In this document: positions 1-64,000 of the stretch, piece after piece | How positions within the stretch are numbered: position 1 is the first letter of the stretch | How the letters are laid out: the number at the start of each line of letters is the position of its first letter | Program-made: the position numbers and the translations under genes | Source: Aulosira sp. ZfuVER01 | GTDB lineage: Bacteria > Cyanobacteriota > Cyanobacteriia > Cyanobacteriales > Nostocaceae | Length of the DNA stretch: 64,000 nt | Assembly (NCBI GenBank): GCA_034530615.2 | Contig: JAVRCV020000041.1 | Coordinates: forward strand, 128,001-192,000 | Reading direction: 5' to 3' | Notes under the pieces: generated by a model | What the model was told of the DNA's origin: nothing | The model's input: only the letters and a program-made list of their open reading frames with translations | The model's database searches: none

Positions 1-95
1 AAAGAATAATATGAGAAGACTAAATAAAAAAGATGATTTTTAATAGCTGAAAATCTAAACAATTACCATGTGTTTGTCAAAAGTTATGCTAATAT

Positions 96-236
96 ATAGG
101 TGGGATCGTAAAGAACCTCTCAAATAGGAGGACGTGGCGACACCCTTAGCAGAAGTCTTGAGTTAAGAGTCATGCCAAACCAGGATCTTAGGAAGAGACG
201 ACTATGAGAGGTTTAGGCTAATAAAGCGATACCTGT
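96..236 (+). ncRNA. Candidate rod-like structured RNA, family unknown
   Basis: Nested complementary segments: 96-101/105-108 with 227-236; AACCTCTCA 114-122 with TGAGAGGTT 205-213; TGGCGAC 135-141 with GTC..GCCA 169-177; CTTAGC 145-150 with GTTAAG 162-167. GC content is higher than the flanks. Strand is inferred. Confidence 0.4.
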
Positions 237-283
237 AAACTCATGTTCGTGATGGAGGAACAGTTGGATCAAATTGTATTGCA

Positions 284-325
284 AAACTGAGGGGTTTAGT
301 TGCTATCAACTAGACCCCTTAGTTT
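284..325. terminator. Long stem-loop, probable intrinsic terminator
   Basis: AAACTGAGGGGTTTAGTTG-ctat-CAACTAGACCCCTTAGTTT: 19-bp stem with two G-U pairs on the + strand. Confidence 0.65.
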
Positions 326-359
326 ATGGGAACTCCAAAAAAAATTATCCGAATTATAT

Positions 360-923
360 ATGAAAAATAAAAACGATCGCTATTATCTGATAGTAGATTT
401 GGAAGCTACCTGTTGTGACGAAGGCACAGTTCCCAGGCATGAAATGGAAATCATTGAGATTGGTGCAGTAATGCTGAATCGCACAACATGGGAAATTGAT
501 TCAGAGTTTCAGCGATTTATCCAGCCTGTGAGACATCCGCAATTAACAAAATTTTGTACAAAATTAACTAGTATTACACAGCAAGATGTTGAGAAAGCAC
601 CACAATTTATAGATGCAATTTCTCACTTCCAAGAATGGATGAACTCATTTCCTAATCATATTTTTTGTTCTTGGGGAAACTACGATAAAAATCAATTTAT
701 TCAAGATTGTAAATATCACAATATTCCTTATCCTTTTGGGTCAGAGCATAAAAATATTAAAGAGGAATTCTCAGAATATCTTGGTGTATCCAAAAGATTT
801 GGTATGGCTCAGGCTCTAGAACATTTAGGTTTGGAGTTGCAAGGCACACACCATCGAGGTATTGATGATGCTCGCAATATCGCGGCTATCTATAGATATA
901 TGCAGACCCAAGCACGAAGTTAA
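360..923 (+). CDS. DEDDh 3'-5' exonuclease (ERI-1/KapD-like)
   Basis: Motifs IVDLEATC, EIIEIGAV, SWGNYD, HRGIDDARN. ATG at 360 preferred because the TTG at 300 lies inside the hairpin. Confidence 0.9.
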   Translation: MKNKNDRYYLIVDLEATCCDEGTVPRHEMEIIEIGAVMLNRTTWEIDSEFQRFIQPVRHPQLTKFCTKLTSITQQDVEKAPQFIDAISHFQEWMNSFPNHIFCSWGNYDKNQFIQDCKYHNIPYPFGSEHKNIKEEFSEYLGVSKRFGMAQALEHLGLELQGTHHRGIDDARNIAAIYRYMQTQARS

Positions 924-988
924 GTTATTGGCGAGAGAAAAAAGGTACACTGCATATTTAGCACAGGCGTGAATTAACCTGTTTTGAT

Positions 989-2398
989 ATGCAATTACCT
1001 AATCTTCTCAAAACTTCTGCCATTCTCCAAAAGCTGCATTGGATTGCCGATCCTATTGGATATATGGAAAAAGCAGCGCAACAATATCCGGATATTTTTA
1101 CAACTGTTCTTCTGAGTTCTCAAGACCCTTGGGTATTCGTAAATCATCCCCAAGCTATTCAAGAAATTTTAACAAACGATGCCTCCGGTAGTGGGCGAAG
1201 CGCCGGACGCAAGAAATTTGCTGCTTTAGGTATAAAAAACCAGATTTTGCAACCGTTAATTGGCGACTATTCAGTAGTTATGCTGGATGGCGATCGCCAC
1301 AAGCGGCGACGACAAATGGTAATGCCCTCATTTCATGGCGATCGGATGCGTTCCTATGGTGAGATTATTGGTAACATCACCGAAAAAGTGTTGCTTCAGT
1401 TACCAACAAACCAGCCCTTTACAGCTCGGACGGCGATGCAGGATATTTCCTTACAAGTCATTTTAGAAGCTGTATTTGGCTTGTATGAGGGAGAACGTTG
1501 CCAAAAACTCAAGCATCTGATGGCGTTGATGTCAGATGTATTTCGCTCACCTTTGACTTCTAGCTTCCTATTTTTTCCCTTTCTGCAAAAGGATTTAGGA
1601 GCTTGGAGTCCTTGGGGTAAATTTTTGCGCGATCGCGAGCAAATAGATCAATTGCTTTATGCAGAAATTGCCGAACGACGAGAAAAACCCAATCCCAATA
1701 GTATCGATATCCTCTCCTTACTGATGTCAGCGAGGGATGAAGAAGGCGAGCCGATGTCCGATCGAGAGTTACGGGATGAGTTGATGACTCTGCTATTTGC
1801 TGGACATGAAACTACAGCAACAGCAATGGCTTGGGCATTATATTGGATTCATCACCAGCCGGAAGTCCGCGAAAAATTGCTCCAAGAACTCGATACCTTG
1901 GGAGAAAATCCGGACCCCATGAGTATATTCCGCCTACCTTATCTCACCGCTGTTTGTAATGAAACCTTGCGGATTTACCCAGTTGCAATGTTGACCTTTG
2001 CTAGGGTAGTGCAAGAACCTGTGGAATTACTAGGACATTTGTTAGAGCCTGAGACAACAGTTGTTGGCTGTATGTATCTCGTTCATCAGCGTGAAGATTT
2101 ATATCCAGAACCGAAGCAGTTTAAACCAGAACGCTTTTTAGAACGGCAATTTTCTCCCTACGAATTTATTCCCTTTGGTGGTGGTTCCCGTCGCTGTATT
2201 GGCGAAGCTTTGGCTCAGTTTGAAATGAAGTTAGTAATAGCAAAAATCCTCTCAACTTATCAGCTGGCGCTAGTTGATAATCAACCAGAGCAACCCAAGC
2301 GCCGAGGTGTGACCCTTGCACCTGCCAATGGTGTCAAAATGGTGATTACAGGACAGCGTGCGCGTCAAGAGTCGCAACTGAGTATGGCAAGTACTTGA
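989..2398 (+). CDS. Cytochrome P450, CYP110-like
   Basis: AGHETT I-helix, ETLR, PERF, heme motif FGGGSRRCIG. Confidence 0.95.
   Translation: MQLPNLLKTSAILQKLHWIADPIGYMEKAAQQYPDIFTTVLLSSQDPWVFVNHPQAIQEILTNDASGSGRSAGRKKFAALGIKNQILQPLIGDYSVVMLDGDRHKRRRQMVMPSFHGDRMRSYGEIIGNITEKVLLQLPTNQPFTARTAMQDISLQVILEAVFGLYEGERCQKLKHLMALMSDVFRSPLTSSFLFFPFLQKDLGAWSPWGKFLRDREQIDQLLYAEIAERREKPNPNSIDILSLLMSARDEEGEPMSDRELRDELMTLLFAGHETTATAMAWALYWIHHQPEVREKLLQELDTLGENPDPMSIFRLPYLTAVCNETLRIYPVAMLTFARVVQEPVELLGHLLEPETTVVGCMYLVHQREDLYPEPKQFKPERFLERQFSPYEFIPFGGGSRRCIGEALAQFEMKLVIAKILSTYQLALVDNQPEQPKRRGVTLAPANGVKMVITGQRARQESQLSMAST
1181..1207. mobile_element. 27-bp small dispersed repeat inserted in frame into a HIP1-like site
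   Basis: ACGAT^CGC is split by GCCTCCGGTAGTGGGCGAAGCGCCGGA, adding ASGSGRSAG that is absent from the paralog at 18089. Confidence 0.65.
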
Positions 2399-2497
2399 GG
2401 AGATAGGGGGAAGGAAGCAGGGGTGCAAAGGAACAAGGAGGATAACTCTTTACTATTGCCTTTTAACTGTTGACCCTTGACTTTTGGCTCTGATTAA

Positions 2498-3634
2498 CTA
2501 TCTTGCCATTTGATTTAATTGCGTCCTCAATGTACCTTCTGCGGTATTCACAAAAGTGTCTCTATCTTGAATGATTGCCTGAGGTATGAGCAGAGGAGAA
2601 TTTGTGCTTACCCCAGGCATTTTTTTCACAGCAGTACCGATCGCCATAAATTCAATAATGCCACTGCCCAACTGATAAACGTAAGTTTTGATACCAACTA
2701 CTTGGTCAGCACCGCATTTGCGCGCATCTTCAGCAATGTGGGCGATCGCTTGTTCGCGGGCTTCATAAATTAGGGTAGTTAGTTCTGTAATCTCACCGCG
2801 TACAAAAGATTTGAAGGCTGATGTAATTCCCCCTACCAAGCCAAGAGAATACACTGAAACACCTAATACCAACTGCAACGGCATATAACCCAGATTGATC
2901 AGGTTCCACATTTCTTGATTAGTTAAATCGCTGGCGATCGGACTCTGGCTAAAACCTGGTGCTAGTGCTGGATGATGTGAAGCCGTCCCAATCATTACCA
3001 TCTCTTGCATACCAGCGAACGGCACAATCGAAGTTTTGATTCCTACTACGGCATTGGCTCCCGCAGTCCGGGCTTCAGATTTAATTCGCTTCAGCGCTAA
3101 ATGGCGAGTTTCATTGAATATCTGCGAAAATTCCTTGATTTCTCCCCGCTTTAAACTTTTTAGTGACCCGATTATGCCACCACTTAACCCAGTCGAGTAC
3201 GCAACGTTTCCAAAGACAAACTTTTTAGGTTCAAATCCCGCATCTATTTGGCAGTAAAGTTCCTGTCCATCTGCTGAGGAAGAAAATTTCAATTGCTCAG
3301 ACTTTTCCGCCTCTTGGTGTACGCAGGAGCCGATAGAAAGAAATTCCACATTACCGACTTGTTGTACTAATTCATTTGTAACGCCTGTAATCCCAATACC
3401 ACCGTGCTTCTGTGCTTCAGCTACCATCCTGGCATAAGCTTTTTCCCTTCCTTCATGAATGATGCTGGTAACTTGGGTTACTTCTCCCCCCACAATCGTT
3501 TTCAACCCAGATGCGATTCCCCCAATTAGCCCCAGAGAAAAAACACTATTGCCAATCACCAAATCTCCTGGATGCATACCTTGTTGGTGTAGGCAGAAGA
3601 TTTCATTTCCTGACAGTCCACTAATTGCAGCCAT
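2498..3634 (-). CDS. YbjQ/UPF0145-family (heavy-metal-binding-like) protein with three tandem domains
   Basis: Three repeats of the pattern G(N/V)-(S)V(F/Y)S.G..GGI...K....GE...........R..A and GA..VVGIK. Confidence 0.75.
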   Translation of the reverse strand: MAAISGLSGNEIFCLHQQGMHPGDLVIGNSVFSLGLIGGIASGLKTIVGGEVTQVTSIIHEGREKAYARMVAEAQKHGGIGITGVTNELVQQVGNVEFLSIGSCVHQEAEKSEQLKFSSSADGQELYCQIDAGFEPKKFVFGNVAYSTGLSGGIIGSLKSLKRGEIKEFSQIFNETRHLALKRIKSEARTAGANAVVGIKTSIVPFAGMQEMVMIGTASHHPALAPGFSQSPIASDLTNQEMWNLINLGYMPLQLVLGVSVYSLGLVGGITSAFKSFVRGEITELTTLIYEAREQAIAHIAEDARKCGADQVVGIKTYVYQLGSGIIEFMAIGTAVKKMPGVSTNSPLLIPQAIIQDRDTFVNTAEGTLRTQLNQMAR

Positions 3635-3842
3635 ATCTTAATTTTTAGTTATTTTAAATACAGTATCAATTCTAAGTACAAGATATTAGGTATCAGACCA
3701 AATGGGTATTTGATTTTTGACTACCAAGATAGTGGTACTCGAGTTAATTCGAGCTTAAATTATCTAACCTGTCGTAATATTACCGATTACTAAATTAATT
3801 ATTAGCCGTTATATAGATAATATCAGTATTAAAAAACTAGAT

Positions 3843-5453
3843 ATGATTCAAATCAGCCTAAAAAAGCTTCTTGCGAAAGAAACCGTGGCTGCTATTGTTA
3901 AAAGCACTATCAATGTTTTAGATCGACCTACAGCAATTTTGGATAGTTCTGGCAAATTATTGCTGGGAGAAATTAGTGAAAATTCGACATTTTCATATCC
4001 TGTAGAAATAAGAGAAGAATTGATTGGAGCAGTAAATGGTAGTGAAGATGCTGCTTTGCTAGCAGATCTGCTCGTTCATTTAGCAACTCAAGAGATTGAG
4101 AAAAAAGCTCTGGCATCTGAACTTCTAGATAAATATCGAGAAATTAGCCTTCTTTATAACCTTTCTGAAGAATTATCTGGAAGCCTAGATATTCAACACA
4201 TCGCCAAGTTGGTATTTGAAGAAGCGCAAAAACTGATCAAAGTTACAGATACCTCACTAATATTATTAAATAAAGACACAAATAATCTAGACATAGTCTT
4301 CACGTATGGAACACGTTATAAACCACAAGCCAGCATAAAAGCTGAGGAGGGAATTGTTGGTAGCGTTGTGCATACGGGAAGGGCAGAAATCGTGAATGAT
4401 GTATTGTCCGATCCTAGATATATTGAGAGAGAAACCCAAATCAGTTCTTTAATTTGTGCTCCTTTGAAGATTAGAAATGAGGTAATTGGCGCCATCGAAC
4501 TGAGCAGTAAAATATTTGTTGAATATACCTCAGCAGATCTCAAACTACTTACGACCTTAGCCTCACAAGCTGCTGCTGCAATTGAAAATGCGATTCGGCA
4601 TAAAAATCAGATTAAAGAAGCGATCGCTCGCAGCGAGATGCTAAAAGGTCAGCAAATGCAGAAAGACTTTTTACCAGAGCGATTACCAGAAATTCCCGGT
4701 TGGAATTTAGCAGCAGTTTTTGCTCCAGCTCGTCAAGTTGCAGGTGATTTCTATGACGCTTTTTTACTTCCTAATAACCACTTGGGTTTAGTAATTGCTG
4801 ATGTTTGCGATAAAGGTGTGGGTTCGGCACTTTTTATGGCGCTATTCCGTAGTCTAATTCGGATATTTTCTGGTCAAACATATCTCAGTAAAGATTGTCA
4901 TCCTTATCAAGAGACAACAACTAATTTAACTCTAGATTCCCATCAGCATTTAGCTCATAAGCATGAGATTGGCAATCCTTTAAAAACTGTGGAGATGACT
5001 AACAATTATGTGGCTCACAATCATAGTAATTTAAATATGTTCGCCACCCTATTCTTTGGGGTATTAGACATTAATACAGGACTATTAAATTATGTTAATG
5101 GCGGACACGAACCTCTATTAATTATTGACGTAAAAGGAGTGAAACAACATCTGAAACCGACTGGACCAGCAGTTGGTATTATGCCGAACATGCAATTTAA
5201 AATGGAACAGATTTACCTAGAAGCAGGTGATATTTTATTTGGTTATACAGATGGGGTGACAGATGCCCGCAATCCTCAAGGAAAATTTTTCAGTCAAGAT
5301 AGATTGTTATCTATATTAGATAGAGCAGAACTACAATTTACTAACTTACTAGACAAAATTCAAGGCAATTTAATGGCTCATATTGATGAAGCAGATCAAT
5401 TTGATGACATTACAATGCTAGCAATACACAGAGAATATTTAGCTAATGAATGA
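3843..5453 (+). CDS. GAF + SpoIIE/RsbU-type PP2C phosphatase
   Basis: VAGDFYD, IADVCDKGVGSALFM, YVNGGHEP, YTDGVTDA, DDITML; upstream GAF domain. Confidence 0.92.
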   Translation: MIQISLKKLLAKETVAAIVKSTINVLDRPTAILDSSGKLLLGEISENSTFSYPVEIREELIGAVNGSEDAALLADLLVHLATQEIEKKALASELLDKYREISLLYNLSEELSGSLDIQHIAKLVFEEAQKLIKVTDTSLILLNKDTNNLDIVFTYGTRYKPQASIKAEEGIVGSVVHTGRAEIVNDVLSDPRYIERETQISSLICAPLKIRNEVIGAIELSSKIFVEYTSADLKLLTTLASQAAAAIENAIRHKNQIKEAIARSEMLKGQQMQKDFLPERLPEIPGWNLAAVFAPARQVAGDFYDAFLLPNNHLGLVIADVCDKGVGSALFMALFRSLIRIFSGQTYLSKDCHPYQETTTNLTLDSHQHLAHKHEIGNPLKTVEMTNNYVAHNHSNLNMFATLFFGVLDINTGLLNYVNGGHEPLLIIDVKGVKQHLKPTGPAVGIMPNMQFKMEQIYLEAGDILFGYTDGVTDARNPQGKFFSQDRLLSILDRAELQFTNLLDKIQGNLMAHIDEADQFDDITMLAIHREYLANE

Positions 5454-6588
5454 TTTGGGCTTGCAAAAAGCATTTCCCTTACTATTATTAATTGCTGCTG
5501 GCTATTGCCTGCAAAACAAGTTTCAAGAAGCGGCTGCTGTTGGGGCTTTAAAAACATTTATTGTAAATGCTGCATTGCCAGGAATGATTTTTTTATCAAT
5601 TCTAGATATTGATACCAAAATTTCTTTATTATATTTAGCATTATTAGCATTATTAATTAATATTTATTTCTTAGCAGTCAGCTTTGGATTAGCGCGTCTG
5701 ATTATCCCTAATAAAGAGCAACGCAAAGCTCGTTCGCTAATTTTGATGTTTCCATCTTTAGGTACTGGATTAACAACTTACCCATTTGTCGAAGAATTTT
5801 TAGGAAAAACAAGCCTAGCAGAAGTAGCAGTAGCAGATATTGGTAACAAAATGTTTGTGCTGATTGGACTTTATGCTTTAGCAATGTATTGGTTTTATCA
5901 AAGAACGGCTGCATCTACAAAACAACCAACTCAATGGCACAAAGTGATGTTGGGTTTATTAAACGAACCGATGAACATGGCGATTCTTTTAGGACTGTTC
6001 TTAGTAATATTTAATCTCAACACAGCTGTTCCTGCAATAGCTTTAGATGCGGTAAAAAAATTAGCAGCTTGTAGTACACCGCTAATTCTATTTTTTGTGG
6101 GTGTTTCCCTGAATATTCAGGGGTTGGAATTAAAAACAATCGGTACTGTTTTGTTGCTGCGATCGTCATTGGGATTTTGGTTTAGTGCAGCAGCGATCGC
6201 ATTTATTCACCCCAGTTCGGGAATTAATTTCTTACTCATCGCCATCTTACCTCAAGCTGGTTTAAGCGTTTGGCCTTTAATTTATGCTTCTCAAATCAAC
6301 ACCCAAGAAATCCAGCAAATGCAAGGCGAAAATCTCCGTCGTCCAACAACTTTTGATACAGAATTTGCCTTGGGGCTATTAGCGATCTCGATTCCCTTTT
6401 CAATCTGCATTATTTTATTTGTTTTATGTCAAGGTAGTTTCTTTACTACTTCACAACATTTATTTTTGCTTGGGAGTTTAGTTTTGCTAGCTGCAGGATT
6501 ATGGCAATTTGGTTGGCAATTTATGAAATCAAAGTTATCAATTTTTAAACATCAAAATCTATTAAAAGCTGACACCAGTGATAGCTAA
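5446..6588 (+). CDS. AEC-family (auxin efflux carrier/malate permease-like) transporter
   Basis: About 10 hydrophobic segments; NAALPGMIF, YPFVEEFLG, PLILFFVG patterns; overlaps the upstream stop. Confidence 0.7.
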   Translation: MNDLGLQKAFPLLLLIAAGYCLQNKFQEAAAVGALKTFIVNAALPGMIFLSILDIDTKISLLYLALLALLINIYFLAVSFGLARLIIPNKEQRKARSLILMFPSLGTGLTTYPFVEEFLGKTSLAEVAVADIGNKMFVLIGLYALAMYWFYQRTAASTKQPTQWHKVMLGLLNEPMNMAILLGLFLVIFNLNTAVPAIALDAVKKLAACSTPLILFFVGVSLNIQGLELKTIGTVLLLRSSLGFWFSAAAIAFIHPSSGINFLLIAILPQAGLSVWPLIYASQINTQEIQQMQGENLRRPTTFDTEFALGLLAISIPFSICIILFVLCQGSFFTTSQHLFLLGSLVLLAAGLWQFGWQFMKSKLSIFKHQNLLKADTSDS

Positions 6589-6622
6589 TTTTTAATTTTT
6601 AATTAAAAAGGGTAGTAAGATT

Positions 6623-9600
6623 ATGTCTAATTGGTGCAACCTAAAGTTCTGGCGGCATAAATATAAATACCCGTGGCAGTCTCGCCGTGATGTTTCCTTA
6701 TTATTAATCGCTGGCATGATTTTAGTAGTAGGAACAACTGCTGTAGCCAGCTATTGGTTTGTCAGGAACCTGATATTAAAAGGGTTACAGGAAAATGCCC
6801 TGTTGCGCGTACAGCAGGCGGGATATGAAATCGATCAGTGGTTGGCGACGCTGTTAGCACAAGTGGAAGTTGTAGCTAATAATCAAACAGTACGCAGTTT
6901 AAACTGGTCGCAGGCAGAACCTTACTTGCAACTGGAAATTAATCATTTGCCAGATATAAATTCATTTTTGCTGGCTCTACCAAATGGCTCTTACTACACT
7001 ACTAAAGCTGGTTTTGTTAGGGATCGAAATATTAGCGATCGCCGTCATTTTCAGCAAGCAATCACCGGAAATACCCTCGTAGACGATCCTGTAGTTTCTC
7101 GCTCTACAGGTATCCGCCATGTCAACATTGCCGTACCGATTTGGTCAGTGTCGCCTTTACGGCACATTCCACTGGATGCCGAAGCCGCTCAAGTTCGTGC
7201 CCGTAGTTTACAAGCATTAGGTTTTGCTATTACTGCCGATCAAAAGCCCAAACCTATTGGCGAACTCTCCGGTCAAGTAGCTGTAGACCGAATTTCGCAA
7301 GTAATTGCTTCTACCCACTTCAGCCAAGGAAGTTATGCCTTTGCCCTCGATTCCCAAGGATTTCCGATCGCGCATCAGGATACAACTATCGACCAGAAAA
7401 AAAGTTTCTTTAATGCACCAGATCCAGTGTTAGCCAAAATTGCCCAGAACATGGTTAATGGCAAGCACGGAACTCAATTAGTGCGGTTTCAGGGGCAGGA
7501 AAGCTCGGTTTACGTAGCCTATGCTCCTCTCAAGTATGCCAAGTGGTCAGTGGCATTAGTGATTCCCCGTGAGAAGCTAGAAGAAAATCTTTATGCTCTT
7601 AATCTGCTAGCTGTAGTGGTAGGAGGTTTGTTGGTATTAGCTACCATTACAGCTATACGCCAAATCAAAGCTTTTGAGCGCACCCGTGCCCAAGCCGAGC
7701 AGGAGGGGCTGGTGAATCGCATCACAGCTCGCATTCGGGAGTCTTTGGATCTACAAACCACCTTGCAAACTACGGTGAAAGAAGTAGCCAATCTCCTGGA
7801 TCTCAACCGCGTCATGTTCGGTTGGTATCACCCAGAAAATCGCAGTCTAGAAGTCACTTGCGAGCATCGGTTGCCAAATCTGGATGCGATCGCTGGAATT
7901 TTGAACTTGGATGACTTTGGCGACTTGGCCGAACGCTTGGGGCAAAAGCAGATTGTACGTTGCAACGAAGTAAAGGTGAATACTGCCAGTCAGCAAGCGC
8001 AAATCGGTAGTTGTATAGCTTTACCTGTCTTAATTCCTGGCGATCGAGATCCTGGTTATCTGATATGCTCTCGCTCCCATGCTTGGGTGTGGCAAGAATG
8101 GGAAGTTGAACTGTTGGAAGTTGTAGCCGAGCGAGTAGCGATCGCCATCAAACAAGCACAACTTTATACCCAAACCCAAGAACAGTTTGCGATTGTCAGC
8201 AATCAAGCCGAGCAATTAACAGCAACCACCACCCAATTACAAGATACTTTGGGGTACGTCAGCGCCATTATCAAGAGTTTGGGCGATGCTTTGCTAGTCG
8301 TAGATCCTGATGGCAAGATTGCTCAATATAACCCAGCGCTTACCTGCTTTTTAGAGCTAGCAGACGAGAATTTAGTCGGTATGGATGCACAAACGCTATT
8401 TAATGGTGCGATCGCTAAACTCGTAGCCCTAACTAGCAGTAACTGTCAGGAAATGTTCGCTGCTGAGGTAGAACTGGCTCAAGGACGTGTTGGTAAAGCT
8501 GTAGCTACAGCTATGCTGAAAGACTCGCAACATAATGGTGATATTAGCTACATTGGCTCCGTAATTTTAATCCGGGATATTACTTTTGAAAAAGAAGTAG
8601 ATCGCATGAAGACGGACTTTATTTCTACGGTCTCCCATGAATTAAGAACTCCCCTCACCTCTGTGATTGGTTTTGCCAAATTAATTAAGAAAAAACTCGA
8701 CGAAACTTTATTTCCCTTATTATCTACCGATGATAAAAAGATACAGCGTTCTATGCGGCAGGTGTCAGAAAATGTCAGCATCATCATTTCCGAAGGTGAG
8801 CGACTAAAAGCTCTGATTAACGACATCCTCGACTTGGCAAAAATTGAGGCGGGGAAGGTGCAGTGGAATATGCAATCTCTCTGTGTCCCAAAAATGCTAG
8901 AGCAAGCATTTGCTGCTACTACTGCTCTATTTGAACAAAAAAGTCTACAGCTAATCCCAGAGATAGAACCAGAATTACCAGAAATCATTGGCGATCGCGA
9001 ACGTCTGATTCAAGTCATCATTAATCTCATCTCTAATGCAGTCAAATTTACAACCACGGGTTCGATTATTTGTCAAGCCAAAGTAATAGATAAAGAAATA
9101 ATTATTAGTATTATTGATAGCGGTATTGGTATTGCTCAAGAAGACCAAAATAAAGTTTTTGAAAAATTTAAACAAGTAGGTGATACCCTCACTGATAAAC
9201 CTCAAGGGACTGGTTTAGGGCTACCGATTTCTAAAGAAATTATCGAACATCACAATGGGCGTATTTGGGTAGAAAGCGAACTGGGTAAAGGTAGTAATTT
9301 TTCTTTCAGCTTACCTATTCCTCAGGAACCAATCAAGGGTGTCAAAACCATCGATATCGAAAGTTTAATTCAGCAATTAAATTTCCCTAATCCTCTTCCT
9401 CAAAACGTTGCTGAAAATGAGCAGAAAACTATTCTAATCGTAGATGATGAAGCTGCAATGCGAGAATTGGCTAAACAATATCTCAGTTCGGAAGGCTATA
9501 AAATTATCGAAGCAAAAGATGGTTTAGAGGCTATCGAATTAGTCAAACAAGAGCTTCCAGATTTGATATTACTTGATGTGATGATGCCTAGAATGAACGG

Positions 9601-10036
9601 TTTTGACACAGCCGCAGTCCTCAAAAACGATCCGCATACCATGCATATTCCCATTATTATTTTGTCAGTTGTAGAAGACGAAAATCGTGGTTATGCACTT
9701 GGAGTAGATCGATTTTTAAACAAGCCGATTAATGCTGAAGAATTGCTGAAAGAAGTAGCTAATTTGATGTCTTTTGGACGCTCGCAAAAACGTGTGCTAA
9801 TCGTAGATGAAAATGTTCCTACTAGCAAAACTTTAGCTGAGGCATTACGAGCAAAAGGTTTCGGCATTGTAGAAGCGTTCAACTATCAAGATTCTATTGA
9901 AAAAGCTATGTCTGACAGACCCGATTTAATTATTGTAGATTCCTTAGTTTCTTCTCGTCATAGTCTGGTCAGAACCTTACGATTTGAGAAAGGTTTAGAA
10001 AATTTATTTTTTATACTTTTAGAGGAAAAAAAATAA
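6623..10036 (+). CDS. Membrane hybrid sensor histidine kinase (dCache-GAF-PAS-HisKA-HATPase-REC-degenerate REC)
   Basis: Two TM helices flank a Cache-like region; SHELRTPL, NLISNAVKF, DSGIGI, GTGLGL; LDVMMP receiver; second short receiver at the C-terminus. Confidence 0.92.
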   Translation: MSNWCNLKFWRHKYKYPWQSRRDVSLLLIAGMILVVGTTAVASYWFVRNLILKGLQENALLRVQQAGYEIDQWLATLLAQVEVVANNQTVRSLNWSQAEPYLQLEINHLPDINSFLLALPNGSYYTTKAGFVRDRNISDRRHFQQAITGNTLVDDPVVSRSTGIRHVNIAVPIWSVSPLRHIPLDAEAAQVRARSLQALGFAITADQKPKPIGELSGQVAVDRISQVIASTHFSQGSYAFALDSQGFPIAHQDTTIDQKKSFFNAPDPVLAKIAQNMVNGKHGTQLVRFQGQESSVYVAYAPLKYAKWSVALVIPREKLEENLYALNLLAVVVGGLLVLATITAIRQIKAFERTRAQAEQEGLVNRITARIRESLDLQTTLQTTVKEVANLLDLNRVMFGWYHPENRSLEVTCEHRLPNLDAIAGILNLDDFGDLAERLGQKQIVRCNEVKVNTASQQAQIGSCIALPVLIPGDRDPGYLICSRSHAWVWQEWEVELLEVVAERVAIAIKQAQLYTQTQEQFAIVSNQAEQLTATTTQLQDTLGYVSAIIKSLGDALLVVDPDGKIAQYNPALTCFLELADENLVGMDAQTLFNGAIAKLVALTSSNCQEMFAAEVELAQGRVGKAVATAMLKDSQHNGDISYIGSVILIRDITFEKEVDRMKTDFISTVSHELRTPLTSVIGFAKLIKKKLDETLFPLLSTDDKKIQRSMRQVSENVSIIISEGERLKALINDILDLAKIEAGKVQWNMQSLCVPKMLEQAFAATTALFEQKSLQLIPEIEPELPEIIGDRERLIQVIINLISNAVKFTTTGSIICQAKVIDKEIIISIIDSGIGIAQEDQNKVFEKFKQVGDTLTDKPQGTGLGLPISKEIIEHHNGRIWVESELGKGSNFSFSLPIPQEPIKGVKTIDIESLIQQLNFPNPLPQNVAENEQKTILIVDDEAAMRELAKQYLSSEGYKIIEAKDGLEAIELVKQELPDLILLDVMMPRMNGFDTAAVLKNDPHTMHIPIIILSVVEDENRGYALGVDRFLNKPINAEELLKEVANLMSFGRSQKRVLIVDENVPTSKTLAEALRAKGFGIVEAFNYQDSIEKAMSDRPDLIIVDSLVSSRHSLVRTLRFEKGLENLFFILLEEKK

Positions 10037-10849
10037 ATGAAGACTTTGAATCTGAAAAAGTTACTAGCTCAACCAGAAGTATTGTCAATCATCCAAGAGA
10101 TGTTAAATATTACTGGTAATAATATTGGTATCTATGATAGTCATGAAAAACTTTTATTAGGGAAAGAGCAAGAAAAATTTTCCATATCAGTACCCATTCA
10201 AATAGAAGGTTTAGTAATTGGTTGGATTCGAGGAGATTCTACAGCTACGGCAATTGCATCGCTGCTAAACTATTTAACAAATCGGGAATTAGAACGGAAA
10301 AAGCTCGCTCAAGAAGCACTGGATAAATATCAAGAGATTAATCTCATCTATAGTATTTCGGATAAACTAACTGCTAATTTAAAATTACAAGAAGTTACCC
10401 AAATTCTCATTGAAGAAATCAAAAAGAGAATTGCTGCGACTAGTGGAGCAATTATGCTTCTCGATCCCGATAAGCGACAATTAGAAATTATTTCTGCATT
10501 CGGTCAGCAATATCACCACAAATCAACTGTAATACCAATCACTGGAATTATTGGTCATGTACTCCTTGAAGGTAGAGGCGAAATTGTCAATGATGTCCTT
10601 GCCGATCCGAGATTTGTGCGTGCAACTGACCCGCTTAACTCGCTCATTTGTGTGCCACTTTTGAGTAAAGATAAAGCGATTGGCGTTATTACTATTAGCA
10701 GTGAAGAATCAACTTTTTACAAAGCAGCAGATCTGAAAATTATTAAGGCTTTAGCTACTCAAGTAACATCAGCGATCGCTAATGCTATTCTCCATGAAAA
10801 GATGCTGCGAGAACAGCAGGTTATTAGCAAAATGGAAAGATATTTTTAA
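10037..10849 (+). CDS. GAF-domain protein without an output domain (possibly truncated)
   Basis: Paralogous to the N-terminal half of 3843..5453 (LDKY.EI.L.Y, EIVNDVL.DPR, SLIC.PL); ends at MERYF. Confidence 0.8.
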   Translation: MKTLNLKKLLAQPEVLSIIQEMLNITGNNIGIYDSHEKLLLGKEQEKFSISVPIQIEGLVIGWIRGDSTATAIASLLNYLTNRELERKKLAQEALDKYQEINLIYSISDKLTANLKLQEVTQILIEEIKKRIAATSGAIMLLDPDKRQLEIISAFGQQYHHKSTVIPITGIIGHVLLEGRGEIVNDVLADPRFVRATDPLNSLICVPLLSKDKAIGVITISSEESTFYKAADLKIIKALATQVTSAIANAILHEKMLREQQVISKMERYF

Positions 10850-10869
10850 ATTTAAATAGGGTTTTGTAG

Positions 10870-11643
10870 ATGAATATTTTTCTTGAACTCCCATTACGCA
10901 CCAAAAAAAATAGACAAGCTGGATTAACAGTTTTAATTGATAATGGTGTACCCACTGGATATTTTGCTGATGTAATTAATAGTCATAGAGACTTTATTGA
11001 TATTGTCAAATTTGGCTGGTGTAGTTCCTTAATTACAAAAGATATTTATCAAAAAATTGAATGTCTGCAATTAAATGGGGTGCAATTTTATTTTGGCGGA
11101 ACTTTCTTTGAAAAATGTCTCATCCAGGGCAAGCTGAATGATTTTTATAATTATCACAAGGCTTTTGGCTGCACTCACATGGAGATTTCTAACGGTACTA
11201 TCAACCTCAGCAACCGCGAAAAAGCTAAATATGTTGCGGAGTTCTCCCTAGAGTTCACAATCTTGAGTGAAGTTGGTTACAAGGATTCAGAAAAATCCCA
11301 AGAATTATCTGCAAATAGTTGGGTGGAATATATTTGGCAAGACTTAGAAGCAGGTGCATCCAAAGTAATTACCGAAGCCAGAGAAAGTGGTAGATCTGGT
11401 ATATGCCAAAAAAATGGAGAATTGCGTTATGCAATTATCTCTGAAATTCTCAACTCGGGAATTAATCCAGACAACTTGATTTTTGAAGCGCCAACGAAGG
11501 ATTTACAAACATACTTTATTACCGAAGTGGGAGCAAATGTCAACTTAGCAAATATCAGCTTTGATGGGGTTCTAAGTTTAGAAAGTCTGAGATTAGGATT
11601 GAGATCGGATACTTTACTTTTGTTTGAAGGAACTTTAGTATGA
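10870..11643 (+). CDS. comA: Phosphosulfolactate synthase family (ComA/HSA32-like)
   Basis: GLTVLIDNG, IDIVKFGW, GGTFFE, EISNGTI, LSEVGYKD, VITEARESG, LIFEAP, NVNLANI, LESLRLGLRSDT. Confidence 0.88.
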   Translation: MNIFLELPLRTKKNRQAGLTVLIDNGVPTGYFADVINSHRDFIDIVKFGWCSSLITKDIYQKIECLQLNGVQFYFGGTFFEKCLIQGKLNDFYNYHKAFGCTHMEISNGTINLSNREKAKYVAEFSLEFTILSEVGYKDSEKSQELSANSWVEYIWQDLEAGASKVITEARESGRSGICQKNGELRYAIISEILNSGINPDNLIFEAPTKDLQTYFITEVGANVNLANISFDGVLSLESLRLGLRSDTLLLFEGTLV

Positions 11644-12041
11644 GAAGTTCAGAAAATGTCTTTCATTTAGCAATTCCCTGTAAAGAACTTGAGGAAACAG
11701 TAGATTTTTATGTAAATAAACTTAATTGTCAGTTGGCTCGTAGATATGCAGATCGCGCCACTTTTAATTTTTTTGGCGATCAGTTAGTTTGTCATCTCGA
11801 TCCCGAAAAGATAGATTTAAATCCCCAAATTTATCCTCGACATTTTGGTATTACTTTTAAACATAAAAGCGATTTTGACTATCTGCTGAGTTTGGTTGAG
11901 CAGCGGCAAATTAAACTCTTCCAAAAACTTATGCTAAGGTTTGCCGGAAAACCAGAAGAACACATGACATTTTTCTTAAAAGACCCTTCTAATAATTTAT
12001 TGGAATTTAAATATTATTTAAATTCAGAGATGATGTATTGA
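11640..12041 (+). CDS. VOC/glyoxalase-family protein
   Basis: FHLAIP, FFGDQLVCH, PRHFG, FLKDPSNNLLEFK; ATGA overlap with comA. Confidence 0.88.
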   Translation: MRSSENVFHLAIPCKELEETVDFYVNKLNCQLARRYADRATFNFFGDQLVCHLDPEKIDLNPQIYPRHFGITFKHKSDFDYLLSLVEQRQIKLFQKLMLRFAGKPEEHMTFFLKDPSNNLLEFKYYLNSEMMY

Positions 12042-12216
12042 CAAAATAAGAGTTTAGATGCCATAGTATTAGCCTAATTTTGTTTTTTGAGAGATAAAAA
12101 TGTCATCAAAATTCTTAGATCTCTTAGCAAGATTGGCAGATTTATCTGTTTTATGCGTTGCCAATAACCGATAAAATAATTGAAATAATATATTTACAAA
12201 AAAATTAGAGGTAATT

Positions 12217-12609
12217 ATGAGTAAAAAAATTTTAATTGTAGATGATGAAGTACATATCCGGTTGTTGTTAGAGCAAACCCTAGAAGAATTAGAAGATGTA
12301 GGAGTAGAGTTGCTAGTTGCTGATAATGGTGAGAGCGGCTTAGAAAAGATTAAATCTGAACAACCGAACCTCGTATTTTTAGATGTAATGATGCCCAAAC
12401 TCAGTGGATTTGATGTGTGTAATGAAGTGAAAAATGTCCTGGGTATGAAAGATATTTACATCATTATGCTGACGGCTAAAGGACAGGAGTTTGACCAACA
12501 AAAAGGTAAAGAAGTAGGTGCAGATCTATACTTAACTAAGCCTTTTGACCCCGATGAAGTGTTAGAAAAGTCGCAAGAAGTTTTAGGGCTTGTAGGGACT
12601 TCCAATTAA
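12217..12609 (+). CDS. Single-domain response regulator
   Basis: ILIVDDE, FLDVMMP, MLTAKG, YLTKPF. Confidence 0.95.
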   Translation: MSKKILIVDDEVHIRLLLEQTLEELEDVGVELLVADNGESGLEKIKSEQPNLVFLDVMMPKLSGFDVCNEVKNVLGMKDIYIIMLTAKGQEFDQQKGKEVGADLYLTKPFDPDEVLEKSQEVLGLVGTSN

Positions 12610-12779
12610 AAAAATACCCCATCGCACAGAAGAGGGACAAAGAAGACAAGAAAGACAAATTCTTGTCGATCATACAAATTGTATAATTTATTTTTTGAGT
12701 ACTCGTATACGAACTATAGCAAAAGTAAGATAGCTGCGATCAAGTCTATTTTCTTTCTTTTGCCTTTTACCTTCGGGTT

Positions 12780-12833
12780 CGCCACTTGACGGCAGTTGTT
12801 ACAACGGGGGGAACCCGTCCACCGCAGTGGCTC
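12780..12833 (+). repeat. Small dispersed repeat (GCCAC...GTGGC family)
   Basis: CGCCACTTG...ACAACGGGGGGAACCCGTCCACCGCAGTGGCTC, similar to copies at 47418, 57447 and 63861. Confidence 0.7.
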
Positions 12834-12892
12834 ACCTTTTAACTTTTAACTTATTCGGTGATACGATTTGGATCGTATTACTTATTAGCAGT

Positions 12893-13231
12893 ATGACACT
12901 GGCACTTGGCATGATTGAAGTTTATGGCGTTCCCGCAGCAGTCGAAGCCGGAGATGCTATGTGTAAAGCTGCCCGCATCACTCTTGTAGGGTATGAAAAT
13001 ACTGATTTAGGACGGATTACAGTATTAATTCGCGGGGAAGTGGGAGAGGTAAATGTTGCTGTAATCTCAGGATTAGGGGCGGTAGGGCGAGTTAATGGTG
13101 GCGAGGTGCTTTCGCATCATATTATTCCGCGTCCCCATGAAAATTTAGAATATGTGTTACCGATTCATCGCAGTGCCAATGTTGAGCAGTTCAGTGCCGA
13201 TATCCGGTTTCCTCCGCCCCTATCAGCGTAA
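12893..13231 (+). CDS. ccmK: BMC-H shell protein, CcmK family (satellite paralog, possibly CcmK6-type)
   Basis: [32 protein letters not shown]...[15 protein letters not shown] at 12893 matches the usual CcmK N-terminus. Subclass is uncertain. Confidence 0.85.
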
Positions 13232-13240
13232 AAAACTCCT

Positions 13241-14410
13241 ATGAAATCCTTAACATCTCGTATGCAGGCGGTACAGTCGCCAATCATTCCTGTTGTTGGG
13301 GAACTGATTAAAAACTCTCCCGGAACCATTTCTTTAGGACAAGGTGTGGTTTCTTACAATCCTCCACCCCAAGCAACAGAGTTTTTAGCTAAATTCTTGG
13401 CTGAACCGACAAATAATTTATATAAAGCAGTTGAAGGAATTCCGCCATTAGTAGCAGCATTAGCCGCTAAGTTACAAGCTTTCAATGGCATAGAAATTAA
13501 CAAAGAAAACTTTATAGTTGTCACGGCTGGGAGCAACATGGGTTTTATCAACGCCATTCTGGCAATCACTAGCCCAGGTGACGAGATTATTTTGAATAAG
13601 CCTTACTATTTCAACCACGAAATGGCCATTACAATGGCAGGTTGTCATCCGGTATTAGTAGAGACGGATGAAAATTACCAACTGCGTCTAGAAGCGATCA
13701 CCCAAGCAATTACGCCCAAAACACGTGCTATAGTCACAGTTTCCCCCAATAATCCCACAGGGGTGGTGTATTCAGAAACAGCATTGCGGGAAGTTAACCA
13801 ATTATGTTGCGATCGCGGGATTTATCATATTAGCGATGAAGCCTATGAATACTTTACCTATAACGGAGTAAAACACATTTCTCCTGGTGCTTTTGCTGGT
13901 AGTAGCGACTACACCATTTCTCTTTACAGCCTTTCTAAAGCTTATGGTTTTGCTAGTTGGCGTATTGGTTATATGGTAATTCCCCAACACCTGCTGGTTC
14001 CTGTCAAAAAAGTCCAAGATACGATTTTGATTTGTGCCCCAGTAATTTCTCAGTATGCAGCGTTGGGCGCATTACAAGCAAAAGACGAGTATTTAAAAGA
14101 AAATATTGGTGCGATTGCCCAAGTACGACAATTGGTACTGAAATCTCTCAATCGCTTACAAGGCTTATGTACTATTACTCCTGCTGATGGTGCTTTCTAC
14201 TTTTTCTTGAGAGTTCATACTCAAATTAATGCTTTCGAGTTAGTGAAAAGATTAATCCAAGAACATCAAGTAGCCGTTATTCCCGGTACAACCTTTGGCA
14301 TGGAAGACGGATGTTATCTGCGTGTAGCCTACGGTGCGCTGCAACAAGAGACAGCAAAAGAAGGTATAGAAAGATTAGTCCAAGGCTTGCAAACGATATT
14401 GGTTAATTAG
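13241..14410 (+). CDS. PLP-dependent aminotransferase class I/II
   Basis: SPNNPTG, SDEAY, SLSKAYGFASWRIG. Confidence 0.93.
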   Translation: MKSLTSRMQAVQSPIIPVVGELIKNSPGTISLGQGVVSYNPPPQATEFLAKFLAEPTNNLYKAVEGIPPLVAALAAKLQAFNGIEINKENFIVVTAGSNMGFINAILAITSPGDEIILNKPYYFNHEMAITMAGCHPVLVETDENYQLRLEAITQAITPKTRAIVTVSPNNPTGVVYSETALREVNQLCCDRGIYHISDEAYEYFTYNGVKHISPGAFAGSSDYTISLYSLSKAYGFASWRIGYMVIPQHLLVPVKKVQDTILICAPVISQYAALGALQAKDEYLKENIGAIAQVRQLVLKSLNRLQGLCTITPADGAFYFFLRVHTQINAFELVKRLIQEHQVAVIPGTTFGMEDGCYLRVAYGALQQETAKEGIERLVQGLQTILVN

Positions 14411-14434
14411 GTAAGATAATTCGTAATTGAAGAT

Positions 14435-14872
14435 ATGAAAATTTTTAATCAGCTAATTGAAATCGCAACTAATGAAGGAATTAATATTCATAACATTACC
14501 CCGCAAATTCAAGATTTAATTAATTCCACAGCGATTCAAAATGGACAAGCTTTAGTGTTTTCTCGACACACGACAACTGCTTTGGCTATCAATGAAAATG
14601 AAGAACGCTTATTAGAAGATGTAAAAGTATTTTTACGAAAATTAGCACCGGAATCGGAGCGATACTTACATAACGATCTGCATTTAAGGGTTGTCCCAGA
14701 AGATGAACCGATGAATGCTCACTCTCACTTAATGGCTATGATGCTAACCACTAGCGAAGTTATTCCGATTGTCGATGGCAAATTAGCCTTGGGAACTTGG
14801 CAATCAGTATTGTTTTTTGAGTTAGATGGCCCGCGTAACCGTACAGTGTTTGTACAAATTTCTGGCGAGTAA
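14435..14872 (+). CDS. yjbQ: YjbQ/UPF0047 family protein
   Basis: HTTTALAINENE, NAHSHL, LALGTWQ, ELDGPRNR. Confidence 0.9.
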   Translation: MKIFNQLIEIATNEGINIHNITPQIQDLINSTAIQNGQALVFSRHTTTALAINENEERLLEDVKVFLRKLAPESERYLHNDLHLRVVPEDEPMNAHSHLMAMMLTTSEVIPIVDGKLALGTWQSVLFFELDGPRNRTVFVQISGE

Positions 14873-14972
14873 AGGCTGTAGCGATCGCTTCTGCTGTGTC
14901 GTATTGACTGGTATGCTGTCACGAGAAATGCGATCGCCAGAGTAATTGATTCAGCTAGGATCGCACTGAGAA

Positions 14973-15650
14973 CTAATCCAAACTAAATTCCACAAACTCT
15001 ATTGGCCCAAACAACTGTTTTTTATCGATTGCCGATAAAACTTTATTATTAGTACGGTCAGAATTTAAAGCACGGACAACAAACTGCGCCACATCTGCAC
15101 GATGGATACTACCAACAACCCGCGCATCTTCAGTTAAAACTCCATTGCCAGTTGCAGGTTCCGACTTTAACCCACCAGGACGGATAATTGTATAAATGAG
15201 TCCACTAGTAATCAGATGTTGTTCGGCCTTATCTTTTTCAACCAAAACTTCTTTCAAGGCTTCCAAAGCTTGCGGGGACAAAGCACCAACACTATTGCCA
15301 GTGCCAATGGAAGATACAAGAATAAACTTTTGTACCCCAGCTTTGACTGCTGCATCAATCAGATTTTTATTACCAAGATAATCAGGACGCTCAGTATTAT
15401 TCGGTAAACCACCTATAGTACTGATAACGGTATCGACGGGTTCACCTGTCAGTATTGCACGTTCTACATCATCTACGTTCAAAGCATCTCCAAAAACCAC
15501 CTGAATACCTAATGCTTCTAGTTCAGGAGCAGTAGTTTCCTTTCTCAGCAGTGCTTTAACTTTTAGCTGTTGTGCTGTTAGGTATTTAGCAATTTCCCGC
15601 CCAACACCACGGCTTGCTCCTGCCAGAAAAATGTAAGATGTCTTTGTCAT
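14973..15650 (-). CDS. Atypical SDR / NAD(P)-binding oxidoreductase
   Basis: AGASRGVG Rossmann motif, KDKAEQHL, YTIIRPGGL, IHRADVA. Confidence 0.88.
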   Translation of the reverse strand: MTKTSYIFLAGASRGVGREIAKYLTAQQLKVKALLRKETTAPELEALGIQVVFGDALNVDDVERAILTGEPVDTVISTIGGLPNNTERPDYLGNKNLIDAAVKAGVQKFILVSSIGTGNSVGALSPQALEALKEVLVEKDKAEQHLITSGLIYTIIRPGGLKSEPATGNGVLTEDARVVGSIHRADVAQFVVRALNSDRTNNKVLSAIDKKQLFGPIEFVEFSLD

Positions 15651-16194
15651 AATTGACTGTTATTTCTCTTGAACGACTGAATTGCTGACATTCCAAGGAT
15701 TTTACCAAAGGATGAACAGTATTTAGTAAATACATTAATTGCTGGGGATGGTTGCGAAATACGTACTAGCACTGTTAAAAAATATCTTGTTTACAGGTTG
15801 TGGTACTGAATATTTCCTTACTGATTCAATTTACTACTTAATATAGAAGCCCTTTGATATATATGTAATTGGGTAGAGATTTGAGTATCACATTCATAAA
15901 GAAAAGAACAACTATTTCAGGACTAGATGCAGGTGTAATGTCTGCTAAAAAAGCAATTGTTGCTCTAAGCATAAATACTGTTTCTGTCCCTCAATTTGTC
16001 CTATATTGAAGATACAGCCTACCCATGAACTGCTGATAACAAGGGACACCTTATCTATAGTAATACACTGATTATGTCAAGAAAATATGACATTCAAGTA
16101 TTAATCCTTAAATTGTTAAGTAATTATTATTACATTTTTATATCAGATTCTCTTATAATTAAAAAATTTATCATTAAGTTTTACTTATTATTTT

Positions 16195-16210
16195 TGTAGT
16201 TGTACATACA
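16195..16210. promoter_or_regulatory. NtcA-like palindrome
   Basis: TGTA-GTTGTACA-TACA matches GTA-N8-TAC; no clear -10 box at the canonical spacing. Confidence 0.35.
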
Positions 16211-17099
16211 TTATTTATAAGCAAAATTTATCACATTTGCTTGAATGAGACGCATATATACAGCTTTTCAAGGATAAAGCTACGGTGTATCAATTTTGAT
16301 GTAGTAACCGTATTTTTTATTACAAAGTGTTTGAGAACTTTAATTATTCTTAGTAATTACAGAGAATTACGGATACTTTTTTTAATAAAAAATTTAACAA
16401 TAATTTTATGAATTAATTTTTGGAACTTTAAATAATGCATATTACATACTGCCAGCAGTGAAATTAAATGCTATTTACGAACTGTGAGCAAGGTAGTATA
16501 AAGTTTAATTTTTCCAAGAAAGTGCCTAATGGCTATTAAGAAATAGATTTGTTCTGTGTGACTGAGATTGCTGTTATAACGGTGCATTTATACCTCACAG
16601 TCATTAAGGAGTAACTAGTTTTCTATGCTGAAAAATTGTCTTGTTTTCTGTTAATACTATATGTTCATGTTCTAGAACAATATGTTTACTTATAGGTGCT
16701 TCACTTCAACTTCTAGAACAAAAGTCAAAATATAGAACTGCTATTTAATTTGAATGCGGCTCTTTTGAAAAGACAATCTTTGCTTTGGTACAAAACCTGA
16801 ATTTAATATTTAACAAGAGAGTGAGGTTTTAAATCACTCAAGAATAGCTTTGTTCAAAATTTAAAAATCTTTATTTTTAGGCTATAGCTTACCATTACGA
16901 AAATAAGCTGATAAGTAAAAGTTCAGTATGGAAAAAGATTGAAAATTGTATTACGTCTTCCTAAAATAACTGCATCTTTTTGATTAATAACATGAGGCTT
17001 AAATAAGCATTTTAATATGCCTATTTGAGTTCAATTATGCTGAAAATGCTAGAGAGTTTAGTTGAATTTAACACTAGTTTGAAGAGAAAAATATAGCTT

Positions 17100-18014
17100 A
17101 TGAATACACAAGCAAAAGCGTTACTTTCACCGCTATTTGGGCTAATACGCATTTATCATAATTTGCAGTGGGAACTAGTTCTCATGTGGCAATTTATCTG
17201 GCGTGATTACTCAAGCGCCTTGCTACCTGGATTACTATTTTTAATAGCTGCTTGGAAAGTTAACTTATTGCCTTTAAATGAATTACCGTTGCAAATAGGC
17301 CGCGGCATCATTTATTTTTGGCTTTATATTTTGTCATTTTGTATTCCAAACCAAATTGTTGGCATAGAAGAAGATAAGCTGAATAAACCTAATCGTCCCC
17401 TTGTGACAGGACTTGTTTCTGTTCATGGAGCTTTGGTAAGGTGGGTTGTAAGCATGATTTTCTTTTCGTGTGTAGGATGGTGGTTTGGGGTTTTAGAGTG
17501 GGCACTACTCTGGCAAATCTGCATTATTTTGAATAACTTTGGCAGATGGGACAAGCACTGGATTACCAAAAACATAATCATGGGAGTAGGCACAGTTGCT
17601 CAACTTGCAGCGGCTTATCAACTAGTAGCACCTTTAACTCCTATTGCATGGCGTTGGATTTTAGTGTTGGCTGGTGTGTGGCTAACTATCTCTGCTGTTC
17701 AGGATTTGCGAGATATTGAAGGCGATCGCGCTATTGGTAGAAACACATTGCCAATTGCTTTTGGAGAAACTGCAAGCCGAGTAATACTGAGTTTAGGCTT
17801 TGCATTGTTGCCATTCGCGACTCATTTATTATTAATGATGCCTGTAGGAATAACAGCAAAAGTATTACTTTGCGATATGGCTCTTGCAGTTTTGAGTTTG
17901 ATAGTTGCAGTACGGATTATCTTTTATCGTTCTCCACAAGCAGATCATCGCACCTATATGCTATTCACATACTGGTTTTGTCTAATCCTAGCTAGTGCGA
18001 TCGTTATCCTGTAA
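17100..18014 (+). CDS. UbiA-superfamily membrane protein, probable UbiA-type terpene cyclase
   Basis: Multi-TM; NQIVGIEEDKLNKPNRPL (NxxxGxxxD) and QDLRDIEGD (QDxxDxxxD). Confidence 0.8.
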   Translation: MNTQAKALLSPLFGLIRIYHNLQWELVLMWQFIWRDYSSALLPGLLFLIAAWKVNLLPLNELPLQIGRGIIYFWLYILSFCIPNQIVGIEEDKLNKPNRPLVTGLVSVHGALVRWVVSMIFFSCVGWWFGVLEWALLWQICIILNNFGRWDKHWITKNIIMGVGTVAQLAAAYQLVAPLTPIAWRWILVLAGVWLTISAVQDLRDIEGDRAIGRNTLPIAFGETASRVILSLGFALLPFATHLLLMMPVGITAKVLLCDMALAVLSLIVAVRIIFYRSPQADHRTYMLFTYWFCLILASAIVIL

Positions 18015-18088
18015 ATTTATGCCATTAACACTAGTAATACTTCAAAAATCAAAGAAAAACATTGAGCACAATTTTTGGAGAAACATAA

Positions 18089-19483
18089 ATGCAACTACCT
18101 AATCGTCTCAAAACTCCCTCTTTTCTACAAAAGCTCCAATGGATTGCCAATCCTGTAAAATACCTAGAAAAAGCCTTCCAACAGTATCCTGATATTTTCA
18201 CTGCTGAAGTGATTGGTTTTGGGGACACCCTAGTATTTGTGAACCATCCCCAAGCAATAAAAGAAATTTTAACTAACGATAGAAGAACATTTACAGCCTC
18301 CAGTGAAGTGAATAGAATTTTGCGACCCATAGTAGGTGACTATTCACTCATGATGTTGGATGGCGAATACCATAAACAACGACGACAATTGTTGATGCCC
18401 TCCTTTCATGGAGAACGGATGCGAGCTTACGGTCAGTTAATTATTCATCTGACAGAAAATATCTTTAGTCAGTTACCGTTAAACAAGCCCTTTGCTGCGG
18501 TTTATACAATGCAAGAGATTTCCTTGCAAGTTATATTACAGACTGTTTTTGGCTTTTATGAAGGAGAACGTTGCCAAAAACTCAAGCATTTAATACCAAA
18601 CTTAGTTATGCAGTTGTTTCGTTCTCCATTAGTTTCTAGCTTCTTGTTTTTTCCTTTTCTACAACGAGATTTAGGATCTTTGACACCTTGGGGGAATTTT
18701 CTGCGCTTAAGAGAGCAAGTTGATGAATTGCTTTATGCAGAAATTGCTGAACGCCGAAAGCATATCGATCCAGATCGCTTTGATATTCTTTCCTCCTTGA
18801 TGTTAGCGAGGGATGAAGCTGGCAAGCAAATGACAGATCGGGAGTTGCGCGATGAATTGATTAATTTAATGATTTCCGGGCATGAAACTACAGCAACAGC
18901 AATGGCTTGGGGACTATATTGGTTTCTTAAGAAACCAGAAGTTGGTGAAAAAATTCTTCACGAACTGCATAGCTTGGGTGATTCTCAAGATCCTATGAAA
19001 ATTTTTCAGTTACCTTATCTCACTGCTGTCTGTAATGAAACCATGCGCATTTACCCAGTGACAGTTATGACACTCCCAAGGGTAGTGCAAGAACCAGTGG
19101 AACTACTGGGACATCAATTAGAACCTGGTACAACAGTCGTGGGTAGTATTTATCTGGCACATCGGCGTCAGGATGTATATCCACAGCCCGACGAGTTTAG
19201 ACCAGAGCGTTTTCTGGAAAAACAATTTTCTCCCTATGAATTTCTGCCTTTTGGTGGTGGTGCCCGTGGTTGTATTGGTCAGGCTTTGGCTACATTTGAA
19301 ATGAAGCTAGTATTGGCAACTATTCTCTCTAAATATCAACTGGCACTAGCAGACCAACGCTCTGAGAAACCTCAACGTAGAGGTGTTGTAATTAGACCTG
19401 GAAATGGAGTCAACGTAGTAATTACAGGGCAGCGTACACCTCAACAGTCTCCAACTGCTATGGTAACTACACCAACTCTATAG
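18089..19483 (+). CDS. Cytochrome P450, CYP110-like
   Basis: SGHETT, ETMR, PERF, FGGGARGCIG; collinear with the P450 at 989. Confidence 0.95.
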   Translation: MQLPNRLKTPSFLQKLQWIANPVKYLEKAFQQYPDIFTAEVIGFGDTLVFVNHPQAIKEILTNDRRTFTASSEVNRILRPIVGDYSLMMLDGEYHKQRRQLLMPSFHGERMRAYGQLIIHLTENIFSQLPLNKPFAAVYTMQEISLQVILQTVFGFYEGERCQKLKHLIPNLVMQLFRSPLVSSFLFFPFLQRDLGSLTPWGNFLRLREQVDELLYAEIAERRKHIDPDRFDILSSLMLARDEAGKQMTDRELRDELINLMISGHETTATAMAWGLYWFLKKPEVGEKILHELHSLGDSQDPMKIFQLPYLTAVCNETMRIYPVTVMTLPRVVQEPVELLGHQLEPGTTVVGSIYLAHRRQDVYPQPDEFRPERFLEKQFSPYEFLPFGGGARGCIGQALATFEMKLVLATILSKYQLALADQRSEKPQRRGVVIRPGNGVNVVITGQRTPQQSPTAMVTTPTL

Positions 19484-19496
19484 TTCTAATACTTCT

Positions 19497-22400
19497 TCAC
19501 TGTCTCATTGGAATTTCAATCACAAACTCAGTTCCCTCTCCTGGTGTAGACTCACAGAACAACTTTCCTTTGTGTTTATCTACAACAATTTGATAGCTAA
19601 TTGACAATCCTAGTCCTGTACCGCTCCCAACTGGCTTGGTGGTAAAAAATGGGTCAAAGATTTTTTGTTGCACCTCAGGATTCATACCAAGACCATTATC
19701 AACAATCCGAATCCTGACAGTATTTTTGTCTGCTAACTCGGTGAGAATGCGAATTTTAGGAACTTTTAATTGATGGTTTTTCCCATTTTTCATATTCCCT
19801 TCTTTATTTCTATCATCCAACGCATCGATCGCATTACTCAGGATATTCATAAACATCTGATTTAACTGACCAGCATAACAAGTCACCTCTGGCAGATCGC
19901 CATATTCTTTGATAACTTCTATCTCAGGACGGTCATTATTTGCTTGAAGTTTGTGTTGCAAAATCATTAAACTATTATCGATTCCCTCATGAATATCTAC
20001 GAGCTTCATGTCAGCTTCGTCTAATCGAGAGAAGTTGCGTAAACCTAAAACAATATTCCGGATGCGTGATGTTCCTATCTTCATAGAATCCAAAACCTTT
20101 GGCAAATCTTGCGCTAAGAAATTCAGGTCTATTTCTTCAGACTTTTCAGCAATTTGAGCCGAGGGATTGGGATATTCTTGCTGATAAATAGCAATCAAAT
20201 CTAATAGATCTTGCACGTACTCTTGTGTATGATTAATATTGCCGTGAATAAAGTTGATGGGGTTATTTATTTCATGGGCAACTCCCGCTACCATTTGCCC
20301 CAAACTAGACATTTTTTCACTTTGAATCAGTTGCGTTTGGGCGTTTTTTAAATCCAGTATTACTTGTTTTAATCGCTGATTATTCTCATTGAGTTCCTGT
20401 GTTCTACGTTCAACTTTCTCTTCTAAGTTATGGCTATATTCTTCTAAGCGTTCTTTTGCTTGTGCCAAGTCCTTGTAGAGGATAGCATTCTCTAGAGAGA
20501 TTGCCGCTTGGGTAGTAATTATTTGTAAAAGTTCTAGGCGATCGCGTGTAAACGCTCCTGTTGTCAGATTATTTTCTAGATACAATATCCCAATAAGTTT
20601 TCCTTGGTTGAGAATGGGAATACATAACAGACTCTTAGGTCGCTCGCGAATAATATAGCGATCGTTTGCTATAAATTCTTCTAATTTGGCATCATCAACA
20701 ATAAATCTTTCTTTTGTACGTTTGACATAATTAATCAAAGCAATTGGCAGAGCGGAGCTACCAGAAAGGCTAATTGATGGGAATTGCGTGCAAATGGATG
20801 ACAAAGCAGAATTGTAACTGATAGCAGTAACAGTTAAATCTAAATTTTCACCGGGATTGAGCATTAAAGCACATTTAGAAGCCCCAGCATTTTCCATAAC
20901 TACTTTCATTAAAGTAGATAACAATTGCTCTAGTTCAATTTCTCCAGAAAGTGCTTGTGAGGCTTTAATTACAGATGTCAAATCCAAAGAATCAGAAATA
21001 CTCTTACGAGAGCTAATAAAAGTTTGGTGGCTGCTTTGACTAGATAAAGTGGCGTGATGAGAAAAACTATTGTTTTCAGTGGTAGATGGACTTAGTTGAC
21101 CTTGCTGAAAAATTTGAGTAAGTAATTGGGGATAACGTTTCTCCAAATCGTCAACTTTGGCTTTTGCTCCCCAACGCAAATAACAATAATATGCATCAGT
21201 GAGGTAAGTTTGAGCTATCTTGTGTTTGCCCCATTCTAGATAAAATCGAGCAGCTAGTTCGTTAGCAAGAGCTTCTTCATTAATGTACTCATTTTCTCTA
21301 GCAAGCTCGATGGCGCGCTCATAATCATCCATTGCTTCAAGATATTTACTAAAAACCCGATTTATTTCTGCCTCGACTAAATAATACTTGTGTAAATTAT
21401 TCATTGGAGCATTATTTGCCCAATGATGCATTTTTTGCTGATTGGCTTTTACTCTGTCAATAATGTACTTTTGTTGAGATTCGCCTACATCAGAATACAC
21501 CGCGAGTTGTGCGAGAGAATCGTAAAAATAAAACAGAGGGAAAACAAGATTTCCTACACCAGCATATAAATATTTTTCTGCCAATGTGGCATTTTCAACT
21601 GCTTGACTAAAATCCTTAAATAGGTAACTTAGCTGAAGCTTGGAGCAATATAGATATAACAGTCCACTTCCATCCTTAGCTTCAAGATGAATCGGCAGTA
21701 TTTTCTCTTCGTCGTATGCATTACCAATTAAACAATCAGGATTTTCTGCACCTTCAAGCAAGTTCAACACTGTTTGGTGATAAATACTATTCCAGTAACA
21801 AGCTCTTTCTTGTTTAATTTGATTAATTGCATTTCCGTAGTTTGCTATCTGCAATTCCAGCCCTATCAGTTCACTACCAATAAAATATGAATAGGAAGAA
21901 TAATTGTAAAGGGCAAAAGCTGCAAATTCCAAATCTCCAGTTTCTAGTCCCCTAGAGTAAGCCTCTAATAAGTACTGTAAACTTTCTTTTGTATGCTTTT
22001 TAAAATGTCTGATAGCACCATAAAATACCATCATTATCTTAGCTTGTACTTCTCTGAAGTTATAACGATCTACCAAACATAAAGCCAGCTTGCCAAATTT
22101 ATACCCCGATTCAATATCTCCTACTACCCCACAAAGTATAAATCCGTAAGTAACATAGGCATAAGCAGATAAAGGAGCGTTACCATATTTAAGCGATAAG
22201 TCAATTTGTTTCAAAATAACCAGTGGGAATAGCTCTGGAGCCACTGCATAAGAAAAAGTACCTGTAGTAGCTAGAATACGCATAGCTGCTAATTGTTGAG
22301 CTTCTACCATTTCTGGCAGATTGATTAAGCCTTCAATAGACTTATCAGTCAAGTGTGATGTTATTTCTTGCATTGCCAGTTGCACATCAGATTGACATGG

Positions 22401-25115
22401 ATTTTCAGGGAAGTAAACTCCCAAATCTTTAAGAACAGTCAGAGCAATTGTTACAGCTTCAAGAGTTCGGTTTTGGACTCCATAAGCTTTAATAATTAGT
22501 TCATAAACTTTCACTTTTTCTAGCAGCGTTTTGGTCTTTGACAATACTATTTCTGCTAATTGCTCTATCTCCTCAAATTCGCCTGCCAAGTAAGCAGCTT
22601 CTGCTGCTGTCTCATACAAAGCTAGGGTTAGCTCATATTTTTTATCCCAGCTATCATCAGCAAGTAATTCGATTCCAGTTTTTAAATAGTTAAGCGCAGA
22701 TGAATAAGCTGTTGATGCCAAAGCTTTACGTCCAGCAGTCAGATTCATTTCAGCTAAATGATCGCGTTTAGACTGGTGAGTAATGAACTCTAACGCGATA
22801 TTGAACTGATTGACAAGCTCAAAGATTTTTTCTTCTCGTTCTGCAATTGGGGTATTACTTAATAACAAGAGTCCAATTTTTAAGTGAATTGGCTTTTTTT
22901 GTTCTACAGGAATTAAAGAATAAGCAGCCTGCTGTACCCGGTCATGTACAAATTTATATTTGGGAAATTGGAAATCTGGAATTTGTGAATGTTGCTCTTC
23001 TTGAGGATTAAGATCCATTCCTAAATCATGCTCATCTTGAAATAACTTATAAGCATCATTTTGAGCTAAAACTAACCCATCACGTAATGCTGGCAATAAG
23101 TCAAATGATGTATCTAGGGTAGATTTTTCATGGACGATCGCCAGAGTTTTTAAATCAAACTCATTACCAATACACGCTGCTAGCATCAAGGCTTTTTGAG
23201 TATGTATTGGCAATTTTTCTATTTGGTTTGCCATGAACTTGACAACATCATCTGTTAGAGATAACGCTTCTATCTCTACAAGGTCATACTGCCAAAATCC
23301 TCCATTGAAGTTAAATTTAATTAAATTATCATCATGCAGAGTATTAAGAAATTGATTGCTAAAAAAGGGATTACCTTTAGTTTTGGCAAACACCATCTGG
23401 GTGAGAGGAGCAGCAGCAGCTTCTTGGCAATGCAGAGTATCAGCAATCAACCGGTTTAAATCTTCTTGAATTAAGGGTGCGAGACTAATATTATTAATAG
23501 TCACTCCCATTTTCTCAATCTCTTGGATTTTTAAATAAAGTGGGTGTGCATTTGAAACTTCGTTATCTCGATATGCACCAATCAGCAGCATTCCTCCACT
23601 TTCTGCTTTATTTCCTGCTTCACCTACAAGTTGGGAAGATGTGTTTTCACTCATTAATAGTTGAATGAATTTTAAAGAAGTCACATCTGCCCATTGCAAA
23701 TCATCTAAAAAAATTACCAGAGGATGTTCTTTTGTGGCGAATACTTGAATAAATCGCTGGAATAATAAATGAAACCGATTTTGATTAGCGCTACCAGAGA
23801 GTTCTATTACCTCAGGTTGCTTGCCAAGAATTAGTTCTAGTTCGGGTATCACATCAGTAATTACCTGACTTTGCTCACCTAATGCTGACAGAATATTAGT
23901 TTTCCACTGTTGAATTTGGGCATCAGTTTCACTGAGTAATTGCCCAATTAAATCTCGAAAGGCTTGCACTAATCCTGATAAAGGAATATCACGTTGAAAC
24001 TGATCGAATTTTCCTTTAATGAAGTAACTACGCTGCCGCACAATCGGTTTGTGGACTTCGTTAACCACAGCCGTTTTGCCTATCCCAGATAAACCCGTGA
24101 CTAACATCATTTCAGTTGTACCGCCTGCTACCCTTTCAAAAGCAGCAAGTAGGGTTTCTACTTCTTGTTGGCGACCATAGAGTTTTTCGGGGATGAGGAA
24201 ATTGTCTGAAAAATCGCGCACTCCCAACTCAAAAGCGGGAATATTTCCTGTGTCTTGCCACAAACAGCGACACTTCTCTAAGTCATGCTTAAGTCCGTGT
24301 GTACTCTGATAGCGGTCTTCCGCATTTTTCGCCATCAGCTTGTTAACGATCTCAGACAACATCAGGGGTATATTAGAGTTAATCTTGTTAGCTTTTAGCG
24401 GTTCTTTGGCAATGTGGGAATAAACTAACTCCATTGGGTCAGTGGTGGTGAAGGGTAACTGTCCAGTGAGGAGTTCAAAGAAGGTGACACCCAAAGAATA
24501 AAAATCAGTACGGTAGTCGATACCTCGGTTCATCCTTCCCGTCTGTTCGGGCGAAATGTATGCTAACGTGCCTTCTAAGACGTTGGGATTGGTAAGGAAT
24601 TGAATTTCTCTTGGTAAAAGAGTAGCCAGACTAAAGTCAATGATTTTTACCTCGCCTGTAGTGGGATTTATCAGAATGTTGGCGGGTTTGATATCTTTGT
24701 GGATGATGCGATCGCGATGCAGACCCTCCAAGATTGATGTAATTTCGATGGACATAGAAAAAAACTCGCTCAGAGACACAGAATTTTTGCCTATTCTCTG
24801 ATTAGCCAATTGCCAGTCTTTGAGGGAAACGCCCCCATAATCTTCCATGACTAAGGCATAGCTGTTGCGATAGTTTTCTAAGCTTAAGGGTTTGACTATG
24901 CCAGGAATTTCGAGGTTTTTGGTGATGTTGTATTGATTGCGGAATTGAGCAATTTCAGTGAAGGTAGGATACTCACTCCGCATCAGTTTAATAATGACTG
25001 GTTTTTGGTCTTGTTCTCTAATACCCCGATAAACAATAGTTTTACTACCTGAGTAAATTTTTTCTGTAATCCGATAGCCTGCAATATTATTTAATGAATT
25101 AATTACAATTGACAT
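19497..25115 (-). CDS. HstK-type multidomain kinase (Ser/Thr kinase-AAA ATPase-GAF-histidine kinase)
   Basis: [18 protein letters not shown]-loop [32 protein letters not shown]. Confidence 0.93.
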
Positions 25116-25147
25116 TTTACTTTAGGTTAATAGTCTTGGTGCTATTT

Positions 25148-25156
25148 AGTATTCCC
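25148..25156 (-). promoter_or_regulatory. SigJ-type promoter box GGGAATACT
   Basis: AGTATTCCC on + reads GGGAATACT on -, 32 nt upstream of the kinase ATG at 25115. Confidence 0.55.
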
Positions 25157-25527
25157 ATTTCATAATTTCGACTATCATTAAAATTTTATAAAATTGTATA
25201 TAAATACACACCTTTACCGAACTAAGTAAATACCGTAAGCTATTGAAAATAGTTATTTAATAATATGAATTTTGTAATTCACAAGACATTTTTTTAAACC
25301 AGAAAGATGTAGATCTGCGCGTAGAAAATGGTAGAGCTTGGTTCTTCGTTAATTTTGAGCTACTGTTAAAATTTAATGTTGTACTTGTTACTTAATGTGT
25401 TTACTAAGTTCAACAGATAGTTTGAGGATGCGATCGCATAGGTAGAGTAGATCTACTTAACCCAAATGTAGGAAGTATTTTTACAGGTATCGTGCGAACC
25501 TAGAAATAATTCATCTAGGATAAATTT

Positions 25528-25899
25528 ATGGCGAAAGAATCACAAAACAGCCTAGAGTCATCCCACGATGTCAGAGTCGCTGCTACCTCAAAAATCTGGG
25601 GAACTACAGTAGGAATCCTAGCGTTATGCATTCCGCTTTCAGCGGTAACAAGAAGTGGTGCTATTCTACCTTTAGCTGCTATTGGTGGTGCAGCAGCGGG
25701 TACGGTGGCTGTATGGCGTTCTGATGATAAAAAATCAAAACCTAACTATCTGCAACAGCAGCAGATAGAACTTTTAGAAACAAGAATAGCGAATTTAGAA
25801 ACGATTATTAGCAGCAATGACTTTGATTTACATATGAAAATTCAAAAATTAGAGGCAAGCAATAGCACTCAACAGTCACTTCCTGAACATCAAGCTTAA
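25528..25899 (+). CDS. Small membrane protein with C-terminal coiled coil, function unknown
   Basis: AGGA upstream; two hydrophobic segments followed by LETRIANLETI. Confidence 0.75.
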   Translation: MAKESQNSLESSHDVRVAATSKIWGTTVGILALCIPLSAVTRSGAILPLAAIGGAAAGTVAVWRSDDKKSKPNYLQQQQIELLETRIANLETIISSNDFDLHMKIQKLEASNSTQQSLPEHQA

Positions 25900-26302
25900 A
25901 ATTTAACGTATATTCTAATTTATACACATCTGATATCGTAATCCTTTGAGCCAGCGAAATCAGATGATTTTGACATAGTTATTAATAGCGTACCACCGTT
26001 GCGCCCCTTTTTGTCAGCCTTTGATTGCACTATTTTTTGCTGCTAGAACTGTTTCCATCGAAACAATATATTGCTCTGCATTTTAGTTAGAATGATTTGA
26101 CATCAATTAACTCTCTATACCTTAGACATATCAGTTAATGGTATGTTTGGGCGCTACTAGGTGTATCTCTACTGTGAACTCATGCTTTGTGCTTGTGTTC
26201 TATTAGACTGCTAAAATTACTGAATTTTAATCAATAACGATTATAAACTTGAGTAATTGTTTGGTATAGCTTACCTTAGGTATGCAATAGTGTTTGCCTC
26301 TC

Positions 26303-28096
26303 ATGCAGATGGATTGGATTAGCTTACTCAAAGCTCAACAAGCTGACTTCCTACAACGTGTCAAAAAGCTGAAAACACATGACTTATCTTTACTGAAAAG
26401 CCAAATTAAAGGTTGTCACAGTGAAATCATGACCTTTTGGGGTGAGCCATTGGCCAAAATAATGGAATTGTCTTGTCAACAAGCAGAAATTTTGGCTAAA
26501 AATCCACCACCAATACCACCTGAATATCCTGAACCACCTGACTGGACGATACCCTTTCCCCAGCACTTTCAACAACAAGCGCAAGATTATATTTTGCGCG
26601 AACAAATTGTCGATCGGGTGATGACGGAACGCCTGGGTAAGTTGGTGAAAAAGGTGTCGCAAGACACTATAAAAAATATGGTTTTAGATGATGAGGGAAA
26701 TTTACGCAGTCATAGTAAATTTTCTTATATACTCACAGCTAACCAAAAACTGAGTATTCAAGTTTACGCGGCTGATGGCGAAAGTTTTAATGCAATTAAG
26801 AAGAATAAAATTAAGTGGTCAGTTACTCAAGAAGATCTGCAAAAACATCAAGTATTAATTTTTCTGGCTTTATTTTATCCAGAGCATGGTAAATTAGGAT
26901 ACGAAAAACAAGTAGTAATTACTGGATTTTTACCTAGCGCTCAACTGGAATTTACTGAACAAAAAATTTCCATTACTCCTGGTAACTTATTGTATGGAGG
27001 TGGATTAAGTTGGTATTTAGAATCACTAGTAAATAAAAAAGATGTGGTACTACTGCTTAATGAAGGGGCGATCGCAGAAACAGTTGTAACTGTACCAGCA
27101 GAACATCCGCTAAAGAAGATCGTCGGTGACTGGGAATACTGGCAGACCTTGAAAGGGCATACTAGAGGAATTAATTGCCTTGCCTATTCTGCTAGAACGC
27201 ATACCACTAACATTGATAGATGTAGTCTGAACACAACACCGCCGATATTAGCCAGTGGAAGTCGTGGCGAAACAAAGCTATGGGATTTAACTAAGGGTGA
27301 ATTAATCGAGACATTATCAGAGTCGCCTTGGGTTGTATCTGGACTAGTAGATGAAGTCAACTCCTTAGCTTTTAGTTCGGATGGACAGACTTTAGCTAGT
27401 GTGGGTGCAGATTCGACAATTAAAATTTGGCACGTAGGTGCATTAGATTTGATCGATATCTTGCACAAGCATAATGGAGTAGTCAGATGTGTTGCCTTTA
27501 CCCCAGATGGCAGAATGTTGGCTACTGGTGGGGATGACCGCAAAATTCTGTTTTGGGATTTGATGAAGCGTCAAGTCGCGATCGCTCTTTCTTTAGATGA
27601 TACAGCAGCTCATTCTTTGGCATTGAGCCAAGATGGTCAAACTCTCGTCACCGGTAGCTACCGCAAAATCAAAGTCTGGTGTACTTCTCACCTAGCAGGT
27701 GTGACAGATTTAAAAGATGTGCAACCCCTATACAACCTCATGGGTCATTCTCACATCGTTCGTGCCCTGGCTATCAGTGGCGATGGTAAACTACTCGTCA
27801 GTGGTAGCCGCGATCAAACAATTAAAATTTGGCAGTTGGAAACAGGGGAATTAATTCGTACCCTAAAGGGACATCAGGATGAAGTCTGCGCGATCGCCCT
27901 CAGTCCCGATGAACGAATTATCGCTAGTGGTAGTGCTGATAAAACTATCAAATTATGGCATTTAGAAACCGGAGAACTTCTAAGTACTTTTACTGGGCAT
28001 ACTGACACGGTAACAGCAGTGGCCTTTACTACTTCCGGTGAAATGCTAGTCAGTGGGAGTTTGGATAAAACAATTAAAATGTGGCAGCGAAGTTGA
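26303..28096 (+). CDS. WD40-repeat protein with an uncharacterised N-terminal domain
   Basis: Repeated GH...V..(L/V)A.S.DG..L.SGS.D.TIK.W units. Start codon uncertain (26294-26309). Confidence 0.88.
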   Translation: MQMDWISLLKAQQADFLQRVKKLKTHDLSLLKSQIKGCHSEIMTFWGEPLAKIMELSCQQAEILAKNPPPIPPEYPEPPDWTIPFPQHFQQQAQDYILREQIVDRVMTERLGKLVKKVSQDTIKNMVLDDEGNLRSHSKFSYILTANQKLSIQVYAADGESFNAIKKNKIKWSVTQEDLQKHQVLIFLALFYPEHGKLGYEKQVVITGFLPSAQLEFTEQKISITPGNLLYGGGLSWYLESLVNKKDVVLLLNEGAIAETVVTVPAEHPLKKIVGDWEYWQTLKGHTRGINCLAYSARTHTTNIDRCSLNTTPPILASGSRGETKLWDLTKGELIETLSESPWVVSGLVDEVNSLAFSSDGQTLASVGADSTIKIWHVGALDLIDILHKHNGVVRCVAFTPDGRMLATGGDDRKILFWDLMKRQVAIALSLDDTAAHSLALSQDGQTLVTGSYRKIKVWCTSHLAGVTDLKDVQPLYNLMGHSHIVRALAISGDGKLLVSGSRDQTIKIWQLETGELIRTLKGHQDEVCAIALSPDERIIASGSADKTIKLWHLETGELLSTFTGHTDTVTAVAFTTSGEMLVSGSLDKTIKMWQRS

Positions 28097-28696
28097 ATAT
28101 CTCCAGAAATACTCCCAAAAGTAACTCGCAAGTGTTTATACTATTTTGCCAGACAGGGTGCTTCCTAATATTTGGCATAATTTCAACGCCTTGTGAGTTA
28201 CCAAACAGGGTGCCACTTTTTTAATATCACACGTATTAAAAATCACTTACTTTACTAAAACTTTATAAAGTATTTCAGCTTATCTAGTTGTTGGCTAATA
28301 AGTAAAAATCTATCCTTTAGCGTATTTACATAGCTATAAGGTAGCTGAACTAATATATTTTTTACGTAAAGAGACGGAATAAAGTTGTTTTTTTTACCAA
28401 ATTTTCGTAAATTAAGTAAGTTCTCTAAGTGCAAATAATTTATACATAAATCGTCTGCGCGCGAAAAAGCTAATTTAAAGGCTGAAATTGTCTTTAAACA
28501 TAAGTTCGCCTGCCAGGTGTGCAGCTACTAATACTTTTGTATTTGTCTAACTTTTAGCACCTATCCGCTGTTAATTTACTTGTCATGAATTTGCGGTGGG
28601 TAGGTACTACAAGTGTGATTGCGTAAAGTATGCAATCACACGCAACTTTTGTATACTCAATTTTCCACAACACCTAATTTTTCAGGAATGAATTCC

Positions 28697-29338
28697 ATGA
28701 CTAGTGCAACTCTCTTCAAGAAGTTATCAATTGCTACTGCTGGAGCAGTGTTTATCGGTATGGGGATGGGAGGAACCGCCCATGCTGCCGCAATTAACTT
28801 TGATTCACCTACAGTAGACTTTACTAATGGTGCTTGGAGCCTTGGTTTTAAATTTTCTACCAATAAACAAGTAACGGTTAATCAACTTGGTTTTTACGAT
28901 GACCAAAAAAATGATTTAACTCAAACCCATGATGTTGGTATATTTAATGACGCTGGCGCTCTACTAGTATCAGGAACGGTGAAACCAGGCGATACATTAG
29001 ATGGTTGGTTTCGCTATACATCTGTTGCTCAAACAATATTAGATGCTGGCAAAACCTTTGTGATCGCTGCTACTACTGGATCGGAAAATTACACTTGGAA
29101 CCCAAATGGCTTTACAGTAGACCCAGCCATAAACTTAATCAATGATATATATAAGAGCAGCGCTGCTTTAGCTTTCCCAACTGACGGGCCCGATCAAGTA
29201 AAAGGATACTTTGGGCCGAACTTCAAAACGGCTGAATCCGTTCCTGAACCCCTAACTCTAGGTGGTACAGTACTAGCTGGTGGCATTGGCTTGCTAATAA
29301 AGAAGAGAAAAGCAGCTTCTCAGCAGGCTAAAGCTTAA
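28697..29338 (+). CDS. PEP-CTERM-sorted secreted protein
   Basis: Signal peptide ending AHA; C-terminal VPEP + TM + KKRK. Confidence 0.88.
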   Translation: MTSATLFKKLSIATAGAVFIGMGMGGTAHAAAINFDSPTVDFTNGAWSLGFKFSTNKQVTVNQLGFYDDQKNDLTQTHDVGIFNDAGALLVSGTVKPGDTLDGWFRYTSVAQTILDAGKTFVIAATTGSENYTWNPNGFTVDPAINLINDIYKSSAALAFPTDGPDQVKGYFGPNFKTAESVPEPLTLGGTVLAGGIGLLIKKRKAASQQAKA

Positions 29339-29657
29339 CAATAATCCGATTTCAGCGACAAGCACCCGATCGCTTATTTCAATGGGGGAGTCAGAGATAT
29401 TGTAAATTAGCTGGATAAGTATTTTTTACTAACAAGCCAAGATGCAAAAATTTTCTTTGTGTCTTGGTTTTTTAGCACAATATTCTTAATTCTTTCTAAA
29501 AATAGAAAATTACATATATAGCAGAATCTCATAGCCTTAATCAAAAAAAGCCAATTATAAAGTAATATTACAAACCTTGGAAAAATATTGAGAAATTGGC
29601 TGCTAGCCAAACCTGGCTCTAAGGTAGAACCTATAGGAGAGACTTGAGGCGAATGTG

Positions 29658-29975
29658 ATGAACATGAATAATATTCAAAACTATCGATTTGTCTGTACGT
29701 TGACCTTTGGTGATATCTACGGTCAAATAATTGTTTGGTTAATTACAATTACCATTAGTTTGGCGTCAGCATTGGCACTCATGGGTGCCAGAAGACCAGT
29801 TTATGCTTTAGCCACAGTTGGCCTCGTAGTTCTGCTATCGCTGCCTTTCTTGTTATTTGCGTTTGTAACTACATTGTTAAATCATATTGAATTAACTGCT
29901 GTAGAGCCAAGGACAAAAACTGAACCTATACCAGGTAATGTTTCCCAGCAAAAACCCGTACAAGCAACCAGCTGA
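29658..29975 (+). CDS. Conserved cyanobacterial-type membrane protein, function unknown
   Basis: GAGG upstream; CTLTFGDIYGQII plus two TM helices. Start uncertain. Confidence 0.75.
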   Translation: MNMNNIQNYRFVCTLTFGDIYGQIIVWLITITISLASALALMGARRPVYALATVGLVVLLSLPFLLFAFVTTLLNHIELTAVEPRTKTEPIPGNVSQQKPVQATS

Positions 29976-30102
29976 ACAGATGTAAAAAGTGGAGATTTGC
30001 GTTTTGGGATTGAGTCGTCTGGCTAAAGAATTATAAATATCCAACCGACGAGTTGCCTAATTTATGCAAAATCTCAAATTACAATCCAAAATCGCAATCA
30101 TC

Positions 30103-30131
30103 TCCCTGTCGTCCTGTGGCAGGGAATTTCT
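30103..30131 (+). terminator. Putative intrinsic terminator
   Basis: TCCCTGTC-N7-GGCAGGGA followed by a T-rich tract. Confidence 0.45.
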
Positions 30132-30333
30132 TTCTTAGGGCTAAAGCTGCGTACCATATTTTTCTCGTGGAGATTGTCTCAAGTCAAGAGTCCAAAGTCC
30201 AAAGTCAAGAGTAAATTAACTCTTGACTATTGACTATTGAGCATTAAACTTCTTGCATGAATATTTAAGAACAAGAACAAAGGGATAGTTTTTTATTCAT
30301 AATTCATAATTCACGGAAGAGTAAAAATTAATT

Positions 30334-32061
30334 ATGCTTGAACATGATGTAATTATTGTCGGGGGTGGCTTGGCTGGATGCCGTGCGGCTGTGGAAATTG
30401 CCCGTATTAACCCCAGTTTAAATATTGCTGTGGTTGCTAAAACTCACCCAATTCGTTCGCACTCGGTGGCAGCGCAAGGTGGTATGGCAGCATCTTTGAA
30501 AAATGTTGATTCAGAAGATAGTTGGGAAGCGCACGCATTTGATACTGTCAAGGGTTCCGACTATTTGGCAGACCAAGACGCTGTAGCCATTCTCGCCCAG
30601 GAAGCGCCAGATGTGGTAATTGACTTAGAACACATGGGCGTCTTGTTCTCGCGTTTGCCAGATGGGCGGATTGCCCAAAGAGCTTTTGGCGGACATTCCC
30701 ATAACCGTACTTGCTACGCCGCTGATAAAACTGGTCACGCAATTTTGCACGAATTGGTGAATAACTTACGACGTTATGGTGTGCAAGTTTACCAAGAATG
30801 GTACGTAATGCGCCTGATTTTGGAAGAGGCTCAGGCAAAGGGTGTAGTGATGTACAGCCTCTTGGATGGCCGGATAGAGGTGTTACGGGCTAAGGCAGTA
30901 ATGTTTGCCACTGGAGGCTATGGTCGCGTTTATAACACTACCTCTAATGATTACGCTTCCACTGGCGACGGTTTGGCAATGACTGCGATCGCAGGTTTAC
31001 CTCTCGAAGATATGGAATTTGTACAATTCCATCCTACAGGCTTATATCCGGTAGGGGTGCTGATTTCCGAAGCAGTGCGGGGAGAAGGGGCATATCTGAT
31101 CAACTCCCTTGGCGATCGCTTTATGGCTAACTACGCACCCAGCCGCATGGAACTGGCTCCCCGTGATATTACTTCAAGAGCGATCGCTTACGAAATTCGC
31201 GCTGGGCGTGGTATCCATCCTGATGGTAGTGCGGGAGGGCCGTTTGTCTATCTGGACTTGCGCCACATGGGCAAAGAAAAAATTATGAGTCGCGTTCCCT
31301 TCTGTTGGGAAGAAGCCCATCGCTTAGTTGGTGTTGATGCTGTGACTCAACCTATGCCTGTACGTCCTACCATTCATTATTGTATGGGTGGTATCCCGGT
31401 TAACACTGATGGTAGAGTCCGCAGTAATGGTGATGAATTCGTAGAAGGCTTTTTTGCTGCGGGCGAAACATCTTGTGTTTCCGTGCATGGTGCCAACCGC
31501 CTTGGTAGTAATTCCCTACTAGAATGTGTAGTTTATGGTAAGCGAACGGGGGCAGCGATCGCGCAATTTGTGCAAAACCGCAAATTACCCACAGTAGACG
31601 AACAACGGTACATCAAAGAAGCTAAGGAACAAATCCAAGCTTTGCTAGAACAGCCGGGAAAATACCGGATTAACCAAGTCCGTCAAGCCTTCCAAGATTG
31701 TATGACTCAGTACTGTGGCGTTTTCCGCACCGCAGAATTAATGCAGGAGGGTTTACATAAACTCGCAGAATTACAACAGCAATATCCACAAGTATACTTA
31801 GACGATAAAGGCAATTCTTGGAATACAGAAATTGTAGAAGCATTGGAATTACGGAGTTTAATGGTAGTGGGGCAGACAATTCTCGCATCCGCACTGAACC
31901 GTCAAGAAAGCCGCGGTGCACACTTCCGCGAGGATTATCCCCAAAGAGATGATGAAAAATTCCTTCAGCATACAATGGCTTACTATTCCCCAGCAGGCAT
32001 TGATATCCAGTATCGCCCCGTAGCGATTACCATGTTTGAGCCTAAAGAAAGGAAATATTAA
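30334..32061 (+). CDS. sdhA: Succinate dehydrogenase/fumarate reductase flavoprotein subunit
   Basis: GGGLAG, RSHSVAAQGG, QFHPTG, SEAVRGEG, HYCMGG, VHGANRLGSNSLLE, ESRGAH. Confidence 0.96.
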   Translation: MLEHDVIIVGGGLAGCRAAVEIARINPSLNIAVVAKTHPIRSHSVAAQGGMAASLKNVDSEDSWEAHAFDTVKGSDYLADQDAVAILAQEAPDVVIDLEHMGVLFSRLPDGRIAQRAFGGHSHNRTCYAADKTGHAILHELVNNLRRYGVQVYQEWYVMRLILEEAQAKGVVMYSLLDGRIEVLRAKAVMFATGGYGRVYNTTSNDYASTGDGLAMTAIAGLPLEDMEFVQFHPTGLYPVGVLISEAVRGEGAYLINSLGDRFMANYAPSRMELAPRDITSRAIAYEIRAGRGIHPDGSAGGPFVYLDLRHMGKEKIMSRVPFCWEEAHRLVGVDAVTQPMPVRPTIHYCMGGIPVNTDGRVRSNGDEFVEGFFAAGETSCVSVHGANRLGSNSLLECVVYGKRTGAAIAQFVQNRKLPTVDEQRYIKEAKEQIQALLEQPGKYRINQVRQAFQDCMTQYCGVFRTAELMQEGLHKLAELQQQYPQVYLDDKGNSWNTEIVEALELRSLMVVGQTILASALNRQESRGAHFREDYPQRDDEKFLQHTMAYYSPAGIDIQYRPVAITMFEPKERKY

Positions 32062-32244
32062 GCGATTTAATCAAAACTAAGCATCAAAAAACCACAAATG
32101 AACGCTGATAAACATTAGTGTTCATTTTTGGTTAAATATCTAAAAAAATTGGGCAATTTTTGTTTACCTGAACTCATACAAGGGAACTCTAGAGAAGTAT
32201 ACGTAGAGTATTCAGGAAACCCAATCCGCTACGGTCACAAAGAT

Positions 32245-35241
32245 ATGACTCAGCTTTCTCCCAGCCACCATGAAATATCCCCAGAAAAAATACTTCTGGA
32301 AACCGAGAGTGATGAAATCCTAAAGCAAGAATTGATCGCTCTCCGGCAGAGAGTGGCGCAGTTAGAGCAAGAGTTGGCAAGCAGGCGACAGTCACAATTG
32401 TTTGAGCAACAGACAAATCCAGATGAAGCTGAGAAATTCTTAAAGCAAGCAAGGGAAGAACGCCAAGCTTTGATGACAATTCTAGAAGCCAGCGCTGATT
32501 TCATTGGTATTGCATCAATGGAGGGAAAACCTTTCTACCTCAACCCAGCAGGAATGAAGTTGGTTGGACTCAAAGATATAGAGGAAACAAAGACCATACA
32601 TATCAGTGAATTGATAGTACATGAAGATCGGGAACTATTCCATCAAAGCATTTTACCAACTGCGATTCAGGAGGGTTATTGGCAAAGTGAATTTCGGTTG
32701 CGCCATCTCATTACTGGAGAGTCGATTCCAATTGACTATACCCTGTTTGTTGTCAAAGATCCCCTCACAAACCAGCCTATTGGTTTAGCAACCATTAGCC
32801 GGGATATTCGCGATCGCAAATGTACCGAACAGCGTCTTTTAGAACAAGCACAGTTGTTACAAAGTGTTTGGGAAGGTGTAGATTACGGCATCGTTGTGTT
32901 GGATGTTTTGGATGATGGTGCAGAGTTCCGTTTTGTCGATTACAATCCAGCGATGGCTCGTACCAGCCCTGTGCCGATGAAAAGTCTCTTGGGCAAAACT
33001 TTGACAGAATTTTTCGCACAAGATATGGCAGACCTCTACCGTCAACGCTACGCTGCGGCTGTCTACTCTGGCAAGACTAACTTTTTTGAAGAGCATTTCT
33101 GTGCCAACGGTCAAGAAACTTGGTGGTCTTTAAGTGTCACACCCCTAAGAGATGCTAGTTCGCGCATCCATCAAATTGTCATCACCGCAACAGACATTAC
33201 AGAACGCAAACAAGCCGAAAGCTCACTGGAACAACAAGAAATCCTTTACCGCAGGATTTTTGAAAATGTCAGCGATGGTATCAACATTCTCGACTTGGAA
33301 ACGGGAGAACTTGTTGCAGCTAATCCTGCTGCTTGTCAGATGCATGGCTATTCTCAGGAAGAATTTATGAGACTTCAGCCTCCAGAATTTATTCATCCAG
33401 ATAGTCTGCCCAAGTTTGCAGAGTTTATTCGCAAAATTCAAGCAAATAGTAAATTTCACGATCGCGCAGTAGACGTGCGTAAAGATGGCACGCTGATTGA
33501 TGTTGAGGTGACAGCAACTCCTTGCTTTCTCAACAATAAAATCCATGCATTAGCGGTACTTCGAGATATTAGCGAACGCCAACGTGCCGAAGCTGCGCTG
33601 GCCGAAAGCGAAGCTAAGTTTCGCAACCTTGTAGAAGGTGCTAACGATATGCTGTGGATTTGCACGCTGGATGGAGTTCTTACCTATCTCTCCCCACAAT
33701 TTCAAGTCATGTTTGGGTACAAATCATCCGACTGGCTAGGACAATCTCTGGTACCTTTGGTTCATCCAGATGATTTAGCAACAGCAATAGCGTTGTTCCA
33801 TCAAGTTCTAGAGACTGGTGAGAAAGGAGCAGGAGTAGAATTTCGGCACAAATGCCTAGATGAAAGCTGGCGGTGGGTCAATTCTAATGCTTCCCCTGTT
33901 AAGAATGCTGAGGGGCAAATAATCGGCTTTCAGGGAATTATGCGAGACATTAGCGATCGCAAACAAATAGAAACCATCCTTGCCGAAAGTGAGTGTAAAT
34001 TCCGTCGGTTTGTGGAAGATGCCAATGATGTGATTTGGTCGTCTCAATTAGATAGTACTCTCACTTATATTTCTCCCAAGTTTCAGGATATTTTTGGCTA
34101 TGAAGTTTCTGAATGGTTAAATCGCTCGTTTGTACCTTTGATTCACCCTGACGATTTAACCCATGTTATGGAATTTCTCAACCAAATTATTGAAACAGGA
34201 GAAAGTGGTGCAGGCACGGAGTTTCGCCATCCGAAAAAAGATGGAACTTGGGGATGGGTGGCATCGAACGCCTCACCAATCAAAGACGCTGATGGAAAAG
34301 TTATCGGATTGCAGGGCATTTTACGGGATCTGAGCGATCGCAAACAAGCGGAAATTGAACTCCAGCAAAAAACTAAGGAACTAGAGCAAACTCTACAAGA
34401 ACTCAAACAAACCCAACTCCAAATGATCCAAAGCGAAAAAATGTCCAGTTTGGGTCAAATGGTGGCAGGTGTTGCCCATGAAATCAATAACCCAGTTAAC
34501 TTTATTCACGGCAATCTCACCCATATTGGTGAATATACTCAAGACTTGTTAAAGTTGGTGAAACTTTATCAGTATCACTATCCTCAGCCACCACAAGAAA
34601 TTGTAGATGAAATTGAGTTGATCGATTTGGAATTTCTCATCGAAGACTTAACTAAAGCCCTCCACTCTATGCGCTTAGGTACTAAAAGAATTCGAGAAAT
34701 TGTGCTTTCGTTGCGTAACTTCTCACGCCTGGACGAAGCCGAAGTTAAAGATGTCAATATCCACGATGGCATCGATAGCACCATTACTATCTTGCATAAC
34801 CGTTTGAAAGCACATTCAGAACGGCCAGAGATTCAAATTATCAAAGAATATGGCAACTTGCCGCTGGTAGAATGCCATGCGGGACAACTGAATCAAGTGT
34901 TTATGAACATCATCAGTAATGCAATTGATGCACTTGAGGAATACAATCGGCAGCAATCCAACACAAGTATTATCTCAATTCAGACAAAAGTAATCCAGAA
35001 CAACTGGGTGCGAATTTGTATCGCTGACAATGGCCCGGGGATAAAAGAAGAAGTTCGCCAACGTTTGTTCGATCCCTTCTTTACCACAAAGCCAGTCGGT
35101 AAAGGTACTGGCTTGGGTTTATCTATCAGCTATCAAATCGTCACAGAGAAGCATGGTGGTAAGTTATGGTGTGAATCTATACTCGGTCAGGGAACAAAAT
35201 TTATCATTGAAATTCCCATAATTTTTACACACTTGAAATAG
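32245..35241 (+). CDS. Cytoplasmic multi-PAS (about 5) sensor histidine kinase
   Basis: Repeated PAS/PAC units ending D(I/L)(T/S/R)(E/D)RK; AHEINNP; DPFFTTK, GTGLGL. ATG 32245 preferred over TTG 32128. Confidence 0.92.
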   Translation: MTQLSPSHHEISPEKILLETESDEILKQELIALRQRVAQLEQELASRRQSQLFEQQTNPDEAEKFLKQAREERQALMTILEASADFIGIASMEGKPFYLNPAGMKLVGLKDIEETKTIHISELIVHEDRELFHQSILPTAIQEGYWQSEFRLRHLITGESIPIDYTLFVVKDPLTNQPIGLATISRDIRDRKCTEQRLLEQAQLLQSVWEGVDYGIVVLDVLDDGAEFRFVDYNPAMARTSPVPMKSLLGKTLTEFFAQDMADLYRQRYAAAVYSGKTNFFEEHFCANGQETWWSLSVTPLRDASSRIHQIVITATDITERKQAESSLEQQEILYRRIFENVSDGINILDLETGELVAANPAACQMHGYSQEEFMRLQPPEFIHPDSLPKFAEFIRKIQANSKFHDRAVDVRKDGTLIDVEVTATPCFLNNKIHALAVLRDISERQRAEAALAESEAKFRNLVEGANDMLWICTLDGVLTYLSPQFQVMFGYKSSDWLGQSLVPLVHPDDLATAIALFHQVLETGEKGAGVEFRHKCLDESWRWVNSNASPVKNAEGQIIGFQGIMRDISDRKQIETILAESECKFRRFVEDANDVIWSSQLDSTLTYISPKFQDIFGYEVSEWLNRSFVPLIHPDDLTHVMEFLNQIIETGESGAGTEFRHPKKDGTWGWVASNASPIKDADGKVIGLQGILRDLSDRKQAEIELQQKTKELEQTLQELKQTQLQMIQSEKMSSLGQMVAGVAHEINNPVNFIHGNLTHIGEYTQDLLKLVKLYQYHYPQPPQEIVDEIELIDLEFLIEDLTKALHSMRLGTKRIREIVLSLRNFSRLDEAEVKDVNIHDGIDSTITILHNRLKAHSERPEIQIIKEYGNLPLVECHAGQLNQVFMNIISNAIDALEEYNRQQSNTSIISIQTKVIQNNWVRICIADNGPGIKEEVRQRLFDPFFTTKPVGKGTGLGLSISYQIVTEKHGGKLWCESILGQGTKFIIEIPIIFTHLK

Positions 35242-35291
35242 TTATTTATCAAAAGTCAAAAGTCCAGAGTCGTTCTTACCCTTCTGTCTTC

Positions 35292-36671
35292 TTAGACAGA
35301 GTACTCTTTGATACGCGGCATTAGCCCGAATAAACTTAAAAGCGCGATCGCACTCACTGCAATTGAAGTTGTCATCTCAAAATTGTCTACATCGTGAAAG
35401 CCTTGCTGAATTGCCTTGTCGAAAGCTGCTTGGTTAATATCGAAACTCTTTTGATTAGTCGTTTTGAACTGCTCAAACGCCCAATCTGACTGTCCGGGTT
35501 TGTTACCTATGCATAAAGCGATCGCTTCTTGATGTTTGCCACTTTTCTCTAACTGACGAATTTGTTTATCGATATCAATATAGGTTCCCAAGCTGGAGAG
35601 ATTTGCCAGTGTCGCTTCTTTTTCACCTGCAAAAGTAATATTGTTGAGTTCCTCAGCCAAGTAACCTGTGAACCCATCTAGTTTGTTACCCTGAACTTTA
35701 TATGCTTCTGCTACTGACTTAAAGGTGTATCCATTAGGTAGTTGGGCAATTTGAGCTACATTTTGGAAAAAAGCTTGTTCGCGATCGCTAGCAAAAGCTG
35801 GGTCGAGCAAATAGCGACTTTTAGCAGCATTGGCAATATAGGCGATCGCCCTAGCTTGGCGTAATGCGTGCATAGAAGTAAAAGCATCTTCTTTCGCCAC
35901 TCGCAGATGTTGGGAAGCAGCAAGTAATGCCCCGACGGTGTAATTTAAAAAGCCAATAGCGATCGCGGTTGCTATCAACAACGCCGGATTAAAGGTGCGG
36001 CGCATCCGTTGGCTGAGAAATAGCTGAAGTCCAACCAGTACAAAGATCAGTGCAATACTGATTAGGAAAATGGAAAATATAGAGTTTCTCGTTGTAACTT
36101 GTTTGTGATTATAGGTATCTTCTAAAGCTTGCAGATTTACCTTGTCTAGTTCATCGGCTGCGGGTAGCAGTGTTTTATCCATGATTTCCGCAGCTGCGCG
36201 ATAAGCGACCAACATAGAATTAGTATCACTACGTGCGTGAGAGTCTCGTGCTTGCTGGATTTTGGTTAAGTAATTGCCTAACGCCAGTTGCATAGCCTCA
36301 ATCGGTTTGCGTTCTTTATCTCCAAAGGTGATATTTTCAGCAGCAGCCACCAGCCTTTCAGTAACTTTTGAATATCGCTCTTCATAACCCTGAACAGCAT
36401 CTTGGTTTTGCCCCGTTGGCACTAGCAATTCGTTAGCGAGATTAGCATCCATACCTGCAAGCCCATCTTTCAGGCGTTGAGCAGTAACGATACTTGGTGT
36501 TGAGTCTTGCCCAACAGTTTTGATGGCCTGTCTCTGGGATTGAACTCCGCTAATAATAGTAATTAAAAGTAAGACACTGGTTGCCCAGGTTAAATATAAA
36601 CCACCCTTGAGCAATTGCGGAGTCGTGAGTCCGCGAATAGCTTTGCTTGAGACTGTGATAATTTTACTCAT
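35292..36671 (-). CDS. GlnX-like 4-TM membrane protein with two large helical extracytoplasmic regions
   Basis: TM-loop-TM-TM-loop-TM topology; C-terminal GLMPRIKEY resembles actinobacterial GlnX as recalled; operon with the PknG-like kinase. Confidence 0.7.
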   Translation of the reverse strand: MSKIITVSSKAIRGLTTPQLLKGGLYLTWATSVLLLITIISGVQSQRQAIKTVGQDSTPSIVTAQRLKDGLAGMDANLANELLVPTGQNQDAVQGYEERYSKVTERLVAAAENITFGDKERKPIEAMQLALGNYLTKIQQARDSHARSDTNSMLVAYRAAAEIMDKTLLPAADELDKVNLQALEDTYNHKQVTTRNSIFSIFLISIALIFVLVGLQLFLSQRMRRTFNPALLIATAIAIGFLNYTVGALLAASQHLRVAKEDAFTSMHALRQARAIAYIANAAKSRYLLDPAFASDREQAFFQNVAQIAQLPNGYTFKSVAEAYKVQGNKLDGFTGYLAEELNNITFAGEKEATLANLSSLGTYIDIDKQIRQLEKSGKHQEAIALCIGNKPGQSDWAFEQFKTTNQKSFDINQAAFDKAIQQGFHDVDNFEMTTSIAVSAIALLSLFGLMPRIKEYSV

Positions 36672-36810
36672 TTGTCATTTGTCATTTGTCATTTGTTATT
36701 TGTCATTTGTCATTTGTCATTTGTTCTTCTTCCCCTCATCTCCTCCTTGTCTCCTTGTCCTCCTTGTCCCCCTTGTCTCCCCACACTTCCCACACTCCCC
36801 ACACTCCCAT
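36670..36810. repeat. STRR-type heptamer tract (ATTTGTC)n plus 9-mer tracts (TCCTTGTCY, TCCCCACAC)
   Basis: Directly visible tandem units filling the intergenic gap. Confidence 0.9.
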
Positions 36811-36817
36811 ATCTCTC

Positions 36818-37474
36818 TCATCGAATAGCTTCGATCGCAATCCTTGTCCAATGTCCTAAAGTAAATTCATCTCCATCTTGTAGAGGAATATCTACCATTG
36901 GCTTTAACTCCACGCCTTTAAATTGTGTGCCGTTGGAAGAGCCAATATCGCGCAGCGTGAATGTACCATCTGCTTGACGGTTTAATAAAGCATGGCGGTG
37001 AGATACAGCATCATCAAAATCTAGTGCAATTTCTGGGTCAATTGCCCGGACTTGGCTATTGCGACCGATCAGGTTAGTTGCCTTTTCTAAAGGAAATATC
37101 ATCGGTGCTCGATCGATTGGGGGTTCGGGGCTTTCGGGATGACGCAGAGATGGGTCGATTGTCACCACCAACTGCCAACCTATAGGGGGAGACGCGGAGA
37201 CAGAACTTTGTTTTTGTGTTACCTTCTCTTCTTGTTTTGGGGTTTTGGCGATCGCTAATTCGCCATGTGCCTTAGTAACAAAGTTGTAACCACAAATTTC
37301 ACAATAGACACCGCTATCGGTTTCGTGGGGCGCACTGCAATCTGGGCAGGTTTCAAAATTGGTTGTATTCTGAGCTATGGTTTGTTCAGATATACCGAGA
37401 ATTTTGGCTCCACAGTCCGAACAAAAATCTGATTCGGTTGATTCGTGTCCTTTAGGACATTTATATGTAGACAT
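36818..37474 (-). CDS. Zinc-ribbon + FHA domain protein
   Basis: CPKGH..CSDC and CPDC..CEIC; FHA motifs IGR, VSHRHA, SSNGT. Confidence 0.9.
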   Translation of the reverse strand: MSTYKCPKGHESTESDFCSDCGAKILGISEQTIAQNTTNFETCPDCSAPHETDSGVYCEICGYNFVTKAHGELAIAKTPKQEEKVTQKQSSVSASPPIGWQLVVTIDPSLRHPESPEPPIDRAPMIFPLEKATNLIGRNSQVRAIDPEIALDFDDAVSHRHALLNRQADGTFTLRDIGSSNGTQFKGVELKPMVDIPLQDGDEFTLGHWTRIAIEAIR

Positions 37475-37546
37475 AATTGCTTTGTTCTTTGTTGTTTGTC
37501 ATGTGTCTTTTGTTTTTACAAACCACCAATGACTAATGACAAATCA

Positions 37547-38830
37547 CTAATTTGGAGATTTAGGAATCCGAGTAGTTTTAGTAGAACGAGTTTCTAATGC
37601 CATTGCATCTTCCTTTGCTATTTCTCGTTTGAGCCGTACTGTACCTGTAGGCGCATCCTGAACATCAACCACAGTTTTAAGTAGTTTGGCTGTGGCTTCG
37701 TTACCAGATTCATGCGCTAATTTCACTGCTTTGCCCAATTTAGCAGTAGCCGCTTCAATATCACCCCTAGCACGGGCTTCTAATCCTTCTTGAATTGACT
37801 GAGCTAGTTCTGCTTGTCCTGTGTAGTGAGCAACCCGGTTATTAATTTTGGTAGATTTGGCGTCATCATCTGTCCAAGTTGCCAAAATCCGGGCTTCTGC
37901 AACTTTGGTTTCCGTACCGTTGAGAGCGTACACTAAGCTGGCTCGACCTGCTAACATTTCATCACCAACATTACCGGGATTGACTTCGATGCAGAAGTGG
38001 TAATCGCGGGACTCATTGCTACCCCAAGCACCAGTAGGGTAATCCAAAATCTGCGGTTTGACGGATTTAGCACGGTGGGTAAGGTCAACAATATCGGGAC
38101 TTACTTGTTTGCAGAAGAGTACTTTTGCTCCTTGGGGTGTCCACAAACGCAAGGTGACATCGCTGAGATCCTTACTCATGGCTTTTTCTAAAATTGCGCG
38201 AAAATCCACTTCAATCATCGCTGCATTGGGAATGATATCAGTTGTACCGAGGAGTTTGCCTGCAATTTGTTGGAGTTGGGCGACTCGCCAATCAGTACCA
38301 ACACCCCGGCAATCACACTGAAACACACCTTCACACTGCTGTAAAATCTTTTTCAGTGCTTGCTCATCGGAATCGTCGTTCATGCCATCAGTGAGCAGTA
38401 ATGCTTGTCTAACAGCGTCGGGTTTCTTTTTGAACTGTGCCAGCGCTTCAGTGAGCCAGGTAGACATGAGAGTGCCACCATTAGCCACGATTTTTTTAAT
38501 TGCGGCGATCGCCTGCTCTTTCTTTTCAGGTATAGCTTTAGATACGGGGAAAACTACGCTAGCCTTACTTGAGCCAGTCACAATAAAGAAGTAAGCATCC
38601 TCTGGTAGCAAACTCACAACTTTTTCCATTGCATCCTTAGCAGCGTGAATCTTACCACCACCCATTGAACCGGAGACATCACAGATAATCCCAAATAGTC
38701 TGCCGTTGTGGGGAGTGGCGGGTACTCCATCACCTTTTTCCACGCTGACAGTCATGATGGCATGAACTTCTTTGGCACCTTGGTGTAAATATTGGTTTTG
38801 GAAAACTTCGGCTTTAAATTGGTTAGACAT
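37547..38830 (-). CDS. VWA-domain protein
   Basis: MIDAS DVSGSM, GGT, LLTDG. ATG at 38830; the upstream ORF extension is repeat sequence. Confidence 0.9.
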   Translation of the reverse strand: MSNQFKAEVFQNQYLHQGAKEVHAIMTVSVEKGDGVPATPHNGRLFGIICDVSGSMGGGKIHAAKDAMEKVVSLLPEDAYFFIVTGSSKASVVFPVSKAIPEKKEQAIAAIKKIVANGGTLMSTWLTEALAQFKKKPDAVRQALLLTDGMNDDSDEQALKKILQQCEGVFQCDCRGVGTDWRVAQLQQIAGKLLGTTDIIPNAAMIEVDFRAILEKAMSKDLSDVTLRLWTPQGAKVLFCKQVSPDIVDLTHRAKSVKPQILDYPTGAWGSNESRDYHFCIEVNPGNVGDEMLAGRASLVYALNGTETKVAEARILATWTDDDAKSTKINNRVAHYTGQAELAQSIQEGLEARARGDIEAATAKLGKAVKLAHESGNEATAKLLKTVVDVQDAPTGTVRLKREIAKEDAMALETRSTKTTRIPKSPN

Positions 38831-38904
38831 ATTAGGGTATTGGGAATGGGGCATTGGGCATTGGGCATTGGATGAGGGAATAGTCCATCTGCCATCTGCC
38901 TTGT

Positions 38905-39864
38905 TCATAAAGCGAGAATTGCTACGGTAATGTTGTCATGTCCGCCGCTTTGGCGGGCAAACTCCACCAAGTTACGAGAGACACTAATTGCATCTTTACT
39001 GGATGATTGCTGGATTAATTTAGCCAACTGCCAAGGTTCAGGGGTATAGTTCCATAACCCATCAGTACACAAAAGCAGGTATCCTGAACCGGGAATCGTA
39101 AAGTTCACAATTGAGGGGATAGCATCTGCAACTGCATCTGCTCCTAACCAGCGAGTAATTGCATGAGCTTTGGGAGATTGTCTAGCTTCAGCTTCAGTCA
39201 TTTCTCCTGCTGCTACTACTTCATATAACCAGGAATCATCCTGAGTTAACTGTTGGGTAGCGTTGGCAGAAATCCAGTAAGCGCGGCTGTCACCCAGCCA
39301 ACCAATAGTAGCGGTATGATTATGTACAATAGCAGCAACAATAGTAGTTGATGGTGGATCGGAATTTACACTAGATACATAAGGAATTTTACATACAGAG
39401 TTGAGAGCAGCGACAAAGGCAGATTGAATCGCTAACTCTGGTTTCTCTTTTGTTTGCCAAACAGTCGCTAGTTCTAAAGATGCAGTTTCAGCAGCAGTGC
39501 GGGCTGCTAGATCGGGTTGCTCGGCACTGGAAACGCCATCACAAACTACGAGAATATTTACCTGAGAGTTATTGATCTGTTGGAGAGCGAAAAAATCTTC
39601 ATTGCGGTGATGTCGAAAACCGCGATCGCTCGCTCCTGCTAACTGTGAATTAATTATTACTTCTAGATAATCTCGCTCCTTGAGTTCTCTACGAAATCCG
39701 CAATTAGTACAGTAGCCTTCTATATCAATTGCTTCAATTCCTGCACCGCATTTTTCACAGCCTTGTGTAGCTGTTGGCGGTTTACTTGCGGTCAAAGGTG
39801 TACCGCATTCTTCACAAAAACGATCGCCTGCTAAGATAGATGCACCGCAACTCAAACATTGCAT
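38905..39864 (-). CDS. Zinc-ribbon + PP2C Ser/Thr phosphatase
   Basis: Four CxxC motifs; RNED, VCDGV, GDSRAY, CTDGL, GGHDNIT. Confidence 0.92.
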   Translation of the reverse strand: MQCLSCGASILAGDRFCEECGTPLTASKPPTATQGCEKCGAGIEAIDIEGYCTNCGFRRELKERDYLEVIINSQLAGASDRGFRHHRNEDFFALQQINNSQVNILVVCDGVSSAEQPDLAARTAAETASLELATVWQTKEKPELAIQSAFVAALNSVCKIPYVSSVNSDPPSTTIVAAIVHNHTATIGWLGDSRAYWISANATQQLTQDDSWLYEVVAAGEMTEAEARQSPKAHAITRWLGADAVADAIPSIVNFTIPGSGYLLLCTDGLWNYTPEPWQLAKLIQQSSSKDAISVSRNLVEFARQSGGHDNITVAILAL

Positions 39865-39883
39865 AAATATCTCCTCACCACAC

Positions 39884-42064
39884 TTAAATCAAAGTTCTCG
39901 GACGTATTCTATTTGCCTCATCAACTAAGTGAATTTTTTCTTTACCAGTTGCTAGATGGGCCATATCCCGCAAAGCTTTTTCTAGCCCTTTTCTCAGATG
40001 TACTTCTTGCAATGGTTGTCCTAGAATCTTCAAATTGTTAGCAGCTTGTAGTTGCTTGGAAGTTAGTAAATTCAAAGTTGTTTCTAATACTTGTTGAGTT
40101 AGCCGATGGCGATCCATACCTTCCAAGGTGAGTGTTTCAATGGCTGCGGAAGCTGTTTGCAATTCTTGGAAACTGGGAACAGAACGATCGCGGTTAATTA
40201 AAGTCCGGGCAATTTCGACTCGCGATCGCGTAAATAAACTAGAGGCTGGCGGTACACGTTCTAATGCTTCTACTGCACCTTTGCGATCGCCAGTTGCAGC
40301 TAGACAACGCGCTAAACCAAAGGCTGCTGTTACATAACTGAGATCGGTACGCGATACCAAATCGTACATTTTAACTGCTAGTTGATAATTTCGCGCCTGT
40401 TCTGCGGCTAACCCCAGCGCTAGTTTGGGTGCTAACTCTCCTGGTAAGTCAAAATAAACTTGATCGAAAGCTTTTTGAGCTTCTTCGGCTTTATTCTGCG
40501 CCATCAAAGCACGCCCTCGATACCAAAAAATTCGCCAGTCCCAAGGGTCTTTTTCTTCGACTTTTGCTAAAGATTGCTCTGCTTCTTCATAATCAAATGC
40601 ATCAATCAAGGTATTTGCTAATCGCAATAATGCTTCTCTAGAATTAGGAAATTGCTTAACGACTACATCTAAACTTACAGCTCGCTTGACTGGATCGGCG
40701 ATCGCACTGGCGTTAATCACTGCATTCAAAGCAGAATCGCTAGAATCTAATATTGGTAAAGGTAATTGTTGATATTCAGGTTTAATAGGTTCAAAGCTAC
40801 CACTATAAGTCATAGCCAACATATCTCCACCCAACAAATTGCTGGAAGCTGGACGAGGTACATTAGTTTCAACAGCGACAACTTCCCTCAACACACCCAA
40901 TAACTGATCTGCCATTTCATCGGCTGATTGAAACCGATCGTCGGGATTTTCCGCAGTTGCTTTAATTAGGAAGCGATAAAGAGATTCTTGGCCAGCAAAT
41001 AGCGGTTCTTCTTGAGGACTGGGTAATGTATAAAGATGTTCTTTACTAAAGCCTTTAATATCAGTTAGCAGTACTGCCAAAGTTCTCCCAACAGTAAATA
41101 AATCAGAAACGACTGTCGGGCCTTCACCTGCTTCTGGGGCACTATAACCTACTGTGCCGTAAATATCGCCATCTAAGTCGTCTATGCGGCGGACACCACC
41201 TAAGTCAATTAGTTTGACATCGCCGCCTTCGACCATAATATTGTCTGGTTTGAAGTCGCAATATACCATTCCTAAGGAATGCAAATAAGCAAATGCACTA
41301 AGAATACGGTGAATATAAGCGATCGCTTCTGGTACTGGTAAAGGCCCCCGACTTTTGCGAATTTCCCTGAGGGTTTTACCGCCGACATATTCCATGACAA
41401 TAAAACCCTCAGTACCGTGGTTGACAAAGTTGTAAATTCCCACGATATTGGCGTGTTTTACTGCTGCGAGGAACTGTCTTTCAGCCACAGCCACCGCCGC
41501 ACTAGCTGCATCTTCAGTATTCAGTAGTCCCTTTAAAACAACATAGCGAGATAGAGTTTTATCAAAGCCTAAATAAATCCAACCTAAACCACCATAAGCG
41601 ATCGCTCCTTTAACTTCGTATTGCCCGACAACCACATCACCAGGATTCAGACTCGGAATAAACGAATACTTCTGTCCGCACTTGCTACAAAATCCCTTTT
41701 CTCGCCGCAAAGGATTATTGCAATTACTACAAAAGCGCTTATTCTCCGGCACCATTGGGTTAGGAATAATCGCTTTTTCCGGCTCAGTTGAAGGTAATTC
41801 TGGTACAGAGATTAACCCTGCTCCCAATTGTCTGCGGCTACTACGAGCAGAAGTGCTACTAGTACGCCGCGAACCTTTGGAACGGTTGGTTAACGGTGAG
41901 GAACCCGTACCCGTAGTCACTGGAGAACTTCTAGCTGTAATAGTTGCGCTTTGCTTCTGGCTGCTGACATTTTGAGATTTCACCGCCGCCAACCCGCAGA
42001 CATTACAATAGCCATCTTCAATAATGCCAGTACATCCATTTCGCGTGCAGCGATCGCTGTTCAT
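39884..42064 (-). CDS. PknG-like Ser/Thr kinase (rubredoxin-like CxxC pair, kinase, TPR)
   Basis: CSNC..CSKC, QYEVKGAIAYGGLGWIYL, VVLKGLL, YCDFKPDN, IDLG, YGTVGYSAPE, PGELAPKLAL, C-terminal LVDEANRIRP. Confidence 0.88.
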   Translation of the reverse strand: MNSDRCTRNGCTGIIEDGYCNVCGLAAVKSQNVSSQKQSATITARSSPVTTGTGSSPLTNRSKGSRRTSSTSARSSRRQLGAGLISVPELPSTEPEKAIIPNPMVPENKRFCSNCNNPLRREKGFCSKCGQKYSFIPSLNPGDVVVGQYEVKGAIAYGGLGWIYLGFDKTLSRYVVLKGLLNTEDAASAAVAVAERQFLAAVKHANIVGIYNFVNHGTEGFIVMEYVGGKTLREIRKSRGPLPVPEAIAYIHRILSAFAYLHSLGMVYCDFKPDNIMVEGGDVKLIDLGGVRRIDDLDGDIYGTVGYSAPEAGEGPTVVSDLFTVGRTLAVLLTDIKGFSKEHLYTLPSPQEEPLFAGQESLYRFLIKATAENPDDRFQSADEMADQLLGVLREVVAVETNVPRPASSNLLGGDMLAMTYSGSFEPIKPEYQQLPLPILDSSDSALNAVINASAIADPVKRAVSLDVVVKQFPNSREALLRLANTLIDAFDYEEAEQSLAKVEEKDPWDWRIFWYRGRALMAQNKAEEAQKAFDQVYFDLPGELAPKLALGLAAEQARNYQLAVKMYDLVSRTDLSYVTAAFGLARCLAATGDRKGAVEALERVPPASSLFTRSRVEIARTLINRDRSVPSFQELQTASAAIETLTLEGMDRHRLTQQVLETTLNLLTSKQLQAANNLKILGQPLQEVHLRKGLEKALRDMAHLATGKEKIHLVDEANRIRPRTLI

Positions 42065-42130
42065 TTAAATCTCCTGATTGGTAATTGGGCATGGGGCATG
42101 GGGAAAGAGTCAAACTCGAAATTTTGGTTT

Positions 42131-42395
42131 CAAACGTGCAAGTTTCGGGTTCAAAGGCGCAACTTCGAGCATAAAAGGCGCAACTTCGAGGCTAAAAGGC
42201 TCAACTCTCAACCTCAAAGGCTCAACTCTCAACCTCAAAGGCTCAACCCTCAACCTCAAAGGCTCAACCCTCAACCTCAAAGGCTCAACTTTCAGCCTCA
42301 AAGGCTCAACTTTCAGCCTCAAAGGCTCAACCTTCAACCTCAAAGGCTCAACCTTCAGCCTCAAAGGCTCATCATCCAACCTCAAAGGCTCAACA
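42131..42395. repeat. 21-bp tandem array, consensus CAAAGGCTCAACYYTCARCCT, 12 full copies plus a partial
   Basis: Units in exact 21-bp register from 42131; the left three are degenerate; no spacers. Confidence 0.95.
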
Positions 42396-42491
42396 GCTAT
42401 CATAAATTCACCACCTTGTTTGTCAACCTTGTCACCCTCAACCCCCGGTTGGTGAGCGAAGTCGAACCACATCCCCACCATGCCCTATGCC

Positions 42492-43709
42492 CTATGCCCC
42501 ATGCCCCATACCATTCAAACGCTTTTCATATTGAGAGACTAATTCCGCGGCTTTATCTAAAGCAGTAGGGCGTGTATATAAAAGTTGCTTTGCTTGTTCG
42601 GCTAAATTGGAAAGTTTGGTATCTTCAATCAATCCTTTAGCTAATGCTTTGGCTTTGAGAGCATCCAAGCGTCCCCTTAACTCCCGACGACTCTCTAAAA
42701 GAGCGCTATTAGCAGTATATGCTCGTTGTTCTGATGCCATGTACTCTTTAGCTTTGTTTGTCCAATTGTCTAAACCGATTGTGACTGGATTGACTAAACC
42801 CTCCGCTAGCTTAGTTTCTAACCTTGTTAACCATTGACTGAGCGCATCTAATTCCACATCAGTCAATGGAGTCTGCTGTATTAAATAATCCACAATTTTT
42901 TCTTTGCTTTCCGCAAATGCAGCCAGAGAACTTGAGTGAAGTGTAGTTAATTGTTGTAACAAATCGTGAGCGATCGCAAATTTCTCTCGGATTTGGCGTT
43001 GCTGTTTCAGTGCTTGTTCGAGAACCAATTTCAGTTTTGCCAACATTGGCTGAATCTGTTGTTCAACCTCTGCACTCACCCCCAGAGGATCTTGTTCTAT
43101 CTGTTCGTGCAAAGATGAGATCGCCGCCTGACTTTGTACCAGTTCGCTTAGAGAATTCGGATCTAGGGATTCCGCTAAGTTTTGCAGTGAGTAGATTTGA
43201 GATTCTACATCCGCCAGTATGCGATCTAGATTAGCCCAAGCGACATCCACAGCTAAAACTGCATCTCTAGCCACAGAAAAAGCATGATTCATTACTTGCA
43301 ATAACTGTGCAGGTGCGATCGCATTTGCTATGTGAGTAGCAGTCAGTAGTTCTCTTTGTGCAAGCGGCGTTTGTACAGATGGTAGCTCAATTGAGGCTCC
43401 TGTTAGCAGTTGTTTTATCTCATCAATCTTTTGTTCGCTCACCAAAAAGCGTGGTAATTGCTGGCGCAACTTACTCGCCTTCTCCACTACCTCCACTAAT
43501 AAGTCGAAGTATTGAAACAAATCATTCATCGCCTCCAATGCAGGAGTTACTCGTGTCGCAGTAATTCCTTTCAAATCAACTTTAGGAAAGCCAGGGCTAC
43601 CACAAAGGCATTGATATGTTTGTAACTCTTGTAATTCCAAGAGATTTTGGCTGACAACTTTGATTTTATGTTTCCAGTCAGCTAAAAGTCGATCGATTTC
43701 ATCTGTCAC
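42492..43709 (-). CDS. All-helical coiled-coil protein, first gene of the kinase operon
   Basis: 405-aa ORF with GTG start and AGGAG upstream; RRELRGRLDALKAKA and C-terminal PTALDKAAELVSQYE. Confidence 0.8.
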   Translation of the reverse strand: MTDEIDRLLADWKHKIKVVSQNLLELQELQTYQCLCGSPGFPKVDLKGITATRVTPALEAMNDLFQYFDLLVEVVEKASKLRQQLPRFLVSEQKIDEIKQLLTGASIELPSVQTPLAQRELLTATHIANAIAPAQLLQVMNHAFSVARDAVLAVDVAWANLDRILADVESQIYSLQNLAESLDPNSLSELVQSQAAISSLHEQIEQDPLGVSAEVEQQIQPMLAKLKLVLEQALKQQRQIREKFAIAHDLLQQLTTLHSSSLAAFAESKEKIVDYLIQQTPLTDVELDALSQWLTRLETKLAEGLVNPVTIGLDNWTNKAKEYMASEQRAYTANSALLESRRELRGRLDALKAKALAKGLIEDTKLSNLAEQAKQLLYTRPTALDKAAELVSQYEKRLNGMGHGA

Positions 43710-43827
43710 AGCGCTGACTCCTGTATCAAAAAGGTGGTTGCGATAATGAGCGATCGCTCTCTACTAACCCAGCTATTATATGTATCTTTTTTTATAACAA
43801 CTCATACTTAATTAATCTTGAAGATTA

Positions 43828-43941
43828 CAACCAACAGCCACAGGTTATCAGCATATTCAAAAGTTCACTAGCGGTCAAACCTTATCAATTCAAGCCTTAC
43901 CCGACGTAACCATTAGCGTTACCGAAATCTTTGGTAGATAA
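43828..43941 (+). pseudogene. 3' remnant of a Uma2/DUF820 endonuclease-family gene
   Basis: Translates to QPTATGYQHIQKFTSGQTLSIQALPDVTISVTEIFGR*; in-frame TGA at 43819-43821 and no start codon. Confidence 0.6.
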
Positions 43942-44282
43942 ACCGAAACATTAGGCGATCGCTCCCTTTTATCTCTTAGTTGGTTTTCTCTGCATCCTTG
44001 GCGGTTAGATTCTTATCCCAACTTATTAAATACGTAGACATCACCTAGATATTTTGACTGATGAAAAGGCGCGACATTTTTCATCACAAGTCACTATAAA
44101 AGAATCAAAATGTTAAATTCAATACTGAAATTTTTTAAATAAATACATTATGGAGCGTGCAACTTATCTCAACAGCCTTAGTAGAATAAACCATTCACTT
44201 AAGGTTCGGGTTTGCTGACTTTGCTGCCATCAATAACTCGATAAATTGATTAATAAGTAAAGCGCGAGTTGAGATAAAAACT

Positions 44283-44633
44283 ATGAGTAACCTTTCTCAT
44301 TACAATCCAGATAACTTTGAATTTGAATTAACTAACCACAATAATTTGTGGGAATACGTACAGTCTCTCAATCCCGAAACTGTTACCCAACTTTCCAAAC
44401 CATCTTCACCTGAAGTATTGCACTTAATTCAACGCGCTATTGTGGAGATATTAGGTAACTTACACAATGACAGATATCAGTCCGTCATCACCACTAGCCG
44501 CGACGAACTAGGCAGACTTCTAGGTTCTGCAATGGTAGACGGCTATTTCCTACGCAATATCGAACAGCGATTAGAAATGGAAAAATCATTACAACTTATA
44601 GGTGTTAAATCCCAAGACACCGAACAGTCATAA
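44283..44633 (+). CDS. DUF760-family protein
   Basis: NNLWEYVQSL.PE, LSKPSSPEV, ITTSRDELGRLLGSAM..GYFLR..EQR. Confidence 0.85.
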   Translation: MSNLSHYNPDNFEFELTNHNNLWEYVQSLNPETVTQLSKPSSPEVLHLIQRAIVEILGNLHNDRYQSVITTSRDELGRLLGSAMVDGYFLRNIEQRLEMEKSLQLIGVKSQDTEQS

Positions 44634-44784
44634 TGCTGCAACTAGTATTGGTTTACAGAAATCAAATATTTCAGGGAGATGAGAGCTAATAAGTCCCCCA
44701 TCTCCCCGATTCTCTTATGCCAATTCTCTAAAATTCGGCAACAGATTATTTCCGATTTTCGTAATTACGAATTACGAATTTGTA

Positions 44785-47178
44785 TTATCGCTTGTTGGAA
44801 GGCTGCCAACCGCGACGCTCAAGCATTTGCCGCACCTCTGGGCTGGGATTATAGTTATAGCCATAGGAAGAACGCTCTGAGTCATCCATAATTTGAGGTG
44901 TGAGCATTACAATTACCTCTCTGCGTTCATTGCTTCTGTTGGTTTTTCTAAACAGCGAACCAATTAAAGGAATATCGCCTAAGATGGGAATTTTTGAAAC
45001 AGTTGTCCGGTCTTGGTCTTGAATAATACCTGAGAGAATTAGTGTCTGACCATCTCGCAAACGAATCATCCCCGAAGTCAGAGAGCGTTCAGACACTAAA
45101 ATGATTTGTCCATTTCCTGTATTTTCCGCGGCTGTAGGTGCGCTGACAGTCGGAGCAACCGATAGAGAAACAAAACCATTATCATCAATCCGGTCAATTT
45201 TCACATTCAGGGTTAAGCCAACTTTTTGCTTTTCTATTTGCCTCTCAGTTCTAGAGCCACCAGAAGTATCCGTTGTTTGAATAGTTATGTTTCCTACTAC
45301 TTCCTGAGTCAAGTTAACAAGAGCTTGCTGCCCTTCTTGCACAATTAAAGTTGGGTCAGTCAAAATCTTGGCGTTGCCATTTGTTACCTGAGCCTGCAAA
45401 CTTGCAAGTAACCGTTTGGGGAATTGGTATAGAGATGGCAAGCTGTATGTGTATTTAGCAGGAGTCTGACCAGTTATCTGATTACTATATGCTGTTGGTT
45501 GACCAGTAACAGGATCAAACTGAGTTGGTACAGATGTAACTGTTCCTGGAGTTCCTTCTGTATATGCTGTCAGGCCTGGTTGTAGTGGATTAGAAGTTGC
45601 GCCAGCACTAGGTACTCCTAAATTTGGATTTTGTGGATTGAGAAAAATATTTGAGCTTTGAAGCGGATTCTGAGTAGTAGGTGTCTGAGTTACACTACTT
45701 GCCACTTCAGAAGCAGTAGCTGGTCTAGAACCACCAAAATTCAGAGATGCTGCACCACCATCATTGGAAAAGAAGTTGTTCCCCACTCCAAAAGAAAAAC
45801 TGGTGTTGTAATCGTGGGTTCCTGTAAGATTCACATCAACAATTTTGACGTTAACTACCACTTGACGACGGCGGATATCAAGCTGAGTCAGTTGAGCCAT
45901 CGCAATATCAATTAGCCTAGGAGAACCAATCAAGGTAACGGAATTAGTGCGCTCATCGCCTAATGCCTGTAAACCTCTCAGTAATGGATTAGAGTCTTTA
46001 AAATCAACCCGTTGAGTTTCTAATTTAGTTTCTGTGGTGGTTTGAGTTTGGGTAACTGCGGCGGCTGAATTACCCACAGGTACAGCACTAACACTAGTAA
46101 CCAGCCGTTCACGGCTAATGGCACTTTCTGCTCCCAAACCTACTAAAAAGTTAAGGGCGACTCCCACTGTTACTTGATTCAGCCGTAGGCTACGCATTAC
46201 CGTGTCACGGGTGGAAGTAGGTAGTTTCGATCCCACAAAAACGGTGCGACCGCTACGATTCGCTTCTAAACCGCTCAAGCGCAAGACGTAATTAAACACA
46301 TCTTGTACTGGTTCGTTTTCTATATCTAGGGAGATTGTTTGAGAGATTGCTTGTCCATTAGCAGCAGTACCACCTCCTGCGCCCTCTCCTCCCACATAAG
46401 CCAAGTTAAGACCAGCCGCACGAGCTAGTAGTGACAAAACCTCGCGCACTGGCGCATCTCGCAGCACTAACCGAGGAACACGTTCCTGAGTTGCTAGATC
46501 AATGGTGCTAGGAGACGCATCAGTATTAGAGATAGCAATATCCCCTACTGGTGGGGCGACAGCTCTAGGTAAGAAAGGTGGTCCCTGATTTGGCGGTTGA
46601 CCTGGGCCAGCTGGTAGTGCAGGCTTCCCGTCAATCGTGACTTCTGGGTTGGGGACGAGAACATCTGGTTTTGTACCAGGTTGCGATGGGGTCGGAGTAG
46701 ATGGGGTTGTTGCTATGGGTGTTGTTGGTATGGGTGTGGGTGCTGTCGGTGTTGGTGTTGATGCTGTACTACCTGTGGATGGGCTAAAGCCGAGAGTAAT
46801 GCCATTTTGCTGACGCATCACAGGTTGATTGCTAGGGGCATTATTGCTTCCAGTTACCACCACCCGGATGCTATTGGCATCAAGCTGAAGAATTTCAACT
46901 GAGGCAATTCCTGAAGTGGGGTTGTCTTTGCGGAAATTATTGCCTTGTGGTAAACGTAGTTGAGTATTAATAATATCTGTAACTAAAGTGTTGCCCCTTT
47001 TGGTCGTGAAAACTTGGGGGCGCGAACCTGAAGACGTTTTCAAAACAACATTAATTCCACCATTAACCGTATTTAGCTGTACGTCAGTAATTTGGGTAGT
47101 GTTTGCCCAAACTGGTTGAGCTGCCAAAAAGACGAAAGCGGCGGTACCTAATAATAAATTACCGTGAAGCTGTTTCAC
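44785..47178 (-). CDS. pilQ: Type IV pilus secretin with N-terminal AMIN domain
   Basis: Signal peptide; secretin motifs LRDGQTLILSGII, KIPILGDIPLIGSLFR; downstream of pilMNO. Confidence 0.92.
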   Translation of the reverse strand: MKQLHGNLLLGTAAFVFLAAQPVWANTTQITDVQLNTVNGGINVVLKTSSGSRPQVFTTKRGNTLVTDIINTQLRLPQGNNFRKDNPTSGIASVEILQLDANSIRVVVTGSNNAPSNQPVMRQQNGITLGFSPSTGSTASTPTPTAPTPIPTTPIATTPSTPTPSQPGTKPDVLVPNPEVTIDGKPALPAGPGQPPNQGPPFLPRAVAPPVGDIAISNTDASPSTIDLATQERVPRLVLRDAPVREVLSLLARAAGLNLAYVGGEGAGGGTAANGQAISQTISLDIENEPVQDVFNYVLRLSGLEANRSGRTVFVGSKLPTSTRDTVMRSLRLNQVTVGVALNFLVGLGAESAISRERLVTSVSAVPVGNSAAAVTQTQTTTETKLETQRVDFKDSNPLLRGLQALGDERTNSVTLIGSPRLIDIAMAQLTQLDIRRRQVVVNVKIVDVNLTGTHDYNTSFSFGVGNNFFSNDGGAASLNFGGSRPATASEVASSVTQTPTTQNPLQSSNIFLNPQNPNLGVPSAGATSNPLQPGLTAYTEGTPGTVTSVPTQFDPVTGQPTAYSNQITGQTPAKYTYSLPSLYQFPKRLLASLQAQVTNGNAKILTDPTLIVQEGQQALVNLTQEVVGNITIQTTDTSGGSRTERQIEKQKVGLTLNVKIDRIDDNGFVSLSVAPTVSAPTAAENTGNGQIILVSERSLTSGMIRLRDGQTLILSGIIQDQDRTTVSKIPILGDIPLIGSLFRKTNRSNERREVIVMLTPQIMDDSERSSYGYNYNPSPEVRQMLERRGWQPSNKR

Positions 47179-47417
47179 AGTTCATTCCTCACCTGATAAA
47201 ATCTTGTTGACAAATAATTTTTGAGTAGATATGTTGCCACATACTAGATGAGCAACTTTGTATGCCTAGAACTCAATTGCTAGGGCTAGTAACTGAAGTC
47301 TACTCAGGTAGACTCTGAAGAGAACTTTCGCTATGCAGCCCTGTATTGGCAACCGCTGATGGTTGTTATAACTGGTGCAAGATGTATTGATAATTGTTCT
47401 TCTGTTACTACTCAGAA

Positions 47418-47589
47418 ACGCCACTTGCTACCCTGCGGGAAGGTGCTACTCTACCCTACTCTTCGAGAACGCCTGACGGCGAACGAGAACGACTTCGTCG
47501 AACGCTTCTACAACAGGGACAACCCCAAAGAACAGTTTGCTCAAGTCAGCGGAGCCGCCCACGAAACTGTCCTCCACAATGCAGTGGCT
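47418..47589 (+). repeat. Nested cluster of small dispersed repeats
   Basis: Outer ends ACGCCACTTGC...GCAGTGGCT enclose GAGAACGCCTGACGGCGAAC, GAGAACGACTTCGTCGAAC and CAGTTTGCTCAAGTC..CCGCCCACGAAACTG. Confidence 0.7.
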
Positions 47590-47607
47590 TCTCAGCAATA
47601 TTTGCTG

Positions 47608-48366
47608 TTATTTCTTAGGAGCAGGGTTAGCAGCAGCTATTTCTTCTGGACTAAGTGGCATTAATGCCTGTATTTGGAAAATTGTATTAATTGATGCAGG
47701 CCCAATCTTCCGGACTTTTTTGTCTGATGATGGGTCAACCGGTACTCTAGCTAATGTCGATTGATAATCTTTAACTATCAACAAAGGCTGTAAACGCTCA
47801 ATGTTACGAAGAATTGATTGCGTTTGTTCATAAGTACCCACAATTTCAATATTGATACTGCTGCGTTTTAGCTTGCCATCGACCAGTTTTCCCAGACTGC
47901 CATCATTAATCGCTTCTGATTTACTTGAAGCTGGCACAAACTTTTTCAGTGCTCCTCTCACTAAATTGGCAGGAATTTGAGCATTACTAGTTTCAATCAA
48001 GCGATTCAGATCCAGTAGCAAGGTATCCAAGGTTTTTTCATTAGAAAATAAACTTAAAACCTGTACTTGTTGAACTTTTGCCTGTTCTAGCTCGGCTTTG
48101 ACCTGATCGATCTTTTTGATGCTAGCTTTCTTTTGATCGACTTGTCCTTGCAGTTCGCTAATTTTTGCTTGCTTTTGTTGATAGGTATCCCAAGCTGGCA
48201 TTAACAGATTTAGAACTATATAAACGCCTCCAGCCAGACCTATGACCCCTACCAAAATCCCAATGATTTTGGGTGTAAAGCTAATCCCAAACACTACAGG
48301 GTAGGCAGGAGATTCGCCAAATTCCCCACTGTGTTCTGAAAAGTTTAAATCATCACTCAGCGTCAT
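47608..48366 (-). CDS. pilO: Type IV pilus assembly protein PilO
   Basis: Single TM + coiled coil, TLLLDLNR, NIERLQPLL; position in the pilMNOQ operon. Confidence 0.85.
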   Translation of the reverse strand: MTLSDDLNFSEHSGEFGESPAYPVVFGISFTPKIIGILVGVIGLAGGVYIVLNLLMPAWDTYQQKQAKISELQGQVDQKKASIKKIDQVKAELEQAKVQQVQVLSLFSNEKTLDTLLLDLNRLIETSNAQIPANLVRGALKKFVPASSKSEAINDGSLGKLVDGKLKRSSINIEIVGTYEQTQSILRNIERLQPLLIVKDYQSTLARVPVDPSSDKKVRKIGPASINTIFQIQALMPLSPEEIAAANPAPKK

Positions 48367-49127
48367 TTTGAAATGACTCCTGTTTGTTGCAAACTACGAA
48401 TTCGAGTCACTAGTCCCACAGTACCTTTTTGCTCTAGCTCCCGGATTAATTCAGAAGCTGGAACATCACTTAAACTTGATTGAATAGTGTATTTGACTAT
48501 TTGAATTGGCGGAGTTTTGTCATCATTTTTCGCAGCACCTTCTGGTAATGGTGCATTAACCAACTCTGCTGTAATAATTTTGCTTTCTGACGACTTTAAA
48601 AATCGAGACTGTTGCAGAGTGAGCAAAAAATCATTGACATCGTTAAAAGAGCGAGCCAATCCAGTAATTTCTATTCCGCCAGCTGGATTTCCTGGTGGTT
48701 GCCCTGGGGCAGGAGCAACAGGTGGGATTTGCTTGACAGTTTCAATTTGCACTTTGGCAGGTATGCGATCGCGCAAATCTTGCAACATCGCTGACCACGG
48801 ACGAATCTGGTCAAACACTGTAACTAAAGCTTGTGTTTCCCCTTTGATTTTGTTGGTCTGTTCTTTAATTTTGTTAATATTTCCGATTTCTGTGTCTAAC
48901 CTCTTGTTTTCCTGATCTAGTTGTGCTACTTTTTGCTCTAATTCAACATTTTTGGCTTCCAACAACCACCAAGCGCCGCCCGCGACTGCCGGGAAGCATA
49001 TACCAATGGCTACTCCCAAGTACATTGGTGTTAAGTTCCCAACAGGAAGTTTGATGCCTCCTTGTTTGCTAGACTTTTTCTGAAAACTTGGACGGTCCTT
49101 AAGAAAGTTAATATCCAGACTGTACAT
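48363..49127 (-). CDS. pilN: Type IV pilus assembly protein PilN
   Basis: N-terminal INFL motif, TM, coiled coil, PWSAMLQDL. Confidence 0.9.
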   Translation of the reverse strand: MYSLDINFLKDRPSFQKKSSKQGGIKLPVGNLTPMYLGVAIGICFPAVAGGAWWLLEAKNVELEQKVAQLDQENKRLDTEIGNINKIKEQTNKIKGETQALVTVFDQIRPWSAMLQDLRDRIPAKVQIETVKQIPPVAPAPGQPPGNPAGGIEITGLARSFNDVNDFLLTLQQSRFLKSSESKIITAELVNAPLPEGAAKNDDKTPPIQIVKYTIQSSLSDVPASELIRELEQKGTVGLVTRIRSLQQTGVISK

Positions 49128-49131
49128 TCTG

Positions 49132-50238
49132 TTACACCTCCCTCATTCCTAAACCCAGTACTGTCGCTAAACCAGAGCGTTGTACTACAGGGTATTTATC
49201 TTCGCTAACTTCTAAGGACAAAGATGCTATGGGATCAATTTGGGCAGTGGGCAAGCTCAATCGTTGCGTGAAGAACTCATCTAGCTGTTGCAGTCCACCT
49301 CCTGGACCAGCTAGGAAAATTTGCGCTACCTCCAAGTTTTCACTCTGATTGAGATAAAAATCGATGGAACGACGCAGTTCATCAGTGAGTTCTCCCAATA
49401 CCCTTAATAGGGCTGCCATACCCGGATTAATTTCGGTAATCCCAGTTTTCCCCCCGTCTACAGGAGTGGTCATAATCGTCATTCCCTGCAACAATTCCAT
49501 ATCCCGTGATGCCGGTAAACTCATGGCTTTCGACAGGGCTTGTTGCATTTGATAAGTGCCTATTGGCACGGTGCGCGAAAATTGTGGTATTCCGTTAACA
49601 ATGATGGCAATTTCTGAACTGTCAAACTCTATATCCACAAGTACTGCTGCTTCTTGTGGCCCGAATTGTCGCAGTTGATCGCGAATTGTCCGAATCAGCG
49701 CAAAACTGTTAATCTCTAAAACATCGATTTGCAATCCTGCTTGCTCAAATGTACTGATATATGCGTCTGTCACCTCCTTACGTGTAGCCACTAAGAGTAC
49801 TTGTACTTTTTCAATGCCATCCTCATCTACAAAGTACCCAAGTTTTTGATAATCTACATCAGCTTCTTCACGAGGATAGGGTAAATACAAAGCTGCTTCA
49901 TGGTTTAGTACCATCTCCCGCAGTTCTTTATCATCTAACTCTGCTGGTACAGGTATTAAACGTACAATTGAATCTCGTCCTGGTACAGCAGTAGCAACCC
50001 GAGAAGCTTTAATTTTACTCTCAGCTAGCGCCTGCTGAATTAATTGCGCCATTGCTGGAGGGTCGGTGATTTGACCATCGGTAACTAGTCCTTCGGGAAC
50101 TGCTACTGATGTTAAGGCTTCTATTTTAAAGCCTTGACGCTGTTTGCGTAGTTGAACTATACTCACCCGTTCTGGCGCTAGTTCAATACCGACTCCTTTA
50201 TTAGATTTGCCAAACAGACTATTGAAGCTTTTCACCAC
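49132..50238 (-). CDS. pilM: Type IV pilus assembly protein PilM
   Basis: Actin-like: VGIEL, ELRRSIDFY, FLAGPGG, LGLGMREV. Confidence 0.93.
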   Translation of the reverse strand: MVKSFNSLFGKSNKGVGIELAPERVSIVQLRKQRQGFKIEALTSVAVPEGLVTDGQITDPPAMAQLIQQALAESKIKASRVATAVPGRDSIVRLIPVPAELDDKELREMVLNHEAALYLPYPREEADVDYQKLGYFVDEDGIEKVQVLLVATRKEVTDAYISTFEQAGLQIDVLEINSFALIRTIRDQLRQFGPQEAAVLVDIEFDSSEIAIIVNGIPQFSRTVPIGTYQMQQALSKAMSLPASRDMELLQGMTIMTTPVDGGKTGITEINPGMAALLRVLGELTDELRRSIDFYLNQSENLEVAQIFLAGPGGGLQQLDEFFTQRLSLPTAQIDPIASLSLEVSEDKYPVVQRSGLATVLGLGMREV

Positions 50239-50379
50239 TTTTTTGCCCGTCGCACTGCTAAATTGAAAAGTTAAATGATACTAAAAAACGATCTTGGTAC
50301 TAGGTAATGGATTTAGCCTATAATCTCGACAATTCTGCATAAGCTTTTGAATGTAAGCAAGCGTAAATATACTAGTAAA

Positions 50380-51681
50380 ATGTTTAAAATTCACAAATTC
50401 AAACGATTGTCTGTATTTGTACTGCTCGGCTTATTAACCAGCTGGATTGTGAGTTGCAGCACAAGTAATGTTGGCACAGTCACAAAACAGAATCCTTCAG
50501 AAACAGCAAAGATTGAGTTTTGGACTATGCAACTCCAACCTCAATTTACTGGCTACTTCCAAAACCTAATTGCAACTTTTGAGTCGCAAAACAAAGGTAT
50601 AAAGATTAACTGGGTTGATATACCTTGGGCTGCGATGGAGAACAAAATCTTAACAGCTGTCTCAGCAAAAACGCCACCTGATGTTGTAAACCTCAATCCG
50701 GATTTCGCTTCTCAACTTGCAGGACGAAATGCCTGGCTAGATTTAGATACGAAAGTTCCTAATGAAGTACGTTCCTCCTATCTGCCCAATATTTGGAAAG
50801 CTAGCACACTCAATGGCAAGAGTTTTGGCATTCCCTGGTACCTGACCACACGGCTAACCATTTATAACACTGATTTATTAAAACAGGCAGGTATCAACAA
50901 ATCACCGAGTACCTACGTAGAATTAGCACAAGCGGCACAACAAATTAAAGATAAAACTGGTAAATACGCCTTTTTTGTAACTTTTGTACCGCAAGATTCC
51001 GGTGAGGTTTTGGAATCTTTTGTGCAAATGGGAGTCACCTTAGTAGATACCGAGGGGAAAGCGGCTTTTAACTCCCCACAAGGCAAAGCAGCTTTTCAGT
51101 ATTGGGTAGATTTGTACAAAAAAGGATTGCTACCTAAAGAAGTATTAACCCAAGGTCATCGTCATGCTATCGATTTGTACCAAGCCGGAGAAACAGCATT
51201 TCTCGCTTCTGGCCCGGAATTCCTGAAAACGATCGCCAATAATGCTCCGAAAATTGCTCAAGCGTCTGCGATCGCACCGCAAATTACAGGTGAAACAGGC
51301 AAGAAAAACGTTGCTGTCATGAACGTAGTTATCCCCAAAGATAGCAAAAATCCAGATGCGGCGGTTAAATTTGCTTTATTTCTCACTAATGATGAAAATC
51401 AATTAGCTTTTGCCAAAGCTGCTAATGTTTTGCCCTCTACAGTAAAAGCATTATCTGATAGCTACTTTAAAGATGTTCCTGCTACTGCTACCACAGTGGA
51501 AAAAGCGCGAGTTATTAGTGCCCAACAACTACAACAAGCAGAAGTATTAACACCCACTTTGAAAGATTTCAACAAATTGCAAAAGGCAGTTTATGAGAAC
51601 TTGCAAGCGGCAATGTTAGGGCAAAAGACGGTAGATAAAGCCGTAGAAGATGCAGCGCAACAGTGGAATAATCGTACATAG
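50380..51681 (+). CDS. Carbohydrate ABC transporter substrate-binding lipoprotein
   Basis: Lipobox IVSC; IEFWTMQL, PPDVV, GIPWY, YNTDLL. Confidence 0.88.
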   Translation: MFKIHKFKRLSVFVLLGLLTSWIVSCSTSNVGTVTKQNPSETAKIEFWTMQLQPQFTGYFQNLIATFESQNKGIKINWVDIPWAAMENKILTAVSAKTPPDVVNLNPDFASQLAGRNAWLDLDTKVPNEVRSSYLPNIWKASTLNGKSFGIPWYLTTRLTIYNTDLLKQAGINKSPSTYVELAQAAQQIKDKTGKYAFFVTFVPQDSGEVLESFVQMGVTLVDTEGKAAFNSPQGKAAFQYWVDLYKKGLLPKEVLTQGHRHAIDLYQAGETAFLASGPEFLKTIANNAPKIAQASAIAPQITGETGKKNVAVMNVVIPKDSKNPDAAVKFALFLTNDENQLAFAKAANVLPSTVKALSDSYFKDVPATATTVEKARVISAQQLQQAEVLTPTLKDFNKLQKAVYENLQAAMLGQKTVDKAVEDAAQQWNNRT

Positions 51682-51695
51682 TAGAAATTTTAGTT

Positions 51696-51725
51696 TAGGG
51701 TGCGATCGCAAAGTAACGCACCCTA
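51696..51725. terminator. Hairpin between convergent genes (REP-like or bidirectional terminator)
   Basis: TAGGGTGCG-N12-CGCACCCTA, containing a HIP1 site. Confidence 0.55.
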
Positions 51726-51737
51726 CAAGAATTTAGA

Positions 51738-52808
51738 CTATCCTATTGGGATTTGAATGACAAATTCTGCTCCCGCTCCTGGTTCTGAATAGCAATCCAA
51801 TTTACCACCATGTAGTTCATTAATAATTTGATAACTGATTGATAAACCTAACCCTGTACCTTTACCAACTGTTTTGGTTGTAAAGAAAGGATCGAATAGT
51901 TTCGTTCGCACTTGCTCATTCATTCCCAAACCATTATCAGCAATCCGAATTTCTATCCAATTATTATTAATAATGCTAGTGTTAATTTGAATTTGCGGTT
52001 GCTTAGTTATTGGTTGTTCTGTATCAGTTTTTATTTCACTCAAGAATAAATCTGCTAAAGCATCAATTGCATTATCAATAATATTCATAAAAACCTGATT
52101 GATGTGCCCAGCGTAACACTTGATTAATGGTAATTTGCCATAATTTTTAATAACTCTAATTTCCTGAAAATTCTTTGCTGCTAGTTTAAAACGATTGTTT
52201 AAAATTACTAAGGTACTGTCGATGCCTTCATGAATATCAACTGCTTTAAATTCTGCTTCATCTAAACGAGAAAAAGTACGGAGTGACTTGACAATTTCAC
52301 TAATTCTCTCTGCACCTACAGTCATAGAACGGAATACTTTTTCTGAGTCTTGTTTGAGAAAATTTAGTTCAATTGCTTCTATTTCTTGTTTAATTGCTAA
52401 TGCTGGTTCAGGGTAATACTCTTGATATAGCTCAATTAGTCTCAATAAATCTTGAAAATATGTTTGGGCATAATTTAAATTACCGTAGATAAAGTTGACT
52501 GGGTTGTTAATTTCGTGAGCAATTCCTGCTACCATAACGCCAAGAGCAGACATCTTCTCAGATTCCACAAGTTTCATTTGTAAAGTTTTGAGATTTTTGA
52601 GTGCTTTTTCTAGCTCATCACCTCGATTTCTTAAAGCTATTTGCGACTCTTCTAACTCGCAAATTACATTTTTTAAGACTATTTCTCTACGTTCGCTGAC
52701 TTGCTCAAGTTGTTGTCGATCGGCTTCTGAACGCTCTAGTTTCTTTGTCAGAATCCGAACTGTCTTTTCTAACTGTTTGAGTCTGCTGTCATTATCTGTT
52801 GGTTCCAT
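51738..52808 (-). CDS. Soluble histidine kinase with a coiled-coil N-terminus and no sensor domain
   Basis: AHEINNP, NAIDA, DNGLG, DPFFTTK, GTGLGL. Confidence 0.92.
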   Translation of the reverse strand: MEPTDNDSRLKQLEKTVRILTKKLERSEADRQQLEQVSERREIVLKNVICELEESQIALRNRGDELEKALKNLKTLQMKLVESEKMSALGVMVAGIAHEINNPVNFIYGNLNYAQTYFQDLLRLIELYQEYYPEPALAIKQEIEAIELNFLKQDSEKVFRSMTVGAERISEIVKSLRTFSRLDEAEFKAVDIHEGIDSTLVILNNRFKLAAKNFQEIRVIKNYGKLPLIKCYAGHINQVFMNIIDNAIDALADLFLSEIKTDTEQPITKQPQIQINTSIINNNWIEIRIADNGLGMNEQVRTKLFDPFFTTKTVGKGTGLGLSISYQIINELHGGKLDCYSEPGAGAEFVIQIPIG

Positions 52809-52814
52809 AAGCCT

Positions 52815-53981
52815 CTACTTTGTTCCTAAAAGCAGAGTTACAAAAGTTTCTTGGTGGTAATAAGAAGAACCTTGAGGTTCTAAGGGAGCAAATTCACCAT
52901 AAGTATAAAATCCACAAATAGGGATTTCAGAAGAGAGTGCATTATGAACGAGCTGATATTCTTCTTTTGCTCTTGTGCCTAAAAGCCAACGACGGCAGCA
53001 ACAAGAAAATAACAAAACGGCTTCTGGTTCGGTTCCGGGATAATTTGCTAGAGCCTTATGCAAGGAAGTTTCAGCCGCAGCAATCACTTCATCCCTGCTA
53101 ATATCTGTGACTTGAACTATAGCTTGCACCGGAATATTACCGAGAAAATTGATACTACCAGTTTCAATGTCGTAAGTGTTAGGCACCCGCATATAGTAGC
53201 GATCGCTATCTCCTTCGTATACTGCTAATGGATGCTCCGCAGTTGGTGGGCGATCGCCTAAATACCGTTGATAATATTCCAATGCCGATTTGCCATCAAT
53301 CTCGTGAAGGACGGTTCCCTGAGCCTTGGTGACAATGCTTTTGTGTCCAATGGGTTGCCAACCACAGGCGATTCCATAGGAAAATTGGATATCTCCAGAA
53401 AGTATCAGAACTGGTAGAGAATCAGTTAGCACTTCATTGCGGAAAAATTGGTAGGTTTTTTGAAACCTAAACTGATCTCCCGCAGTACCACCTAAAATTG
53501 GCATCTGGGAACCCAAAGCTAGTTTTAGTCCGTGGAGAATTAACTCTCCATTAGTCGTTGAACCATCTTCTATATAGCTGGCTGGAACAGTAATACATAA
53601 TTTCGCACTATTATTACTTTTCGCTGTCGCTTGTTGCACAGCTTGGTGAGCAGCCGCAAAGGGGTTTTCTTTTACTCCATATCCTACACCAGCATGAATT
53701 TCTACAGTATCAGAGCTAAAGAGCATTAGCGTCAAAGAATCTTGTTGGAACCCTAAAACTGAAGAGGCTTCACCATCTGTGGTGCAACCAATCAAATCAA
53801 TTTCGGGAAACACCCGGTTAATTTCTTTGAGGATTAACTGATGCTCAAAATCAATACCAGCAAATAAAATACCTGCCTGGGGTATAACCTCTGCTAAATC
53901 GTGAACACACTGTTCTAAAATTTCTGCAATTGCACTTTGAGAATCTGGGTCTTCGCTATGACCAACAACAACTTTTAACAT
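52815..53981 (-). CDS. FIST-domain (NosP-like) sensor protein
   Basis: LIGCTTDGE, LGGTAGD, GWQPIG, EIDGKSA, FSCCCRR, GFYTYGE. Confidence 0.88.
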   Translation of the reverse strand: MLKVVVGHSEDPDSQSAIAEILEQCVHDLAEVIPQAGILFAGIDFEHQLILKEINRVFPEIDLIGCTTDGEASSVLGFQQDSLTLMLFSSDTVEIHAGVGYGVKENPFAAAHQAVQQATAKSNNSAKLCITVPASYIEDGSTTNGELILHGLKLALGSQMPILGGTAGDQFRFQKTYQFFRNEVLTDSLPVLILSGDIQFSYGIACGWQPIGHKSIVTKAQGTVLHEIDGKSALEYYQRYLGDRPPTAEHPLAVYEGDSDRYYMRVPNTYDIETGSINFLGNIPVQAIVQVTDISRDEVIAAAETSLHKALANYPGTEPEAVLLFSCCCRRWLLGTRAKEEYQLVHNALSSEIPICGFYTYGEFAPLEPQGSSYYHQETFVTLLLGTK

Positions 53982-54311
53982 TAATTGTCTCCTATTAACG
54001 AGAGCGTGCTACTGGAGCATAAATTTCTCAGTTAATTTTGCCCATAAGTTTAGTTGTGATCTCAGCTACAAATTAAATTTACATAATAAATTTAATTATT
54101 TAGTATTAGCTTTAAAACTAAGCGAAACCATAACCATAAGCGACTTGGAACTCTTTTATAGTAGACTTTTTGCCTCGTTCCACCGAGCCTTAGCTGTACT
54201 TAGAATTGGTAATTTATTCAGGAAGTGTGTTAAAATTAAGTTAAATAAAGTTGAAAAAATTTTAAAAATTTATCTCTAGCAATAGATGCATAACCTAAAA
54301 GCTGTATTGCA

Positions 54312-55565
54312 TCAATCATATGATTGCAAAAAATGTCCTATTAAATATAAAGAACCGCACAAAACAACTAAATTCTCAGTAGAAGTAAAAGCAGCTTCTA
54401 GGGCTGAAGATAAATCTGGATAAGATTGGCAAAAATCTAAGCTTGGGCAAACATTAACAGCTAACTTCGCTAATTCATCAGGAACGGCTGAAGAAGTATC
54501 TGGTATTGGTACGAGAAATAATCTATCTCCTTGGCGTAACAAGGCTTGGAAAATATCAGCATGGTCTTTATTTGCCATCATTCCCATAACCCAAGTTACT
54601 GTGGGAGCCTTCAATGTATCCACATAATCGCGTAATACTTCAGCGCCCGCAGGGTTATGGGCACCATCGAGTAATAATTTATGTTTTTTCCAAGTAACCC
54701 ATTGGATACGCCCAGGCCATTTGGTTTTTGCCATGCCATTAATTATCGCTGTTTGAGAAATTTGCCATTTTTGCTTTTGGAGAATTTCTATAGCAGCTAA
54801 AGCTAAGGCAGAATTAGTTAATTGAATTTGTCCCTGTAAAGGTAGAGGATATTGAATTAATTTAGAATTTTCCAGAGTTTGATACTCAGCCCATCCTGAA
54901 GATATTGGACGCGCAGGCTGAGGCGTAAACATTGGGCATTGTAATTCTTGAATTCGCGATCGCACAACTTCTTGGGCATCTTTGGGTAATGGCCCCACAA
55001 CCGCAGGACAACCATTTTTGAGAATCCCGGCTTTTTCTCTAGCAATATCCGCAACAGTAGGGCCTAATTGCTGCCAGTGTTCGCGGCTGATAGAGGTAAT
55101 TATCGTCACCAAAGGTTGTTCACAAACATTAGTCGCATCCAAGCGCCCTCCCAATCCAACTTCTACCACCGCCACATCGACTTGCTGCTCGGCAAAATAT
55201 AACCAAGCAGCGGCTGTAATTACTTCAAACTGAGTTGGCGATTCATCATCAGGAGCGTTCGCATCTTGAACTTTTTGTAATAATTGGTACAATTTCTCGG
55301 CAGAAATTGGCTGTTCATTAATACAAATACGTTCTGTCCAATCAACTAAATGAGGCGAGATATAACGTCCTGTACGATAGCCAGCTTCAGTCAGAATCGA
55401 GGAAAGATAGGCGCATACAGAACCTTTGCCATTAGTACCCGCAACATGAATTATCGGAACTTGGTGATGAGGATTCCCAAGATTTGCCAATAGTTTGACA
55501 ATACGTGAGAGTCCCAGATTGATGCCAAAGGGTTGAAAGGATTTTAGTAGAGTGTCAATATCCAC
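54312..55565 (-). CDS. folC: Folylpolyglutamate synthase/dihydrofolate synthase
   Basis: HVAGTNGKGS, EVGLGGRLDATN, WPGR, LDGAHN, GSLYLIG. Confidence 0.95.
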   Translation of the reverse strand: MDIDTLLKSFQPFGINLGLSRIVKLLANLGNPHHQVPIIHVAGTNGKGSVCAYLSSILTEAGYRTGRYISPHLVDWTERICINEQPISAEKLYQLLQKVQDANAPDDESPTQFEVITAAAWLYFAEQQVDVAVVEVGLGGRLDATNVCEQPLVTIITSISREHWQQLGPTVADIAREKAGILKNGCPAVVGPLPKDAQEVVRSRIQELQCPMFTPQPARPISSGWAEYQTLENSKLIQYPLPLQGQIQLTNSALALAAIEILQKQKWQISQTAIINGMAKTKWPGRIQWVTWKKHKLLLDGAHNPAGAEVLRDYVDTLKAPTVTWVMGMMANKDHADIFQALLRQGDRLFLVPIPDTSSAVPDELAKLAVNVCPSLDFCQSYPDLSSALEAAFTSTENLVVLCGSLYLIGHFLQSYD

Positions 55566-55569
55566 GATT

Positions 55570-55745
55570 GGGGGATGAGGGGGATGAGGGGGATGAGGGG
55601 GAGAAGAGGGACAAGGAGGATGGGGGAGTGTGGGGAGAGAGGGTAGAAACGAACCACACTTTCTTGATTAGCTCCCCCCCCGTCTTCCCCATCCTCCCAC
55701 ACTTCCCACACTCCTTGTTTGCCCCATGCCCAATGCCCCATTCCC
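55570..55745. repeat. 9-mer (GGGGGATGA) and heptamer (GCCCCAT) tandem tracts
   Basis: Visible tandem units; purine-rich left arm and pyrimidine-rich right arm are loosely complementary. Confidence 0.8.
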
Positions 55746-55757
55746 TAAATACCAATA

Positions 55758-55791
55758 AACCGACTGTTCCTGTAAAAAGAAACAGTCGGTT
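55758..55791 (-). terminator. Putative terminator of psbY
   Basis: AACCGACTGTT-N12-AACAGTCGGTT, 25 nt after the psbY stop. Confidence 0.7.
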
Positions 55792-55816
55792 AAAGTATGT
55801 TAATTTTTATTCGAGT

Positions 55817-55942
55817 TTAGGCTTCTCTGTTTAAAAAGTTTTGAACTTGTTGTAATGCAGCAGCACCAATGTTAAATAAAGCCCAACCAGCAGCAATGGC
55901 GACGGGTGCTAAAACGAGTGCTACGCGGAAATCAATGTCCAT
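55817..55942 (-). CDS. psbY: Photosystem II protein Y (41 aa, absent from the ORF track)
   Basis: Manual translation [45 protein letters not shown] upstream. Confidence 0.93.
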
Positions 55943-56145
55943 ATTCAGAACCCTCTGTTAAATAAATTAAAGTTTTGTCAACTGCTCTCATTTTTATTGT
56001 TAGCTGAAGTGGGCAATTTTGCCAGCCCTATATGTAAAGAATGTTTACAATTTTGTCATTGGTCATGGGTCAAGAGTCAAAAGGCTATAGTAGTTTCTTC
56101 CTTGTCCTCCCTGTCCTCCCTGTCCCCCTTTTACCCTCTTCTCCC

Positions 56146-56676
56146 TCACTGGGGCTTGGGAAATCCAATATCATTTCCCTTACCAGCATGAACCAAAGCT
56201 AACTTTTGATAACGTTCAGCGTGTTCGAGCAGTTCTGCGGCTTCGGTATCTGTGATTTGGCGTAGCACTTTGCCAGGAACGCCCACGACCAAGGAAAATG
56301 GTGGTATATCCTTAGTTACTACAGCACCAGCACCAATTATGCTACTAGCACCTACCCTGACCCCATCTAAAATTATTGCGCCAATACCAATCAAACTACC
56401 TCGTTCAATATAGGCAGAATGTATCACAGCGCGATGTCCTACGGTGACACGATCTTCTAAGATGGTAGGAAAACCAGGGTCGCAGTGTAGGATAGCGCCA
56501 TCTTGTATATTCGTGCATTCACCAATATCAATGCGTTCTACATCTCCTCTGACTACTGCTCCATACCAAATACTTACCCCTGCCTTGATGTTTACCGAAC
56601 CGATAACGATCGCATTGGCTGCAATAAAGGCAGCAACAGAAAAATCAGGAGATGGCCAGTAAGAAGCTGTAGACAC
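56146..56676 (-). CDS. Gamma carbonic anhydrase-family hexapeptide-repeat protein
   Basis: VVRGDVE.I.IG..TNIQDGAILH, VTVGHRAVIH; GTG start at 56676 inferred. Confidence 0.9.
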   Translation of the reverse strand: MSTASYWPSPDFSVAAFIAANAIVIGSVNIKAGVSIWYGAVVRGDVERIDIGECTNIQDGAILHCDPGFPTILEDRVTVGHRAVIHSAYIERGSLIGIGAIILDGVRVGASSIIGAGAVVTKDIPPFSLVVGVPGKVLRQITDTEAAELLEHAERYQKLALVHAGKGNDIGFPKPQ

Positions 56677-56915
56677 GATAGAATATGAATATGGTACCCA
56701 GGAACACTGGAGAAACTCCAACATTTCAGGCTGGTTGCAAAACCAGAATATCACAGGGTCAAGCTTCTATGCTGAGGAAGACCATAGTGAATAATGTTCC
56801 GTCAGCCAGTCACTGACTGTGTAGCCGTGAACAGATAAACCAAAGTGGTGGAGCCGAAGTGTAAAATCCAAACCACTGGTGCTGGTGAAGACAAAACTAT
56901 GTTTCTACGCACTTC

Positions 56916-57431
56916 ATGATGAATCCAGGCTTGCAGTACCCAATATTTGGTCCCGAAATTCAGTGTCCCCACTGTCGCCAAACCATTCCGGCGCTGACAC
57001 TCACAGATACCTATTTGTGTCCGCGTCATGGGGCGTTTGAGGCTAATCCGAAAACTGGTGAATTAATTCATTTACAGTCGGGGCGGCATTGGCGAAAGTG
57101 GAATAGTGAATGGTACAGACAACATACCCATCCTGATGGTATTAGGTTTGAAATTCACGAAGCCCTAGATAAGCTATATACCCAAGGTTATCGAGCAACG
57201 CGGGTGATTATTGCTCGTCGATATCAAGAATTGATGAGTGGCTATTTAGAACGCAGCACTCCTTGGCGTTCTGGACAACAGCCGGAAAATACATCAGCGC
57301 GACTGTACGGTTTACCTGTGGAGTTTAGCCCCGATCCCACAGATGAGCCCTGTTGGGAAGTGATTAATTTTGATTTGGAAAAAGAGCCTGGTGTCCCCGT
57401 GCGCTATCCTTATTTCCGATTATTTGAGTAG
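56916..57431 (+). CDS. Conserved cyanobacterial protein (TIGR02652-like) with a CxxC...CxxH zinc-binding motif
   Basis: CPHCRQ..LTLTDTYLCPRHG, HTHPDGIRFEIHEALD. Confidence 0.8.
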   Translation: MMNPGLQYPIFGPEIQCPHCRQTIPALTLTDTYLCPRHGAFEANPKTGELIHLQSGRHWRKWNSEWYRQHTHPDGIRFEIHEALDKLYTQGYRATRVIIARRYQELMSGYLERSTPWRSGQQPENTSARLYGLPVEFSPDPTDEPCWEVINFDLEKEPGVPVRYPYFRLFE

Positions 57432-57446
57432 TAAGTCAGTGCTGAG

Positions 57447-57491
57447 GAGCCAGTTGCGTGGGCGGATCTCCCGACTTGAGCAAACTGGCGT
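57447..57491 (-). repeat. 45-bp small dispersed repeat within a TGCTGAG heptamer tract
   Basis: Reverse complement ACGCCAGTTTGCTCAAGTCGGGAGATCCGCCCACGCAACTGGCTC; TGCTGAG on both sides. Confidence 0.75.
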
Positions 57492-57635
57492 TGCTGAGTT
57501 TTGATTAATAATACCTAGTGGTTGCTCTTATTTAAAAAGTGTCCAGAAACCTTTAAAAAAGAGTATTTCTGAGGTGGTGAAACAAAATTTTTCACTGACA
57601 ACTCAAAACTCAAAACTCGTGACTCAGCACTGCTT

Positions 57636-58061
57636 ATGCACCACGCTTCGATTCGGACTGCGAATATTCATCAGGCGATCGCCTTCTATGAACAATTGGG
57701 GTTTACAGTTTGTGAACGCTTCACTACAGGCTACACCCTAGCTTGTTGGATGGAAGGATTGGGTGGCAGAATTGAACTCATCCAAATTCCTGAACCGAAA
57801 CCAGCCCCAGATGCTTTTGCAGACGAACATTATGTGGGCTACTATCATCTGTCATTCGATTTAACGGCAATAACTCCAGATTTACCCAGTTGGTTAAATA
57901 TTTTACAACAACGATTGGTAACAGCAGACCTACAACCGCTGAAAGTACTTTTACAACCTACACAGCAGCAAATAGGCGATCGCATTTTTGAAGTTGCTTT
58001 TATCGCAGATACTGATGGCTTACCCCTGGAATTCATTCGGATTTTAGCAAAACTCAACTAA
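57636..58061 (+). CDS. VOC-family protein
   Basis: MHHASIRT, RIELIQ, GYYHLSF, FIADTDGLPLEF. Confidence 0.85.
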   Translation: MHHASIRTANIHQAIAFYEQLGFTVCERFTTGYTLACWMEGLGGRIELIQIPEPKPAPDAFADEHYVGYYHLSFDLTAITPDLPSWLNILQQRLVTADLQPLKVLLQPTQQQIGDRIFEVAFIADTDGLPLEFIRILAKLN

Positions 58062-58193
58062 TTTTGATTATTTCTCCTGGTAGAATAGCTGATCTCGGTA
58101 GTTTTGCTTAGGTGACAAAGGGATCGCAAAGATTAGACTATAGTCATCAAGACAAATAAATGTAACTTAGTTTACAGAGTATCTGCAAAATCC

Positions 58194-61022
58194 ATGTCTC
58201 TGTTTTCCACCTTATATCGATATCGTTTTCCATTGTTGCTGTTAAGTCTATGGATGATTGCAGTGTTTTTATTTGGTGGTAAACCTGCTGATAGCCAACA
58301 CATAGTTGTGTCCCAGCAGATACATACTCAATCAAGCGTACATGCACAAACAATCAAACTCCCAACAGTGACAGAAAACGTCCGCAAGACATTGCTAGAG
58401 AATGGTCTCACGGTACTGACAAAGGAAGTGCATACTGCGCCAGTAGTAACTGTACAGGTTTGGTACAAGGTAGGTTCGCGCAACGAAGAACCTGGAGTCA
58501 ATGGGATCGCTCACCAGTTAGAACACATGATGTTTAAAGGCACGCAAAATCGTCCAGTGCAATTTGGGCGATTATTTAGTGCTTTAGGCAGCGACTCCAA
58601 CGCTCTCACCAGCTACGATCAAACCGCATATTACAGCACTGCGGAACGGAATAAGCTCAAAGCACTGCTAATTTTGGAAGCAGATCGGATGCAAAACTCG
58701 CTAATTGAGACAGAGCAACTAGCAAGTGAAAAGCGAGTAGTGATTTCTGAGTTACAAGGTTACGAAAATAGCCCGGAATACCGCCTGAACCGCGCTGTGC
58801 TCCGAGCAGCTTTTCCCAATCATGCTTACGGGTTGCCTGTAGGTGGTACAAAAGCTGATGTGGAAAAATTTACAGTTGAGCAGGTACGGCATTACTATCG
58901 CAAATTTTACAGTCCCGACAATGCCATTTTAGTGATTGTCGGAGATTTTCAAACTGCCCCAACTCTAGAAGCAGTTGAAGAGATATTTGGGAAATTACCA
59001 AGCAACAGTACTGAGGAACAAGTCACGAGTGGCGAATCAAAACCACTCAGCACTAAAAACTCAACACTCAACACTCCCATTGTGCTGCGAGAAGCAGGAG
59101 CAGGGGAAATGTTGCAAGCAGTGTATCCCCTACCCGATGTGCATCACCCAGATATGCCAGCTTTGCAAGTGATGGATTACATTTTGACAGAAGGACGAAG
59201 TTCTCGGCTTTACCAGGCATTAGTGGAATCAGGTTTAGCTAACGAGATCAGCGCTTCTGTAGCTAGCTTGCGAGAATTTGGCTGGTACGAACTTTTAGTG
59301 ACAGCTGCTCCTAATCAAAATTTAACCAAAATCGACTCCGTGCTGAAAAGAGCGATCGCCAATGTCATAAAAACAGGAGTGACAGCAGAGGAAGTCAATC
59401 GAGCTAAGACGCAATTAGAAGCGACAGTCATTTTAGCTAACCGTGATATCACCGATCAAGCAATGCAATTGGGCAATGATGAGACAACTACTAGCGATTA
59501 TCGCCATACAGAACGCTTCTTAGCAAATGTTCGCAAGGTAAATCCGGCGGATGTGGTGGCGGTGGTAAACAAATACCTCACACCAGAAGCGCGTGTAGTC
59601 GGCTTGTTTGAACCAACCCAAAAAAAGTCAAAAGCAAGTACAGCTAAATCACATTCCACACAAACTACAGAAAATTTCTCTCCAGGAGCACCTGTAGCCT
59701 CAGCCGAGCTATTAAAGTACCTGCCTCCTGTCGATGAAGCAATAGAAATGGGTAAGCGAGAATTACCACAACAATTTACCTTTGCTAATGGTTTGCGCTT
59801 ATTACTATTGCCCGATCGCAGTACTCCCACAGTTACCCTCAGCGGCCACATCAACGCAGGTACAGAATTTGACCCAGAGGATAAAGCTGGATTAGCGTCT
59901 TTGGTAGCAGATAACTTAATGAATGGTACTAAAACCAAAGATTTTTTAACAATTGCCAAAACATTGGAAGAACGAGGAGCCGCTCTAGAGTTTAGGGCAT
60001 ACCGCGAAGGCGTGCGGATTGAAGGTGATAGTTTAGCTGGGGACTTGCCTGTACTCTTAAAAACCCTAGCAGACGTAGTTAAAAATAGTACATTTCCCGC
60101 TAGAGAGTTGGAACTGGATCGCAAACAAGCTGTAACTTCTCTAAAAATAGAACTGGACGATCCAGATGAAGTCGCAAATAGAACATTTATTCAGTCGATT
60201 TACCCGAAAAACCATCCCTTGCATACTTTCCCTACAGAGAAAAGCCTCAAGCAGATTAAGCGTCCGGATGCGATCGCTTTTAAGACCAAACATTATCGTC
60301 CAGACACAACAGTGTTAGCACTGGTAGGAGATTTCGATCCAGCAAAAGTGCGATCGCTCATTCAACATGAGTTTGGCGATTGGCAAGTTAGCGGTCAACC
60401 GCCAACATTACAATATCCTCAGGTATCGCTGCCAGAAGGAGTAGTACGTGTAAACTCAATTATCCCAGGCAAAGCCCAAGCCAGTACTTATATGGGTTAC
60501 AAGGGCATTAACCGTCAAGATCCTCGATATTACGCAGCCTCTGTTTTAAATCAGATTTTAGGAGGCGATACCTTATCCAGTAGACTTGGTGCAGAAGTTC
60601 GCGATCGCCAAGGTCTGACTTATGGAATTTATAGCTACTTCCAAGTTGGCAAGAATTTTGGGACATTTTGGATTGAAATCCAAACTAGCCCAGAAGATAC
60701 CAGTAAAGCGATCGCCAGCACTCACAAACTCTTAAAACAAATTCATCAGCAAGGCGTCACTGCATCAGAAATTGAGGCGGCTAAACAAACTCTGATCGGC
60801 AACTACAATGTTTCTTTAGCTAACCCAGAGGAATTAACCAAAAGTATTTTGATGAATCAGGTGTATGGACTTGATGAAGTCGAACTGCGCTCTTTTACAG
60901 AAAAAATTCAGGAAGTAACCCTGGCTCAAGTCAATCAAGCTGCGCGTGAGTTACTTCATCCAGATAAAATTGTGGTAGTGACTGCTGGCCCTGCTGTATT
61001 AGCAGAGCAAAACATTAAGTAA
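58194..61022 (+). CDS. M16B zinc peptidase (fused two-module, PqqL-like) with an N-terminal signal/TM segment
   Basis: HQLEH (HxxEH) motif; second inactive module with SSRL..EVRDRQGLTY. Confidence 0.92.
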   Translation: MSLFSTLYRYRFPLLLLSLWMIAVFLFGGKPADSQHIVVSQQIHTQSSVHAQTIKLPTVTENVRKTLLENGLTVLTKEVHTAPVVTVQVWYKVGSRNEEPGVNGIAHQLEHMMFKGTQNRPVQFGRLFSALGSDSNALTSYDQTAYYSTAERNKLKALLILEADRMQNSLIETEQLASEKRVVISELQGYENSPEYRLNRAVLRAAFPNHAYGLPVGGTKADVEKFTVEQVRHYYRKFYSPDNAILVIVGDFQTAPTLEAVEEIFGKLPSNSTEEQVTSGESKPLSTKNSTLNTPIVLREAGAGEMLQAVYPLPDVHHPDMPALQVMDYILTEGRSSRLYQALVESGLANEISASVASLREFGWYELLVTAAPNQNLTKIDSVLKRAIANVIKTGVTAEEVNRAKTQLEATVILANRDITDQAMQLGNDETTTSDYRHTERFLANVRKVNPADVVAVVNKYLTPEARVVGLFEPTQKKSKASTAKSHSTQTTENFSPGAPVASAELLKYLPPVDEAIEMGKRELPQQFTFANGLRLLLLPDRSTPTVTLSGHINAGTEFDPEDKAGLASLVADNLMNGTKTKDFLTIAKTLEERGAALEFRAYREGVRIEGDSLAGDLPVLLKTLADVVKNSTFPARELELDRKQAVTSLKIELDDPDEVANRTFIQSIYPKNHPLHTFPTEKSLKQIKRPDAIAFKTKHYRPDTTVLALVGDFDPAKVRSLIQHEFGDWQVSGQPPTLQYPQVSLPEGVVRVNSIIPGKAQASTYMGYKGINRQDPRYYAASVLNQILGGDTLSSRLGAEVRDRQGLTYGIYSYFQVGKNFGTFWIEIQTSPEDTSKAIASTHKLLKQIHQQGVTASEIEAAKQTLIGNYNVSLANPEELTKSILMNQVYGLDEVELRSFTEKIQEVTLAQVNQAARELLHPDKIVVVTAGPAVLAEQNIK

Positions 61023-61056
61023 AAATTCTTGAATTTACATTACTAATTTTCCTAGA

Positions 61057-61515
61057 ATGCAAGCAATCAAGCGGATTTACATTATCCTGTTGTTAATGCT
61101 GTGCTTTAGTATTAGCAATACTAATTCGGCTTTAGCTGCAAATGTATCTGGCGATTTACTCAAGCAAGCTGCTATCGAAATTCCAGTTAGCTTGGGAAAC
61201 GCAGCTAACGAACTCAAATTTGAGCCAAACAACTTGAAATTTGTGACTGGTAAACGCTACAACCTCCGGCTCACCAATCCTAGCCAACAAAAGCATTATT
61301 TTACCGCCAAGGACTTTGCTGATGGCATCTGGACGCAAAAAGTTGAAGCAGGCAAAGTAGAAATTAAAGGAGCCATCCACGAAGTAGAACTGAAACCAGG
61401 TGCTACAGCCGAATGGGTATTTGTACCGCTGAAACCTGGAAAATATACTCTACGTTGCTCTGTAGCAGGACATACAGAAGCAGGCATGACTGGTGAAATT
61501 ACCGTCAGCAATTAA
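61057..61515 (+). CDS. Secreted cupredoxin-domain protein
   Basis: Signal peptide; H...C-x4-H-x4-M (CSVAGHTEAGM). Confidence 0.88.
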   Translation: MQAIKRIYIILLLMLCFSISNTNSALAANVSGDLLKQAAIEIPVSLGNAANELKFEPNNLKFVTGKRYNLRLTNPSQQKHYFTAKDFADGIWTQKVEAGKVEIKGAIHEVELKPGATAEWVFVPLKPGKYTLRCSVAGHTEAGMTGEITVSN

Positions 61516-61734
61516 AAATTCCCAAGTTAAAATTATTGGACTAAACAAGACGAGGTGACGCAAACAATGAATGTACGCCATCTCCCAAATTTTATGCTGC
61601 GGAGTGGTTCACTGGCCGTAAACAGCAAATTCGTAAGTAAAAAATAAGTTAATTTAAATATAGATATTATTTCTCAACTAACGTAGAAAAAATTTCACTT
61701 TCAGCGTTCCTGCGCCAATTACTTTGAATTTCCC

Positions 61735-62562
61735 ATGAACATCCTCAGTAACTTACTTGGTCAAACAACTCAACCGCCATCACCAAAAAAACAACGCCGA
61801 GGTATCGAAATAAAATCGCCGCGAGAAATTGAAATTATGCGGCAATCAGCAAAAATTGTCGCAACTGTACTCAAAGAAATTTCTGAATTAGTACAGCCAG
61901 GAATGACTACAGCTGACTTGGATGCTCATGCGGAAAAACGTATCCGAGAAATGGGTGCAACACCAAGCTTTAAGGGATATCACGGATTTCCTGCTTCGAT
62001 CTGCTCCAGCATTAACAATGAAGTTGTACACGGAATTCCTAGCCCAAAGAAAGTAATTCGCACTGGGGATGTATTAAAAGTAGATACGGGCGCTTATTAC
62101 CAAGGTTTTCATGGCGATTCTTGCATTACAATTGCCGTGGGTGAAGTTACCCCAGAAGCCGCTAAATTGATTCGCGTAGCTGAGGAAGCTCTCTATAAAG
62201 GTATTGAACAAGTGAAAGCAGGTGTATATTTGCTGGATCTTGCCGGGGCAATTGAAGACCATGTAAAAGCTAACGGTTTTACTGTGGTTGAAGAATTTAC
62301 CGGACACGGCGTAGGACGTAACCTACACGAAGAACCTTCAGTATTCAACTTCCGCACCAGAGAAATGCCAAATGTCAAATTACGTGCGGGAATGACTTTG
62401 GCAATTGAGCCAATTTTAAATGCAGGTTCAAAGCATACAAGAACTTTAGCCGATCGCTGGACAGCGGTGACAGTTGATAATGCTTTATCAGCACAGTTTG
62501 AGCATACTGTTTTGGTGACAGAAACGGGCTATGAAATTTTGACCGATCGCACGAAAGTTTAA
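61735..62562 (+). CDS. map: Type I methionine aminopeptidase
   Basis: VVHGIP, GHGVG..LHEEP, AIEP, SAQFEHT. Confidence 0.96.
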
Positions 62563-62675
62563 TAGCCCTTTGGGCAAGGCAGAAGGCAGAAGGAGTTTTA
62601 GATTTTTATCCAGCTAAGTGATAGTTACAAAACTCTAGCCACTGCTTACCCAGTGGGAATACCTGAGGGTGAACT

Positions 62676-63998
62676 CTACCCTCTGCCTTTTTGCGGTAAA
62701 TAACGAATAACTTCTGCAACCGACCAAGCTTGAGCGATCGCCCCTTTGGGTTGATGGGGTGCGTCGCCATCGAAAATTTCAGAAATTGACCCAATACAAG
62801 CATCATACAAGAAATGTTCTAGTAGGGGTTGCCAATCAAAAGGCGGTGGTGTTTCTGGATGAAAACGCTGCCAAGCACGAATAAACGGGCCAATCAGCCA
62901 ACTCCAAACAGTACCTTGGTGATAGGCGCGATCGCGCTTCTCTGGAGCGCCTTGGTATTTACCGATATATTGGGGATCGGCTGGATCGAGGCTGCGCAGT
63001 CCATAGGGGGTGAGCAACCTGGAAGTTGCTACTGCAAGTACTTGACGCCCTTGTTCTGGTGAAAACCCACAATGATGTAGGGATAGAGCGAAAACTGCGT
63101 TGGGGCGAATTTGGGAATTACGGCGATCGTCCAGCTCGATGGTGTCGTATAAGTAGCAGAGTTTGGGATTCCAAAATTTTTGTAGCGAATCTTTGACCTG
63201 TTGTGCTTGCTGGGCGTAACGCTGTGCTTGCTTTGCCAGACGTTCTGAGGAATTGCTATCTGGAATTTGGCTTAATTTTTCTGCCCATTGACTTAGCCAA
63301 CACAAGGCAGAATACCACAGGGCATTAATTTCCACTGGCTTACCGAGGCGAGGAGTCACAGGCTCCCCTCCCACTAGTGCATCCATCCAGGTCAAGGCTA
63401 CATTACGAGCATTCCAACTCACCAGCCAATCAGTAGCATCAACATGAATATTGTAGCGAGTGCCACTTACAAATGCTTTATGGATTTGCTGCACTACAGG
63501 GAATTGCTCTGCCAAAAACTCCCAGTCTTGCGTAGCTTGCAAATAAAGGCCTAGAGTTTCAATCCACAACAGTGCAGCATCAATACTGTTGTAAAAAGGC
63601 TCACCACCAACATCAGGAAAGGCATTTGGAATCAGACCTTGGCGACAGTAATGCCCAAAAGTTCGCAATAGCCCTTTTGCCAGTTCAAAGCGTTGCGGAA
63701 CTAGTGCTAACCCAGGTAAAGCAATTAAAGTATCGCGCCCCCAATCATTAAACCAATGATAACCAGCAATCACAGTCGGCCCGGCAATTGAGGCTCGGTA
63801 GACAATAAAGCGATCGCTGGCTTTTAATAATTGCTGCCAAATTAAGGATTGGGCATGGGGGAGCCACTGCGTTGGACGGGTTTCCCGGCTTGAAGCAAGT
63901 GGCGTCATTGGGCATGGGGCATTAGTTTGTTTACCGTCTTCCCAATTTTGAATTTTGAATTTTGAATTTTGAATTGGTATGTCCTCCTCATCCCCTCG
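62676..63998 (-). CDS. Glycogen debranching enzyme (amylo-alpha-1,6-glucosidase family), 5' part outside the window
   Basis: IAGYHWFNDWGRDT, TWMDA, YHQGTVW, SEIFDG, QAWSVAE; the frame stays open from 63908 to the window edge. Confidence 0.92.
   Translation of the reverse strand, partial: RGDEEDIPIQNSKFKIQNWEDGKQTNAPCPMTPLASSRETRPTQWLPHAQSLIWQQLLKASDRFIVYRASIAGPTVIAGYHWFNDWGRDTLIALPGLALVPQRFELAKGLLRTFGHYCRQGLIPNAFPDVGGEPFYNSIDAALLWIETLGLYLQATQDWEFLAEQFPVVQQIHKAFVSGTRYNIHVDATDWLVSWNARNVALTWMDALVGGEPVTPRLGKPVEINALWYSALCWLSQWAEKLSQIPDSNSSERLAKQAQRYAQQAQQVKDSLQKFWNPKLCYLYDTIELDDRRNSQIRPNAVFALSLHHCGFSPEQGRQVLAVATSRLLTPYGLRSLDPADPQYIGKYQGAPEKRDRAYHQGTVWSWLIGPFIRAWQRFHPETPPPFDWQPLLEHFLYDACIGSISEIFDGDAPHQPKGAIAQAWSVAEVIRYLPQKGRG
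63861..63905 (-). repeat. 45-bp small dispersed repeat inserted in frame in the debranching enzyme gene
   Basis: Reverse complement ACGCCACTTGCTTCAAGCCGGGAAACCCGTCCAACGCAGTGGCTC, flanked by TGGGCAT heptamers. Confidence 0.75.
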
Positions 63999-64000
63999 AT

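Follow-up and report, generated by a model that had tools for sequence, protein, structure and literature searches.

A comA–VOC gene pair within a cyanobacterial signalling cluster on an accessory island of Aulosira sp. ZfuVER01

A 64,000-nucleotide stretch of the Aulosira sp. ZfuVER01 genome (the window) was analysed and found to contain an accessory island in which adjacent genes for a ComA-family protein and a VOC protein lie among signalling genes. In our preferred reading, which we hold at a probability of about 0.6, an older cyanobacterial signalling cluster likely received the comA–VOC pair between its GAF and receiver genes; the pair is likely carried on the transcript of that cluster, and likely provides a small free sulfonate from PEP and sulfite. 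The two units occur apart elsewhere, and their join was found in three congeners only. Because each unit occurs alone in other genomes, the locus was likely pieced together recently and probably does not form a dedicated circuit for making, exporting and sensing a metabolite. Insertion here rather than loss elsewhere is the direction that we infer from this unrooted comparison.

Layout of the island and identity of its genes

The island measures approximately 10.5 kb and is bordered by a P450 gene on one side and a BMC-domain gene on the other. Its features are as follows.

2412..12891 (approximate edges), no strand: accessory island
2498..3634, − strand: YbjQ-repeat protein gene (PF01906), divergent, part of the island here
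3843..5453, + strand: N-terminal domain, GAF and SpoIIE (PP2C) phosphatase, from domain profile matches
5446..6588, + strand: divergent AEC-family carrier, from profile scores and homologue comparison
6623..10036, + strand: hybrid kinase, dCache-GAF-PAS-HisKA-HATPase-REC-REC, with orthologues in comA-less genomes
10037..10849, + strand: N-terminal domain and GAF protein
10870..11643, + strand: ComA, phosphosulfolactate synthase family (PF02679)
11640..12041, + strand: VOC protein of the comA-associated subfamily (PDB 3RRI type), its start shared with the last 4 bp of comA
12038..12067, + strand: Sigma70-like promoter match, TTGACA-18-CATAGT with TG before the −10, spanning the VOC stop codon
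12217..12609, + strand: single-domain receiver (REC) protein, from a domain profile match

All seven co-oriented genes described in the initial annotation were recovered as ORFs on the + strand, and the overlaps or gaps below 35 bp reported for the first six were measured at −8, 34, 0, 20 and −4 bp, followed by 175 bp between VOC and the receiver. The tight packing was also present in the other two congeners with the joined units (G003 and G006), where the GAF–comA gap was 18 bp. In all five further congeners tested, including G007, the site of the island was empty, with the flanking genes 81–530 bp apart. The island status of the block and its divergent YbjQ gene go beyond the initial annotation; at the island, a remnant of this gene was present in G006 and none was seen at the corresponding place in G003.

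The gene identities proposed initially agreed with the domain matches. The weakest of the seven was the AEC call, as the window protein had no Pfam match and scored 39.7 bits against TIGR00946 (cut-off 246); a homologue 93% identical to it exceeded the PF03547 cut-off. In the hybrid kinase, dCache_1 scored 63.8 bits (cut-off 45), the domain covering residues 45–322 approximately. Over its first 266 aa, the SpoIIE protein shared 39% identity with the stand-alone GAF protein, which stops where its homologues run on into an adenylate/guanylate cyclase domain. An atlas search with the N-terminal domain common to these two proteins returned unnamed clusters, with PocR as a lead only (0.86).

ComA matched PF02679 over its full length (residues 10–247; 264.7 bits against a cut-off of 25.2, E 9e-79), and its best PDB match was a phosphosulfolactate synthase (E 5e-88). 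K138 aligned with K137 of 1QWG; Lys137 of the M. jannaschii enzyme is what we take to be the catalytic Lys. Together with E105, E134 and E206, K138 was retained in 40/40 homologues, and the protein looks intact. Among cyanobacteria ComA was infrequent (4/401 genomes), so that de novo synthesis of a C2/C3 sulfonate would be out of the ordinary for a heterocyst-type cyanobacterium. The best tree grouped the protein with the metagenome locus L025 (93/82), and a single clade of six cyanobacterial ComAs was not rejected (p-AU 0.24); no donor is claimed.

The VOC protein matched Glyoxalase PF00903, and its model (pLDDT 95) superimposed on 3RRI with a TM of 0.96. H9, H68 and E122 were invariant in 40/40 homologues, which suggests a metalloenzyme fold with a His/His/Glu triad whose residues would act as metal ligands. 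The subfamily has no known reaction, and 3RRI, its sole close structure, is uncharacterised. The VOC tree was poorly resolved.

The two units in other genomes

Outside the island, 80 metagenome VOC loci were examined. comA was directly upstream of VOC in 42 of these, in 41/72 when at least 300 nt of upstream sequence was available, and in 32/50 clusters at 85% identity; at least 18 of the 80 had no adjacent comA (archaeal-type context). In a set of 61 relatives, comA was present in five genomes, the same five that had the close VOC. On this distribution, comA–VOC is a widespread cassette. The partners at the 42 comA loci included ComB (12), ANL ligases (14) and histidine phosphatases (4). In the Bacillaceae loci L022 and L023 the order was comB-comA-VOC, and in G020 the pair starts a PKS-NRPS cluster, in which the starter A domain is nearest to oxalate-CoA ligases. 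Genes of sulfur metabolism near comA included sat/cysC/cysH in L022, APS kinase and TauD in G271, an MBL-rhodanese gene in L063 and a TauE exporter gene approximately 0.9 kb upstream in G049. Signalling genes of other kinds were also seen near the cassette, luxR-luxI in L083 and CheA 2.6 kb upstream in G049.

Further searches were made with VOC as the query. A scan of the genome collection with VOC alone returned three loci, which were left out of the counts, and a phylum search of 301 genomes centred on G444 gave two matches, the second of which (G609) had no adjacent comA. A plasmid search returned distant relatives only (best 42.5% identity).

The initial annotation had made its interpretation dependent on conservation of the neighbourhood, which was largely absent. 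Homologues of the kinase, REC, GAF, SpoIIE and AEC genes were found at 0/80 metagenome VOC loci, a result that is weaker than it appears because many contigs are short and sequence of at least 2 kb on both sides was available for no more than 15 of the 42 loci with comA; island-type signalling genes did not accompany comA–VOC in G020, G049, L022 or L023 either. Conversely, the dCache kinase-GAF-receiver cluster was present in six other cyanobacteria, and comA was found in 0/5 of the genomes tested with this cluster outside the three congeners. Clusters of this type were seen in G045, G1117 and the g237 genomes, with paralogues on contigs C73 and C21 of the genome itself. The cyanobacterial hybrid-kinase/single-receiver/GAF-output clusters shared the gene order of the island at 48–83% identity; among other hybrid-kinase/receiver/GAF clusters the outputs varied (cyclase, kinase, PP2C) and, unlike the island, none contained comA–VOC. 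In G045 the AEC-kinase-GAF-receiver order was intact, with 141 bp at the position of comA–VOC and a receiver 83% identical to that of the window, and in G1117 a GAF-cyclase gene lies 10 bp from REC. No AEC gene was seen at 5/6 other loci of the signalling cluster within the sequence stretch retrieved. The interpretation given initially thus stood in part: the gene identities, the intact-looking ComA, the selection on the seven genes and the likely sulfonate product were upheld, but the linkage with signalling genes elsewhere was not.

Homologues of the AEC carrier gene followed a heme-oxygenase-like diiron enzyme gene in 4/8 other genomes, and in three g237 genomes this diiron-enzyme/AEC pair was located away from the kinase. 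The usual partner was not found in the island-bearing genomes, yet AEC was still conserved there.

Proposed product and alternative readings

No comB or comC had been reported in the window, and this was borne out: two ComB-family genes are present but unlinked, on contigs C39 and C35, and the ComC family (PF02615) was not found anywhere in the genome. sat and a cysH-like gene sit on other contigs, and APS kinase gave only a weak match in the genome. No acyl-CoA ligase or ACP was found in the island, the nearest homologues being on contig C30.

According to the portion of PMC9136965 available, misNOPQ of the Streptomyces misaugamycin cluster contains adjacent phosphosulfolactate synthase and glyoxalase-family genes, has transposases on its flanks and is predicted to be the source of the 2-sulfoacetyl group in misaugamycin B. 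The pair in the island resembles it in having adjacent, here overlapping, comA and VOC genes, in being mobile and in lacking a phosphatase in the cassette, and differs in having no ACP, acyl-CoA ligase or NRPS and in being set among signalling genes instead. The likeness of VOC to MisQ is by family description, and the VOC step is a prediction in both systems. As far as described in the text available of PMC517825, the Bacillus subtilis spore sulfolactate genes (yitCD/yitBA-yisZ) likewise provide a ComA-type synthase and a free sulfonate outside any coenzyme M pathway; the island differs from them in its extra VOC and in having no adjacent phosphatase (comB) or sulfate-activation genes. The archaeal ComABCDE and bacterial XcbA-E coenzyme M pathways share the first step, sulfite addition to PEP (PMC9457059, in part). 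In contrast to these, the genome has no ComC family and the island no XcbC/D/E-type genes; by its gene content, the island is not a coenzyme M cluster.

From its family, ComA would very probably add sulfite to PEP to form (R)-phosphosulfolactate. The phosphate might then be removed by a remote ComB-family enzyme or lost in the VOC step, and VOC might convert the C3 sulfonate into the shorter sulfoacetate, by analogy with the prediction for MisP/MisQ. We place the chances of this course somewhat below even; failing that shortening, sulfolactate would be the end product. As the island has no ligase, the product would stay free in this scheme, and its export by the AEC carrier is conceivable though doubtful. 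From its domain content, the kinase would signal via the receiver to GAF-bearing outputs (here PP2C), its input probably being an ancestral ligand other than the product of the cassette.

The alternative put forward initially is that ComA and VOC make a sulfonate, AEC exports it and the dCache kinase senses it. The signalling cluster would then have a synthase slot open to exchange (a diiron enzyme in G045, ComA–VOC here). For this speak the tight packing of six genes in three genomes with every gene under selection, the retention of AEC without its diiron partner, and the fact that each of the two lineages in which AEC-kinase-GAF-REC was observed houses it together with a small-molecule enzyme. 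Purifying selection was detected on all seven genes (dN/dS 0.08–0.09 for comA and 0.08–0.12 for VOC). The cassette was held in place at 18–20 bp spacing over a dS of about 0.4–0.5, which, together with this retention of AEC, agrees with a functional link among the island genes and counts against our main reading. However, dCache was 48–54% identical to four comA-less orthologues, compared with 45–54% for GAF and PAS, and a motif of its pocket region was also present in those orthologues; by this comparison, dCache has not diverged further than the internal domains. The scarcity of AEC at other loci of the signalling cluster (not seen at 5/6 within the stretch retrieved), the lack of comA in the five genomes tested, the separate diiron-enzyme/AEC pair and the restriction of the synthase–sensor linkage to three congeners also speak against this circuit, and we consider it unlikely. 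Its specific form, in which a cluster with an exchangeable synthase produces, secretes and detects a sulfonate (sulfoacetate, for example) and VOC cleaves a C–C bond of (phospho)sulfolactate, is slightly less likely still; if true, it would imply a sulfonate cell-to-cell signal in cyanobacteria and an undescribed VOC cleavage. Sensing of the product by the kinase would likewise define a new class of signal, a case that the comparative evidence makes less likely.

It is also unlikely that the product of the cassette is passed in trans to an acyl-activating system, with the two A-T-TE genes of contig C30 (14586-17249 and 17729-20371) loading a sulfo-acid into a sulfonated product, as with malonyl/sulfoacetyl in misaugamycin A/B. 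These genes were the best genome matches for 15/15 cassette-associated adenylating ORFs tested and were 63–64% identical to the A-T module after comA–VOC in G020. The gene type occurred, however, in 10/14 congeners and was not found in the comA-positive G049 at the same threshold; as 8 of the 10 lack comA, the link was rejected as unspecific. A sulfite sink or stress module, the latter also suggested initially, in which ComA would trap surplus sulfite on PEP and AEC would discard the product, would accord with the consumption of sulfite by ComA (PMC9457059, in part) and with the TauE gene in G049. Elsewhere comA adjoins sulfite-supplying genes (L022, G271, L063) and acyl-activating ligases, which indicates biosynthesis and renders a stress role improbable. 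The least probable reading makes ComA a stress protein without enzymatic activity, like HSA32, and VOC a detoxifying glyoxalase unrelated to it. ComA does score below the archaeal ComA profile cut-off (225 against 280) and carries a Gly-to-Cys change in its KFGWGT motif, but the Cys variant occurs in 11/40 homologues, the aligned Lys and flanking Glu residues are kept in all 40, the closest structure is a phosphosulfolactate synthase, and VOC co-occurs with comA across lineages.

The main interest is in the cassette over the circuit, as a conserved VOC subfamily without a known reaction accompanies ComA across many lineages. The ligase-free two-gene version would offer a minimal system for VOC function and for sulfoacetate from PEP and sulfite.

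Composition and candidate promoter

The GC content was 34.4% for comA–VOC and 39.1% for the signalling cluster, and HIP1 sites numbered 0 in 1172 bp and 8 in 7007 bp, respectively, the segment being too short for either value to be decisive. A promoter/terminator scan gave 37 matches against 29.9 +/- 5.9 in shuffles, with no excess. The candidate promoter at the VOC stop codon, called from its consensus, could possibly serve the receiver separately, and both of its hexamers were also seen in G003 and G006.

The seven-gene island

All seven plus-strand ORFs (3843..12609: SpoIIE phosphatase, AEC carrier, dCache hybrid kinase, GAF protein, comA, VOC and receiver) were recovered, with successive gaps of -8, 34, 0, 20, -4 and 175 bp, bearing out the initial annotation of co-oriented genes of which the first six are tightly packed. 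The earlier domain assignments were reproduced by domain search. That of AEC fell below curated cut-offs and rests on a 93% homologue passing PF03547, and its closest named homologues were Calothrix and Nostoc records. In a DNA search with window positions 1-16000 as the query, the stretch from the YbjQ gene to the receiver was absent from the site in 5/5 congeners compared (G007 among them), where the flanking genes lay 81-530 bp apart. On these alignments the seven-gene block is an island. All seven genes occurred in identical order in Aulosira and two congeners (G003 and G006). Pairwise dN/dS for these three genomes, by a simple counting method, came to 0.08-0.09 (comA), 0.08-0.12 (VOC), 0.15-0.17 (AEC), 0.10-0.11 (kinase), 0.14-0.19 (SpoIIE), 0.14-0.28 (GAF) and 0.04-0.11 (receiver), and none of the genes looks decayed. 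Further along the window (17100-19483), a UbiA-family gene is followed by a P450 paralogous to that at 989-2398, a possible terpenoid pair.

The signalling chassis and the AEC carrier

The N-terminal half of the kinase found matches in 12/331 genomes of the order. The full kinase architecture with GAF neighbours was present in six others (G045, G1065, G1039, G1087, G974 and G1117), four with a receiver within the stretch examined; ComA was found in none of the five searched (G045, G1065, G1039, G1087 and G1117). G045 carried AEC (53%), kinase (60%), GAF (52%) and receiver (83%) in the window's order, with 141 bp where the window has comA-VOC. In G1065 the slot contains a CRP gene alongside a GAF-cyclase and further genes, and a GAF-cyclase lies 10 bp from the receiver in G1117. 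Aulosira contigs C73 and C21 hold paralogous GAF-kinase-receiver sets without comA. Against four comA-less orthologues the dCache domain was 48-54% identical and the GAF and PAS domains 45-54%, and a YYT-SDR-PVVSRSTG stretch of dCache was common to the window, G045 and G1065; these comparisons gave no sign of a sensor swap.

The 270-aa GAF protein (window 10037-10849; see also L157:7858-10130 and L161:1098-2522) stops at ERYF, the point from which homologues are extended by a class III cyclase. This form recurs in G045, G1065 and G1039, adjoining a full GAF-cyclase in the last two, and is possibly a regulatory partner. An N-terminal domain of ~100 aa (3843-4150 and 10037-10350), matching no Pfam family, was common to GAF-PP2C, GAF-cyclase and GAF-kinase proteins, which recur beside the window's receiver type; it is a possible docking domain.

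AEC was present in 3/251 genomes of the family (Aulosira, G003, G006) and 10/301 of the order. In the neighbourhoods examined for eight of the nine besides Aulosira, no comA or VOC lay near it, and in four of the eight a heme-oxygenase-like diiron gene was directly upstream (Pfam-checked for two). No such gene was found in searches of Aulosira, G003 and G006.

Diiron enzyme with AEC
L126:8083-10113 (G045), also L127, L128, L129: PF14518, weakly matching 4-aminobenzoate synthase/CADD structures in the PDB

The comA-VOC pair

ComA matched solved phosphosulfolactate synthases (best E 4.8e-88). Its K138, kept in 40/40 homologues, aligned to K137 of 1QWG, which we take to be the catalytic lysine; GWC replaced the GWG motif in 11/40. 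The VOC model (pLDDT 95) superposed on 3RRI with TM 0.96, followed by FosA/FosB/FosX and uncharacterised VOCs at ~20% identity, and structure comparison found no characterised close relative. H9, H68 and E122 were invariant in a 40-sequence alignment, as were H52, H108, four Arg, K124 and three Tyr. Y36, D38, R39, C51 and E106 differed in both distant VOCs compared. The enzyme is predicted to have a metal site together with a pocket that binds anions.

ComA was rare among cyanobacteria (5/61 relatives and 4/401 phylum genomes, Aulosira counted), and close VOCs (E <= 1.5e-70) occurred in the same five relatives; a sixth, weaker match, in G030, was without comA. The G049 pair has a TauE gene ~0.9 kb away and a CheA at 2.6 kb. 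In G020, comA-VOC comes first in a PKS-NRPS cluster, with oxalate-CoA ligases the nearest match to the cluster's first A domain; this cluster (L011; L170, G020:C263) also encodes two ABC exporters and a GNAT protein, and is a candidate source of a cyanobacterial sulfoacyl peptide. The comA of G271 is flanked by APS kinase and TauD with no adjoining VOC; a distant comA in G432 likewise lacks one. Two Bacillaceae records showed comB-comA-VOC, one divergent from cysH-sat-cysC. Aulosira itself has two ComB-family genes, on contigs other than the window's; a search for the ComC family there found none. It also carries sat and a gene resembling cysH, but no clear APS kinase was found (best PF01583 match E 2.6e-4).

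Metagenomes were scanned with the 40-sequence VOC alignment; of 583 stretches that were confirmed, the best 80 were analysed. The G020 locus itself seems to be among them, as L026. Since YPRH and DPxNN served as scan patterns, their invariance across the 80 is by construction. Among these best 80, comA was directly upstream of VOC in 42, in 41/72 with at least 300 nt upstream, in 41/54 without 18 archaeal-type polD/cdc6 loci, and in 32/50 clusters at 85% identity. Partners in the 42 comA loci were ComB (12), ANL ligase (14), histidine phosphatase (4) and ATP-grasp ligase (3); ATP-grasp genes flanked VOC in 25/80 overall. From the recurring ligase partners we infer that the product is a carboxylate; the loci that pair VOC with ATP-grasp but have no comA suggest that VOC acts downstream, on a sulfonate also obtainable by uptake. 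A hypothetical reaction, sulfolactate + O2 -> sulfoacetate + CO2 + H2O, is balanced and agrees with the misaugamycin product.

Linkage of the pair to the window's signalling genes elsewhere was not borne out: kinase, receiver, GAF, SpoIIE and AEC matched in 0/80 loci (tblastn, E <= 1e-5), though just 15 of the 42 comA loci had 2 kb on both sides. Other signalling genes do neighbour comA-VOC, since on metagenome contig L083 (3-4436) comA-VOC-comB is succeeded on the same strand by luxR after a gap of 69 bp, then by luxI and another luxR. As a candidate for a sulfonated signal (sulfoacyl-homoserine lactone), this single locus ranks above the window.

In the polD/cdc6 clade, which had no adjacent comA, an ATP-grasp gene came next in 17/18, then mostly glycosyltransferase and flippase genes; a sulfoacylated glycan is possible. 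ATP-grasp genes accompany comB-comA-VOC in L055, L063 and L068, of which the first two lie within polysaccharide loci; L063 also encodes an MBL-rhodanese protein that might supply sulfite.

VOC loci in polD/cdc6 context
L027, L029, L031-L033, L035, L038, L041-L043, L045, L050, L051, L056, L058, L059, L069, L084

Proposed mechanism and alternatives

The cluster is a real, maintained, lineage-restricted mosaic. We favour, at a probability of about 0.6, a reading in which comA-VOC was inserted into a variable slot before the receiver, would be transcribed from the island's upstream promoter and would make a free sulfonate. The GAF-comA gap is 20 bp, and a promoter/terminator scan found no plus-strand terminator-like site between these genes. 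Overlapping the VOC stop is a promoter-like sequence (consensus match only), seen in G003 and G006 as well, that could keep the receiver expressed independently. According to PMC9136965, misNOPQ encodes an ACP along with an acyl-CoA ligase, and besides these a phosphosulfolactate synthase plus a glyoxalase, between flanking transposases, and is the predicted source of the 2-sulfoacetyl group of misaugamycin B, a congener favoured by sulfite feeding; it holds the same synthase and glyoxalase-family pair as here. Spore sulfolactate, tied to B. subtilis yitCD in PMC517825, is a precedent for a free product. Background on CoM came from PMC9457059. Literature judged by titles and abstract openings, with few subscription papers covered, yielded no published account of the seven-gene cluster or the VOC reaction. 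The comA-VOC pair is a known kind of sulfonate cassette, and its ligase-free setting is new.

A make-export-sense loop seems doubtful, although AEC is retained and the chassis houses a small-molecule enzyme in both lineages with AEC attached. A sulfite sink fits the neighbourhoods poorly and is improbable; inactive ComA, also a poor fit to them, is very improbable. Of similar doubtfulness to the loop is a cassette feeding A-T-TE genes on contig C30 in trans: these are 63-64% identical to the G020 starter, but occur in 10/14 congeners against two for comA, with no specific co-occurrence. The two genes are in tandem (G000:C30:14586-20371), with oxalate-CoA-ligase-like A domains, and a large cluster of glycosyltransferases sits ~10 kb away.

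Follow-up and report, generated by a model that had tools for sequence, protein, structure and literature searches.

Locus and Gene Content

What feeds a PknG-type kinase, and what does it control, when kinase and transducer are strongly conserved in a host without a linked sensor protein or target enzyme? Under such conservation, the pathway must be fed and read out in some other way. The question is raised by positions 35292..43709 of the window, the 64,000-nucleotide stretch of the Aulosira sp. ZfuVER01 genome that was analyzed here. Six intact ORFs were listed in this region, all on the minus strand, in agreement with the six co-oriented genes of the first-pass annotation. The features are the following:

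42492..43709, minus strand, soluble all-helical protein (405 aa, GTG start)
42151..42394, no strand, 21-bp tandem array, 11.6 copies, in the spacer that separates the genes for the helical protein and the kinase
39884..42064, minus strand, PknG-family Ser/Thr kinase (726 aa; Pfam domains)
38905..39864, minus strand, PP2C phosphatase with an N-terminal double Zn ribbon (319 aa; domain profiles)
37547..38830, minus strand, vWA / beta-sandwich / helical-bundle protein (427 aa; VWA and VWA_3_C)
36818..37474, minus strand, double Zn-ribbon and FHA protein (218 aa; domain profiles)
35292..36671, minus strand, GlnX-family four-TM receptor (459 aa; NF058618)
35357..44040, no strand, block deleted in congener G003 (comparison with the congener)

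By hydropathy, the GlnX-family protein has four TM segments and the other five proteins have none. Together with the domain profiles, this agrees with the earlier description of a Zn-ribbon PP2C, a MIDAS VWA protein, a Zn-ribbon FHA protein and a 4-TM protein; all parts of the cassette are known domains. The spacers between the six genes are up to about 430 bp long, and neither the promoter scan (19 versus 17.4 by chance) nor the terminator scan (7 versus 8.8) showed an excess. An alternative in-frame ATG of the vWA gene at 38908 overlaps the PP2C stop codon. The STRR tracts reported inside the locus are present and sit in the intergenic spacers, with 7-bp tracts edging the 21-bp array. There are six such tandem arrays in the genome, and similar ones occur in the spacers of congeners. 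The locus is also rich in HIP1 sites, as had been noted: it has 16 in 8418 bp (1.9/kb versus 0.96/kb genome-wide), and at least 16 sites are reached by about 0.8% of 912 equal-sized genome bins. The density in long ORFs on 8 contigs is 1.06/kb. The circuit had been put forward as one not known to be characterized in cyanobacteria; no paper describing the six-gene operon was found in a search mostly outside the subscription literature, but a Calothrix PknG homologue has already been mentioned in print (PMC8546545).

The Kinase

The kinase had been described as a soluble protein with a CxxC pair and a TPR tail, which is the PknG architecture. Profile searches matched PknG_rubred (PF16919; 69.8 bits, cut-off 28.5, E 2e-19), Pkinase and PknG_TPR (PF16918; 225 bits, E 1e-66). 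The protein is soluble and has the TPR, but it contains two Cys ribbons rather than one: an extra N-terminal Cys4 ribbon (residues 6-23) precedes a Thr/Ser-rich linker, the rubredoxin (112-129), the kinase domain (149-342) and the TPR (432-724). The rubredoxin cysteines C112, C126 and C129 occur in 66/66 orthologues and C115 in 65/66, while the catalytic residues K178, E195, D270, K272, N275 and D287 are each found in all 66. Two linker threonines, T51 (62/66) and T53 (61/66), are conserved as well.

The match to mycobacterial PknG (2PZI) is full-length with an E-value of 6e-140, compared with about 1e-23 for PknB. A quick tree (48 rows) places the kinase with actinobacterial PknG and away from the 10 other kinases of the genome (SH-aLRT 99). 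By domains and tree it is a true PknG, with an activity predicted from its sequence, and the PknG Pfam domains, the full-length match and the tree rule out a cyanobacterial kinase of the Pkn2 type. With these domains, this tree and a gene set that is conserved together (see below), the PknG reading holds on both grounds on which it had been open to refutation, kinase identity and gene neighborhood.

Distribution and History

All six genes are present in 59 of 83 loci, 54 of which have this gene order, so the expected joint conservation was borne out; this arrangement is found again in numerous cyanobacteria and Acidobacteria. The named hosts are mostly filamentous genera. Presence is patchy (6/14 congeners and 44/201 family genomes), and close congeners exist without the cassette. 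The median identity among cyanobacteria is 82% for the kinase and 79% for the vWA protein. In congener G003, the cassette is cleanly deleted, and the 3' end of glnX survives as a relic flanked by PAS histidine kinase and DUF760 genes. The cyanobacterial copies form one clade with a largely host-like tree and, because of this and the G003 relic, long residence in cyanobacteria, as first proposed, is supported. The GC content of the cassette tracks that of its flanks (r 0.92, 47 loci).

A recent transfer from Actinobacteria was rejected on the grounds of this GC match and of identity: the Nonomuraea kinase and vWA proteins are 38-43% identical, versus 57-68% for Acidobacteria. The earlier label "actinobacterial-type" is refined in that the nearest relatives of the cassette are Acidobacteria, and the absence of GlnH, GarA/OdhI and OdhA had gone unremarked. 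The actinobacterial tree rows are few (3 named plus high-GC metagenome loci), and we therefore claim no donor or direction of transfer. A third homologue search yielded almost exclusively Streptosporangiaceae vWA proteins.

Decayed copies, split or partial in G016, G073 and L098 and without PP2C in G015, would together with the G003 deletion fit a silent or decaying relic without present function. This is very improbable given the six intact frames with invariant active sites and the number of loci that keep the full set. No seventh conserved gene emerged from the 442 ORFs that lie near the cassette in 77 loci; the largest neighbor cluster (15/77 loci) consists of generic sensor kinases on either side.

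The cassette contains the domain trio of the TerY-P triad (vWA, PP2C and kinase). Its self-contained make-up and patchy presence, with repeated loss or decay, would suit a TerY-P-like module for anti-phage defense or conflict under the control of a membrane sensor; predicted conflict systems do contain kinase-PP2C-vWA triads (PMC7159879). However, no nuclease or toxin domain is found in the cassette, and PADLOC matches are absent for four of the six proteins (0 for vWA). PP2C gave one weak PDC match, and the kinase matches span the kinase domain alone, with no TerY-P name in the best 25 of 33. In the flanks, 8/96 proteins match PADLOC at 1e-10, several of them generic and the count being without a control set. 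The high conservation and the largely host-like tree also speak against such a module, and we find the conflict-sensing option of the first-pass annotation hardly probable.

The Receptor and the Missing Partners

The receptor passes the NCBIfam GlnX-family model NF058618 (294.7 bits, cut-off 250) and falls below the strict GlnX equivalog NF041460 (42 versus 780). It is a full-length homologue of Tsukamurella GlnX (hhalign probability 99.3), and two periplasmic four-helix bundles are predicted from GlnX homology and PMC9769921. The structure model has a pLDDT of 96.6; Foldseek found no match to it at E<=0.001, and BLAST of one receptor half against the other was insignificant (E 0.34). The receptor has its cytoplasmic loop (R225) and its tail (R453-x-x-E456-Y457) in common with canonical GlnX, with R225, R453 and E456 invariant in 16 diverse GlnH-less and 12/12 GlnH-linked GlnX rows. 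On the periplasmic side, a duplicated motif of the N-I-T-F type is found in 68/73 GlnH-less receptors versus 0/12 GlnH-linked ones. In three of seven long matches scanned, the GlnX-family domain is fused to a Ser/Thr kinase (P0334, P0355) or a vWA domain (P0306).

No glnH lies within the 64-kb window, and a profile search found a binding-protein gene in none of the 62 non-actinobacterial loci having 1.5 kb beyond glnX; the GlnH profile recovered its positive controls, Nonomuraea and Tsukamurella (L099, L101). An SBP match in L065 was rejected as GlnH, the gene being upstream and divergently oriented. For GarA/OdhI the best match in the genome reached 45 bits against a cut-off of 200, and OdhA (TIGR00239) had 0 matches in the 99.99% complete genome, with controls positive in 7/14. 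OdhA is retained in acidobacterial and G128 cassette hosts. With no linked GlnH, the amino-acid-binding protein, and no OdhA or GarA/OdhI, the cassette departs from the textbook pathway at its input as well as its output.

That nutrient-sensing pathway, GlnH-GlnX-PknG-GarA/OdhI-OdhA of Mycobacterium and Corynebacterium (PMC6069109, PMC9769921, PMC8546545), shares with the Aulosira cassette the PknG architecture with an intact active site, a four-TM GlnX homologue with the same cytoplasmic loop and tail, a Thr-rich kinase N-terminus and an FHA partner. Apart from the three missing components, the cassette differs in having genes of its own for PP2C, vWA, Zn-ribbon FHA and helical proteins, an extra kinase Cys ribbon and a clade-specific periplasmic receptor motif. 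A seven-gene cassette of actinobacterial type, on which our literature search found no paper, occurs in Nonomuraea gerenzanensis (L099) and has all six genes in the same order, the Aulosira set being that cassette minus GlnH. The first-pass annotation had named Streptomyces as a carrier of the wider gene set, which was found here in Nonomuraea. GlnH adjoins GlnX there and in 11 of the 47 metagenome loci listed, all with a GC content of 0.70-0.72. Kinases of the seven-gene cassettes lie on the opposite side of a well-supported branch from the GlnH-less kinases and, since the latter form one clade, the N-I-T-F motif and the GlnH loss count as a single event.

The missing partners could also be replaced by unlinked ones. 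In a GarA-like logic, the FHA protein would be a kinase substrate regulating unlinked carbon/nitrogen enzymes, and an unlinked amino-acid-binding protein would feed the receptor. FHA substrates are brought to PknG by the phosphorylated N-terminus of the kinase (PMC8546545), which is consistent with the conserved T51/T53; the genome has seven SBP_bac_3 genes unlinked to the locus, 22-27% identical to GlnH, and knocking out glnH has a milder effect than knocking out glnX (bioRxiv 2026.07.02.735984). On the other hand, the best of these proteins matches GlnH at just E 4e-10 and 24% identity, versus 35% for Nonomuraea GlnH, and OdhA and OdhI are absent from the genome. The FHA proteins also lack the motif of the GarA/OdhI substrate: ETTS was found in 0/76 operon FHA orthologues and 0/9 other FHA proteins, and the orthologue alignment shows an unconserved linker with no conserved threonine ahead of the FHA domain. 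As the vWA gene is left unexplained too, we regard this reading as unlikely.

The PP2C, vWA and FHA Proteins

The PP2C residues D90, D109, D192, D268 and D310 are each conserved in 73/73 orthologues, and the FHA pThr pocket (G137, R138, S158, H161, N181 and G182) in 76/76. The vWA protein has an intact MIDAS, conserved among orthologues, and a C-terminal tail, LETRSTKTTR, in which T414, T417 and T419 are kept in 75, 76 and 78 of 79 orthologues, respectively; the tail diverges in L099 and L104, the most distant pair of cassettes. The FHA gene lies beside or close to the VWA gene in 74/77 genome loci. Over its full length, the vWA protein is homologous to Catenulispora 4FX5 (E 5e-106), which has the same three-part fold as ArnB / ArnB paralogue (PMC6509490), while similarity to ArnB itself is confined to the vWA domain (E 9e-13). 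Of 47 PDB matches to the FHA profile, only the ArnA chains 8S05_C and 5A8I cover both ribbon and FHA, with weak similarity (E 3e-5) that other FHA proteins outscore.

The Sulfolobus ArnA/ArnB system, an archaeal starvation switch with the kinase ArnC and PP2A (PMC6509490, PMC12852372), likewise combines a Zn-finger and FHA reader, a vWA / beta-sandwich / helical-bundle protein with C-terminal threonines, and kinase and phosphatase partners; ArnA-ArnB binding uses the Zn finger and an FHA-pThr contact (PMC12852372). The Aulosira reader has two ribbons versus one in ArnA, PknG and PP2C stand in place of ArnC and PP2A, and the genes form one putative operon with a membrane receptor, unlike those of ArnA/ArnB; the sequence similarity is distant. 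In Deinococcus radiodurans, the DRA0331-0334 operon also has vWA, Ser/Thr kinase, FHA and PP2C genes, and its kinase and phosphatase are antagonistic (bioRxiv 10.64898/2026.01.23.701218). Unlike in Aulosira, the kinase there is a non-PknG protein with C-terminal TM helices, the phosphatase bears a KI-FHA domain, and no GlnX or helical gene is described.

The Helical Protein

The helical protein, which matches no Pfam or NCBIfam family, had been called a coiled-coil protein, but its model (pLDDT 87) is a chain of helical bundles. In the VIA structure search the best match was EzrA 4uy3 (Z 12.8, rmsd 3.9, 185 aligned, 9% identity), followed by EzrA 4uxv (Z 11.5), and EzrA clusters matched in the ESM Atlas (TM 0.54). 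A Z-score of 12.8 is within the range of common helical-bundle arrangements, and Foldseek found nothing at E<=0.001 (EzrA E 1.7). EzrA carries an N-terminal membrane anchor, which is absent from the helical protein by hydropathy. Judged from its modeled fold, the protein is a putative EzrA/spectrin-like rod (PDB 4UXV, 4UY3) and a likely scaffold.

These matches, the mostly filamentous named hosts and the position of the helical gene next to the kinase gene even in the rearranged loci L071 and L072 would fit a structural output, in which phosphorylation builds or dissolves a membrane-associated assembly of the EzrA-like rod with the vWA protein, such as one at the septum, in the envelope or in a gliding apparatus. 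However, the generic fold score and the missing anchor argue against it, the helical gene is on the opposite strand in L062, L063 and L069 and absent from L030, and close congeners live without the cassette. An adjoining pilus operon, common to only 3/77 loci, was rejected as a motility link and lends no weight to such an assembly, which we consider quite unlikely.

The Proposed Circuit

Our best reading, with a probability of about one half, is a circuit from the GlnX-type receptor through PknG to the vWA threonine tail, which the FHA protein clamps and PP2C resets, with the helical protein as scaffold. With no linked GlnH, the receptor would respond to a periplasmic cue, likely a different one from that of the textbook pathway, and activate PknG via the kinase TPR, through its cytoplasmic loop and tail. 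The kinase would autophosphorylate its linker at T51/T53 and thereby attract the FHA protein, in line with published work on PknG, and would phosphorylate T414/T417/T419 of the vWA tail. A loose Zn-ribbon contact would thereby become a tight FHA-pThr complex, as in ArnA/ArnB, until PP2C resets the switch, and the helical rod may hold the parts together. By analogy, our guess is that a starvation or surface cue may control a developmental or motility state. Counting against this reading, neither a DNA-binding domain nor any other evident effector domain is found in the cassette, and one unlinked SBP_bac_3 protein could serve the receptor in trans. The limited sequence similarity to ArnA and ArnB, the divergent tails of L099 and L104, the single event behind motif and GlnH loss, and the OdhA of acidobacterial and G128 hosts weigh against it as well.

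A more specific version of this circuit is tentative and, taken as a whole, doubtful. The GlnX receptor of the cyanobacteria-Acidobacteria clade would bind its ligand directly via the duplicated periplasmic motif, and the vWA protein would be a hub docking kinase, phosphatase and reader through related Zn ribbons, giving a bacterial, membrane-triggered ArnA/ArnB counterpart that controls a developmental/motility state in filamentous cyanobacteria. If true, it would show the control of OdhA by GarA to be a derived PknG output. The locus offers a harmless natural system for asking whether GlnX-type receptors sense ligands directly, and it also bears on the way these receptors contact the PknG TPR domain and on a possible bacterial equivalent of the archaeal ArnA/ArnB switch. 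For a natural comparison, the congener with the clean deletion is ready to hand.

Gene Content of the Operon

The operon is real and conserved. The first-pass annotation had read six co-oriented signaling genes from the sequence, and both the intact ORFs and the domains found in Pfam/NCBIfam searches bear out the gene types:

35292-43709, minus strand: six intact ORFs encoding, in this order, a helical protein, a kinase, a PP2C, a vWA protein, an FHA protein, and a membrane protein
42151-42394: 21-bp tandem array, with open heptad-repeat frames on both strands (42110-42481)

The kinase carries PknG_rubred, Pkinase, and PknG_TPR domains, the vWA protein VWA and VWA_3_C, and a double Zn ribbon precedes both the PP2C and the FHA domains. 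The membrane protein scores over the cut-off of the GlnX family model NF058618 and is the only one of the six with TM segments (four). The 8.03 Mb genome has one copy of each gene; its other kinases and phosphatases match at 24-33% and over the catalytic domain only. Close homologues bear names that put the host in the Nostocales. No Pfam or NCBIfam family was matched by the helical protein; its closest fold likeness is EzrA, at a score compatible with a generic helical bundle. A structural output of the system is unlikely.

Six arrays of the 21-bp type are present in the genome, and congeners (loci L013, L015, L022, and L024) carry similar arrays in this operon, though not in one and the same spacer, which suggests that the intergenic repeat is mobile or expanding. 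The source genome encodes a second FHA protein with a double Zn ribbon outside the window (G000:C41:76597-77622); a PP2C gene and a further FHA gene lie some 10 kb away. We take this second protein to be probably FraH, a possible cross-talk partner of the cassette.

Relation to Canonical PknG Signaling

Judged by its sequence, the kinase is a PknG, as its architecture had first suggested. Besides the two PknG Pfam domains, residues 78-724 match mycobacterial PknG with an E-value of 6e-140 (vs. ~1e-23 for PknB), and in a quick kinase-domain tree 38 PknG rows, three of them actinobacterial, split from 10 other kinases of the genome with an SH-aLRT of 99. The catalytic residues are conserved in 66/66 sequences, and the N-terminal T51/T53 are conserved as well. 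PknG recruits FHA proteins via N-terminal autophosphorylation (PMC8546545), and binding of GlnX by its TPR domain has been proposed (PMC8546545; PMC6069109). A cyanobacterial PknG is not new, because PMC8546545 already names a rubredoxin-bearing homologue in Calothrix sp., as well as in Ktedonobacter; a published description of the operon was not found in our literature search.

The membrane protein aligns over its full length with Tsukamurella GlnX, which is encoded in a canonical glnX-glnH-pknG operon (hhalign 99.3), and its model (pLDDT 96.6) has long helices running on into four TM segments, as described for GlnX (PMC9769921). Conservation extends to the cytoplasmic residues R225 and R453-x-x-E456-Y457. 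On the periplasmic side, both bundles contain an N-I-T-F type motif, which is found in 68/73 GlnH-less vs. 0/12 GlnH-linked receptors; this distribution fits a new input, yet it counts as one evolutionary event. Fusions in which a GlnX-family receptor carries a Ser/Thr kinase or vWA domain at its N-terminus also occur (protein matches P0334, P0355, and P0306). On a Nocardia plasmid (L100, 5703-11100), a PknG homologue lies right behind an amino-acid permease and near an NAD-glutamate dehydrogenase, with neither glnX nor glnH, and may have another alternative input.

The cassette shares PknG and GlnX with the GlnH-GlnX-PknG-GarA pathway but has no linked GlnH, ETTS-bearing FHA protein, or OdhA, and is not a member of it. 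In this genome OdhA was not found, the OdhI model gave nothing above cut-off, and none of the FHA proteins has the ETTS motif of GarA/OdhI; a GarA-like reading is doubtful. In Nonomuraea, all six genes recur in the present order, and glnH comes after them. The binding-protein profile matches 3/83 loci (Nonomuraea, Tsukamurella, and one unrelated divergent gene), and among the 63 loci with 1.5 kb of sequence after glnX, Nonomuraea alone has a binding protein. Among the 47 listed of 79 metagenome loci of at least 4 kb, a binding protein stands ahead of the kinase in at least 11 high-GC loci and was found in 0/16 lower-GC loci with glnX after FHA, several of which end early. The 28 GlnH-less kinases are set apart together by a branch (support 100); this count leaves out 7 unlabelled rows. 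Seven unlinked SBP_bac_3 genes in the genome count against a clean story, as does the presence of OdhA in the tested acidobacterial hosts and the distant host G128. The locus of the latter (L104; same phylum, other class; GC 0.30) has the six genes rearranged to vWA-FHA-GlnX-helical-PknG-PP2C without GlnH, and is the deepest branch within the GlnH-less kinase clade.

Proposed Circuit and Alternatives

The vWA protein is homologous over its full length to Catenulispora 4FX5, a protein that folds into the same three parts as the ArnB paralogue (PMC6509490). The MIDAS of the vWA protein is invariant and its tail threonines are conserved in 75-78 of 79 sequences; in the FHA protein, the pThr pocket and every ribbon ligand are conserved in 76/76. 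The FHA profile matches ArnA over both ribbon and FHA, weakly. In Sulfolobus, the contact of the ArnA Zn finger with ArnB is loose, and tight binding by the FHA domain follows phosphorylation of the tail (PMC12852372). The likeness comprises a ribbon with an FHA reader whose pThr pocket is intact, and a vWA protein with a conserved Thr tail. By analogy, the system may work like PknG signaling joined to an ArnA/ArnB-type switch. We propose a circuit that would run from the GlnX-type receptor through PknG to the vWA/FHA pair, with PP2C, at a probability of about 0.5. Kinase, phosphatase, and reader all have related Cys ribbons, suggesting that they might share docking on a vWA hub.

A Deinococcus operon combining vWA, kinase, FHA, and PP2C is an analogue (bioRxiv 10.64898/2026.01.23.701218), as are the kinase-PP2C-vWA triads of predicted conflict systems (PMC7159879). 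A role in defence is improbable for the cassette, because it contains no effector, is highly conserved, and has few defence matches in its flanks (8/96, a count with no control set).

Distribution and History

With the vWA protein as query, 77 genome loci were obtained, with FHA in 74, PP2C in 71, GlnX in 71, PknG in 64, and the helical gene in 62; many of the absences are contig ends. The gene set is kept together in other genomes, with all six genes in 59/83 loci and the present order in 54. That the cassette is a relic is very unlikely. A conserved seventh gene was sought near the cassette loci and none was found. Hosts are Nostocales, Oscillatoriales, Leptolyngbyaceae, Pseudanabaenaceae, and Acidobacteria; in the last group, neighbouring genes of the cassette touch or overlap. 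Presence is patchy: counting the centre genome, the cassette is found in 6/14 congeners, 12/41 relatives, 44/201 family genomes, 7/401 genomes of the phylum sample (only five candidates scored per genome), and 2/201 genomes of the phylum of the acidobacterial host G431. Incomplete or decaying cassettes with internal deletions, a split kinase, or an absent helical gene or PP2C were seen at L098, L021/L030, L103, and L011/L058; some may be assembly errors.

The long residence proposed in the first-pass annotation holds up. HIP1 is dense in the cassette and occurs at least three times in 44/47 cyanobacterial cassettes, and cassette GC tracks flank GC (r 0.92, 47 cyanobacterial loci). In a FastTree phylogeny of four concatenated proteins, the 50 cyanobacterial-type rows fall into a single clade (100) that contains subclades of Nostocales and of Pseudanabaenaceae; a few oddly labelled rows (an Acetobacteraceae bin, a Leptolyngbyaceae bin) nest within Nostocaceae, which may reflect misbinning or transfer. 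The congener G003 matches the window at 88-94% identity in its flanking genes; there, the PAS kinase gene is joined to DUF760 and a remnant of the 3' end of glnX is left. Since more distant congeners retain the cassette at the same site, the patchiness here reflects loss.

HIP1 density in the 47 cyanobacterial loci is 1.80/kb in cassette genes vs. 0.88/kb in flanks, exceeding what residence alone needs. At the G003 deletion junction (G003:C1 near 8184900; L108 1850-1960), the final codons of glnX survive and two HIP1 sites lie within ~50 bp; HIP1 may have played a part in the deletion. The genes 1 kb upstream of the cassette, at 44785-50238, are judged from their translations to be pilMNOPQ-like type IV pilus genes; this linkage is confined to this genus.
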